In this document: piece by piece, positions 1 through 64,000 of the stretch
Numbering within the stretch: position 1 is the first letter of the stretch
Layout of the letters: each line of letters starts with the position of its first letter
DNA from: Mobula birostris
Lineage: Eukaryota
Direction: 5' to 3'
NCBI RefSeq assembly: GCF_030028105.1
Contig: NC_092374.1
Coordinates: 90,672,491-90,736,490, forward strand
DNA: 64,000 bases
The notes under the pieces: model-generated
Databases searched by the model: none
What the model saw: the letters and a program-made list of their open reading frames with translations, nothing else
Told to the model about the DNA's origin: nothing
Position numbers and translations under genes: made by a program

Positions 1-3000
1 AGTCCATCTAACAGACCTACTCTCCGAGCCCCCAGTCCGTCTACTAGACCGTCTCTCCAACCGCCCAGACGGTCTATCTGACCGTCTCTCCAATGCCGAG
101 TCCATCCACCAGACCATCTCTGCAACGCCCAGTCCGTCTACAAGACCGTCTCTCCAACGCCCTGTCCGTCTATCTGACCGTTTCTCCAACGCCCAGTCCG
201 TCTACCAGACCGTCTCTCCAACGCCCAGTCCGTCTACCAGACAGTCTCTCCAACCGCCCAGTTTGTCTATCTGACCGTCTCTCCAATGCCGAGTCCGTCT
301 ACCAGACCATCTCTCCAACGCCCTGTCCGTCTACCTGACCGTTTCTCCAACGCGCAGTCCGTCTATCATACCGTCTCTCCAACGCGCAGTCCATCTACCA
401 GACCGTCTCTCCAACGCCTAGTGCGTCTACCAGACCGTCTCTCCAATGCCGAGTCCGTCTACCAGACCGTCTCTGCAACGCCCAGTCCGTCTACCAGACT
501 GTCTCTCCAACACCCAGTCTCTCTGACGGTCTCTCCAAAGACCCATCTATCTGACTGTCTCTCCAACGCCCAGTCCGTCTACCAAACTGTCTCTCCAATG
601 CCCAGTCTATCTGACGGTCACTCCAAAGACGCGTCTATCTGACTGTCTTTCCAACCGGCAGTCCATCTACCAGACTGTTTCTCCAAACCTCAGTCCATCT
701 ACCAGATCGTCTCTCCAACACCCAGTCCATCCACCAGACCGCCTCTCCAACGCCCAGTCCGTCTACCAGATGGTCTCTCCAACGCCCAGTCCGTCTACCA
801 GATGGTCTCTCCAACGCCCAGTCCGTCTACCAGACGGTCTCTCCAACCCCCCCAGTCCGTCTATCTGACCGTCCCTCCAATGCCCAGTCTATCTGAACGT
901 CTCTCCAACGCCCAGTCTATCTGACCGTCTCTCCAACGCCAAGTCTATCTGACCGTCTCTCCAACGCCAAGTCTATCTGGCCATCTCTCCAACCCCCCAA
1001 TCCGTCTTCCAGACTGTCTCTCCAACGCCCAGTCCGTCCATCTGACCGTCTCTCCGACCTCCAGTCCATCAACCATACCATCTCTCCAACCGCCAGTCCA
1101 TCTAACAGACCTACTCTCCGAGCCCCCAGTCCATCTACTAGACCGTCTCTGCAACCGCCCAGACGGTCTATCTGACCGTCTCTCCAATGCCGAGTCCATC
1201 TACCAGACCATCTCTGCAACGCCCAGTCCGTCTACAAGACCGTCTCTCCAACGCCCTGTCCGTCTATCTGACCGTTTCTCCAACGCCCAGTCCGTCTACC
1301 AGACCGTCTCTCCAACGGCCAGTCCGTCTACCAGACAGTCTCTCCAACGCCCAGTCTATCTGACGGTCTCTCCAAAGACCCATCTATCTGGCTGTCTTTC
1401 CAACCCGCAGTCCGTCTACCAGACTGTTTCTCCAAACCTCAGTCCGTCTACCAGACCGTCTCTCCAACGCCAATTCCGTCTACCTGACCGTCTTTACAAC
1501 GCGCAGTCCGTCTGCCTGACCGTCCCTCCAACGCCCAGTCTATCTGAATGACTCTCCAAACCCCAGTCTATCTGGCCATCTATCCAACCCCGCAATCATT
1601 CTTCCAGACCGTCTCTCCGACCCCCAGTCCGTCTACCAGACCGTCTCTCCAACCACCCAGTCTGTCTATCTGACCATCTCTCCAATGCCGAGTCCGTCTA
1701 CCAGACCGTCTCTGCAACGCCCAGTCTGTCTACCATACCGTCTCTGCAACGCCCAGTCCGTCTACCAGACTGTCTCTCCAACGCCCAGTCCGTCTAACAG
1801 ACCGCCTCTCCAACGCCCAGTCCGTCTACCAGACTGTCTCTCCAACGCCCAGTCTGTCTACCAGACTGTCTCTCCAACGCCCAGTCTATCTACCAGACTG
1901 TCTCTCCAACGCCAATTCTGTCTACCTGACCGTCTCTCCAACGCGCAGTCCGTCTGCCTGACCATCTCTCCAATACCCAGTCTATCTGACTGTCTCTCCA
2001 ACCACCCAGTCTGTATATATGACCATGACTCCAACGCCGAGTCCATCTACCAGACCGTCTCTCCAACGCCAAGTCTGTCCACCTGACTGTCTCTCCAACG
2101 TGCAGTCCGTCTACCAGACCGTCTCTCCAACGCCCAGTCCGTCTACCAGACCGTCTCTGCAACGCCCAGTCCGTCTCTCCAACGCCCTGTCCGTCTACCT
2201 GACCATTTCTCCAACACGCAGTCCGTCTACCAGACTGTCTCTCCAACGCCCAGTCTATCTGACGGTCTCTCTAAAGACCCGTCTATCTGACTGTCTTTCC
2301 AACCCACAGTCCGTCTACCAGACTGTCTCTCCAAACCTCAGTCCGTCTAACAGATCGTCTCTCCAAAGCCCAGTCCGTCTACCAGACCGTCTCTCCAACG
2401 CCCAGTCCGTCTAACAGACTGTCTCTCCGAGCCCCCAGTCCATCTACCAGACCGTCTCTCCGGCCCCCAGTCCGTCTACCAGACTGTCTCTCCAACACCC
2501 AGTCCGTCTACCAGACCGTCTCTCCAACGCCAATTCCGTCTACCTGACCAACTTTACAACGTGCAGTCCGTCTGCCTGATCGTCCCTCCAACGCCCAGTC
2601 TATCTGAATGACTCTCCAACTCCAGTCTATCTGGCCAGCTCTCCAACCCCCCAATCATTCTTCCAGACTGTCTCTCCGACCACCAGTCCGTCTACCAGAC
2701 CGTCTCTCCAACCGTCCAGTCTGTCTATCTGACCATCTCTCCAATGCCGAGTCCGTCTACCAGATCGTCTCTGCAACGCCCAGTCCGTCTACCAGACCGT
2801 CTCTCCAACGCCCAGTCCGTCTACCAGACCGTCTCTCCAACGCCCAGTCCGTCTACAAGACTGTCTCTCCAACGCCCAGTCCGTCTACCAGACTGTCTCT
2901 CCAATGCCCAGTCTATCTGACAGTCTTTCCAACCGGCAGTCCATCTACCAGACTGTTTCACCAAACCTCAGTCTGTCTACCAGATCGTCTCTCCAACACC

Positions 3001-6000
3001 CAGTCCGTCCACCAGACCGCCTCTCCAACGCCCAGTCCGTCTACCAGATGGTCTCTCCAATGCCCAGTCCGTCCACCAGACCACCTCTCCAATGCCCAGT
3101 CCGTCTACCAGATGGTCTCTCCAACGCCCAGTCCGTCTACCAGACGATTTCTCCAACCGCCCCAGTCCGTCTATCTGACCGTCCCTCCAATGCCCAGTCT
3201 ATCTGAACGTCTCTCCAACGCCCAGTCCATTCACCCGACCGTCTCTCTGACTCCCCAGTTCATCTACCAGTCCGTCTCTTCGACCCCCCAGCCTGTCTAT
3301 CTGACCGTCCCTCCAACGCCCAGTCTATCTGACCAACTCTCCAACCCCCAGTCTATCTGGCCATCTCTCCAACCCCAAGTCTATCTGGCCATCTCTCCAA
3401 CCCCACTATCCGTCTTCCAGACTGACTCTCCAACGCCCAGTCCGTCCATCTGACCGTCTCTCCGACCCCCAGTCCATCAACCATACCGTCTCTCCAACCC
3501 GCCAGTCCATCTAACAGACCTACTCTCCGAGCCCCCAGTCCGTCTACTAGACCGTCTCTCCAACCGCCCAGTCTGTCTATCTGACCGTCTCTCCAATGCT
3601 GAGTCCGTCTACCAGACCGTCTCTGCAACGCCCAGTCCGTCTACCAGACCGTCTCTCCAACGCCCTGTCCGTCTACTGACCGTTTCTCCAACGCCCAGTC
3701 TGCCTACCAGACTGTCTCTCCAAAGCCCAGTCCGTCTACCTGACCGTCCCTCCATCACCCAGTCTATCTTACCGTCTCTCCATTGCGCCGTCTATTTGAC
3801 TGTCTCTACAACCCTCAGTCCGTCTACCAGACCGCCTCTCCAACGCCCAGTCCGTCTAACAGACGGTCTCTCCGATCCCCCAGTCCATCTACCAGACCGT
3901 CTCTCCGGCCCCCAGTCCGTCTACCAGACCGTCTCTCCAACGCCCAGTCCGTCTACCTGACGGTCTCACCAACGCGCAGACCGTCTACCAGACCATCTCT
4001 CCAACCGCCCAGTTTGTCTATCTGACCGTCTCTCCAATGCCGAGTCCGTCTACCAGACCATCTCTCCAACACCCTGTCCGTCTACCATACCGTCTCTCCA
4101 ACGCGCAGTCCATCTACCAGACCGTCTCTCCAACGCTCAGTCCGACTACCAGACCGTCTCTCCAATGCCCAGTCCGTCTACCAGACCGTCTCTGCAACGC
4201 CCAGTCCGTCTACCAGACTGTCTCTCCACCACCCAGTCTATCTGACGGTCTCTCCAAAGACCCGTCTATCTGACTGTCTTCCCAACCAGCAGTCCGTCTA
4301 CCAGACTGTTTCTCCAAACCGCAGTCCGTCTACTAGACTGTCTCTCCAACGCCCAGTCCGTCTACCAGACCGTCTCTGCAACACCCAGTCCGTCTACCAG
4401 ACTGTCTCTCCAACGCCCTGTCCATCTACCTGACGGTTTCTCCAACGCGCAGTCCGTCTGCCAGACTGTCTCTCCAACGCCCAGTCTATCTGACGGTCTC
4501 TCTAAAGACCCGTCTATCTGACTTTCTTTCCAACCCGCAGTCCGTCTACCAGACTGTCTCTCCAGACCTCAGTCCGTCTAACAGATCGTCTCTCCAATGC
4601 CCAGTCTGTCTACCAGACAGTCTCTCCAAAGCCCAGTCCGTCTACCTGACCGTCCCTCCAACATCCAATCTATTTGACCGTCTCTCCATTGCGCCGTCTA
4701 TTTGACTGTCTCTCCAACCCTCCGTCCGTCTACCAGACCGTCTCTCCAACGCCCAGTCCGTCCAACAGACTGTCTCTCCGAGCCCCCAGTCCGTCTAACA
4801 GACTGTCTCTCCGAGCCCCCAGTCCATCTACCAGACCGTCTCTCCGGCCCCCAGTCCGTCTACCAGACCGTCTCTCCAACGCCCAGTCCGTCTACCTGAC
4901 GGTCTCACCAACGCGCAGACCGTCTACCAGACCATCTCTCCAACCGCCCAGTCTGTCTATCTGACCGTCTCACCAATGCCGAGTCCGTCTAACAGACCGC
5001 CTCTCCAACGCTGAGCCGGTCTACCAGAACGTCTCTGCAATGCCCGGTCCGTCTACCAGACCGTCTCTCCAACGCTCAGTCTATCTAACCATTTCTCCAA
5101 CACCCAGTCTATCTGGCCATCTCTGCAACGCCCAGTCTGTCTACCAGACTGTCTCTCCAACACCCAGTCCGTCTACCAGACTGTCTCTCTAAACCTCAGT
5201 CCGTCTAACAGATCGTCTCTCCAACGCCCAGTCTGTCTACCAGACAGTCTCTCCAAAGCCCAGTCCGTCTACCTGACCGTCCCTTCAACATCCAGTCTAT
5301 TTGACGTCTCTCCATTGCGCCGTCTATTTGACTGTCTCTCCAACCCTCAGTCCATAAACCAGACCATCTCTCCAACGCCCAGTCCGTCTAACAGACTGTC
5401 TCTCCGAGTCCCCAGTCCATCTACCAGACCGTCTCTCCGGCCCCCAGTCCGTCTACCAGACCGTCTCTCCAACGTCCAGTCCGTATACCTGACGGTCTCA
5501 CCAACGCGCAGACCGTCTACCAGACCATCTCTCCAACTGCCCAGTTTGTCTATCTGACCGTCTCACCAATGCCAAGTCCGTCTAACAGACCGCCTCTCCA
5601 ACGCTGAGCCGGTCTACCAGAACGTCTCTGCAATGCCCGGTCCGTCTACCAGACCGTCTCTCCAACGCTCAGTCTATCTAACCATCTCTCCAACACCCAG
5701 TCTATCTGGCCATCTCTGCAACACCCAGTCTGTCCACCAGACTGTCTCTCCAACACCCAGTCCGTCTACCAGACCGTCTCTCCAACGCCAATTCCGTCTA
5801 CCTGACCATCTTTACAACGCGCAGTCTGTCTGCCTGACCGTCCCTCCAACGCCCAGTCTATCTGAATGACTCTCCAACTCCAGTCTATCTGGCCATCTCT
5901 CCAACCCCCCAATCATTCTTCCAGACTGTCTCTCCGACCCCCAGTCCGTCTACCAGACCGTCTCTCCAACCGCCCAGTCTGTCTATCTGACCATCTCTCC

Positions 6001-9000
6001 AATGCCGAGTCCGTCTACCAGACCGTCTCTGCAATGCCCAGTCCGTCTACCAGACCGTCTCTCCAACGCCCAGTCCGTCTACCAGACCGTCTCTCCAACG
6101 CCCAGTCCGTCTACCAGACTGTCTCTCCAATGCCCAGTCTATCTGACGGTGTCTCCAAAGACGCGTCTATCTGACTGACTTTCCAACCGGCAGTCCATCT
6201 ACCAGACTGTTTCTCCAAACCTCAGTACGTCTACCAGACCGCCTCTCCAACGCCCAGTCCGTCTACCAGATGGTCTCTGCAACGCCCAGTCCGTCTACCA
6301 GACGGTCTCTCCAACCCCCCCAGTCCATCTATCTGACCGTCCCTCCAATGCCCAGTCTATCTGAACGTCTCTCCAACGCCCAGTCTATCTGACCGTCTCT
6401 CCAACGCCCAGTCTATCTGGCCATCTCTCCAACCCCCCAATCCGTCTTCCAGACTGTCTCTCCAACGTCCAGTCCGTCCATCTGACCGTCTCTCCGACCT
6501 CCAGTCCATCAACCATACCGTCTCTCCAACCCGCCAGTCCATCTAACAGACCTACTCTCCGAGCCCCCAGTCCGTCTACTAGACCGTCTCTCCAACCGCC
6601 TAGACGGTCTATCTGACCGTCTCTCCAATGCCGAGTCCATCTACCAGACCATCTCTGCAACGCCCAGTCCGTCTACAAGACCGTCTCTCCAACGCCCTGT
6701 CCGTCTATCTGACCGTTTCTCCAACGCCCAGTCCGTCTACCAGACCGTCTCTCCAACGCCCAGTCCGTCTACCAGACAGTCTCTCCAACCGCCCAGTTTG
6801 TCTATCTGACCGTCTCTCCAATGCCGAGTCCGTCTACCAGACCATCTCTCCAACGCCCTGTCCGTCTACCTGACCGTTTCTCCAACGCGCAGTCCGTCTA
6901 CCATACCGTCTCTCCAACGCGCAGTCCATCTACCAGACCGTCTCTCCAACGCCTAGTCCGTCTACCAGACCGTCTCTCCAATGCCGAGTCCGTCTACCAG
7001 ACCGTCTCTGCAACGCCCAGTCCGTCTACCAGACTGTCTCTCCAACACCCAGTCTCTCTGACGGTCTCTCCAAAGACCCATCTATCTGACTGTCTCTCCA
7101 ACGCCCAGTCCGTCTACCAAACTGTCTCTCCAATGCCCAGTCTATCTGACGGTCACTCCAAAGACGCGTCTATCTGACTGTCTTTCCAACCGGCAGTCCA
7201 TCTACCAGACTGTTTCTCCAAACCTCAGTCCATCTACCAGATCGTCTCTCCAACACCCAGTCCATCCACCAGACCGCCTCTCCAACGCCCAGTCCGTCTA
7301 CCAGATGGTCTCTCCAACGCCCAGTCCGTCTACCAGATGGTCTCTCCAACGCCCAGTCCGTCTACCAGACGGTCTCTCCAACCCCCCCAGTCCGTCTATC
7401 TGACCGTCCCTCCAATGCCCAGTCTATCTGAACGTCTCTCCAACGCCCAGTCTATCTGACCGTCTCTCCAACGCCAAGTCTATCTGACCGTCTCTCCAAC
7501 GCCAAGTCTATCTGGCCATCTCTCCAACCCCCCAATCCGTCTTCCAGACTGTCTCTCCAACGCCCAGTCCGTCCATCTGACCGTCTCTCCGACCTCCAGT
7601 CCATCAACCATACCATCTCTCCAACCGCCAGTCCATCTAACAGACCTACTCTCCGAGCCCCCAGTCCATCTACTAGACCGTCTCTGCAACCGCCCAGACG
7701 GTCTATCTGACCGTCTCTCCAATGCCGAGTCCATCTACCAGACCATCTCTGCAACGCCCAGTCCGTCTACAAGACCGTCTCTCCAACGCCCTGTCCGTCT
7801 ATCTGACCGTTTCTCCAACGCCCAGTCCGTCTACCAGACCGTCTCTCCAACGGCCAGTCCGTCTACCAGACAGTCTCTCCAACGCCCAGTCTATCTGACG
7901 GTCTCTCCAAAGACCCATCTATCTGGCTGTCTTTCCAACCCGCAGTCCGTCTACCAGACTGTTTCTCCAAACCTCAGTCCGTCTACCAGACCGTCTCTCC
8001 AACGCCAATTCCGTCTACCTGACCGTCTTTACAACGCGCAGTCCGTCTGCCTGACCGTCCCTCCAACGCCCAGTCTATCTGAATGACTCTCCAAACCCCA
8101 GTCTATCTGGCCATCTATCCAACCCCGCAATCATTCTTCCAGACCGTCTCTCCGACCCCCAGTCCGTCTACCAGACCGTCTCTCCAACCACCCAGTCTGT
8201 CTATCTGACCATCTCTCCAATGCCGAGTCCGTCTACCAGACCGTCTCTGCAACGCCCAGTCTGTCTACCATACCGTCTCTGCAACGCCCAGTCCGTCTAC
8301 CAGACTGTCTCTCCAACGCCCAGTCCGTCTAACAGACCGCCTCTCCAATGCCCAGTCCGTCTACCAGACTGTCTCTCCAACGCCCAGTCCGTCTAACAGA
8401 CTGTCTCTCCAACGCCCAGTCTGTCTACCAGACTGTCTCTCCAACGCCCAGTCTGTCTACCAGACTGTCTCTCCAACGCCCAGTCTATCTACCAGACTGT
8501 CTCTCCAACGCCAATTCTGTCTACCTGACCGTCTCTCCAATGCGCAGTCCGTCTGCCTGACCATCTCTCCAATACCCAGTCTATCTGACTGTCTCTCCAA
8601 CCACCCAGTCTGTATATATGACCATGACTCCAACGCCGAGTCCATCTACCAGACCGTCTCTCCAACGCCAAATCTGTCCACCTGACTGTCTCTCCAACGT
8701 GCAGTCCGTCTACCAGACCGTCTCTCCAACGCCCAGTCCGTCTACCAGACCGTCTCTGCAACGCCCAGTCCGTCTCTCCAACGCCCTGTCCGTCTACCTG
8801 ACCATTTCTCCAACACGCAGTCCGTCTACCAGACTGTCTCTCCAATGCCCAGTCTATCTGAATGACTCTCCAACTCCAGTCTATCTGGCCAGCTCTCCAA
8901 CCCCCCAATCATTCTTCCAGACTGTCTCTCCGACCCCCAGTCCGTCTACCAGACCGTCTCTCCAACCGTCCAGTCTGTCTATCTGACCATCTCTCCAATG

Positions 9001-12000
9001 CCGAGTCCGTCTACCAGATCGTCTCTGCAACGCCCAGTCCGTCTACCAGACCGTCTCTCCAACGCCCAGTCCGTCTACCAGACCGTCTCTCCAACGCCCA
9101 GTCCGTCTACAAGACTGTCTCTCCAATGCCCAGTCCGTCTACCAGACTGTCTCTCCAACGCCCAGTCCGTCTACCAGACTGTCTCTCCAATGCCCAGTCT
9201 ATCTGACAGTCTTTCCAACCGGCAGTCCATCTACCAGAATGTTTCTCCAAACCTCAGTCCGTCTACCAGATCGTCTCTCCAACACCCAGTCCGTCCACCA
9301 GACCGCCTCTCCAAAGCCCAGTCCGTCTATCAGATGGTCTCTCCAACGCCCAGTCAGTCTACCAGACGATTTCTCCAAGCGCCCCAGTCCGTCTATCTGA
9401 CCGTCCCTCCAATGCCCAGTCTATCTGAACGTCTCTCCAACGCCCAGTCCATTCACCCGACCATCTCTCTGACTCCCCAGTTCATCTACCAGTCCGTCTC
9501 TTCGACCCCCCAGCCTATCTATCTGACCGTCCCTCCAACGCCCAGTCTATCTGACCAACTCTCCAACCCCCAGTCTATCTGGCCATCTCTCCAACCCCAA
9601 GTCTATCTGGCCATCTCTCCAACCCCCCTATCCGTCTTCCAGACTGTCTCTCCAACGCCCAGTCCGTCCATCTGACCGTCTCTCCGACCTCCAGTCCATC
9701 AACCATACCGTTTCTCCAACCCGCCAGTCCATCTAACAGACCTACTCTCCGAGCTCCCACTCCGTCTACTAGACCGTCTCTCCAACCGCCCAGTCTGTCT
9801 ATCTGACCGTCTCTCCAATGCTGAGTCCGTCTACCAGACCGTCTCTGCAACGCCCAGTCCATCTACCAGACCGTCTCTCCAACGCCCTGTCTGTCTATCT
9901 GACCGTTTCTCCAACGCGCAGTCGGTCTACCAGACTGTCTCTCCAATGCCCAGTCTAACAGATCGTCTCTCCAATGCCCAGTTTGCCTACCAGACCGTCT
10001 CTTCAAAGCCCAGTCCGTCTACCTGACCGTCCCTCCATCACCCAGTCTATCTGACCGTCTCTCCATTGCGCCGTCTATTTGACTGTCTCTCCAACCCTCA
10101 GTCCGTCTACCAGACCGTCTCTCCAACGCCCAGTCCATCTAACAGACTGTCTCTCGGATCCCCCAGTCCATCTACCAGACCGTCTCTCCGGCCCCCAGTC
10201 CGTCTACCAGACCGTCTCTCCAACGCCCAGTCCGTCTACCTGACAGTCTCACCAACGCGCAGACCGTCTACCAGACCATCTCTCCAACTGCCCAGTTTGA
10301 CTATCTGACCGTCTCTCCAATGCCGAGTCCGTCTACCAGACCATCTCTCCAACGCCCTGTCCGTCTACCTGACCGTTTCTCCAACGTGCAGTCCGTCTAA
10401 CATACCGTCTCTGCAACGCGCAGTCGATCTACCAGACCGTCTCTCCAACGCCCAGTCCGTCTACCAGACCGTCTCTCCAATGCCGAGTCCGTCTACCAGA
10501 CCGTCTCTCCAATGCCGAGTCCGTCTACCAGACCGTCTCTGCAACGCCCAGTCCGTCTACCAGACTGTCTCTCCAACGCCCTGTCCGTCTACCAGACTGT
10601 CTCTCCAACGCCCAGTCTATCTGACGGTCTCTCTAAAGACCCGTCTATCTGACTTTCTTTCCAACCCACAGTCCGTCTACCAGACTGTCTCTCCAAACCT
10701 CAGTCCCTCTAACAGATCGTCTCTCCAATGCCCAGTCTGTCTACCAGACAGTCTCTCCAAAGCCCAGTCCGTCTACCTGACCGTCCCTCCAACATCCAGT
10801 CTATTTGACCGTCTCTCCATTGCGCCGTCTATTTGACTGTCTCTCCAACCCTCAGTCCGTCTACCAGACCGTCTCTCCAATGCCCAGTCCATCTACCAGA
10901 CCGTCTCTCCAATGCCGAGTCTGTCTACCAGACCGTCTCTCCAATGCCGAGTCCATCTACCAGACCGTCTCTGCAACGCCCAGTCCGTCGACCAGACTGT
11001 CTCTCCAACGCCCAGTCTATCTGACGGTCTCTCTAATGACCCGTCTATCTGACTTTCTTTCCAACCCACAGTCCGTCTACCAGACTGTCTCTCCAAACCT
11101 CAGTCCGTCTAATAGATCATCTCTACAATGCCCAGTCTGTCTACCAGACAGTCTCTCCAAAGCCCAGTCCGTCTACCTGACCGTCCCTCCAACATCCAGT
11201 CTATTTGACCGTCTCTCCATTGCGCCGTCTATTTGACTGTCTCTCCAACCCTCAGTCCGTCTACCAGACCGTCTCTCCAACGCCCAGTCCGTCTAACAGA
11301 CTGTCTCTCTGAGCCCCCAGTCCGTCTACCAGACCGTCTCTCCAACGCCCAGTCCGTCTACCTGACGGTCTCACCAACGCGCAGACCATCTACCAGACCA
11401 TCTCTCCAACCGCCCAGTTTGTCTATCTCACCGTCTCACCAATGCCGAGTCCGTCTAACAGACCGCCTCTCCAACGCTGAGCCGGTCTACCAGAACGTCT
11501 CTGCAATGCCCGGTCCGTCTACCAGACCGTCTCTCCAACGCCAATTCCGTCTACCTGACCATCTTTACAACACGCAGTCCGTCTGCCTGACCGTCCCTCC
11601 AACGCCCAGTCTATCTGAATGACTCTCCAACTCCAGTCTATCTGGCCATCTCTCCAACCCCCCAGTCATTCTTCCAGACTGTCTCTCCGACCCCCAGTCC
11701 ATCTACCAGACCGTCTCTCCAACCGCCCAGTCTGTCTATCTGACCATCTCTCCAATGCTGAGTCCGTCTACCAGACCGTCTCTGCAATGCCCAGTCCGTC
11801 TACCAGACCGTCTCTCCAACGCCCAGTCCGTCTACCAGACCGTCTTTCCAACACCCAGTCCGTCTACCAGACCGTCTCTCCAATGCCCAGTCTATCTGAC
11901 GGTCTCTCCAAAGACGCGTCTATCTGACTGTCTTTCCAACCCGCAGTCCATCTACCAGACTGTTTCTCCAAACCTCAGTCCATCTACCAGATCGTCTCTC

Positions 12001-15000
12001 CAACACCCAGTCCGTCCACCACACCGCCTCTCCAACGCCCAGTCCGTCTACCAGACGGTCTCTCCAACGCCCAGTCCGTCTACCAGATGGTCTCTCCAAC
12101 GCCCAGTCCGTCTACCAGACGGTCTCTCCAAACCACCCAGTCCGTCTATCTGACCGTCCCTCCAATGCCCAGTCTATCTGAACGTCTCTCCAACGACCAG
12201 TCTATCTGACCGTCTCTCCAACGCCCAGTCTATCTGGCCATCTCTCCAACCCCCCAATCCGTCTTCCAGACTGTCTCTCCAACGCCCAGTCCGTCTACCA
12301 GACCGTCTCTCCAACGCCCAGTCCATCTACCAGACTGTCTCTCCAACGCCCAGTCTATCTGACGGTCTCTCCAAAGACCCGCCTATCTGGCTGTCTTTCC
12401 AACCCGCAGTCCATCTACCAGACTGTTTCTCCAAACCTCAGTCCGTCTACCAGACCGTCTCTCCAACGCCAATTCCGTCTACCTGACCGTATTTACAACG
12501 CGCAGTCCGTCTGCCTGACCGTCCCTGCAACGCCCAGTCTATCTGAATGACTCTCCAACCCCCAGTCTATCTGGCCATCTCTCCAATCCCGCAATCATTC
12601 TTCCAGACCGTCTCTCCAACCCCCAGTCCGTCTACCAGACCGTCTCTCCAACCACCCAGTCTGTCTATCTGACCATCTCTCCAATGCCGAGTCTGTCTAC
12701 CAGACCGTCTCTGCAACGCCCAGACCGTCTACCAGACCGTCTCTCCAACGCCCAGTCCGTCTACCAGACCGTCTCTCGAACGCCCAGTCCGTCTACCAGA
12801 CCGTCTCTCCAACGCCCAGTCCGTCTACCAGACCGTCTCTCCAACGCCCAGTCCGTCTACCAGACCGTCTCTCCAACGCCCAGTCCGTCTACCAGACCGT
12901 CTCTCCAACGCCCAGTCTGTCTACTAGACTGTCTCTCCAACGCCCAGTCTGTCTACCAGACTGTCTCTCCAACGCCCAGTCTGTCTACCAGACCGTCTCT
13001 CCAACGCGCAGTCCGTCTACCAGACTGCCTCTCCAACGCCCAGTCTATCTGACGGTCTCTCTAAAGACCTGTCCATCTGACTGTCTTTCGAAGCCGCAGT
13101 CCGTCTACCAGACTGTCTCTCCAAACCTCAGTCCGTCTAATGAATCGTCTCTCCAACGCCCAGTCCGTCTACCTGACCGTCCCTCCAACACCCAGTCTAT
13201 CTGACCATCTCTCCATTGCGCCGTCTATTTGACTGTCTCTCCAACCCCCAGTCTGTCTACCAGACTGTCTCTCCAACGCCAATTCTGTCTACCTGACCGT
13301 CTCTCCGACCCCCAGTCCGTCAACCAGACCGTCTCTCCAACCCGCCAATCCGTCTAACAGACCTACTCTCCAAGCCCCCAGTCCGTCTACTAGACTGTCT
13401 CTCCAACCGCCCAGTCTGTCTATCTGACCGTCTCTCCAATGCCGAGTCGTCTACCAGACCGTCTCTGCAACGCCCAGTCCGTCTACCAGACCGTCTCTCC
13501 AACGCCCTGTCCGTCTACCTGACCGTTTCTCCAACGCGCAGTCCGTCTACCAGACTGTCTCTCCAATGCCCAGTCTGTCTAACAGATCGTCTCTCCAATG
13601 CCCAGTCTGCCTACCAGACCGTCTCTCCAAAGCCCAGTCCGTCTACCTGACCGTCCCTCCATCACCCAGTCTATCTGACCGTCTCTCCATTGCGCCGTAT
13701 ATTTGACTGTCTCTCCAACCCTCAGTCCATCTACCAGACCGTCTCTCCAACGCCCAGTCCGTCTAACAGACTGTCTCTCCGATCCCCCAGTCCATCTACC
13801 AGACCGTCTCTCCGGCCCCCAGTCCGTTTACCAGACCGTCTCTCCAACGCCCAGTCCGTCTACCTGACGGTCTCACCAACGCGCAGACCGTCTACCAGAC
13901 CATCTCTCCAACCGCGCAGTTTGTCTATCTGACCGTCTCTCCAATGCCGAGTCCGTCTACCAGACGATCTCTCCAACGCCCTGTCCGTCTACCTGACCGT
14001 TTCTCCAACGCGCAGTCCGTCTACCATACCGTCTCTCCAACGCGCAGTCCGTCTACCAGATCGTCTCTCCAACGCCCAGTCCGTCTACCAGACCGTCTCT
14101 GCAACGCCCAGTCCGTCTCTCCAACGCCCTGTCCGTCTACCTGACCGTTTCTCCAACGCGCAGTCCGTCTACCAGACTGTCTCTCCAACGCCCAGTCTAT
14201 CTGACGGTTTCTCTAAAGGCCCGTCTATCTGACTGTCTTTCCAACCCACAGTCCGTCTACCAGACTGTCTCTCCAAACCTCAGTCCGTCTAACAGATCGT
14301 CTCTCCAAAGCCCAGTCCGTCTACCTGACCGTCCCTCCAACACCCAGTCTATCTGACCGTCTCTCCATTGCGCCGTCTATTTGACTGTCTCTCCAACCCT
14401 CAGTCCGTCTACCAGACCGTCTCTCCTGCCCCCAGTCCGTCTACCAGACCGTCTCTCCAACCGCCCAGTTTGTCTATCTGACCGTCTCACCAATGCCGAG
14501 TCCATCTAACAGACCATCTCTCCAACGCTGAGCCGGTCTACCAGAACGTCTCTGCAATGCCCGGTCCGTCTACCAGACCGTCTCTCCAACGCTCAGTCTA
14601 TCTAACCATCTCTCCAACACCCAGTCCATCTGGCCATCTCTGCAATGCCCAGTCTGTCTACCAGACTGTCTCTCCAACACCCAGTCCGTCTACCAGACCG
14701 TCTCTCCAACGCCAATTCCGTCTACCTGACCATCTTTACAACGTGCAGTCCGTCTGCCTGATCGTCCCTACAACGCCCAGTCTATCTGAATGACACTCCA
14801 ACTCCAGTCTATCTTGCCATCTCTCCAACCCCCCAGTCATTCTTCCAGACTGTCTCTCCGATCCCCAGTCCGTCTACCAGACTGTCTCGCCAACCATCCA
14901 GTCTGTCTATCTGACCATCTCTCCAATGCCGAGTCCGTCTACCAGATTGTCTCTGCAACGCCCAGTCCGTCTACCAGACTGTCTCTCCAATGCCCAGTCT

Positions 15001-18000
15001 ATCTGACAGTCTTTCCAACCGGCAGTCCATCTACCAGACTGTTTCTCCAAACCTCAGTCCGTCTACCAGATGGTCTCTCCAACGCGCAGTCCGTCTACCA
15101 GACGATTTCTCCAACCGCCCCAGACCGTCTATCTGACCGTCCCTCCAATGCCCAGTCTATCTGAACGTCTCCCCAACGCCCAGTCCATTCACCCGACCGT
15201 CTCTCTGACTCCCCAGTTCATCTACCAGTCCGTCTCTTCGACCCCCCAGCCTGTCTATCTGACCGTCCCTCCAACGCCCAGTCTATCTGACCGACTCTCC
15301 AACCCCCAGTCTATCTGGCCATCTCTCCAACCCCAAGTCTATCTGGCCATCTCTCCAACCCCCCTATCCATCTTCCAGACTGTCTCTCCAACGCCCAGTC
15401 CGTCCATCTGACCGTCTCTCCGACCCCCAGTCCATCAACCATACCGTCTCTCCAACCCCCCCAGTCCGTCTATCTGACCGTCCCTCCAATGCCCAGCCTA
15501 TCTGAACGTCTCTCCAACGCCCAGTCCATCTGACCGTCTCTCCAACGCCCAGTCTATCTGGCCATCTCTCCAACCCCCCAATCCGTCTTCCAGACTGTCT
15601 CTCCAACGCCCAGTCCGTCCATCTGACCGTCTCTCCGACCTCCAGTCCATCAACCATACCGTCTCTCCAACCCGCAGTCCGTCTACCAGACTGTTTCTCC
15701 AAACCTCAGTCCGTCTACCAGATCGTCTCTCCAATGCCCAGTCTGTCTACCAGACCGTCTCTCCAACGCCAATTCCGTCTCCCTGACCGCCTCTACAACG
15801 CGTAATCCGTCTTCCTGACCATCTCTCCAAAGCCCAGTCCATCTGACTGTCTCTCCAACCCCCAGCCTATCTGACCTTCTCACCAACAGCCAGTCCGTCT
15901 ACCAGACCGTCCCTCCAACGCCCAGTCCATCTACCAAACAGCCTCTCCAACGCCCAGTCCATCTACCAGACCGCCTCTCCAACGCCCAGTTCGTCTACCA
16001 GACGGTCTCTCCAATGCCCCAGTCTGTCTATCTGACCGTCCCTCCAACGCCCAGTCTATCTCAACGTCTCTCCAACCCCCAGTCTATCTGGCCAGCTTTC
16101 CAACCCCCAGTCCATCTGGCCATCTCTCCAACCCCCAGTCCATCTGGCCATCTCTCCAACCCCCCAATCCGACTACCAGTCTGTCTCTCCAACTCCCAGT
16201 CCATCCACCTGACCGTCTTTCTGACCCCATAGTCCGTCTACCAGACTGTCTCTCCAACCACCCAGTCTGTATATCTGACCATCACTCCAACGCCGAGTCC
16301 ACCTACCAGACTGTCTCTCCAACGCCCCAGTCCGTCTACCAGACCGTCTCTCCAACGCCCAGTCCGTCTGCCTGACCGTCTCACCAATGCCCAGGCTATC
16401 TGACCTGCTCTCCAACGCCCAGCCTATCTGACCATCTCTCCAAGGCCCAGTCCATCTACCAGACGGTCTCTCCAACGCCCAGTCCGTCCATCTGACCGTT
16501 TCTCCGACCCCCAGTCCGTCAACCAGACCGTCTCTCCAACCCGCCAATCCGTCTAACAGACCTATTCTCCGAGCCCCCAGTCCGTCTACTAGACCGTCTC
16601 TCCAACCGCCCAGTCTGTCTATCTGACCGTCTCTCCAATGCCGAGTCCGTCTACCAGACCGTCTCTGCAACCGCCCAGTCCGTCTACCAGACTGTCTCTC
16701 CAACACCCAGTCTATCTGACGGTCTCTCCAAAGACCCGTCTAACTGACTGTCTTTCCAACCCACAGTCCGTCTGCCAGACTGTTTCTCCAAACCTCAGTC
16801 TGTCTACCAGATCGTCTCTCCAACGCCCAGTCTGTCTACCAGACCGTCTCTCCAACACCCAGTCCGTCTACCAGACCGTCTCTCCAACGCCAATTCCGTC
16901 TACCTGACCATCTTTACAACGCACAGTCCATCTGACTGACCGTCCCTCCAACGCCCAGTCTATCTGAATGACTCTCCAACCCCCAGTCTATCAGGCCATC
17001 TCTCCAACCCTCCAATCATTCTTCCAGACTGTCTCTCCGACCCCCAGTCCGTCTACCAGACCGTCTCTCCAACCACCCAGTCTCTCTATCTGACCGTCTC
17101 TCCAATGCCAATTCCGTCTACCTGACCGTCTCTCCAACGCGCAGTCCATCTGCCTGACCATCTCTCCAACGCCCAGTCTATCTGCCTGACCATCTCTCCA
17201 ACGCCCAGTCTATCTGATTGTCTCTCCAACCCCCAGCCTATCTGACCGTCTCTCCAACAGCCAGTCCGTCTACCAGACCGTCTCTCCAACGCACAGTCCG
17301 TCTACCAGACCGTCTCTCCAACCGCCCAGTCTGTCTATCTGACCATCTCTCCAATGCCGAGTCCGTCTACCAGACCGTCTCTGCAATGCCCAGTCCGTCT
17401 ACCAGACTGCCTCTCCAACGCCCAGTCCGTCTACCAGACCGTCTCTCCAACGCCCAGTCCATCTACCAGACTGTCTCTTCAATGCCCAGTCTATCTGACG
17501 GTCTCTCCAAAGATGTGTCTGTCTGACTGTCTCTCCAACGCCCAGTCTGTCTACCAGACCGTCTCTCCAACGCCAATTCCATCTACCTGACCGTCTCTCC
17601 AACACGCAGTCCGTCTGCCTGACCATCTCTCCAATGCCCAGTCTATCTGACTGTCTCTCCAACCCCCAGCCTATCTGACCGTCTCTCCAACAGCCAGTCC
17701 GTCTACCAGACCGTCTCTCCAATGCCCAGTCCATCTACCAAACCGTCTCTCCAACGCCCAGTCCGTCTACCAGATGGTCTCTCCAATGCCCAAGTCCGTC
17801 TATCTGACCGTCCCTCCAACGCCCAGTCTATCTCAATGTCTCTCCAACCCCCAGTCTATCTGGCCAGCTCTCCAACCCCCAGTCTATCTGGCCATCTCTC
17901 CAAACCCCCAATTCGACTACCAGACTGTCTCTCCAACGCCCAGTCCATCCACCTGACCGTCTTACTGACCCCACAGTCCGTCTACCAGACCGTCTCTCCA

Positions 18001-19850
18001 ACCGCCCAGTCTGTATATCTGACCATCACTCCAACGTCGTCCATCTACCAGACCGTTTCTCCAAAGCCGAGTCTGTCTACCTGACCGTCTCTCCAATGCC
18101 CAGTCCATCTACCAGACTGTCTCTCCAATGCCCAGTCTATCTGACGGTCTCTCCAAAGACGCGTCTATCTGAATGTCTTTCCAACCCGCAGTCCGTCTAC
18201 CAGACTATTTCTCCAAACCTCAGTCCGTCTACCAGATCGTCTCTCCAATGCCCAGTCTGTCTACCAGACCGTCTCTCCAACGCCAATTCCGTCTACCTGA
18301 CCGCCTCTCCAACGCGCAATATGTCTGCCTGACCATCTCTCCAAAGCCCAGTCTATCTGACTGTTTCTCCAACCCCCAGGCTATCTGACCTTCTCACCAA
18401 CAGCCAGTCCGTCTACCAGACCGTCTCTCCAACGCCCAGTCCATCTACCAAACAGCCTCTCCAACGCCCAGTCCATCTACCAGACCGCCTCTCCAACGCC
18501 CAGTCCGTCTACCAGACGGTCTCTCCAATGCCCCAGTCTGTCTATCTGACCGTCCCTCCAACGCCCAGTCTATCTCAACGTCTCTCCAACCCCCAGTCTA
18601 TCTGGCCAGCTCTCCAACCCCCAGTCCACCTGGCCATCTCTCCAACCCCCCAATCCGACTACCAGACTGTCTCTCTAACGCCCATTCCATCCACCTGACT
18701 GCGTTTTTGACCCCAGAGTCCGTCTACCAGACTGTCTCTCCAACCACCCAGTCTGTATATCTGACCATCACTCCAACGCCGAGTCCACCTACCAGACTGT
18801 CTCTCTAACGCCCCAGTCCGTCTACCAGACCGTCTCTCCAACGCCCAGTCCGTCTGCCTGACCGTGTCACCAACGCCCAGGCTATCTGACCTGCTCTCCA
18901 ACGCCCAGCCTATCTGACCATCTCTCCAAGGCCCAGTCCATCTACCAGACGGTCTCTCCAATGCCCGGTCCGTCCATCTGACCGTTTCTCCGACCCCCAG
19001 TCCGTCAACCAGACCGTTTCTCCAACCCGCCAATCCGTCTAACAGACCTACTCTCTGAGCCCCCAGTCCGTCTACTAGACCGTCTCTCCAACCGCCCACT
19101 CTGTCTATCTGACCGTCTCTCCAATGCCGAGTCCGTCTACCAGACCGTCTCTGCAACGCCCAGTCCGTCTACGAGACTGTCTCTCCAACACCCAGTCTAT
19201 CTGACGGTCTCTCCAAAGACCCGTCTAACTGACTGTCTTTCCAACCCACAGTCCATCTACCAGACTGTTTCTCCAAACCTCAGTCCGTCTACAAGATCGT
19301 CTCTCCAACGCCCAGTCTGTCTACCAGACCGTCTCTCCAACACCCAGTCCGTCTACCAGACCGTCTCTCCAACGCCAATTCCGTCTACCTGACCATCTTT
19401 ACAACGCGCAGTCCGTCTGCCTGACGGTCCCTCCAACGCCCAGTCTATCTGAATGACTCTCCAACTCCCAGTCTATCAGGCAATCTCTCCAACCCTCCAA
19501 TCATTCTTCCAGACTGTCTTTCCAACCACCCAGTCTCTCTATCTGACCGTCTCTCCAATGCCAATTCCGTCTACCTGACCGTCTCTCCAACGCGCAGTCC
19601 GTCTGTCTGACCATCTCTCCAACGCCCAGTCTATCTGCCTGACCATCTCTCCAATGCCCAGTCTATCTGACTGTCTCTCCAACCCCCAGCCGATCTGATC
19701 GTCTCTCCAACAGCCAGTCCGTCTACCAGACCGTCTCGCCAACGCCCAGTCCGTCTACCAGACCGTCTCTCCAACGCCCAGTCCGTCTACCAGACCGTCT
19801 CTCCAACGCCCAGTACATCTACCTGACCGTCTCTCCAATGCCCAGTCCGT
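1..19850. repeat. Satellite HOR domain A (kb-scale units; 6,535-bp offset duplication)
   Basis: Sequence at 1 recurs at 6536; identical ORF-track peptides at 93/6628, 286/6821, 917/7452 and 945/7480. Recurrent markers include TAACAGACCTACTCTCCGAGCCCCCAG and CCATTGCGCCGTCTATTTGAC. The right boundary is approximate. Confidence 0.8.
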
Positions 19851-22800
19851 CTACCTGACCATTTCTCCAATGCCCCATCTATCTGATTGTTTCTCCAATG
19901 CCCCAGCTATCTGACTGTCTCTCCAACCTCCAATCCGTCTACCAGACAGTCTATCCAATGCCCAGTCCGTCTACCAGACCGTCTCTCCAACGCCCCAGTC
20001 CGTCTACCAGACCATCTCTCCAACACCCAGTCCGTCTACCAGACCGTCTCTCCAATGCCCATTCCGTCTACCTGACCATCTCTCCAACGCCCAGTCCGTC
20101 TGCCTGACCGTCTCACCAACGCCCAGTCTATCTGACGGGCTCTCCAACGCCCAGCCTATCTGACCGTCTCTCCAAAGCCCAGTCCGCCCACCAGACCGCC
20201 TCTCCAACGCCCAGTCCGCCCACCAGACCGCGTCTCCAACGCCCAGTCCGTCCACCAGACCGCCTCTCCAACGCCCAGTCCGTCCACCAGACCGCCTCTC
20301 CAACGTCCAGTCTGTCTACCAGACGGTCTCTCCAACTCCCCAGTCCGTCTATCTGACCATCCCTCCAATGCCCAGTCTATCTGAACGTCTCTCCAACGCC
20401 CAGTCTATCGACCATCTCTAAAACGCCCAGTCTATCGACCATCTCTCCAACGCCCAGTCCATCCACCCGACCGTCTCTCCGACCCCCCAGCCCGTCTATC
20501 TGACCATCCCTCCAATGCCCAGTCTATCTGACCGACTCTCCAACCCCCAGTCTATCTGGCCATCTCTCCAACCCCCCAATCCATCAACCAGACCGTCTCT
20601 CCAACCCGCCAGTCCATCTAACAGACTGACTCTCCGAGCCCTCAGTCCGTCTGCTAGACCGTCTCTCTAACCGCCCAGTCTGTCTATCTGACCGTCTTTC
20701 CAATGCCGAGTCCGTCTACCAGACCGTCTCTGCAGCGCCCAGTCCGTCTACCTGACCGTCTCTCCAACGTGCAGTTCGTCTACCAGACCGTCTCTCCAAC
20801 GCCCAGTCCATCTACCTGACCGTCTCTCCAATGCCAATTCCGTCTACCTGACTGTCTCTACAATGCGCAGTCCGTCTGCCTGACCATCCCTCCAACGCCC
20901 AGTCTATCTGCTTGGCTCTCCAACCCCCAGTCTATCTGGCCATCTCTCCAAACCCCAATCTACCTAGCCATCTCTCCGACCCCCAGTCCGTCTACCAGAC
21001 CGTCTCTCCAACACCCAGTCCGTCTACCAGACTGTCTCTCCATCGCCCAGTCCGTCTACCAGACCGTCTCTCCAACGCCCACTCTATCTAACGGTCTCTC
21101 CAATGCCCACTCTGTCTGACGGTCTCTCGAAAGACCCGTCTATCTGACTGTCTTTCCAACCCACAATCCGTCTGCCAGACTGTTTCTCCAAACCACAGTC
21201 CGTCTAACAGATCTTCTCTCCAACGCCCAGTCTGTCTACCAGACCGTCTCTCCAACGCCCAGTCCGTCTACCAGACCGTCTCTCCATTGCTCAAGTCCGT
21301 CTACCAGACAGTCCCTCCAATGCACAGTCCGTCTGCCAGACCGTCTCTCCAACCCCCAAGTCCGGCGACCAGACCATCTCTCCGACACCCAGTCCGTCGA
21401 CCAGACCGTCTCTCCAACACCCAGTCCGTCTACCTGACTGTTTCTCCAATGCCCCGTCTATCTGACTGTCTCTTCAACCCCCAGTCCGTCTACCAGGCAG
21501 TCTCTCCAACGCCCCAGTACGTCTACCAGACCGTCTCTCCAACGCCCAGTCCGTCTACCAGACCGTCTCTCCAACCCCCCAGTCCGTCTATCTGACCGTC
21601 CCTCCAACGCCCAGTCTATCTGAACGTCTCTCCAACGCCCAGTCTATCTGAACGTCTCTCCAACGCCCAGTCTATCTGAACGTCTCTCCAACGCCCAGTC
21701 TATCTGAACATCTCTCCAACACCCAGTCCATCCACCCGACCGTCTCTCCAACGTCCAGTCTGTCTACCAGATGGTCTCTCCAACTCCCCAGTCCGTCTAT
21801 CTGACCATCCCTCCAATGCCCAGTCTATCTGAACGTCTCTCCAACGCTCAGTCTATCGACCATCTCTCCAACGCCCAGTCCATCCACCCGACCGTCTCTC
21901 CGACCCCCCAGCCCGTCTATCTGACCATCCCTCCAACGCCCAGTCTATCTGACCGACTCTCCAACCCCCAGTCTATCTGGCCATCTCTCCAACCCCCCAA
22001 TCCGTCTTCCAGACTGTCTCTCCAACGCCCAGTCCATCCACCTGTCCGTCTCTCCGACCCCCAGTCCGTCAACCAGACCGTCTCTCCAACCCGCCAGTCC
22101 ATCTAACAGACCTACTCTCCGAGCCCCCAGTCCGTCTGCTAGACCGTCTCTCCAACCGCCCAGTCTGTCTATCTGACCGTCTTTCCAATGCAGAGTCCGT
22201 CTACCAGACCGACTCTGCAGCGCCCAGTCCGTCTACCTGACCGTCTCTCCAACATGCAGTCCGTCTACCAGACCGCCTCTCCAACGCCCAGTCCGTCTAC
22301 CAGATGGTTTCTCCAACGCCCAGTCCGTCTACCAAACCATCTCTCCAACGCCCAGTCCGTCTACCAGACTGTCTCTCCAACGCCCAGTCTATCTGACGGT
22401 CTCTCCAAAGACCCGTCTATTTGACTGTCTTTCCAACCCGCAGTCCATCTACCAGACTGTTTCTCCAAACCTCAGTCCGTCTACCAGATCTTCTCTCCAA
22501 CGCCCAGTCTGTCTACCAGACCGTCTCTCCAACACCCAGTCCATCTACCTGACCGTCTCTCCAATGCCAATTCCGTCTACCTGACTGTCTCTACAATGCG
22601 CAGTCCGTCTGCCTGACCATCCCTCCAACGCCCAGTCTATCTGCTTGACTCTCCAACCCCCAGTCTATCTGGCCATCTCTCCAAACCCCAATCTACCTAG
22701 CCATCTCTCCGACCCCCAGTCCGTCTACCAGTCCGTCTCTCTGACCCCCTAACCCGTCTATCTGACCGTCCCTCCAACGCCCAGTCTATCTGACCGACTC

Positions 22801-25800
22801 TCCAACCCCCAGTCTATCTGGCCATCTCTCCAACCCCCATGTCTATCTGGCCATCTCTCCAACCCCCCAATCCGTCTTCCAGACTGTCTCTCCAACGCCC
22901 AGTCTGTCTACCAGACCGTCTCTCCAACACCCAGTTCATCTACCAGACCGTCTCTCCAATGCCAATTCCGTCTACCTGACTGTCTCTCCAACACCCAGTC
23001 CGTCTACCAGACCATCTCTCCAACACCCAGTCCGTCTACCTGACCGTCTCTCCAACGCGCAGTCTGTATGCCTGACCGTCTCGCCAACGCCCAGTCTATC
23101 TGACTGTCTCTCCAACCCCCAGCATATCTGACCTTCTCTCCAACAGCCAGTCCGTTTACCAGACTGTCTCTCCAACGCCCAGTCCGCCTACCAGACCGTC
23201 TCTCCATTGCTCAAGTCCGTCTACCAGACAGTCCCTTCAATGCCCAGTCCGTCTGCCAGACCGTCTCTCCAACCCCCAAGTCCGGCGACCAGACCGTCTC
23301 TCCAACCCCCAAGTCCGGCGACCAGACCATCTCTCCGACGCCCAGTCCGTCGACCAGACCGTCTCTCCAACGCCCAGTCCGTCTACCTGACCGTTTCTCC
23401 AATGCCCCGTCTATCTGACTGTCTCTTCAACCCCCAGCATATCTGACCTTCTCTCCAACAGCCAGTCCGTTTACCAGACTGTCTCTCCAACGCCCAGTCC
23501 GCCTACCAGACCGTCTCTCCATTGCTCAAGTCCGTCTACCAGACAGTCCCTTCAATGCCCAGTCCGTCTGCCAGACCGTCTCTCCAACCCCCAAGTCCGG
23601 CGACCAGACCGTCTCTCCAACCCCCAAGTCCGGCGACCAGACCATCTCTCCGACGCCCAGTCCGTCGACCAGACCGTCTCTCCAACGCCCAGTCCGTCTA
23701 CCTGACCGTTTCTCCAATGCCCCGTCTATCTGACTGTCTCTTCAACCCCCAGTCCGTCTACCAGGCAGTCGATCCAATGCCCAGTACGTCCACCAGACCG
23801 TCTCTCCAACGCCCCAGTACGTCTACCAGACCGTCTCTCCAACGCCCAGTCCGTCTACCAGACGGTCTCTCCAACGCCCAGTCCGTCTACCAGACGGTCT
23901 CTCCAACGGCCAGTCCGTCTGCCAGACGGTCTCTCCAACGGCCAGTCCGTCTACCAGACTGTCTCTCCAACCCCCCAGTCCGTCTACCAGACTATCTCTG
24001 CAACCCCCCAGTCCGTCTATCTGACCGTCCCTCCAACGCCCAGTCTACCTGAACGTCTCTCCAATGCCCAGTCTATCTGAACGTCTCTCCAACGCCCAGT
24101 CTATCTGAACATCTCTCCAACACCCAGTCCATCCACCCGACCGTCTCTCCGACTCCCCAGTCCGTCTACCAGTCCGTCTCTCTGACCCCCTAACCCGTCT
24201 ATCTGACCGTCCCTCCAACGCCCAGTCTATCTGACCGACTCTCCAACCCCCAGTCTATCTGGCCATCTCTCCAACCCCCATGTCTATCTGGCCATCTCTC
24301 CAACCCCCCAATCCGTCTTAGAGACTGTCTCTCCAACGCCCAGTCCGTCCACCTGACTGTCTCTCCGACCCCCAGTCCGTCAACCAGACCGTCTCTCCAA
24401 CGGCCAGTCCGCCTCTCCAACGCCCAGTCCGTCTACCAGAACGTCTCTCCAACGCCCAGTCCGTCTAACAGACCGTCTCTCCATTGCTCCAGTCCGTCTA
24501 CAAGACCGTCCCTCCAATGCCCAGTCGTCTACCTGACTGTCTCGCCAATGCCCAGTCCGTCTACCTGACTGTTTCTCCAATGCCCCGTCTATCTGACTGT
24601 TTCTCCAATGCCCCGGCTATCTGACTGTCTCTCTAACCCCCAATCCATCTACCAGACAGTCTATCCAATGCCCAGTCCATCTACCAGACTGTCTCTCCAA
24701 TGCCAATTCCGTCTACCTGACTGTCTCTATAACACCCAGTCTGTCTACCAGACCATCTCTCCAACGCCCAGTCCGTCTACCTGACCGTCTCTCCAACGCG
24801 CAGTCTGTCTGCCTGACCGTCTCGCCAATGCCCAGTCTATCTGACTGTCTCTCCAACCCCCAGCATATCTGACCGTCTCTCCAACAGCCAGTCCGTTTAC
24901 CAGACCGTCTCTCCAACGCCTAGTCCGTCTACCAGACCGTCTCTCCATTGCTCAAGTCCGTCTACCAGACAGTCCCTCCAATGCCCAGTCCGTCTACCTG
25001 ACTGTTTCTCCAATGCCCCGTCTATCTGACTGTCTCTTCAACCCCCAGTCCGTCTACCAGGCAGTCTCTCCAACGCCCCAGTACGTCTACCAGACCGTCT
25101 CTCCAACGCCCAGTCCGTCTACCAGACTGTCTCTCCAACCCCCCAGTCCGTCTATCTGACCGTCCCTCCAACGCCCAGTCTATCTGAACGTCTCTCCAAC
25201 GCCCAGTCTATCTGAACGTCTCTCCAACGCCCAGTCTATCTGAACGTCTCTCCAACGCCCAGTCTATCTGAACATCTCTCCAACACCCAGTCCATCCACC
25301 CGACCGTCTCTCCAACGTCCAGTCTGTCTACCAGATGGTCTCTCCAACTCCCCAGTCCGTCTATCTGACCATCCCTCCAATGCCCAGTCTATCTGAACGT
25401 CTCTCCAACGCTCAGTCTATCGACCATCTCTCCAACGCCCAGTCCATCCACCCGACCATCTCTCCGACCCCCCAGCCCGTCTATCTGACCATCCCTCCAA
25501 CGCCCAGTCTATCTGACCGACTCTCCAACCCCCAGTCTATCTGGCCATCTCTCCAACCCCCCAATCCGTCTTCCAGACTGTCTCTCCAACGCCCAGTCCA
25601 TCCACCTGTCCGTCTCTCCGACCCCCAGTCCGTCAACCAGACCGTCTCTCCAACCCGCCAGTCCATCTAACAGACCTACTCTCCGAGCCCCCAGTCCGTC
25701 TGCTAGACCGTCTCTCCAACCGCCCAGTCTGTCTATCTGACCGTCTTTCCAATGCAGAGTCCGTCTACCAGACCGACTCTGCAGCGCCCAGTCCGTCTAC

Positions 25801-28800
25801 CTGACCGTCTCTCCAACATGCAGTCCGTCTACCAGACCGCCTCTCCAACGCCCAGTCCGTCTACCAGACGGTTTCTCCAACGCCCAGTCCGTCTACCAAA
25901 CCATCTCTCCAACGCCCAGTCCGTCTACCAGACTGTCTCTCCAACGCCCAGTCTATCTGACGGTCTCTCCAAAGACCCGTCTATTTGACTGTCTTTCCAA
26001 CCCGCAGTCCATCTACCAGACTGTTTCTCCAAACCTCAGTCCGTCTACCAGATCTTCTCTCCAACGCCCAGTCTGTCTACCAGACCGTCTCTCCAACACC
26101 CAGTCCATCTACCTGACCGTCTCTCCGACTCCCCAGTCCGTCTACCAGTCCGTCTCTCTGACCCCCTAACCCGTCTATCTGACCGTCCCTCCAACGCCCA
26201 GTCTATCTGACCGACTCTCCAACCCCCAGTCTATCTGGCCATCTCTCCAACCCCCATGTCTATCTGGCCATCTCTCCAACCCCCCAATCCGTCTTAGAGA
26301 CTGTCTCTCCAACGCCCAGTCCGTCCACCTGACTGTCTCTCCGACCCCCAGTCCGTCAACCAGACCGTCTCTCCAACGGCCAGTCCGCCTCTCCAACGCC
26401 CAGTCCGTCTACCAGAACGTCTCTCCAACGCCCAGTCCGTCTAACAGACCGTCTCTCCATTGCTCCAGTCCGTCTACAAGACCGTCCCTCCAATGCCCAG
26501 TCGTCTACCTGACTGTCTCGCCAATGCCCAGTCCGTCTACCTGACTGTTTCTCCAATGCCCCGTCTATCTGACTGTTTCTCCAATGCCCCGGCTATCTGA
26601 CTGTCTCTCTAACCCCCAATCCATCTACCAGACAGTCTATCCAATGCCCAGTCCATCTACCAGACTGTCTCTCCAATGCCAATTCCGTCTACCTGACTGT
26701 CTCTATAACACCCAGTCTGTCTACCAGACCATCTCTCCAACGCCCAGTCCGTCTACCTGACCGTCTCTCCAACGCGCAGTCTGTCTGCCTGACCGTCTCG
26801 CCAATGCCCAGTCTATCTGACTGTCTCTCCAACCCCCAGCATATCTGACCGTCTCTCCAACAGCCAGTCCGTTTACCAGACCGTCTCTCCAACGCCTAGT
26901 CCGTCTACCAGACCGTCTCTCCATTGCTCAAGTCCGTCTACCAGACAGTCCCTCCAATGCCCAGTCCGTCTACCTGACTGTTTCTCCAATGCCCCGTCTA
27001 TCTGACTGTCTCTTCAACCCCCAGTCCGTCTACCAGGCAGTCTCTCCAACGCCCCAGTACGTCTACCAGACCGTCTCTCCAACGCCCAGTCCGTCTACCA
27101 GACTGTCTCTCCAACCCCCCAGTCCGTCTATCTGACCGTCCCTCCAACGCCCAGTCTATCTGAACGTCTCTCCAACGCCCAGTCTATCTGAACGTCTCTC
27201 CAACGCCCAGTCTATCTGAACGTCTCTCCAACGCCCAGTCTATCTGAACATCTCTCCAACACCCAGTCCATCCACCCGACCGTCTCTCCAACGTCCAGTC
27301 TGTCTACCAGATGGTCTCTCCAACTCCCCAGTCCGTCTATCTGACCATCCCTCCAATGCCCAGTCTATCTGAACGTCTCTCCAACGCCCAGTCCATCCAC
27401 CCGACCATCTCTCCGACCCCCCAGCCCGTCTATCTGACCATCCCTCCAACGCCCAGTCTATCTGACCGACTCTCCAACCCCCAGTCTATCTGGCCATCTC
27501 TCCAACCCCCCAATCCGTCTTCCAGACTGTCTCTCCAACGCCCAGTCCATCCACCTGTCCGTCTCTCCGACCCCCAGTCCGTCAACCAGACCGTCTCTCC
27601 AACCCGCCAGTCCATCTAACAGACCTACTCTCCGAGCCCCCAGTCCGTCTGCTAGACCGTCTCTCCAACCGCCCAGTCTGTCTATCTGACCGTCTTTCCA
27701 ATGCAGAGTCCGTCTACCAGACCGACTCTGCAGCGCCCAGTCCGTCTACCTGACCGTCTCTCCAACATGCAGTCCGTCTACCAGACCGCCTCTCCAACGC
27801 CCAGTCCGTCTACCAGACGGTTTCTCCAACGCCCAGTCCGTCTACCAAACCATCTCTCCAACGCCCAGTCCGTCTACCAGACTGTCTCTCCAACGCCCAG
27901 TCTATCTGACGGTCTCTCCAAAGACCCGTCTATTTGACTGTCTTTCCAACCCGCAGTCCATCTACCAGACTGTTTCTCCAAACCTCAGTCCGTCTACCAG
28001 ATCTTCTCTCCAACGCCCAGTCTGTCTACCAGACCGTCTCTCCAACACCCAGTCCATCTACCTGACCGTCTCTCCAATGCCAATTCCGTCTACCTGACTG
28101 TCTCTACAATGCGCAGTCCGTCTGCCTGACCATCCCTCCAACGCCCAGTCTATCTGCTTGACTCTCCAACCCCCAGTCTATCTGGCCATCTCTCCAAACC
28201 CCAATCTACCTAGCCATCTCTCCGACCCCCAGTCCGTCTACCAGTCCGTCTCTCTGACCCCCTAACCCGTCTATCTGACCGTCCCTCCAACGCCCAGTCT
28301 ATCTGACCGACTCTCCAACCCCCAGTCTATCTGGCCATCTCTCCAACCCCCATGTCTATCTGGCCATCTCTCCAACCCCCCAATCCGTCTTCCAGACTGT
28401 CTCTCCAACGCCCAGTCTGTCTACCAGACCGTCTCTCCAACACCCAGTTCATCTACCAGACCGTCTCTCCAATGCCAATTCCGTCTACCTGACTGTCTCT
28501 CCAACACCCAGTCCGTCTACCAGACCATCTCTCCAACACCCAGTCCGTCTACCTGACCGTCTCTCCAACGCGCAGTCTGTATGCCTGACCGTCTCGCCAA
28601 CGCCCAGTCTATCTGACTGTCTCTCCAACCCCCAGCATATCTGACCTTCTCTCCAACAGCCAGTCCGTTTACCAGACTGTCTCTCTAACGCCCAGTCCGT
28701 CTACCAGACCGTCTCTCCATTGCTCAAGTCCGTCTACCAGACAGTCCCTTCAATGCCCAGTCCGTCTGCCAGACCGTCTCTCCAACCCCCAAGTCCGGCG

Positions 28801-31800
28801 ACCAGACCGTCTCTCCAACCCCCAAGTCCGGCGACCAGACCATCTCTCCGACGCCCAGTCCGTCGACCAGACCGTCTCTCCAACGCCCAGTCCGTCTACC
28901 TGACCGTTTCTCCAATGCCCCGTCTATCTGACTGTCTCTTCAACCCCCAGTCCGTCTACCAGGCAGTCTATCCAATGCCCAGTACGTCTACCAGACCGTC
29001 TCTCCAACGCCCCAGTACGTCTACCAGACCGTCTCTCCAACGCCCAGTCCGTCTACCAGACGGTCTCTCCAACGGCCAGTCCGTCTACCAGACGGTCTCT
29101 CCAACGGCCAGTCCGTCTACCAGACTGTCTCTCCAACCCCCCAGTCCGTCTACCAGACTATCTCTGCAACCCCCCAGTCCGTCTATCTGACCGTCCCTCC
29201 AACGCCCAGTCTACCTGAACGTCTCTCCAATGCCCAGTCTATCTGAACGTCTCTCCAACGCCCAGTCTATCTGAACATCTCTCCAACACCCAGTCCATCC
29301 ACCCGACCGTCTCTCCGACTCCCCAGTCTGTCTCTCTGACCCCCTAACCCGTCTATCTGACCGTCCCTCCAACGCCCAGTCTATCTGACCGACTCTCCAA
29401 CCCCCAGTCTATCTGGCCATCTCTCCAACCCCCATGTCTATCTGGCCATCTCTCCAACCCCCCAATCCGTCTTCCAGACTGTCTCTCCAACGCCCAGTCC
29501 GTCCACCTGACTGTCTCTCCGACCCCCAGTCCGTCAACCAGACCGTCTCTCCAACGGCCAGTCCGCCTCTCCAACGCCCAGTCCGTCTACCAGAACGTCT
29601 CTCCAACGCCCAGTCCGTCTAACAGACCGTCTCTCCATTGCTCCAGTCCGTCTACAAGACCGTCCCTCCAATGCCCAGTCGTCTACCTGACTGTCTCGCC
29701 AATGCCCAGTCCGTCTACCTGACTGTTTCTCCAATGCCCCGTCTATCTGACTGTTTCTCCAATGCCCCGGCTATCTGACTGTCTCTCTAACCCCCAATCC
29801 ATCTACCAGACAGTCTATCCAATGCCCAGTCCATCTACCAGACTGTCTCTCCAATGCCAATTCCGTCTACCTGACTGTCTCTATAACACCCAGTCTGTCT
29901 ACCAGACCATCTCTCCAACGCCCAGTCCGTCTACCTGACCGTCTCTCCAACGCGCAGTCTGTCTGCCTGACCGTCTCGCCAATGCCCAGTCTATCTGACT
30001 GTCTCTCCAACCCCCAGCATATCTGACCGTCTCTCCAACAGCCAGTCCGTTTACCAGACCGTCTCTCCAACGCCTAGTCCGTCTACCAGACCGTCTCTCC
30101 ATTGCTCAAGTCCGTCTACCAGACAGTCCCTCCAATGCCCAGTCCGTCTACCTGACTGTTTCTCCAATGCCCCGTCTATCTGACTGTCTCTTCAACCCCC
30201 AGTCCGTCTACCAGGCAGTCTATCCAATTCCCCGTCCGTCTACCAGACCGTCTCTCCAACGCCCCAGTACGTCTACCAGACCGTCTCTCCAACGCCCAGT
30301 CTGTCTACCAGGCAGTCTCTCCAACGGCCAGTCCGTCTACCAGACGGTCTCTCCAACGGCCAGTCCGTCTACCAGACGGTCTCTCCAACGCCCAATCCGT
30401 CTACCAGACTGTCTCTCCAATCCCCCAGTCCGTCTATCTGACCGTCCCTCCAACGCCCAGTCTATCTGAACGTCTCTCCAACGCCCAGTCTATCTGAATG
30501 TCTCTCCAACGCCCAGTCTATCTGAACATCTCTCCAACGCCCAGTCTATCCACCCGACCGTCTCTCCGACTCTCCAGTCCATTTACCAGTCCGTCTCTCT
30601 GACCCCCTAACCCGTCTATCTGACTGTCCCTCCAACGCCCAGTCTATCTGACCGACTCTCCAACCCCCAGTCTATCTGGCCATCTCTCCAACCCCCATGT
30701 CTATCTGGCCATCTCTCCAACCCCCCAATCCGTCTTCCAGACTGTCTCTCCAACGCCCAGTCCGTCCACCTGACTGTCTCTCCGACCCCCAGTCCGTCAA
30801 CCAGACTGTCTCTCCAACGGCCAGTCCGCCTCTCCAACGCCCAGTCCGTCTACCAGAACGTCTCTCCAATGCCCAGTCTGTCTAACAGACCGTCTCTCCA
30901 TTGCTCCAGTCCGTCTACAAGACCGTCCCTCCAATGCCCAGTTGTCTACCTGACTGTCTCGCCAATGCCCAGTCCGTCTACCTGACTGTTTCTCCAATGC
31001 CCCGTCTATCTGACTGTATCTCCAATGCCCCGGCTATCTGACTGTCACTCTAACCCCCAGTCCGTGTACCAGACAGTCTATCCAATGCCCAGTCCATCTA
31101 CCAGACTGTCTCTCCAAACCCCAAGTCCGTCTATCTGACCGTCCCTCCAACCCCCAGTCTATCTGACCATCTCTCCAACCCCCAGTCTATCTGGCCATCA
31201 CTCCAACCCCCCAATCCGTCTTCCAGACTGTCTCTCCAACGCCCAGTCCGTCCACCTGACCATCTCTCCGACCCCCATTCCATCAACCAGAGCGTCTCTC
31301 CAACCCACCAGTCCATCTAACAGACCTAATCTCCGAGCCCCCAGTCTGTCTGCTAGACCGTCTCTCCAACCGCCCAGTATGTCTATCTGACCGTCTCTCC
31401 AATGCCGAGTCCGTCTACCAGACCGTCTCTCCAACGCCCAGTCCGTCTACCAGACCGTTTCTCCAATGCCCAGTCCGTCCACCAGACCGTTTCTCCAACG
31501 CCCAGTCCGTCTACCAGACCATCTCTCCAACGCCCAGTTCGTCTACCAGACCATCTCTCCAACGCCAATTCCGTCTACCTGACCGTCTCTACAATGCGCA
31601 GTCCGTCTGCCTGACCGTCCCTCCAACGCCCAGTCTATCTGACGGTCTCTCCAAAGACCCGTCTATCTGACTGTCTTTCCAACCCGCAGTCCGTCTACCA
31701 GACTGTTTCTCCAAACCTCAGTCCGTCTACCAGATCTTCTCTCCAATGCCCAGTCTGTCTAGCAGACCGTCTCTCCAACACTCAGTCCATCTACCAGACC

Positions 31801-33700
31801 GTCTCTCCAACGCCAATTCCGTCTACCTGACCGTCTCTACAATGCGCAGTCCGTCTGCCTGACCGTCCCTCCAACGCCCAGTCTATCTGCCTGACTCTCC
31901 AACCCCCAGTCTATCTGGCCATCTCTCCAAACCCCAATCCATCTTCCAGACTGTCTCTCCAACGCCCAGTCCTTCCACCTCACCGTCTCTCCGACCCCCA
32001 GTCCGTCTTCCAGACCGTCTCTCCAACCCGCCAGTCCATCTGACAGACCTACTCTCCGAACCCCCAGTCCTCTTCTAGACCGTCTCTCCAACCGCCCATT
32101 CTGTCTATTTGACCGTCTCTCCAATACCGAGTCCGTCTACCAGACCGTCTCTCCAACACCCAGTCCGTCTACCAGACCGTCTCTCCAACACCCAGTCCGT
32201 CTACTAGACCGTCTCTCCATCGCCCAGTCCGTCTACCAGACTGTCTCTCCAACTCCCACTCTATCTGACGGTCTCTCCAACGCCCACTCTATCTGACGGT
32301 CTCTCCAAAGATCCGTCTATCTGACTGTCTTTCCAACCCGCAGTCCGTCTACCAGACTGTTTGTCCAAACCACAGTCTGTCTACCAGATCGTCTCTCCAA
32401 CACCCAGTCCGTCTACCAGACCGTCTCTCCAACACCCAGTCCGTCAACCTGACCGTCTCTCCAACGCACAGTCTGTCTACCAGACGGTCTCTCCAACGGC
32501 CAGTCCGTCTATCTGACCGTCCCTCCAACGCCCAGTCTATCTGAACGTCTCTCCAACGCCCAGTCTATCTGAACGTCTCTCCAACGTCCAGTCTATCTGA
32601 ACGTCTCTCAACGCCCAGTCCATCCACCCGACCGTCTCTCCGACTCCCCAGTCCGTCTACCAGTCCGTCTCTCTGACCCCCAGCCCGTCTATCTGACCGT
32701 CCCTCCAACGCCCAGTCTATCTGACCAACTCTCCAACCCCAAGTCTATCTGGCTATCTCTCCAACCCCCATGTCTATCTGGCCATCTCTCCAACCCCCAT
32801 GTCTATCTGGCCATCTCTCGAAGCCCCCCAATCCGTCTTCCAGACTGTCTCTCCAACGCCCAGTCCGTCCACCTGACCGTCTCTCCAACCCTCAGTCCGT
32901 CAACCAGACCATCTCTCCGACGGCCAGTCCGCCTCTCCAACGCCCAGTCCGTCTATCAGAACGTCTCTCCAACGCCCAGTCCGTCTAACAGACCGTCTCT
33001 CCATTGCTCCAGTCCGTCTACCAGACCGTCCCTCCAATGCCCAGTCCGTATGCCAGACCGTCTGTCCAACCCCCCAGTCCATCGACCAGACCATCTCTCC
33101 GACGCCCAGTCCATCTACCAGACTGTTTCTCCAATGCCCCGTCTATCTGACTGTTTCTCCAATGCCCCGGCTATCTGACTGTCTCTCTAACCCCCAGTCC
33201 ATCTACCAGACAGTCTATCCAATGCCCAGTCCATCTACCAGACTGTCTCTCCAACCCCCAAGTCCATCTATCTGACCGTCCCTCCAACGCCCAGTCTATC
33301 TGACCGTCTCTCCAACGCACAGTCCATCCACCTGACCATCTCTCCGACTCCGCAGTCCATCTACCAGTCCATCTGTCCGACCCCCCAGCCCGTCTGACCG
33401 TCCCTCCAACGCCCAGTCTATCTGACCGACTCTCCAACCCCCAGTCAATCTGGCCATCTCTCCAACCCCCATGTCTATCTGGCCATCTCTCCAACCCCCC
33501 AATCCATCTTCCAGACTGTCTCTCCAATGCCCAGTCCGTCCACCTGACCGTCTCTCCGACCCCCAGTCCGTCAACCAGACCGTCTCTCCAACCCGCCAGT
33601 CCGTCTAACAGACCTACTCTCCGAGCCCCCATTTCGTCTACTAGACCGTCTCTCCAACCGCCCAGTCCATCTATCTGACCGTCTTTCCAATGCCGAGTCC
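19851..33700. repeat. Satellite HOR domain B (offsets 1,976, 3,564, 5,513, 1,263 and 315 bp)
   Basis: Private markers CCATTGCTCAAGTCC, CCAAGTCCGGCGACCAGACC, GACCCCCTAACCCGTC and CAGACAGTCTATCCAATG. Offsets are read from repeated ORF-track peptides (e.g. 24199/26175, 21771/25335, 22188/27701, 29353/30616, 23207/23522). Boundaries approximate. Confidence 0.75.
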
Positions 33701-36700
33701 GTCTACCAGACCGTCTCTGCAATGCCCAGTCCATCTAACAGACCGTCTCTGCAACGCCCAGTCCATCGACCAGACCGTCTCTGCAACGCCCAGTCCGTCT
33801 ACCAGACTGTCTCTCCAACGCCCAGTCCATCTACCAGACTGTCTCGCCAACGCCCAGTCTATCTGACGGTCTCTCCAAAGACCCGTCTATCTGACTGTCT
33901 TTCCAACACGCAGTCCTTCTACCAGACTGTTTCTCCAAACCTCAGTCCGTCTACCAGACCGTCTCTCCAACGCCAATTCCATCTACCTGACCGTCTCTCC
34001 AATGCGCAGTCCTTCTACCAGACTGTTTCTCCAAACCTCAGTCCGTCTACCAGATTGTCTCTCCAAAGCCCAGTCTGTCTACCAGACCGTCTCTCCAACA
34101 CCCAGTCTGTCTACCAGACCGTCTCTCCAACACCCAGTACGTCTACCAGACTGTCTCTCCAAAGCCCCATCTATCTGACTGTCTGTCCAACACCTAGCCT
34201 ATCTGACTGCCTCTCCAAGGCCTAGTCTGTCTATCTGACTGTCCCTCCAATGCCCTGTCTATCTGACCGTCTCTCGAACGCCCAGTCTATCTGAATGACT
34301 CTCCAACCCCCAGTCTATCTGGCCATCTCTCCAACCCCCCAATCCGTCTTCCAGACTGTCTCTCCGAACCCCAGTTCGTCTACCAGACCGTCTCTCCAAC
34401 CACCCAGTCTGTCTATCTGACTGTCTCTCCAATGCCGAGTCCGTCTACCAGACCGTCTCTGCAACGCCCAGTCCGTCTACCAGACTGTCTCTCCAACGCG
34501 CAGTCCATCTACCAGACCGTCTCTCCAACGCCCAGTCCGTCTACCAGACCGTCTCTCCAACGTCCAGTCTATCAGACGGTCTCTCCAAAGACCCGTCTAT
34601 CTGACTGTCTTTCCAACCCGCAGTCCGTCTACCAGACTGTTTCTCCAAACCTCAGTCCGTCTACCAGACCGTCTCTCCAACGCCAATTCCATCTACCTGA
34701 CCGTCTCTCCAACGCGCAGTCCATCTGCCTGACCATCTCTCCAACGCCCAGTCCGTCTACCAGACCGTCTCTCCAACGTCCAGTCTATCAGACGGTCTCT
34801 CCAAAGACCCGTCTATCTGACTGTCTTTCCAACCCGCAGTCCGTCTACCAGACGGTCTCTCCAATGCCCCAGTCCGTCTATCTGACTGTCCCTCCAACGC
34901 CCAGTCTATCTGACTGTCTTTCCAACCCGCAGTCCGTCTACCAGACGGTCTCTCCAATGCCCCAGTCCGTCTATCTGACTGTCCCTCCAACGCCCAGTCT
35001 ATCTCAACGTCTCTCCAACCCCCAGTCTATCTGGCCAGCTCTCCAACCTCCAGTCTATCTGGCCATCTCTCCAAACCCCCAATCCGACTACCATACTGTC
35101 TCTCCAACGCCCAGTCCATCCACCTGACCGTCTTTCTGACCCCACAGTCCGTCTACCAGACCGTCTCTCCAACCGCCCAGTCTGTATATCTGTCCGTCAC
35201 TCCAACGCCGAGTCCATCTACCAGACCGTCTTTCCAACTCCGAGTCTGTCTACCAGACCGTCTCTGCAACGCCCAGTCCGTCTCCCAGACCATCTCTGCA
35301 ACGCCCAGTCCATCTACCAGACCGTCTCTCCAAAGCCCCATCTATCTGACTGTCTGTCCAACGCCTAGCCTATCTGACTGCCTCTCCAAGGCCTAGTCCA
35401 TCTATCTGACCGTCCCTCCAACGCCCTGTCTATCTGACCGTCTCTCCAACGCCCAGTCTATCTGAATGACTCTCCAACCCCCAGTCTATCTGGCCATCTC
35501 TCCAACCCCCGAATCCGTCTTCCAGACTGTCTCTCCGACCCCCAGTTCGTCTACCAGACCGTCACTCCAACCGCCCAGTCTGTCTATCTGACCGTCTCTC
35601 CAATGCCGAGTCTGTCTACCAGACCGTCTCTGCAACGCCCAGTCCGTCTACCAGACTGTCTCTCCAACGCCCAGTCTATCTGACGGTCTCTCCAAAGACC
35701 CGTCTATCTGACTGTCTTTCCAACCCGCAGTCCTTCTACCAGACTGTTTCTCCAAACCTCAGTCCGTCTACCAGATTGTCTCTCCAAAGCCCAGTCTGTC
35801 TACCAGACCGTCTCTCCAACACCCAGTCTGTCTACCAGACCGTCTCTCCAACGCCAATTCCATCTACCTGACCGTCTCTCCAACGCGCAGTCCATCTGCC
35901 TGACCATCTCTCCAACGCCCAGTCCGTCTATCAGACCGTCTCTCCAACGTCCAGTCTATCAGACGGTCTCTCCAAAGACCCGTCTATCTGACTGTCTTTC
36001 CAACCCGCAGTCCGTCTACCAGACGGTCTCTCCAATGCCCCAGTCCGTCTATCTGACTGTCCCTCCAACGCCCAGTCTATCTCAACGTCTCTCCAACCCC
36101 CAGTCTATCTGGCCAGCTCTCCAACCTCCAGTCTATCTGGCCATCTCTCCAAACCCCCAATCCGACTACCATACTGTCTCTCCAACGCCCAGTCCATCCA
36201 CCTGACCGTCTTTCTGACCCCACAGTCCGTCTACCAGACCGTCTCTCCAACCGCCCAGTCTGTATATCTGTCCGTCACTCCAACGCCGAGTCCATCTACC
36301 AGACCGTCTTTCCAACGCCGAGTCTGTCTACCAGACCGTCTCTGCAACGCCCAGTCCGTCTCCCAGACCGTCTCTGCAACGCCCAGTCCATCTACCAGAC
36401 CGTCTCTCCAAAGCCCCATCTATCTGACTGTCTGTCCAACGCCTAGCCTATCTGACTGCCTCTCCAAGGCCTAGTCCGTCTATCTGACCGTCCCTCCAAC
36501 GCCCTGTCTATCTGACCGTCTCTCCAACGCCCAGTCTATCTGAATGACTCTCCAACCCCCAGTCTATCTGGCCATCTCTCCAACCCCCCAATCCGTCTTC
36601 CAGACTGTCTCTCCGACCCCCAGTTCGTCTACCAGACCGTCACTCCAACCGCCCAGTCTGTCTATCTGACCGTCTCTCCAATGCCGAGTCCGTCTACCAG

Positions 36701-39700
36701 ACCGTCTCTGCAACGCCCAGTCCGTCTACCAGACTGTCTCTCCAACGCCCAGTCTATCTGACGGTCTCTCCAAAGACCCGTCTATCTGACTGTCTTTCCA
36801 ACCCGCAGTCCTTCTACCAGACTGTTTCTCCAAACCTCAGTCCGTCTACCAGATTGTCTCTCCAAAGCCCAGTCTGTCTACCAGACCGTCTCTCCAACAC
36901 CCAGTCTGTCTACCAGACCGTCTCTCCAACACCCAGTCTGTCTACCAGACCGTCTCTGCAACGCCAATTCCGTCTACCTGACCGTCTCTACAACGCGTGG
37001 TCCGTCTGCCTGAACGTCCCTCCAACGCCCAGTCTATCTGAATGACTCTCCAACCCCCAGTCTATCTGGCCATCTCTCCAACCCCCCAATACGTCTTCCA
37101 GACTGTCTCTCCGAACCCCAGTTCGTCTACCAGACCGTCTCTCCAACCACCCAGTCTGTCTATCTGACTGTCTCTCCAATGCCGAGTCCGTCTACCAGAC
37201 CGTCTCTGCAACGCCCAGTACGTCTACCAGACCGTCTCTCCAACGTCCAGTCTATCAGACGGTCTCTCCAAAGACCCGTCTATCTGACTGTCTTTCCAAC
37301 CCGCAGTCCGTCTACCAGACTGTTTCTCCAAACCTCAGTCCGTCTACCAGACCGTCTCTCCAACGCCAATTCCATCTACCTGACCGTCTCTCCAACGCGC
37401 AGTCCATCTGCCTGACCATCTCTCCAACGCCCAGTCCGTCTACCAGACCGTCTCTCCAACGTCCAGTCTATCAGACGGTCTCTCCAAAGACCCGTCTATC
37501 TGACTGTCTTTCCAACCCGCAGTCCGTCTACCAGACGGTCTCACCAATGCCCCAGTCCGTCTATCTGACTGTCCCTCCAACGCCCAGTCTATCTCAACGT
37601 CTCTCCAACCCCCAGTCTATCTGGCCAGCTTTCCAACCTCCAGTCTATCTGGCCATCTCTCCAAACCCCCAATCCGACTACCATACTGTCTCTCCAACGC
37701 CCAGTCCATCCACCTGACCGTCTTTCTGACCCCACAGTCCATCTACCAGACCGTCTCTCCAAAGCCCCATCTATCTGACTGTCTGTCCAACGCCTAGCCT
37801 ATCTGACTGCCTCTCCAAGGCCTAGTCCGTCTATCTGACCGTCCCTCCAACGCCCTGTCTATCTGACCGTCTCTCCAACGCCCACTCTATCTGAATGACT
37901 CTCCAACCCCCAGTCTATCTGGCCATCTCTCCAACCCTCCAATCCGTCTTCCAGACTGTCTCTCCGACCCCCAGTTCGTCTACCAGACCGTCACTCCAAA
38001 CGCCCAGTCTGTCTATCTGACCGTCTCTCCAATGCCGAGTCCGTCTACCAGACCGTCTCTCCAACGCGCAGTCCGTCTTCCAGACCGTCTCTCCAACGCG
38101 CAGTCCATCTACCAGACCGTCTCTCCAACGCCCAGTCCGTCTACCAGACCGTCTCTCCAACGCCTAGTCTATCTGACGGTCTCTCCAAAGACCCGTCTAT
38201 CTGACTGTCTTTCCAACCCGCAGTCCGTCTACCAGACTGTTTCTCCAAACCTCAGTCCGTCTACCAGACCGTCTCTCCAACGCCAATTCCATCTACCTGA
38301 CCGTCTCTCCAACGCGCAGTCCATCTGCCTGACCATCTCTCCAATGCCCAGTCTATCTGAATGTCTCTCCAACCCCCAGCCTATCTGACCGTCTCTCCAA
38401 CAGCCAGTCCGTCTACCAGACCGTCTCTCCAACGCCCAGTCCATCTACCAGACTGTCTCTCCAACGCCCAGTCCGTCTACCAGACGGTCTCTCCAATGCC
38501 CCAGTCCGTCTATCTGACTGTCCCTCCAACGCCCAGTCTATCTCAACGTCTCTCCAACCCCCAGTCTATCTGGCCATCTCTCCAAACCCCCAATCCGACT
38601 ACCATACTGTCTCTCCAACGCCCAGTCCATCCACCTGACCGTCTTTCTGACCCCACAGTCCGTCTACCAGACTGTCTCTCCAACCGCCCAGTCTGTCTAC
38701 CAGACCGTCTTTCCAACGCCGAGTCTGTCTACCAGACCGTCTCTGCAACGCCCAGTCCATCTACCAGACCGTCTCTCCAAAGCCCCATCTATCTGACTGT
38801 CTGTCCAACGCCTAGCCTATCTGACTGCCTCTCCAAGGCCCAGTCCGTCTATCTGACCGTCCCTCCAACGCCCTGTCTATCTGACCGTCTCTCCAACGCC
38901 CTGTCTATCTGACCGTCTCTCCAACGCCCAGTACGTCTACCAGACTGTCTCTCCGAGCCCCCAGTCTGTCTACTAGACAGTCTCTCCAACCGTCCAGTCT
39001 GTCTATCTGACTGTCTCTCCAATGCCAAGTCCGTCTACCAGACCATCTCTGCAACGCCCAGTCCGTCTACCAGACTGTCTCTCCAACGCCCAGTCTATCT
39101 GACGGTCTCTCCAAAGACCCGTCTATCTGACTGTCTTTCCAACCCGCAGTCCGTCTACCAGACGGTCTCTCCAATGCCCCAGTCCGTCTATCTGACTGTC
39201 CCTCCAACGCCCAGTCTATCTCAACGTCTCTCCAACCCCCAGTCTATCTGGCCAGCTCTCCAACCTCCAGTCTATCTGGCCATCTCTCCAAACCCCCAAT
39301 CCGACTACCATACTGTCTCTCCAACGCCCAGTCCATCCACCTGACCGTCTTTCTGACCCCACAGACCGTCTACCAGACTGTCTCTCCAAAGCCCCATCTA
39401 TCTGACTGTCTGTCCAACGCCTGGCCTATCTGACTGCCTCTCCAAGGCCTAGTCCGTCTATCTGACCGTCCCTCCAACGCCCTGTCTATCTGACCGTCTC
39501 TCCAACGCCCACTCTATCTGAATGACTCTCCAACCCCCAGTCTATCTGGCCATCTCTCCAACCCTCCAATCCGTCTTCCAGACTGTCTCTCCGACCCCCA
39601 GTTCGTCTACCAGACCGTCACTCCAAACGCCCAGTCTGTCTATCTGACCGTCTCTCCAATGCCGAGTCCGTCTACCAGACCGTCTCTGCAACGCCCAGTC

Positions 39701-42700
39701 CGTCTACCAGACCGTCTCTCCAACGCGCAGTCCGTCTTCCAGACCGTCTCTCCAACGCGCAGTCCATCTACCAGACCGTCTCTCCAACGCCCAGTCCGTC
39801 TACCAGACCGTCTCTCCAACGCCTAGTCTATCTGACGGTCTCTCCAAAGACCCGTCTATCTGACTGTCTTTCCAACCCGCAGTCCGTCTACCAGACTGTT
39901 TCTCCAAACCTCAGTCCGTCTACCAGACCGTCTCTCCAACGCCAATTCCATCTACCTGACCGTCTCTCCAACGCGCAGTCCGTCTACCAGACGGTCTCTC
40001 CAATGCCCCAGTCCGTCTATCTGACTGTCCCTCCAACGCCCAGTCTATCTCAACGTCTCTCCAACCCCCAGTCTATCTGGCCATCTCTCCAAACCCCCAA
40101 TCCGACTACCATACTGTCTCTCCAACGCCCAGTCCATCCACCTGACCGTCTTTCTGACCCCACAGTCCGTCTACCAGACTGTCTCTCCAACCGCCCAGTC
40201 TGTCTACCAGACCGTCTTTCCAACGCCGAGTCTGTCTACCAGACCGTCTCTGCAACGCCCAGTCCATCTACCAGACCGTCTCTCCAAAGCCCCATCTATC
40301 TGACTGTCTGTCCAACGCCTAGCCTATCTGACTGCCTCTCCAAGGCCCAGTCCGTCTATCTGACCGTCCCTCCAACGCCCTGTCTATCTGACCGTCTCTC
40401 CAACGCCCTGTCTATCTGACCGTCTCTCCAACGCCCAGTACGTCTACCAGACTGTCTCTCCGAGCCCCCAGTCTGTCTACTAGACAGTCTCTCCAACCGT
40501 CCAGTCTGTCTATCTGACTGTCTCTCCAATGCCAAGTCCGTCTACCAGACCATCTCTGCAACGCCCAGTCCGTCTACCAGACTGTCTCTCCAACGCCCAG
40601 TCTATCTGACGGTCTCTCCAAAGACCCGTCTATCTGACTGTCTTTCCAACCCGCAGTCCGTCTACCAGACGGTCTCTCCAATGCCCCAGTCCGTCTATCT
40701 GACTGTCCCTCCAACGCCCAGTCTATCTCAACGTCTCTCCAACCCCCAGTCTATCTGGCCAGCTCTCCAACCTCCAGTCTATCTGGCCATCTCTCCAAAC
40801 CCCCAATCCGACTACCATACTGTCTCTCCAACGCCCCATCTATCTGACTGTCTGTCCAACGCCTGGCCTATCTGACTGCCTCTCCAAGGCCTAGTCCGTC
40901 TATCTGACCGTCCCTCCAACGCCCTGTCTATCTGATCGTCTCTCCAACGCCCAGTCTATCTGAATGACTCTCCAACCCCCAGTCTATCTGGCCATCTCTC
41001 CAACCCCCCAATCCGTCTTCCAGACTGTCTCTCCGACCCCCAGTTCGTCTACCAGACCGTCACTCCAACCGCCCAGTCCGTCTACCAGACCGTCTCTGCA
41101 ACGGCCAGTCCGTCTACCAGACCATCTCTCCAACGCGCAGTCCATCTACCAGACCGTCTCTCCAACGCCCAGTCCGTCTACCAGACCGTCTCTCCAACGT
41201 CCAGTCTATCAGACGGTCTCTCCAAAGACCCGTCTATCTGACTGTCTTTCCAACCCGCAGTCCGTCTACCAGACTGTTTCTCCAAACCTCAGTCCGTCTA
41301 CCAGACCGTCTCTCCAACGCCAATTCCATCTACCTGACCGTCTCTCCAATGCCCAGTCTATCTGACTGTCTCTCCAACCCCCAGCCTATCTGACCGTCTC
41401 ACCAACAGCCAGTCCGTCTACCAGACCGTCTCTCCAACGCCCAGTCCGTCTACCAGACTGTCTCGCCAACGCCCAGTCTATCTGACGGTCTCTCCAAAGA
41501 CCCGTCTATCTGACTGTCTTTCCAACCCGCAGTCCGTCTACCAGACGGTCTCTCCAATGCCCCAGTCCGTCTATCTGACTGTCCCTCCAACACCCAGTCT
41601 ATCTCAACGTCTCTCCAACCCCCAGTCTATCTGGCCAGCTCTCCAACCTCCAGTCTATCTGGCCATCTCTCCAAACCCCCAATCCGACTACCATACTGTC
41701 TCTCCAACGCCCAGTCCATCCACCTGACCGTCTTTCTGACCCCACAGTCCGTCTACCAGACTGTCTCTCCAACCGCCCAGTCTGTCTACCAGACCGTCTT
41801 TCCAACGCCGAGTCTGTCTACCAGACCGTCTCTGCAACGCCCAGTCCATCTACCAGACCGTCTCTCCAAAGCCCCATCTATCTGACTGTCTGTCCAACGC
41901 CTAGCCTATCTGACTGCCTCTCCAAGGCCCAGTCCGTCTATCTGACCGTCCCTCCAACGCCCTGTCTATCTGACCGTCTCTCCAACGCCCTGTCTATCTG
42001 ACCGTCTCTCCAACGCCCAGTACGTCTACCAGACTGTCTCTCCGAGCCCCCAGTCCGTCTACTAGACAGTCTCTCCAACCGTCCAGTCTGTCTATCTGAC
42101 TGTCTCTCCAATGCCAAGTCCGTCTACCAGACCATCTCTGCAACGCCCAGTCCGTCTACCAGACTGTCTCTCCAACGCCCAGTCTATCTGACGGTCTCTC
42201 CAAAGACCCGTCTATCTGACTGTCTTTCCAACCCGCAGTCCGTCTACCAGACGGTCTCTCCAATGCCCCAGTCCGTCTATCTGACTGTCCCTCCAACGCC
42301 CAGTCTATCTCAACGTCTCTCCAACCCCCAGTCTATCTGGCCAGCTCTCCAACCTCCAGTCTATCTGGCCATCTCTCCAAACCCCCAATCCGACTACCAT
42401 ACTGTCTCTCCAACGCCCAGTCCATCCACCTGACCGTCTTTCTGACCCCACAGACCGTCTACCAGACTGTCTCTCCAAAGCCCCATCTATCTGACTGTCT
42501 GTCCAACGCCTGGCCTATCTGACTGCCTCTCCAAGGCCTAGTCCGTCTATCTGACCGTCCCTCCAACGCCCTGTCTATCTGATCGTCTCTCCAACGCCCA
42601 GTCTATCTGAATGACTCTCCAACCCCCAGTCTATCTGGCCATCTCTCCAACCCCCCAATCCGTCTTCCAGACTGTCTCTCCGACCCCCAGTTCGTCTACC

Positions 42701-45700
42701 AGACCGTCACTCCAACCGCCCAGTCCGTCTACCAGACCGTCTCTGCAACGGCCAGTCCGTCTACCAGACCATCTCTCCAACGCGCAGTCCATCTACCAGA
42801 CCGTCTCTCCAACGCCCAGTCCGTCTACCAGACCGTCTCTCCAACGTCCAGTCTATCAGACGGTCTCTCCAAAGACCCGTCTATCTGACTGTCTTTCCAA
42901 CCCGCAGTCCGTCTACCAGACTGTTTCTCCAAACCTCAGTCCGTCTACCAGACCGTCTCTCCAACGCCAATTCCATCTACCTGACCGTCTCTCCAATGCC
43001 CAGTCTATCTGACTGTCTCTCCAACCCCCAGCCTATCTGACCGTCTCACCAACAGCCAGTCCGTCTACCAGACCGTCTCTCCAACGCCCAGTCCGTCTAC
43101 CAGACTGTCTCGCCAACGCCCAGTCTATCTGACGGTCTCTCCAAAGACCCGTCTATCTGACTGTCTTTCCAACCCGCAGTCCGTCTACCAGACGGTCTCT
43201 CCAATGCCCCAGTCCGTCTATCTGACTGTCCCTCCAACACCCAGTCTATCTCAACGTCTCTCCAACCCCCAGTCTATCTGGCCAGCTCTCCAACCTCCAG
43301 TCTATCTGGCCATCTCTCCAAACTCCCAATCCGACTACCATACTGTCTCTCCAATGCCCAGTCCATCCACCTGACCGTCTCTCTGACCCCACAGTCCGTC
43401 TACCAGACCGTCTCTCCAACCGCCCAGTCTGTATATCTGACCGTCTCTCCAAAGCCCCATCTATCTGACTGTCTGTCCAACGCCTAGCCTATCTGACTGC
43501 CTCTCCAAGGCCCAGTCCGTCTATCTGACCGTCCCTCCAACGCCCTGTCTATCTGACCGTCTCTCCAACGACCTGTCTATCTGACCGTCTCTCCAACGCC
43601 CAGTACGTCTACCAGACTGTCTCTCCGAGCCCCCAGTCCGTCTACTAGACAGTCTCTCCAACCGTCCAGTCTGTCTATCTGACTGTCTCTCCAATGCCAA
43701 GTCCGTCTACCAGACCATCTCTGCAACGCCCAGTCCGTCTACCAGACTGTCTCTCCAATGCCCAGTCTATCTGACGGTCTCTCCAAAGACCCGTCTATCT
43801 GACTGTCTTTCCAACCCGCAGTCCGTCTACCAGACGGTCTCTCCAATGCCCCAGTCCGTCTATCTGACTGTCCCTCCAACGCCCAGTCTATCTCAACGTC
43901 TCTCCAACCCCCAGTCTATCTGGCCAGCTCTCCAACCTCCAGTCTATCTGGCCATCTCTCCAAACCCCCAATCCGACTACCATACTGTCTCTCCAACGCC
44001 CAGTCCATCCACCTGACCGTCTTTCTGACCCCACAGTCCGTCTACCAGACCGTCTCTCCAACCGCCCAGTCTGTCTACCAGACCGTCTCTGCAACGCCCA
44101 GTCCATCTCCCAGACCGTCTCTGCAACGCCCAGTCCATCCACCAGACCGTCTCTCCAAAGCCCCATCTATCTGACTGTCTGTCCAACGCCTAGCCTATCT
44201 GACTGCCTCTCCAAGGCCTAGTCCGTCTATCTGACCGTCCCTCCAACGCCCTGTCTATCTGACCGTCTCTCCAACGCCCAGTCTATCTGAATGACTCTCC
44301 AATCCCCAGTCTATCTGGCCATCTCTCCAACCCCCCAATCCGTCTTCCAGACTGTCTCTCCGACCCCCAGTTCGTCTACCAGACCGTCACTCCAACCGCC
44401 CAGTCTGTCTATCTGACTGTCTCTCCAATGCCGAGTCCGTCTACCAGACCGTCTCTGCAACGCCCAGTCCGTCTACCAGACTGTCTCTCCAACGCCCAGT
44501 CTATCTGACGGTCTCTCCAAAGACCCGTCTATCTGACTGTCTTTCCAACCCGCAGTCCTTCTACCAGACTGTTTCTCCAAACCTCAGTCCGTCTACCAGA
44601 CCGTCTCTCCAACACCCAGTCTGTCTACCAGACCGTCTCTCCAACACCCAGTCTGTCTACCAGACCGTCTCTCCAACGCCAATTCCGTCTACCTGACCGT
44701 CTCTACAACGCGTGGTCCGTCTGCCTGACCGTCCCTCCAACGCCCAGTCTATCTGAATGACTCTCCAACCCCCAGTCTATCTGGCCATCTCTCCAACCCC
44801 CCAATCTGTCTTCCAGACTGTCTCTCCGACCCCCAGTTCGTCTACCAGACCGTCACTCCAACCGCCCAGTCTGTCTATCTGACTGTCTCTCCAATGCCGA
44901 GTCCATCTACCAGACCGTCTCTGCAACGGCCAGTCCGTCTACCAGACCGTCTCTCCAACGCGCAGTCCATCTACCAGACCGTCTCTCCAACGCCCAGTCT
45001 ATCAGACGGTCTCTCCAAAGACCCGTCTATCTGACTGTCTTTCCAACCCGCAGTCCGTCGACCAGACGGTCTCTCCAATGCCCCAGTCCGTCTATCTGAC
45101 TGTCCCTCCAACGCCCAGTCTATCTCAACGTCTCTCCAACCCCCAGTCTATCTGGCCAGCTCTCCAACCTCCAGTCTATCTGGCCATCTCTCCAAACCCC
45201 CAATCCGACTACCATACTGTCTCTCCAACGCCCAGTCCATCCACCTGACCGTCTTTCTGACCCCACAGTCCGTCTACCAGACCGTCTCTCCAACCGCCCA
45301 GTCTGTATATCTGACCGTCACTCCAACGCCGAGTCCATCTACCAGACCGTCTTTCCAACGCCGAGTCTGTCTACCAGACCGTCTCTGCAACGCCCAGTCC
45401 GTCTCCCAGACCGTCTCTGCAACGCCCAGTCCATCTACCAGACCGTCTCTCCAAAGCCCCATCTATCTGACTGTCTGTCCAACGCCTAGCCTATCTGACT
45501 GCCTCTCCAAGGCCTAGTCCGTCTATCTGACCGTCCCTCCAACGCCCTGTCTATCTGACCGTCTCTCCAACGCCCAGTCTATCTGAATGACTCTCCAACC
45601 CCCAGTCTATCTGGCCATCTCTCCAACCCCCCAATCCGTCTTCCAGACTGTCTCTCCGACCCCCAGTTCGTCTACCAGACCGTCACTCCAACCGCCCAGT

Positions 45701-48700
45701 CTGTCTATCTGACCGTCTCTCCAATGCCGAGTCCGTCTACCAGACCGTCTCTGCAACGCCCAGTCCGTCTACCAGACTGTCTCTCCAACGCCCAGTCTAT
45801 CTGACGGTCTCTCCAAAGACCCGTCTATCTGACTGTCTTTCCAACCCGCAGTCCTTCTACCAGACTGTTTCTCCAAACCTCAGTCCGTCTACCAGGTTGT
45901 CTCTCCAAAGCCCAGTCTGTCTACCAGACCGTCTCTCCAACACCCAGTCTGTCTACCAGACCGTCTCTCCAACACCCAGTCTGTCTACCAGACCGTCTCT
46001 GCAACGCCAATTCCGTCTACCTGACTGTCTCTACAACGCGTGGTCCGTCTGCCTGAACGTCCCTCCAACGCCCAGTCTATCTGAATGACTCTCCAACCCC
46101 CAGTCTATCTGGCCATCTCTCCAACCCCCCAATCCGTCTTCCAGACTGTCTCTCCGACCCCCAGTTAGTCTACCAGACCGTCACTCCAACCGCCCAGTCT
46201 GTCTATCTGACTGTCTCTCCAATGCCGAGTCCGTCTACCAGACCGTCTCTGCAACGCCCAGTCCGTCTACCAGACCGTCTCTCCAACGCGCAGTCCGTCT
46301 TCCAGACCGTCTCTCCAACGCGCAGTCCATCTACCAGACCGTCTCTCCAACGCCCAGTCCGTCTACCAGACCGTCTCTCCAACACCTAGTCTATCTGACG
46401 GTCTCTCCAAAGACCCGTCTATCTGACTGTCTTTCCAACCCGCAGTCCATCTACCAGACTGTTTCTCCAAACCTCAGTCCGTCTACCAGACCGTCTCTCC
46501 AACGCCAATTCCATCTACCTGACCGTCTCTCCAACGCGCAGTCCATCTGCCTGACCATCTCTCCAATGCCCAGTCTATCTGACTGTCTCTCCAACCCCCA
46601 GCCTATCTGACCGTCTCTCCAACAGCCAGTCTGTCTACCAGACCGTCTCTCCAACGCCCAGTCCGTCTACCAGACTGTCTCTCTAACGCCCAGTCCGTCT
46701 ACCAGACGGTCTCTCCAATGCCCCAGTCCGTCTATCTGACTGTCCCTCCAACGCCCAGTCTATCTCAACGTCTCTCCAACCCAGAGTCTATCTTGCCAGC
46801 TCTCCAACCTCCAGTCTATCTGGCCATCTCTCCAAACCCCCAATCCGACTACCATACTGTCTCTCCAATGCCCAGTCCATCCACCTGACCGTCTTTCTGA
46901 CCCCACAGTCCGTCTACCAGACCGTCTCTCCAACCGCCCAGTCTGTATATCTGACCGTCACTCCAACGCCGAGTCCATCTACCAGACCGTCTTTCCAACG
47001 CCGAGTCTGTCTACCAGACCGTCTCTGCAACGCCCAGTCCATCTACCAGACCGTCTCTCCAAAGCCCCATCTATCTGACTGTCTGTCCAACGCCTAGCCT
47101 ATCTGACTGCCTCTCCAAGGCCCAGTCCGTATATCTGACCGTCCCTCCAACGCCCTGTCTATCTGACCGTCTCTCCAACGCCCTGTCTATCTGACCGTCT
47201 CTCCAACGCCCAGTACGTCTACCAGACTGTCTCTCCGAGCCCCCAGTCCGTCTACTAGACAGTCTCTCCAACCGTCCAGTCTGTCTATCTGACTGTCTCT
47301 CCAATGCCAAGTCCGTCTACCAGACCATCTCTGCAACGCCCAGTCCGTCTACCAGACTGTCTCTCCAACGCCCAGTCTATCTGACGGTCTCTCCAAAGAC
47401 CCGTCTATCTGACTGTCTTTCCAACCCGCAGTCCGTCTACCAGACGGTCTCTCCAATGCCCCAGTCCGTCTATCTGACTGTCCCTCCAACGCCCAGTCTA
47501 TCTCAACGTCTCTCCAACCCCCAGTCTATCTGGCCAGCTCTCCAACCTCCAGTCTATCTGGCCATCTCTCCAACAGCCAGTCTGTCTACCAGACCGTCTC
47601 TCCAACGCCCAGTCTATCTGACGGTCTCTCCAAAGACCCGTCTATCTGACTGTCTTTCCAACCCGCAGTCCGTCTACCAGACTGTTTCTCCAAACCTCAG
47701 TCCGTCTACCAGACCGTCTCTCCAACGCCAATTCCATCTACCTGACCGTCTCTCCAACGCGCAGTCCATCTGCCTGACCATCTCTCCAATGCCCAGTCTA
47801 TCTGACTGTCTCTCCAACCCCCAGCCTATCTGACCGTCTCTCCAACAGCCAGTCCGTCTACCAGACCGTCTCTCCAACGCCCAGTCCGTCTACCAGACTG
47901 TCTCGCCAACGCCCAGTCTATCTGACGGTCTCTCCAAAGACCCGTCTATCTGACTGTCTTTCCAACCCGCAGTCCATCTACCAGACGGTCTCTCCAATGC
48001 CCCAGTCCGTCTATCTGACTGTCCCTCCAACGCCCAGTCTATCTCAACGTCTCTCCAACCCCCAGTCTATCTGGCCAGCTCTCCAACCTCCAGTCTATCT
48101 GGCCATCTCTCCAAACCCCCAATCCGACTACCATACTGTCTCTCCAACGCCCAGTCCATCCACCTGACCGTCTTTCTGACCCCACAGTCCGTCTACCAGA
48201 CTGTCTCTCCAACCGCCCAGTCTGTATATCTGACCGTCACTCCAACGCCAAGTCCATCTACCAGACCGTCTTTCCAACGCCGAGTCTGTCTACCAGACCG
48301 TCTCTGCAACGCCCAGTCCATCTACCAGACCGTCTCTCCAAAGCCCCATCTATCTGACTGTCTGTCCAACGCCTAGCCTATCTGACAGCCTCTCCAAGGC
48401 CCAGTCCGTCTATCTGACCGTCCCTCCAACGCCCTGTCTATCTGACCGTCTCTCCAATGCCCAGTCTATCTGAATGACTCTCCAACCCCCAGTCTATCTG
48501 GCCATCTCTCCAACCTCCCAATCCGTCTTCCAGACTGTCTCTCCGACCCCCAGTTCGTCTACCAGACCGTCACTCCAACCGCCCAGTCTGTCTATCTGAC
48601 CGTCTCTCCAATGCCGAGTCCATCTACCAGACCGTCTCTGCAACGCCCAGTCCGTCTACCAGACCGTCTCTCCAACGTCCAGTCCGTCTTCCAGACCGTC

Positions 48701-49900
48701 TCTCCAACGCACAGTCCATCTACCAGACCGTCTCTCCAACCGCCCAGTCTGTCTACCAGACCGTCTCTCCAACGCCAATTCCATCTACCTGACCGTCTCT
48801 CCAACGCGCAGTCCATCTGCCTGACCATCTCTCCAATGCCCAGTCTATCTGACTGTCTCTCCAACCCCCAGCCTATCTGACCGTCTCTCCAACAGCCAGT
48901 CTGTCTACCAGACCGTCTCTCCAACGCCCAGTCTATCTGACGGTCTCTCCAAAGACCCGTCTATCTGACTGTCTTTCCAACCCGCAGTCCGTCTACCAGA
49001 CTGTTTCTCCAAACCTCAGTCCGTCTACCAGACCGTCTCTCCAACGCCAATTCCATCTACCTGACCGTCTCTCCAACGCGCAGTCCATCTGCCTGACCAT
49101 CTCTCCAATGCCCAGTCTATCTGACTGTCTCTCCAACCCCCAGCCTATCTGACCGTCTCTCCAACAGCCAGTCCGTCTACCAGACCGTCTCTCCAACGCC
49201 CAGTCCATCTACCAAACCATCTCTCCAACGCCTAATCCGTCTACCAGACCGTCTCTCCAATGCCCAGTCTGTCTACCAGACGGTCTCTCCAATGCCCCAG
49301 TCCGTCTATCTGACTGTCCCTCCAACGCCCAGTCTATCTCAACGTCTCTCCAACCCCCAGTCTATCTGGCCAGATCTCCAACCTCCAGTCTATCTGGCCA
49401 TCTCTCCAAACCCCCAATCCGACTACCATACTGTCTCTCCAACGCCCAGTCCATCCACCTGACCGTCTTTCTGACCCTACAGTCCGTCTACCAGACCGTC
49501 TCTCCAACCGCCCAGTCTGTATATCTGACCGTCACTCCAACGCCGAGTCCATCTACCAGACCGTCTTTCCAACGCCGAGTCTGTCTACCAGACCGTCTTT
49601 CCAACGCCGAGTCTGTCTACCAGACCGTCTCTGCAACGCCCAGTCCGTCTACCAGACCGTCTCTGCAACGCCCAGTCCGTCTACCAGACCCTCTCTGCAA
49701 CGCCCAGTCCATCTACCAGACCGTCTCTCCAAAGCCCCATCTATCTGACTGTCTGTCCAACACCTAGCCTATCTGACTGCCTCTCCAAGGCCCAGTCCGT
49801 CTATCTGACCGTCCCTCCAACGCCCTGTCTCTCCGACCGTCTCTCCAACGCCCTGTCTATCTGACCGTCTCTCCAACGCCCAGTCCGTCTACCAGACCAT
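33701..49900. repeat. Satellite HOR domain C (offsets 1,078, 1,647 and 9,043 bp)
   Basis: Characteristic markers AAGCCCCATCTATCTGACTGTCTGTCCAACGCCTAGCC and AAACCCCCAATCCGACTACCATACTGTC. Offsets from ORF pairs 35153/36231, 40964/42611, 36231/45274 and 36854/45897. Boundaries approximate. Confidence 0.75.
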
Positions 49901-51830
49901 CTCTCCAACACCTAGTCCGTCTACCAGACCGTCTCTCCGACCCCCCCAGTCTGTCTATCTGACCGTCCCTCCAACGCCCAGTCTATCTGACCGTCCCTCC
50001 AACACCCAGCCTTCTGACCATCTCTCCAACTCCCCGTCTATCTGACTGTCTAGCAGACCGTCTCTCCAACCCCCAGTCCATCTACCAGACCATCTCTCTA
50101 ACGCCCAGTCTGTCTACCTGACCGTGTCTCCAACTCCCAGTCCATCTGACCATGTCTCCAACGCCCGTCTATCTGACTGTCTCTCCTACGCCCAGTCCGT
50201 CTACCAGACCGTCTCTCCTACGCCCAGTCCGTCTACCAGACCGTCTCTCCAACGCCCAGTCCGTGTACCTGACCGTCTCTCCGACTCCCAGTCCGTCTAC
50301 CAGACGGTCTCTCCAATGCCCAGTCCATCTACCAGACGGTCTCTCCAATGCCCTGTCTGTCTACCAGAGTCTCTCCAATGCCCAGTCTGTCTACCAGACC
50401 TTCTCTCCAACCCCCCAGTCCGTCTTTCTGACCGTCCCTCTAACAACCAGTCTTTCTATCTGACCATCTCTCCAACGTCCAGTCTATCTGACCATCTCTC
50501 CAACCCCCCCAGTCCATCCACCTGACCATCTCTCCAACCCCCCAGTCCGTCCACATGACTGTCTCTCCAACCCCCAATCTCTCTACCTGTCCGTCTCTCC
50601 AACCCACCAGTCCGTCTACCTGACCGTCTCTCCAACCCCCCAGTCAGTCTACCAGACTGTCTCTCCAATCCCCAGTCCATCTACCTGACCGTCTCTCCAA
50701 CCCCCCCCAGTCCATCCACCTGATCGTCTCTCCAACCCCCCAGTCCGTCCACCTGACCAGCTCACCAACCTCTCAGTCCGTCTACCTGACCTTCTCTCCA
50801 ACGGCCAGTCCATCTGACCGTGTCTCCAACGCCTGCCTATCTGACTGTCTCTCCTATGCCCAGTCTGTCTACCAGACCATCTCTCCAACGCCCAGTCCGT
50901 CTACCTGACCGTCTCTCCGACCCCCAGTCCGTCTACCAGACGGTCTCTCCAATGCCCAGTCCATCTACCAGACAGTCTCTCCAATGCCCCGTCCGTCTAC
51001 CAGACAGTCTCTCCAATGCCCAGTCTGTCTACCAGACCGTCTCTCCAACCCCCCAGTCCGTCTTTCTGACCACCCCTCTAACAACCAGTCTGTCTATCTG
51101 ACCATCTCTCCAACGTCCAGTCTATCTGACCGTCTCTCCAATGCCCCCAATTCCATCCACCTGACCGTCTCTCCAACCCCCAGTCCGTCCACCTGACCGT
51201 CTCTCCAACCCCCAGTCCGCCCACATGACCGTCTCTCCAACCCCCCCCAGTCAGTCCACCGGACCTTCTCTCCAACCCCCAATCTCTCTACCCGACCGTC
51301 TCTGCAACCTCCCAGTCCGTCTACCTGACAGTCTCTCAAACCCCTAATCTCTCTACCTGTCCGTCTCTCCAATCCCCAGGCCGTCTACCTGACCGCCTCT
51401 CCAAACCCCCAGTCCATCCACCTGACCGTCTCTCCAACCCCCCAGTCCGTCCACCTGACCGTCTCTCCAACCGCGCCCCCCCCCCCCCCCGTCTGCCTAT
51501 CTGACCGGCTCTCCAACTCCCCAGTCCGTCTATCTGACCGTCTCTCCAATGCCCAGTCTATCTGACCGTCCCTCCAACGCCCAGTCTATCTGACCGTCTC
51601 TCCACCACCCAGTCTTTCTGACCGTCTCTCCAACCCCCAGTCCCTCTACCTGACCGTCTCTCCAACCCCCCAGTTTGTCTATCTGACCGGCTCTCCAATC
51701 CCCCAGTCCGTCTATCTGACCGTCTCTCCAGCACCCAGTCTATCTGACCGTCTCTCCAACCCCCAGTCCGTCTACCAGACCATCTCTCCAACCCCCAGTC
51801 CATCTACCTGACTGTCTCTCCATCCTTCAG
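49901..51830. repeat. Divergent edge domain D of the satellite (non-homogenised monomers, longer C tracts)
   Basis: HOR markers of domains A-C are lost; monomers carry CCCCCCAGT and CACCTGACC variants; poly-C run at ~51476-51490. Confidence 0.7.
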
Positions 51831-52088
51831 TCCATCTATCTGACCGTTTCTCTGTCAATCAGTCTTTCTGTCTGCGCATCTCTCCATCCATCAATCTGAC
51901 TGTCTGCGTATCTGCCCGTCCATCCATCCAGTCTACCTGGCTGTCTATTTTCCCATCTCTCCAACCATAATTCTGTCTACCTGACCATTTCTACATCCTT
52001 CAATCTGTCTGACTGTCTATCTATCTGTCCATCTCTCCAACCATCTATCTATCTGGCCATCTCTCCATCTCTCTATCTGTCCATCTAT
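51831..52088. repeat. Degenerate tetranucleotide microsatellite (ATCT/GTCT/ATCC)n, i.e. GATA/GACA on the minus strand, terminating the array
   Basis: For example CTGTCTATCTATCTGTCCATCTCTCCAACCATCTATCTATCTGGCCATC near 52014-52062, with residual CATCTCTCCAACC satellite words. Confidence 0.8.
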
Positions 52089-52104
52089 GTGAATATTTGT
52101 CTAT

Positions 52105-52288
52105 TAGAACACAGGACAGTACAGCACATGAACCAAACCCTTTGGCCCACAGTACCTGTAACAAACACCATACCAGATGAAACTCAATCTCTCCTGCCTA
52201 CGCATGACCCATCCCCCTCCATACCCTGCACATTCATGTGTCTAAGCCACGGTAACACCACTATCCTATCTGCCTTCACCACCCTTTC
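52105..52288 (-). mobile_element. CR1-type LINE 3' end fragment
   Basis: Its reverse complement matches the + strand CR1 3' end at 53291-53510 (TGTGGGCCAAAGGG...; GGTGGTGAAGGCAGA) and ends in a ...TGTTCTA tail. Confidence 0.7.
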
Positions 52289-52400
52289 CTGATTCTGATA
52301 TGGGTCTCTGTTGGGACTGAGAGTGGGAAGGGGGTAGGAAGAAGGGAATCATAGTTGAGGAAGGGAAGGGAGAGGGGAGGTAGTGGGAGGCACCAGAGAG
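52289..52400 (+). repeat. Unclassified ~330-bp interspersed repeat, copy 1, left part (strand is relative to copy 2)
   Basis: GATTCTGATATGGGTCTCTGTTGGGACTGAG... is the reverse complement of 54400-54497. Confidence 0.75.
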
Positions 52401-53045
52401 AATCAGAATCAGGTTTAATATCACTGGCATATGTGGTGAAATTTGTTATTTTGTAGCAGCAGCACAACGCAATACTTAATAAAATAATAAAAACTGAATT
52501 ACAGGAAATATATAATCGTTAAATTAAATGAGTAGTACAAAAATAGAAATAAAAATGTAGTGAGGTAGTGCTCATGGGTTCAATGTTCATTCAAAATCAG
52601 ATGGCACAGGGGAAGAAGCTGTTCCTGAATCGCTGAGTGTGTGCCTTCAGGCTTCTGTACCTCCTTCCTGATGGTAGCAATGAGAACAAGGCATGTTCTG
52701 GGTAATAGGGGTCCTTACTGATGGACGCCTCCTTTCTTGGGCATCACAGCTTGAAGATGTCCTGGATATGATAGAGGCTAGTGCCCATGATGGAGCTGTT
52801 TGGGTTGACAACCCTCTGCAGTTCCCCCCCACCATCCCACCCTCACCCATACCAGACAGTGATGCAGCCAGTTGGAATGCTCTCCATGGTACAGCCGTAG
52901 AAGTTTCTAACTGTTTTTGGTATCATACCAAATCTCTTGAAACTCCTAATGAAATATAGCCATCGCTGTAGCTGCATCGATATGTTGGACCCAGGATAGA
53001 TCCTCAGAGATTATGACAACCAAGAACTTCAAGTTGCTCACACTT
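52401..53045 (-). mobile_element. 5'-truncated LINE fragment, probably Rex1/Babar-like, inserted into repeat copy 1
   Basis: Begins with an (AATCAG)n tail, followed by GGGGAAGAAGCTGTTCCTGAA...CTGTACCTCCTTCCTGATGGTAGC, which I recall as the antisense 3' region of fish Rex1/Babar LINEs. It splits the host repeat into two collinear halves. Family assignment is from memory. Confidence 0.55.
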
Positions 53046-53290
53046 CTCTGTAATCCACGAGCCAATTGCTTAGAATCAAATGACCTTGCCCTGGTATCTC
53101 AAGGCTAGGTGTGTCTGCACGTCGGCCACCAAACCCCCCACACCCCCCTGCACTCCTCCTCTGCCACCTGTCCCACACACCGCCACCCCCCACCCCCCAC
53201 CCCGCGGCACTCCATGCATGCCATTCCCAACAACATTTGCTCCCACCAGGTTTACAAACCCACTCTCTGCTCCACGCTGACAAATACAGT
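53046..53290 (+). repeat. Unclassified interspersed repeat, copy 1, right part
   Basis: Inverted homology to 54190-54400; ORF-track peptides PFPTTFAPTRFTNPLSAP (+, 53080) and PFPTSFAHTRFTNSLSAP (-, 54194). Confidence 0.75.
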
Positions 53291-53510
53291 AGAAAGTGAT
53301 GGATGCCTGGAATATGCTGCCTGGAGTGGTGGTAGAGGCAGAGGCAGACATGATAGAGACACTTCAGAGATCCTTGAATAAGCACATGAATTTGAGGAAA
53401 TTTATAGAATATGGACATTGTGTAGGCAGAATCGATTAGTTCAGTTGGCCATTTGATTACTAATTTAATTGGTTCACCACAGCATTGTGGGCCGAAGGGT
53501 CTGATCTTCT
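53291..53510 (+). mobile_element. CR1-type LINE 3' end (ORF2 C-terminus and 3' UTR)
   Basis: Translates KVMDAWNMLPGVVVEAEADMIETLQRSLNKHM, resembling the CR1 ORF2 C-terminal WNxLPxxVVEA motif, followed by TGTGGGCCGAAGGG. Confidence 0.75.
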
Positions 53511-53610
53511 GCTAGGCTTGACCTTATACCTTAACCCTTTCAAACTTGAGATCTTCCCCATCACACTTGCTTACCCTCACCACGGTTACTTCTTCCTCTT
53601 GCCTCTACAG

Positions 53611-53967
53611 GGCTCCTGGTTCGAGGAGGGATCCATCAGTCGCCAGCCTTACTCAAGGTCCCAGCGGGGGCCAGTGTGGAACTTGGCTGCCTCTTTGATG
53701 AGCCGGCAGTAGCGCCGACTGTAGCCGCTTTCCAGTGGGACCTCCCCAATGGGAGGCTCTACCACGTGCTGCCTGCCGGCAGGGTGGGAGGCAGTACCAG
53801 CTGGCGCGTCCACCTCCAGGCAGAGCTGAAGGCGAGGAGCAGCAGGCTGAGCATTAGCAGGGTCTCCTCTGCAGACAGTGGGCTCTATGTGTGTGTTGTC
53901 CAGCTTCTGGAGCCATTGCCCATTGTCCAGATGAAGGGAACAGCAACTCGTCTTCATATCATCCCAG
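53611..53967 (+). CDS. Exon encoding VJ-type Ig V domain 1 of a CD28/CTLA-4/NKp30-like IgSF receptor (internal exon, phase 1/1)
   Basis: Polypyrimidine acceptor TTCTTCCTCTTGCCTCTACAG|; 357-bp open frame (G)LLVRGGIHQSPALLKVPAGASVELGCLFD...FQW...RVHLQ...SRLSISRVSSADSGLYVCVVQLLEPLPIVQMKGTATRLHIIP; donor |GTATTG. Canonical B-strand Cys, C-strand Trp, DSGLYVC and a J-like G strand are present. Confidence 0.88.
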
Positions 53968-54124
53968 GTATTGGCTAGGCACACTCATATTCCCCCTGGC
54001 TCTACATGGGACTCCCTCCTGAGCCAGGTTGGATGGAGAAATAAGGTTCTTGGGAGTATCCAACACACAGACAAGCCATTCATCCCAACTAGTCCAAGCT
54101 AAGGTGTCCATCCAAGATAGAAGA

Positions 54125-54189
54125 TACAATACTGTGCACCCTAGCATACATTATTGCTAGAGTGCCCAAGACTTGTGCACAATACTGTA
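54125..54189. mobile_element. Tiny Tc1/mariner-like MITE remnant (hairpin)
   Basis: Inverted ends TACAATACTGTGCAC ... GTGCACAATACTGTA (13/15 match), inner inverted CTAGCA/TGCTAG, TA-flanked. The Tc1 assignment comes from recalled TIR sequence. Confidence 0.55.
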
Positions 54190-54500
54190 TTCGTCAACAT
54201 GGAGCAGAGAGTGAGTTTGTAAATCTGGTGTGAGCAAAGGATGTTGGGAATGGCGAGGGTGCAGCGTCACAGGAGGGTTGTGGGATTGGTGGCAAAGGAG
54301 TGTCAGGGCAGCGGGTGGTACGGATGCAGACACACCCAGTCCTGAGAAACCAGGCAAGGTTTGATTCCAAACAACTGGTTTCTTCATCATTACAGTATGT
54401 CCCTCTGGTGCTTCCCACTCTTTTCCTGTCTCCTTTTCCCAACCATGATTCCCCTCTCTCTGCCCTCAGTCCACAATAGAGACCCATATCAGAATCAGGT
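54190..54500 (-). repeat. Unclassified interspersed repeat, copy 2 (uninterrupted, inverted relative to copy 1)
   Basis: Reverse-complement match to 52289-52400 plus 53046-53290. Confidence 0.75.
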
Positions 54501-54544
54501 TTATCATCACTCACGTCATGAAATTTGGTTTATCTTGTGACACA

Positions 54545-54990
54545 TCCTTATCGACTCCAGCATCTTCCCAGCCACTGAGGCCAGGCTAACTGGCCTATCA
54601 TTTCATTTTTTTGCCCTCTCACTTCTTGCAGAGTGGAGTGACACTTGCTATTTTCTGGTCTTCCAGAAACTTGTGATCCTTGATAGATTATTACTAATAC
54701 CTTGACAATCTCCCCAGCCACCTTTTTCAGAACAGGGGGTGTAGTCGATCTGGCCCAGGTGACATACCTACCTTCAGACCTTTCAGCTTCCCAAGCACCT
54801 TCTCGCTAGTAATAACAACAGGACTTACTTCTGCCCCCTGACACTTCAAACTTCCGGCATACTGCTAGCACCTTCCACAGTGAAGATGGATGCAAAACAC
54901 TTTAGTTCGTCAGTCATTTCCTTGTCCTCCATTACTACCTCTCCAGTGTCATTTTCCCATGGGCCGATATCTACTCTCACCTCTCATTTA
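54545..54990 (-). mobile_element. CR1 LINE ORF2 internal fragment (degenerate)
   Basis: Minus strand translates VITSEKVLGKLKGLKVGMSPGPDRLHP/(frameshift)/LKKVAGEIV, resembling the CR1 KSPGPDGxHPRVLKE motif. Confidence 0.75.
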
Positions 54991-55182
54991 CTCTTTATGG
55001 AACATGAAGTGAAACGCGGCATTTGTGTCAAGTCAAATCAGTGAGGATTGTACTAGGGAAGCCTTCAAGTGTTACCACGCTTCTGATACCAACATAGCAT
55101 CCCACAACTTACTACAATGACACTTTACAATGACCAATTAACCTACTCGGTACGTATGAGTTTTGTGTCCTTTTCTATCCAG

Positions 55183-55554
55183 AATCCACTCCAGTCCCAG
55201 GATGGGTTTCCCAGTCCCCTGCCTCCCTCTCGGCGAGGGAAGGAGAGCCCGTTACACTGACGTGTATCTTACAGACAACGGCGACGGAGGCGGAAGAGAT
55301 GTCATTCATTTGGATGTGGGGGACTTCCTTAACCACCTGCTCCACAGTGCCCGGCGCCACCAGCAGGTGGCAGTGTGCTCCGGTTCCTGATCCGGGAGTC
55401 CTTATCACAGCTGATTTACAAACTAAATCATCAGAGTTCAGCATCACCCAGGTTTCTCTAGATCACAATGGAACTTATAAGTGTGATGTTGCGATCACCA
55501 AACCTCTGGCAAGGGTAATTTTACATGGAAATGGATCGACATTACTGGTGGAAG
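55183..55554 (+). CDS. Exon encoding VJ-type Ig V domain 2, with an extra Cys pair (internal exon, phase 1/1)
   Basis: Acceptor TTTTGTGTCCTTTTCTATCCAG|; 372-bp open frame (E)STPVPGWVSQSPASLSAREGEPVTLTCILQ...FIWMWGTSLTTCSTVPGATSRWQC...EFSITQVSLDHNGTYKCDVAITKPLARVILHGNGSTLLVE; donor |GTAGGT. Splices in frame to the upstream V exon. Confidence 0.88.
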
Positions 55555-55654
55555 GTAGGTAAAGTTACATTTCATTCACTTCACTCTTGTTCTTTCTGCA
55601 TGTACGCTGTGGCTTCCTTCATTCAATCGATTTTTCTTTCAATCTTTCGTGATA

Positions 55655-55840
55655 CAGAGAGGAGTAGGCCCTTTGAGCCACACAATCCCCATCAACCCAA
55701 TCCAGGACACTTTACAATGACCAATTAACCTACTCGGTATGTCTTTGGACTTGCGGGAGGAAACTAAAGCACCCTGGGGAAAGTAAAGCGCCCCGGGGAA
55801 AACCCACGCATTCCACGGGGAGGACAGACGAGACTCCTTA
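55655..55840 (-). mobile_element. SINE fragment (V-SINE/HE1-like)
   Basis: GTCTTTGGACTTGCGGGAGGAAAC...GGAAAACCCACGCATTCCACGGGGAG resembles the antisense central domain of V-SINE/HE1 SINEs (recalled consensus). Confidence 0.6.
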
Positions 55841-55864
55841 AGTAGCTCCTGAACCTGTTTAAGT

Positions 55865-55969
55865 ACCACTTATGCTGCCCATCCTCTTTCAGGTTTGATG
55901 AGTTGTGCATTCAGAGATGCTCTTCTACACTCCACTGTTGTAATCTGAAGTTATTTAAGATACGGTCAC
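55865..55969. mobile_element. Tc1-like DNA transposon fragment (target of the BEL insertion)
   Basis: GTTGTGCATTCAGAGATGCTCTTCT...CCACTGTTGTAA...GTTATTT matches my recollection of a widespread fish Tc1-like element. It is cut abruptly by the LTR's TG. Confidence 0.5.
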
Positions 55970-56650
55970 TGTGCTGCCTTAAGTCAGTTATTTTATTTGT
56001 CTTTTAGCACCCTTTGCTGGCAGTTTTGTATAGCAGTCATTGAGGTCAAGTGATCTGTGTCTCTAGTTGATGACATCATCAGTAGGCATCGAGACAGTTC
56101 TCCATGTAGAGTTGAGGGAGAGCTTGTATCTTTTCATCTGACATCATCCTGACATTCAGGTCTTTGAAAGCATCGTCAGTATGTAAAAGTAATCTTTTGG
56201 GTTTATTATTTATTGATGTATATGCATATTTCCACAAATCAGAGATATTTGAACGGTTTGTGTGGAGATAAAATACAGATGGAATATTCATGCAGGCCAG
56301 ATGTTCTGGCTAACCTGTAGTGAGAAAATGTGCATAAGATACATTGTATGTAGCAACATCTTGCTTACCAGTGGTCTATGATACAGTTGGAACTTATTTG
56401 TATACAAAATAATACTCAAGATACTGTATCATTTGTGGTATACTTAATGCTTGCCTTGTACTTACCATAATGGGAATTTGGACACCTTTTTTTCTTTCCA
56501 TCAGTTTCACCCTACCGCCAGTTGTTACATTAAAGCACATCAATTTGGAAGGTCTTTGTCAGTGTAGTAATTGGGGGTGTCAGTGTAGTAATTGGGGGTG
56601 GAGTTCATCTGCCTGTCAGTTCATGCAAGGCGTGTGAAGAGGGCAGGACA
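55970..56650 (+). repeat. BEL/Pao 5' LTR
   Basis: The first 129 bp match 63872-64000 with 6 substitutions. ATTAAA at 56529-56534. The 3' end at ...GGCAGGACA (56650) is inferred from a CA terminus just before the gag leader and cannot be confirmed inside the window. Confidence 0.75.
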
Positions 56651-56695
56651 GTAGAACGATACTTTCTGGAGTACAAAGGCAATTCTCTTTTCAAG

Positions 56696-58438
56696 ATGTC
56701 ACACAAAAAATCATCAGGATCTCAGTCACTACAGACAAGGTCTTATGCCTCAGATTCATCTTCATCCAAACGATCGTATGGCTCCTCCATCCGTGCAGCC
56801 GCAGCCTTAGCTCGTGCTGAAGCCCAGGCGGCTAAAGTGGAGACAGCATTTGCAGAAAAGGAACACCAAATCAAAATGGAACAAGCACGCTTAGAGGTAG
56901 CACTTGATGCCCTTCAATGGGAGAAAAGAGCTGCAGCTGTGGTAGCTAAAGCTGAAGCGTTAGAGGCAGCCATGGAAGAGCAAAATGAGGACCTCAGCTC
57001 CAAAATTGATCTTCAAACCCATGATCCAGCAGAGTGCACAGAAGGGTATGTGGAAGAGCAGGGAAAGCATGCTACCTATCAGTCAATACCTACATTAGAA
57101 GGAGTCTCTACTAACAGTGTTAGTCAACCAGCCTGTTGTACAGCGTGCACCCAAAGCTACTGTGCAGTGTCATGTTCAGGATGAGAAGCCCAGTCATAAC
57201 CATCATCCTCAGGAGCATGTTTCATTGGTTGGAAGTCAGTTAAAGCACACCAACGCTCACATGTCACACCCTTCGGGTAGAAAGCCCCAGATAGTGTGGA
57301 GTTCAAGGGGAGCCGTGGATCGCATGAGTTACACAGAGGTGTCCAATGACAGAGATCATCCTCAAGCACACCAGTATGCAGGAGCCGAACAGACTAATCC
57401 TGCTGATAGTCAGAGCATGTTGGACTGTCAGGTTTCTTGCAAGACACGAACTTGTGTCCTCAGAGCTTCTGCAGTTTAGTGACCGTCCTGAGAGTTACAG
57501 GGCTTGAAAAGCAAATTCCTGAATGCCATACGAGGTCTAATCCTTACAGACAGTGAAGAGATGGACCGCTTGGTGAAGTGGCCAGGTACTGAGCCAGCTG
57601 AACATGTGAGAAGGATAAGAGCTGAGCGTGTTCACCACCCACAGAGAGGGCTCAAAATGGTTTACGGGTCACCAGAAGTCATTGAGAATGTGCTGTTCAG
57701 GAGAGTGGATAGCTTCCCTAAGATCTCTAACAAGGACCACAGGAAGTTAAGAGAGCCAGGTGACTTGTTAATGGAGCTTGAAGCCACTAAATCTGATGGG
57801 GACCTGCCGGGACTCACCTACTTAGACACAGCCCGTGGTATCAACCCCATTGTGCAGAAGCTGCCATATAATTTGCAGAAGAGATGGCTCTCACATGGTT
57901 TTAAGTTCAAGGAAGAGCGTAATGTTCCCTTTCCCCCTTTTGCCTATTTTGTGGAGTTTGTTTGTCAGCAAGCCAAGATGTGAAATGATCCCAGCTTCTC
58001 TCTCATTGCAGGTAGTACTGACCCTCCAGTGATGGGAAAGTCAGCTCTTAAGTACAGCAGTCAGAGGCCTCCAGTCTTAGTTCACAAGGCTGAAGTGTCT
58101 CCTTACACCTCCTCTTTGGCTGGCACAACATGCAAGAGTAAGGTGGATCCTGCTAAGCAATGCCCCTTGCACAACAAACCGTACCCCCTCCAAAAATGCC
58201 GTGGATTTAGGGAGAAGTCCATGGAGAACAGGAAAGCCTTTTAAAAGCAGCATGGCAGCTGCTACAACTGCTGTGCATCATCAGCACAGCGAGCCAAAAC
58301 CTGTGACAGCAGCATGACGTGTGCCGAGTGTGGAAGCGAGAGTCACAGCTCAGCCCTGCACCCTGGGCCTGCTCCTTGGTCCTCAGAGGCCCAAACCCCT
58401 GCACGTGAGCATGGCAGGGTGGAAAGGAATAATATTGA
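56696..58438 (+). pseudogene. gag: BEL/Pao gag (frameshifted), with Cys/His knuckles
   Basis: MSHKKSS...ARAEAQAAK helical N-terminus; GINPIVQKLPYNLQKRW...PFPPFAYFVEFV; CPLHNKP...C; CAECGSESHSSALH. Split across several frames with internal stops. Confidence 0.85.
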
Positions 58439-59680
58439 TGTCACAACAGGGTGCTGGGAACAGACCCAAATGCAAGACACAGACACTGAAGTATAAGGAA
58501 CAGGACTTGAGTAGGGACGTGACAGGATTCAGACCAGGAGCAGGGACAAGAACACAGACTTGGGCTAGGGAAAGCAGGACCAGGACTAGGAACCATAGAC
58601 TAGGAGACAAGGCTTCAACTCCTAGCCCGAGACGGGGCAAGGACCCAGAACCTGGGTCTTGCCTTGGGCTCAGACCCCAGAACCAGGCGAGGACATGACA
58701 TGGCTTCAGGACAGGACATGGCTGAGGTCTAGAGGCCTGAGTATAGAGACAGGCTGGAATCTTTGCTCTTGAGGCTTGAGGCTGGGGTCTTGGGTCTTGA
58801 GCTTGGCTTGGGATCCTCAAGGCTTGGGTTCTTGAAGCTCAGAGACAGACTGGGAACCGAACATCAACATGGAGCCAGGACTTATCCTTCAACAAGCCAG
58901 GACTCATCTTTAACACAACACTGACATGAGACAGGACAGAGCATAAACATAGAGCCAAGACTTATCCTAAGAGAAGCCAGGACTCAACTTCATCTCCACA
59001 CCAAGGTGGGACAGGTCTCTCCATCAGGTAATGGCAGAACAGCCAGACTTACCCAACAGAGGCAAGGACAAGACAGGACAGGACAGGACAGGTCCCCCCC
59101 CCCCCACCATAGCAGCCTGGCTCACACCACAGAGGCAAGGATAAGACAAGACAAGACAAGACAAGACAAGACAAGACAGGACCCCCCCCCCCCCCCCCCG
59201 ACAGGGCAAAAGCAGACCAGCCTGACTTACCCCACAGAGGCAGGGACAAGAAGAGACAAACACCAAAGAACAACACAGTTCCATCTCTGCTCTGGGGTAG
59301 CTCCAAGTCTCAGTTCAGCCAGCAACCTCAGCTGGCCACAGAAACTGCTGGATCCCTACCTAGCTCAGAGTGGCTGGCTGCCACTCAGCTGGCCCAGGAA
59401 ACAGCCAAATCCATACCACAAAGACTACCCCAACAAGTGGCAACAAGGCTCCATGAAGCAGTGGTCCTCCAACCAGGCATAGAGATTACAAATGGTTTCA
59501 CTAGCCTTCCATCAGCAGGTTGCTCCAAGGGGGACTGACAAGACAAACCAGCAGCCCACACTCAATCCCAAGGCTACTTATATTGCAAGCCCAAAGATGG
59601 GAATCAGGTGCCTATGATTAACTCAAACAAGGGACAGTTGGAAGACCCGGAGTCCTGAGTCCACGGACCGGACCATGACA
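58439..59680 (-). mobile_element. Nested solo LTR (1,242 bp), probably Gypsy-type, antisense
   Basis: TGTCA...TGACA termini; perfect 5-bp TSD ATTGA at 58434-58438 and 59681-59685. Excision restores the host frame (EHGRVERNNI-EEATVSSSCTQFC). A minus-strand TATA-like AATATAAGTAG lies near 59575. Superfamily and strand are inferred. Confidence 0.85.
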
Positions 59681-62600
59681 ATTGAAGAAGCTACTGTTTC
59701 CTCAAGCTGCACCCAGTTCTGTGTGGGAGACCTCACTGGAAAATTGTGCTCAAAGATTTGTCTCGTGAAAGTCTACCCAGCTGGCCAGCAGGAAAATGCA
59801 ATCCAGTTATTTGCGATACTGGACGATCAGAGTAATCGCTCATTGGTAAGGTCTGAGTTCTTTGACCTTTTTAACATCAAAGACCACAATTCTCCTTACT
59901 CCCTCAAGACATGAGCTGGTGTGATTGAGACAGCAGGCAGAAGAGTGCATGGCTTTCAGGTGGAATCCATGGACGGACAGGTTATTCTCTCTCTCCCAAC
60001 ACTGATTGAGTGTAACGCGATCCCGAATAATCACTCTGAAATCCGCACACCGGAAGCAGCACTGCATCAGGCTCATCTGAAATCACTGGTGCAAAAGATC
60101 GCAGAGCTCGACCCTCAGGCTCCCATCGTGATCCTGCTCGGAAGAGACATCATAAGGATCCACAAAGTACGGAAACAGATAAATGGGCCACATGACTCCC
60201 CATGCTCAAAAACTGGACTTGGGGTGGGTAATTGTTGGCAATGTCTGTCTAGGAAATGTCTACAAGCCGGCCACTGTGAGCACCTACTATACCAACACTC
60301 TGGAAAATGGCCGCCATGCCGTCTTTCAACCATGCCCTAATCACTATGTCGTGAAGGAAAAGTGGTATGGCAGCAAGGCCTCAGGTCTGCCCGCATTTGT
60401 CCCTGTGGAGGGTCCCACATGTGAGGACTATGGAGAAAAACCTGGGTTGCAGTGTCTTTCAACAGACAAAAGATGATGACAAGATGGGCCCTTCAGTTGA
60501 GGATATACTTTTTCTGAAGACGATGGAAGAGGGAGCCTATAAAGATGAGGACAATAGCCGAGTAGCTCCCTGCCATTCAGACAGCCATGACCTCACCTTC
60601 CCAACAGCAGGTCACAAGCAGCAGACCGTCTTTCTTCACTGCAACACTCCTTTAACAAGAAGCCTGAGTTGAAGAATCATTTCATCTCATTCATGGAAAA
60701 CATATTCCAGAATGGCCACGCAGAGGTAGCTCCTCCCCTTGGAACAGATGAAGAATGTTGGTACCTCCCTTGCTTTGGGGTTTACCATCCAAAGAAACCA
60801 GGCCAGATTCAAGTGGTCTTTCATTCAAGTGCTCAACACAAGGGAGTCTCACTGAATCAGGTCCTCCTGACTGGCCTGGACCTCAACAACAGTCTTCTTG
60901 GGGTACTTATCCGCTTTCGTAAGGACTCCATTGCCATCACAGTGGACATACAACAGATATTCCACTGTTTTCTTGTCAGGCCGGAAGACAGGAATTTCCT
61001 GAGGTTCCCTTGGTATCGAGAGAACAACCCAGAAAATGACATCACAGAGTATTGCGTGAAAGTGCACGTCTTTGTGAATAGTCCATCGCCAGCAGTCACC
61101 ATTCACTGTCTCAGACGAGCTGCTGAAGAAGGGGAGAGAGAATTTGGCAAGGATGCAAGGCAGTTCGTTGAAAGAGACTTTTATGTTGATGATGGACTTA
61201 AGTCCCTGTCCACATCAGAGGCTGCTATCGACCTGCTCAAAAGAACACAGAACATGCTGGCTTGCTCCAACCTCAGGCTACATAAAATAGCCTCAAACAG
61301 CAGAGGGGTCATGGAGACATTCCCCGCTGAGGATCACACCAATGACCTTAAAGATCTGGATCTTGGTGTCGACTCCCTACCTGTACAGTGCAGCCTTGGA
61401 CTCTGCTGGGACTTGAAGACAGACACTTTCCTATTCCAGGTAGCAGGAGAAGGGAAGCCGTTCACTCGCCAGGGTGTATTATCAACAGTGAACAGCTTAT
61501 GTGACCCGTTGGGATTCGTAGCACCTGTCACTATACGAGGCAAGGCCTTACTTCGAGAACTCTCAATGGAAATGAGTGATTGGGATGCTCCATTACCTCC
61601 AGACAAAGAAGAACTATGGGAAAATTGGAAAGAATCCTTAAAAGAGCTTCAGCACCTGAAGATCCCAAGACCATACACAAGTGTGTCTCCAATGGAGGCC
61701 CAGCACAAGGAACTCTATGTCTTTTCAGATGCTTCAGATAAGGCAATAGCTGCAGCTGCCTATCTAAAGATCTCAGATGCAGAAGGGAACTGCCACATCG
61801 ACTTTATATTAGGCAAGACAAGATTAGCTGCACGTCCAGAGCAAACTATACCTCGGTTGGAGTTGTGTGCTGCGGTGATGGCTGTGGAAATGGCGGAGCT
61901 CATTACCTTTGAGATTGACATCGAGTTTGATGCGGTCACTTCCTATACAGACAGCAAGGTAGTTCTGGGCTACATTTATGATGAAAAGTGGAGATTCAAC
62001 GTTTATGTCAACAATTGGATCCAGAGGATCAGGAGAGGCACACAGCCACAACAATGGCATTATGTGTCCACTGAACACAACCCTGCAGACCATGCCACAA
62101 GGTCCATCCCTGCAGCCCGTCTGAAAGACACCACCTGGTTTACCGGGCCTGCGTTCTTATCTCAGCCAGAGAAAACTTCTCTCAAGACAGCCGTCTTTGA
62201 ACGAGTGGACCCAGAACAAGATAAAGAAATTCACATGCAAGTGACAGTGCTCACCTCCACCGCCCAAGACAGCCGACTTGGATCTCAGCGCTTTCAGCAC
62301 TTTTCTAACTGGAGGGCTCTTACTCATGTCATATCTTGTCTCAGACATATTGCATGCCTTTTCAAGAAGACTTCAGAAGATTCTACAGGGAGCTGCAAGG
62401 GATGGCATCGTTGTGAGACACCATACACAGTGGAAGAACTCAGTCAGAGCAAAAATGTCATCATTCGATCCGTGCAGCAGGAAACTTACGCTGAAGAAAT
62501 GGAATGCATCAGGACCCAAAGAGATATCCCTAAGGACAGTCCTCTGAGGATGCTGGATCCATTTATTGGTGAGGACGGCCTATTAAGAGTCGGAGGACGT

Positions 62601-63795
62601 ATACAGGAATCACAGTTGGGACATGAAGAGAAGAGGCCCCTCATCATTCCCAAATGGCATCATCTTGCATTACTCCTTGTGCAACATTGCCATGTGGAGT
62701 CACAACATCAAGGACGCCATTTTAATGAAGCGCTGTCCGCTCAGCTGGTTACTGGATTGTGGGTGCCAAAAGGTGTGTAATCAGTTTCATCTTCATGTAC
62801 ATCACCTGCCGTAAGCTTCGGGGGACATGTGAAGTCCAGAAAATGGCTGACTTACCTCCTGATAGACTCAGCATGGAACCGTCTTTCACATATGTTGGTA
62901 TTGTATTTGAACCCTGGACCATCTCTGTGCGCCATGCAAGAGGTGGCTAGGCCAAAAGTAAAAGATGGTCAGTTTTATTTACCTGCTTATGCATCAGAGC
63001 CATCTACCTCGAGGTCATAGAGTCCATGGGCAGCTCAAGTTTTATAAATGCCCTGAGGAGCTTCCTGGCGATCCGTGGGCCAGTCAAGCAAATTCGTTCT
63101 GACTGGGGAATGAACTTCATCAGAGCATGCAAAGATCTAGGAATGTCCTCCAATGTTGACGAAAATGTGGTGAAGAGGTATCTCTCAGAAAAGGGCTGTA
63201 CCAGGACATTCAATCCGCTCCATTCCTCCCATATGGGAGGAGCATGGGAGAGAATGATCGGCATCGCCTGCAAAATCCTGGACTCCATGCTTCTGCAGTC
63301 AGGGCCTTCTAGACTCACTCATGAGGTTCTCACCACCTTTATGGCCGAGGTGATGGCCATTGTGAACAATAGACCTCTAAGGCCCATGTCTACAGACGCA
63401 GAAGATCCATTCATTCTCACTCCTGCCACACTGCTCACACAGAAAAGCAGCCCTTATCCCATTCTTCCAGGTGAGTTCGAGAGCGAGGACCTGTGCAAGA
63501 GACAGTGGCGACAGGTACCTTCTGGGACAGATGGCGCAAACAATACTTGCCTTCCTTGCAGTTACGAAGGAAATGGATGTCCTGTAGGCCAAACATTACA
63601 CCAGGATCTGTGGTGCTCATGAGGGATTGTCAATCCAGGAGAAGTGACTGGCCTTTAGGAGTCATAACTCGGATATTTCCCAGCAAGGACGGAAGAGTCC
63701 GTAAGATTGAGGTGAAGATCAACAGAGGTGATGGAACAAAGCTGTTACTCAGGCCTGTGGCTGAAGTAGTCTTGCTGCTCTCCCCTAAGGACTAG
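59681..63795 (+). pseudogene. pol: BEL/Pao pol (protease-RT-RNase H-integrase), disabled
   Basis: In-frame TGA at 59912-59914; several frameshifts between 60190 and 60600 and after 62760. RT VVFD has become VVFH, and the first integrase Asp appears lost (YVGIVFEPW). The longest intact stretch is 60669-62780 (703 aa, RT-RNase H). Confidence 0.9.
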
Positions 63796-63871
63796 GAACG
63801 AGGGACTTCCTCATTTAGAGGTGAATTGTGAAAGTGTTATATTGTTTTATCTAGGGATACCAGGCTGCGAG

Positions 63872-64000
63872 TGTGCTGCCTTAAGTCAGTTATTTTATTT
63901 GTCATTTAGCACCCTTTGCTGGTAGTTTTGTATAGCAGTCATTTAGGTCATGTGATCTGTGTCTCTGGTTGATGACATCATCAGTAGGCGTCGAGACAGT
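63872..64000 (+). repeat. BEL/Pao 3' LTR (truncated by the window end)
   Basis: Matches 55970-56098 at 123 of 129 positions; preceded by a degenerate purine-rich tract (GGGATACCAGGCTGCGAG). Confidence 0.92.

Follow-up and report, generated by a model that had tools for sequence, protein, structure and literature searches.

As defined in a 2024 survey (PMC11599192), the CD28 family comprises CD28, CTLA-4, ICOS, CD28H/TMIGD2, CD28HL1-3, CD28X, and PD-1, and its chondrichthyan CD28/CTLA-4-like genes carry a P-[P/L]-P plus G-x-G pattern. Members are recognized by a single V domain; a CDR3/FG-loop proline motif that sits at a set distance from Y-x-C and precedes G-x-G; dimerization features (a stalk cysteine and/or YxxxxT, in CD28, CTLA-4, and CD28X); and a tyrosine motif in the tail (YxxM, YxN, or ITIM/ITSM). 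Family genes also sit in conserved synteny blocks, the published marker sets being fsd1/stap2, man2b2/kiaa0232/tbc1d14, slbp/tacc3/tmem129, prkab1/pla2g1b/tmem233, pudp/sts/anos1, and muc4/tnk2/rtp. The NITRs of bony fish form a large multigene family that combines an N-terminal diversified V domain with an I-type domain and carries an ITIM or a charged membrane residue. Germline-joined VJ genes also include NKp30 and UrIg/UrIg2.

Here, a window of 64 kb (the whole stretch of DNA analyzed) from Mobula birostris was found to hold two V exons. With an overall probability of about 0.75, a figure that weights the directly shown parts most, the best explanation is a gene for a membrane glycoprotein with three V domains, built on a base conserved among sharks and rays that was extended in batoids by inserted V exons, and in which the first domain, D1, may bind a ligand.

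Gene structure and expression

The D1 and D2 exons (Table 1) constitute the second and third exons of a gene of ~100 kb that is expressed and spans 99.8 kb in M. birostris and 105 kb in M. hypostoma. The D1 exon is bordered by the acceptor ...ctctacAG/GGCTCC at 53610/53611 and the donor CCCAG/GTattgg at 53967/53968, the D2 exon by ...ctatccAG/AATCC at 55182/55183 and GGAAG/GTaggt at 55554/55555. Their translations are free of stops over 118 and 123 codons, respectively, and the spliced 242-aa product matches residues 18-259 of XP_072114497.1 (M. birostris) exactly. Because V and the J-like last strand lie within one phase-1/1 exon for each domain, no rearrangement is involved. An earlier note on this DNA had described two intact phase-1/1 exons, each encoding a complete V domain and splicing in frame, as a putative non-rearranging receptor gene with germline-joined domains; splice borders, stop-free frames, and RNA contigs bear out that description.

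Table 1. Features of the analyzed window, with positions counted from its first nucleotide
Feature	Position	Strand	Remarks
Intron 1, 3' part	1..53610	+	Leader exon upstream of window
~32-nt C-rich tandem array, ~1660 copies	1-51852		Within intron 1; TRF; GC skew -0.5
Decayed repeat sequence	51853-53610		Within intron 1
V domain D1 exon	53611..53967	+	Phase 1/1; residues 17/18-135 of XP_072114497.1
LEPLPI codons	53907..53924	+	D1 F-G hairpin tip (CDR3-equivalent)
D1-D2 intron, 1215 nt, GT..AG	53968..55182	+	Filled with repeat fragments
V domain D2 exon	55183..55554	+	Phase 1/1; residues 136-259 of XP_072114497.1
Start of intron leading to D3 exon	55555..64000	+	
BEL/Pao LTR-retrotransposon pol region	~56.7-63.8 kb		In D2-D3 intron; ORFs; Peptidase_A17 E 5e-42

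The junction 53967-55183, for which a check in RNA had been proposed, was found joined in contigs representing two Mobula species: a 1548-nt contig (run X1) and a 1551-nt contig (X2) omit exactly 53968-55182. Contig depth over both exons was 81 (X1) and 16 (X2), with 0 in the unique bins of the intron; very high, patchy depth within this intron was restricted to short repeat pieces. The M. birostris protein differs from that of M. hypostoma at 8 residues, and variants in X2 match 6 of these differences. The loose ends of the RNA lead upstream into a signal-peptide exon (...VVPICLLLIK) and downstream into a third V domain (ESPLTVSQLP...); neither the leader sequence nor this start of D3 occurs within the 64-kb window. 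The gene had accordingly been taken for a two-domain receptor because the window edge leaves the D3 exon outside, and this has to be corrected: the manta has three V domains, and family members range from one to four. That it is uncharacterized holds insofar as no published description of the manta three-V-domain gene was found; it is already modeled automatically in RefSeq, yet unstudied, with seven isoforms that differ in the tail only and under the name "immunoglobulin superfamily member 3-like," which is an automatic name only.

The manta introns are approximately tenfold longer than those of the skate and sawfish loci, and a 52-kb satellite and an LTR element lie within them. Such swelling, together with the seven alternative tails and the excess of replacement (4) over silent (1) changes in D1 between M. 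birostris and M. hypostoma, might be expected of a decaying or nonfunctional gene with transcripts that are mere noise. This we regard as extremely improbable, given the open frames, the canonical splice sites, and the correctly spliced contigs at sizeable depth in two species; moreover, no Ig hallmark residue has been lost, the invariant FG loop is intact, and the same domain architecture recurs in Hypanus and Hemitrygon, the other two stingrays examined. The ratio of 4 replacement changes to 1 silent change does indicate that D1 outside the loop is not under strong constraint.

Domain architecture and comparison with other V-domain proteins

The product is a type I membrane glycoprotein in which a signal peptide and the domains D1, D2, and D3 are followed by a short stalk that is glycosylated, a single membrane helix, and a cytoplasmic tail of 33-62 residues, the length of which is set by alternative 3' exons; the identity of the gene and this architecture are virtually certain. 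The Pfam V-set profile matched D2 at E 1.1e-9 (profile positions 1-95 of 109) and D1 at E 1.3e-5 (1-107 of 109), the D1 score of 25.7 bits falling slightly short of the 26-bit cut-off. In both cases a V-set fold from strand A to strand G, with C'/C'', is encoded in the same exon as a J-like G strand, and the two strands listed in the earlier note, KGTATRLHI and HGNGSTLLVE, are present. That of D2 retains the canonical G-x-G (G-N-G-S). That of D1 has G-x-A in mantas and stingrays, where the second J glycine is lost (G-T-A, G-I-A), and G-x-G-T is retained in sawfish, skate, and sharks. D2 has four cysteines (in B, C', pre-D, and F).

A two-domain AF2 model (34 alignment rows; mean pLDDT 87.7) predicted a full V-set fold with C' and C'' for both domains, the block means for D1 strands A-G being 85-96 and that of the N-terminal block 68. 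It was used in place of a D1-only model (8 sequences), whose mean pLDDT of 63 made it unfit for fold searching. In the structure search that had been recommended (AF2 plus Foldseek), the matches proved generic: Foldseek against the PDB and VIA-align returned scFv, TCR, MPZ, Siglec-15, and PILR chains, all at Z 13.5-15, so that candidate families are not separable by structure. The best match of the D1 model was a TCR V-delta domain (Z 15.0, rmsd 2.4 Å, 26% identity) and that of D2 was 2ij0_E (Z 14.9), which we take to be a TCR V-beta chain.

The whole-domain profile matches listed from the PDB (at most 60 rows per search) were likewise mostly TCR chains, the best among them being TCR V-alpha (E 1.5e-10); for D2, IgNAR V was also a best match. 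The full V-set fold with C'/C'' and the J-type G strand are shared with antigen-receptor V domains and with the germline VJ genes NKp30 and UrIg/UrIg2; unlike in rearranging antigen receptors, each manta exon encodes V and J without a break, and no recombination occurs. Identity with UrIg/UrIg2, which are V-C1-type secreted molecules, was considered and rejected: unlike UrIg (V-C1-C1-C1), the manta protein has no C1 domain and carries several tandem V domains on a membrane anchor.

The earlier note had also suggested that the receptor may be NITR-like. A cartilaginous-fish homologue of the bony-fish NITRs would have the non-rearranging, germline-joined tandem Ig domains with J-like strands seen here, and inhibitory, ITIM-tailed relatives do lie in the same chromosomal region. 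However, D1 is one conserved, apparently single-copy gene per species and not part of a diversified multigene family of V domains, the model shows two full V-set domains instead of a V followed by an I-type domain, and no NITR chain was among the PDB matches listed. The D1 lineage, moreover, lacks an ITIM, and its aligned membrane anchors show no consistently conserved charged residue. With nothing specific to NITRs in the gene, kinship to them is unsupported and, in our estimate, highly improbable.

EWI proteins (IGSF3, IGSF2/CD101, PTGFRN, and IGSF8) have about four to eight V domains, a short basic tail, and cysteines at or after the membrane boundary. By its RefSeq name, the manta protein would be a short member of this tetraspanin-associated tandem-V family, and it does resemble them in its tandem of V-set domains, its single membrane helix, and its short basic tail; cysteines lie at the membrane boundary and beyond it. 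Foldseek searches of Swiss-Prot with the two-domain model ranked IGSF3, PTGFRN, IGSF8, and IGSF2 best (E 3e-14 to 1e-11, 13-22% identity), and neighbors by atlas features include Ig_IgSF3 clusters. Yet TM-scores are ~0.4, and the match concerns the V-V arrangement only: any V-V tandem matches in this way, scFvs likewise heading the PDB list. The Pfam family Ig_IgSF3 (PF28276) gave no match up to E 10, the E-W-I motif is absent from XP_072114497.1, and the manta has three V domains; shark orthologues have a single V domain, unlike any known EWI protein. Furthermore, a D2 query against 1.84 billion proteins gave 41 matches, and none of the 20 names examined was a genuine IGSF3, IGSF2, IGSF8, or PTGFRN orthologue, the sole EWI-type label among them being an automatic "PTGFRN-like" on a shark member of the family described here. 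Membership in the EWI family is thus very improbable, and "IGSF3-like" is a misleading name that should not be carried into further annotations.

Distribution and history of the family

The family is so far confined to sharks and rays and is unnamed. Orthologues with D1 only were found in nine shark species and in Narcine, D1-D2 in skate, D1-D2-D3 in stingrays (Hypanus and Hemitrygon among them) and mantas, and up to four V domains in an isoform of sawfish; as in the manta, each V domain has one exon in the sawfish and skate loci. These loci are compact and lie at ~10.59 Mb of CM019891.1 in the sawfish Pristis and at ~1.37 Mb of CM021408.1 in the skate Amblyraja. A conserved base of D1, stalk, and membrane helix spans horn shark to manta, the stalk and helix being alignable across all D1-lineage proteins. 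This family history, in which batoids inserted one (skate), two (stingrays and mantas), or three (sawfish isoform) V exons between a conserved D1 and the stalk, is very probable. The distribution of Narcine (D1 only) and skate (D1-D2) requires one loss or two gains.

In an unrooted domain tree, a D1 clade across sharks and batoids obtained support of 87/98, which is under the threshold of the tool and hence drawn as an unresolved fork; batoid D1 was monophyletic (98/99), D2 formed a batoid-only clade (99/93), and the D3 clade (100/100) adjoined shark ITIM-type domains. D2 and D3 grouped with V domains of shark relatives (S-type and N-type) whose tails bear an ITIM plus an ITSM, and the inserted V domains are related to those of the shark relatives; which way exons passed between the D1 gene and neighboring genes is not fixed by the unrooted tree. 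The D1 gene and an ITIM-type gene lie ~150 kb apart on the same chromosome in whale shark (Rhincodon), where the locus occupies 3.78-3.97 Mb of NC_063376.1, and genes of the two types share one contig in horn shark. When the single-V relatives served as the profile of a homologue search, four proteins were retrieved, none from a named family.

The D1 loop, the CD28 family, and possible function

An alignment of 8 D1 sequences, which represent 7 species, has 35 invariant columns; these include the complete FG loop and with it the segment Q-x-LEPLPI; in a larger D1 set, lamniform sharks have K replacing the E of LEPLPI. In the AF2 model, PLPI is predicted to sit between strands 91-101 and 106-109. 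The D1 pattern is Y-V-C-x6-P-L-P-x5-G-x-(G/A), D3 has x6-P-P, and nearly all sequences of every domain type have a proline at F-strand Cys+7.

These features raise the question of whether the gene truly belongs to the CD28 family, as part of a CD28/CTLA-4-like or CD28H-like lineage that became secondarily multi-domain in batoids, with the ITIM/ITSM-tailed relatives as the chondrichthyan counterpart of bony-fish CD28HL3. D1 fits Y-x-C-x6-P-L-P-x5-G-x-G, as in the published chondrichthyan pattern, and the Cys+7 proline agrees with the motif table of that survey (PMC11599192, supplement 4). As in the CD28 family, V and a J-like strand occupy a single exon, the F-G proline (P-L-P in D1, P-P in D3) lies equally far from the F-strand Cys and is followed by G-x-G, and G-N-G-[ST] opens the G strand. 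The best full-length PDB matches to the D1 F-G segment were to CTLA-4, although weak (E ~0.002, 40 residues); for D3, a CTLA-4 match (E 0.008) ranked below TCR delta and a shark antigen receptor. A D2/D3 profile matched PD-1 at E 1.5e-8, atlas feature neighbors include PD-1 and CTLA-4 clusters, and the extra C'/pre-D cysteine pair of D2/D3 is positioned like that of tetrapod CD28H. In sharks, the orthologues are type I proteins with one V domain, and the ITIM plus ITSM tails of the shark relatives resemble those of PD-1 and CD28HL3.

Against this, a family defined by one V domain is set beside proteins with one to four (three in the manta, one in shark and Narcine orthologues), and sequence similarity to CTLA-4 is marginal. 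The stalk has zero cysteines, and the membrane helix ends in S-Y-C-I-A-R-R-T, which places T at +6 and not at the +5 of YxxxxT. No ITIM, ITSM, or YxN/YxxM was found among 22 D1-lineage proteins and isoforms; their tails are mostly without tyrosine (that of the manta entirely so), five having a single non-motif tyrosine. In the whole-domain profile searches, TCR V-alpha (E 1.5e-10, with the D2/D3 profile) and pIgR (E 2e-10) outscored any CD28-family chain among the matches listed, and CTLA-4 was not found in the PDB search with the D2 F-G segment. The D1 family also stands outside the gene sets, nine in number, that the 2024 survey compiled: LEPLPI, LKPLPI, GNGSVV, KPLAMQ, and other motifs did not occur in its supplements, including the alignments, whereas positive controls did (the text was machine-read, so the miss is not absolute), even though the surveyed genomes included the D1-bearing epaulette shark, catshark, and great white shark (PMC11599192). 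The sequences therefore stop short of showing CD28-family membership, which we regard as doubtful. For the CD28-family reading that the earlier note had raised, the CD28/CTLA-4-type spacing of the D1 FG loop speaks in favor, and the number of V domains and the lack of a dimerization motif and of a tyrosine motif speak against.

The function of the manta gene we infer in its entirety. D1, farthest from the membrane, would be the head that binds a ligand, with the invariant hairpin Q-x-LEPLPI-x-x-M-x-G between strands F and G playing, by analogy, a role akin to that of MYPPPY in CD28/CTLA-4 and contacting a conserved, possibly B7-like partner; we give ligand binding by this loop an even chance. 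D2 and D3 might act as spacers or auxiliary binding modules. Given that the lineage lacks ITIM/ITSM/YxN/YxxM and that no charged residue is consistently conserved in its membrane helix, it would most likely signal through a partner, perhaps recruited by the conserved SLLC...GL motif of the membrane helix, or else serve as a counter-receptor or decoy. Partner-dependent signaling is itself proposed tentatively, and the tail, tyrosine-free and present in seven isoforms, could be without a role. A more far-reaching reading, which we consider rather unlikely, would join the D1 lineage and its ITIM/ITSM relatives into an undescribed elasmobranch branch of CD28/CD28H/PD-1 that includes the "missing" chondrichthyan counterpart of CD28HL3; height and valency would have changed by accretion of whole VJ exons swapped between neighboring genes, and the LEPLPI hairpin would bind a B7-like ligand whose gene shares its chromosome, the pair being co-inherited.

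These genes were left out of the 2024 survey of the CD28 family, although its genomes included carrier species (PMC11599192). Germline-joined VJ domains of cartilaginous fish are raw material for arguments on the origin of antigen receptors and costimulatory receptors, and here they form a natural series in which the same head domain and membrane anchor carry one, two, three, or four V domains by lineage, the added exons apparently sharing their stock with shark inhibitory receptors. Should the D1 loop bind a B7-type ligand, proline-loop recognition would extend past the single-domain CD28 relatives. At the Amblyraja locus, the one neighbor seen is a Gal-3-O-sulfotransferase-family gene upstream; set against human 2q37.3, this GAL3ST neighbor may hint at a possible PD-1-type synteny.

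Transcripts and the full-length protein

Both exons in the window translate into V-set Ig domains: D1, the membrane-distal one (Pfam V-set E 1.3e-5, profile positions 1-107 of 109; 25.7 bits, narrowly missing the 26-bit cut-off), and D2 (Pfam V-set E 1.1e-9). The earlier note had described them as intact, stop-free phase-1/1 exons with good splice sites, which their canonical borders and open frames bear out, and the 53967-55183 junction that it proposed seeking in RNA was found in both runs mapped onto positions 53400-55800. A 1548-nt contig from run X1 (organism A) spans the two exons and lacks precisely the 1215-nt stretch (GT..AG) that separates 53967 from 55183, a 1551-nt contig from run X2 (organism B) shows the same 1215-nt GT..AG gap, and contig depth was zero over the unique portions of this intron. 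Translated base differences in X2 give 6 of the 8 residue differences between the Mobula birostris and M. hypostoma proteins; the gene is thus expressed and identically spliced in two Mobula species. Between their transcripts, D1 (53661-53895) has 4 replacement and 1 silent differences; D2 (55220-55412) shows 7 silent and 2 replacement differences, or 3 replacements when the proteins are compared. These counts are too small for calling selection.

The contigs extend 170 nt upstream of the D1 exon, reading ...VVPICLLLIK-G, the end of a signal peptide, and ~650 nt downstream of the D2 exon, opening with ESPLTVSQLP, the start of a further V domain; neither continuation is present within the 64-kb window. 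When D2 was queried against 1.84 billion representative proteins, the few strong matches were all from sharks or rays, and a follow-up homologue search recovered the manta protein itself. The spliced 242-residue translation agrees at every position with residues 18-259 of XP_072114497.1 (RefSeq "immunoglobulin superfamily member 3-like isoform X2", M. birostris, 496 aa), one of seven RefSeq isoforms that differ only in the tail past residue ~466. This protein is a type I membrane glycoprotein whose three V domains include a conserved head (D1) and whose anchor is conserved as well; the two-domain receptor of the earlier note was a product of the window edge, which excludes the third V exon. 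The gene covers 99.8 kb in M. birostris and 105 kb in M. hypostoma, but its sawfish and thorny skate orthologs cover only 13 kb and 6.6 kb, respectively.

Features of the window and of the manta protein
Feature	Location	Strand	Details
Tandem array, ~32-nt C-rich unit	1-51852		~1660 copies; consensus begins AGTCCGTCTACCAGACC; 75% matches; GC skew -0.5
D1 exon	53611-53967	+	borders ...ctctacAG and GTattgg; phase 1/1; 118 codons without stop
D2 exon	55183-55554	+	borders ...ctatccAG and GTaggt; phase 1/1; 123 codons without stop
BEL/Pao-type LTR retrotransposon pol region	~56700-63800	+	Peptidase_A17 E 5e-42 in 703-aa ORF 60669-62780
Signal peptide	residues 1-16 of XP_072114497.1
D1	residues 17-135 of XP_072114497.1
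D2	residues 136-259 of XP_072114497.1
D3	residues 260-379 of XP_072114497.1
Stalk	between D3 and membrane helix of XP_072114497.1		one N-glycan site
Membrane helix	~412-436 of XP_072114497.1
Tail	C-terminal to membrane helix of XP_072114497.1

Outside the two exons, the window is non-coding for this receptor gene. The 32-nt array accounts for 52 kb or more of intron 1, and the BEL/Pao pol region, its frame split into several ORFs, lies in sense orientation within the D2-to-D3 intron. Short repeat pieces at 54465-54514, 55101-55181, and 55668-55748 reached contig depths in the thousands in 4/4 runs, and the motif cactttacaatgaccaattaacctactcggta flanks the D2 exon on both sides (55117-55150 and 55709-55741); the repeat that bears it appears to be a SINE-like element, either strongly expressed or present in many copies.

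A receptor family of sharks and rays

All family members carry automatic or "uncharacterized" names. The order D1-D2-D3 was found in both Mobula species, Hypanus, Hemitrygon, and Pristis (with D1-D2-D3-D3 in one Pristis isoform) and D1-D2 in Amblyraja; D1 alone, on a repeated "GTNESK" stalk, was found in Narcine and nine shark species (Heterodontus, Heptranchias, Cetorhinus, Carcharodon, Stegostoma, Hemiscyllium, Rhincodon, and two Scyliorhinus species). Since stalk and membrane helix can be aligned in all of these D1-lineage proteins, with S-L-L-C...G-L in common, they are orthologues sharing one base. In a maximum-likelihood tree of 46 domains, batoid D1 was monophyletic (support 98/99), and the D1 clade of sharks and batoids together received 87/98, a value short of the program's support cut-off; the tree shows this node as an unresolved fork. 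The D2 clade was batoid-only (99/93), and the D3 clade (100/100) was placed with the V domains of S-type shark relatives, whose V domains number one to three and whose tails bear ITIM and ITSM motifs.

D1 and S-type genes lie ~150 kb apart on one whale shark chromosome and on the same contig in horn shark. The sawfish D1 gene has a head-to-head neighbor, a D2-D3 gene with an anchor of its own, whose D3 is nearly identical to the D3 copies within the D1 gene; each V domain is one exon of the same phase in sawfish and skate too. The simplest reading is that V exons of the neighboring receptor type were inserted between the D1 and stalk exons in batoids, although which way the exons moved is unproven. 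Directly upstream of the skate ortholog (Amblyraja radiata CM021408.1, ~1.36 Mb; locus positions 1-3677) is a galactose-3-O-sulfotransferase-family gene; in humans, GAL3ST2 lies close to PDCD1 on 2q37.3, which makes this a possible synteny lead.

Three shark relatives (P0002, P0046, and P0010) have between one and three V domains, an ITIM plus ITSM tail such as VVYSMV...TEYAVV, and the FG loop Y-x-C-Q-V-x-I-L-K-P-L-P; similar single-V ITIM/ITSM proteins (P0030 and P0032) occur in axolotl and a caecilian. The shark proteins with ITIM/ITSM tails are similar to CD28HL3 of bony fish, which PMC11599192 reports it did not detect in Chondrichthyes.

The manta receptor is a variant among well-known IgSF immune-type receptors and no new kind of system. 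"Uncharacterised," as the earlier note had it, is apt in that our literature search found no paper describing the gene or its family, which the most relevant survey (PMC11599192) does not include, but the gene's existence was already known from the public RefSeq model. What is new is the VJ-type receptor base kept across sharks and rays, the step-by-step gain of V exons among batoids, an invariant proline hairpin in D1, and the CD28HL3 likeness of the shark ITIM/ITSM relatives.

The D1 hairpin and comparison with known families

A two-domain AlphaFold2 model (34 aligned rows, mean pLDDT 87.7; relative domain orientation unreliable, pTM 0.53) shows D1 and D2 each with all V-set strands in order, C' and C'' among them. 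The F strand of D1 leads into ...Q-L-L-E, with P-L-P-I at the tip of the hairpin, V-Q-M-K on the way back, and T-R-L-H-I-I as the G strand. MYPPPY sits at the CDR3-equivalent position in CTLA-4, and the modeled hairpin places LEPLPI at that same site, that of CDR3 in antigen receptors. Structure searches returned generic V-domain matches only, among them TCR V-delta for D1 (Z 15.0, 2.4 Å, 26% identity) and 2ij0_E, presumably a TCR V-beta chain, for D2 (Z 14.9), with dozens more within 1.5 Z units.

The RefSeq name is regarded as an artefact of domain architecture. The best Swiss-Prot structure matches of the two-domain model were IGSF3, PTGFRN, IGSF8, and IGSF2, at TM ~0.4 only and 13-22% identity; any V-V tandem matches, which is also why single-chain Fvs head the PDB list. 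EWI/IGSF3 membership is unlikely, with no E-W-I motif, no Ig_IgSF3 Pfam match, and one-domain shark orthologs. The NITR-like reading of the earlier note is unsupported: the D1 lineage has no diversified V repertoire, no I-type domain and no ITIM, none of its charged helix residues is consistently conserved, and no NITR sequence link was seen among the matches listed. UrIg/UrIg2 differ in architecture (V then C1 domains).

Membership in the CD28 family, also raised by the earlier note, is unproven; the resemblance is limited to the F-G region. There, the D1 loop is invariant in an alignment of 8 D1 sequences representing 7 species (in a wider alignment, lamniform sharks have LKPLPI), and its pattern, Y-x-C-x6-P-L-P-x5-G-x-G, fits the P-[P/L]-P and G-x-G pattern of chondrichthyan CD28/CTLA-4-like genes (Quiniou et al., PMC11599192). 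The proline seven residues past the F-strand cysteine is near-invariant across every domain type of the family, and D2 and D3 have a second cysteine pair placed like that of tetrapod CD28H. Solved chains aligning along the entire F-hairpin-G stretch of D1 were chiefly CTLA-4 (E ~0.002), with two TCR chains next (E 0.004 and 0.02); D3 also matched CTLA-4 (E 0.008), though TCR delta and a shark antigen receptor scored better. Against membership, the F-G segment of D2 did not find CTLA-4. Whole-domain profiles, among the matches listed, put TCR V-alpha (1.5e-10) and pIgR (2e-10) ahead of PD-1 (1.5e-8). Moreover, the defining trait of the CD28 family is having just one V domain, and the D1 lineage has no stalk cysteine, YxxxxT, or tyrosine motif. 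None of the manta family's motifs was found in the supplementary alignments of PMC11599192, though that survey covered three species with D1 orthologs (epaulette shark, catshark, and great white).

Proposed working and a possible ligand lead

No ITIM, ITSM, or YxN/YxxM motif occurs in the tails of 22/22 D1-lineage sequences, whose membrane helix has no consistently conserved charge; this combination may point to partner-dependent signaling or to a counter-receptor or decoy role. The invariant D1 hairpin would be the putative ligand contact, D2 and D3 may raise or lengthen the D1 head or supply extra contacts, and signaling would run through a partner held by the conserved helix. Alternatively, the protein might act as a counter-receptor or decoy for the ligand of the ITIM-bearing relatives. 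On the same 210-Mb chromosome record as the receptor gene, the M. birostris RefSeq model P0092 joins a single-V relative (of the M. hypostoma LOC134346253 type) to a B7-like V domain; among solved structures, this V domain has its best relatives in CD276/B7-H3 (E 1.3e-10) and CD86. The model appears to fuse two genes and is a possible ligand lead, marking a putative receptor-ligand neighborhood on that chromosome.
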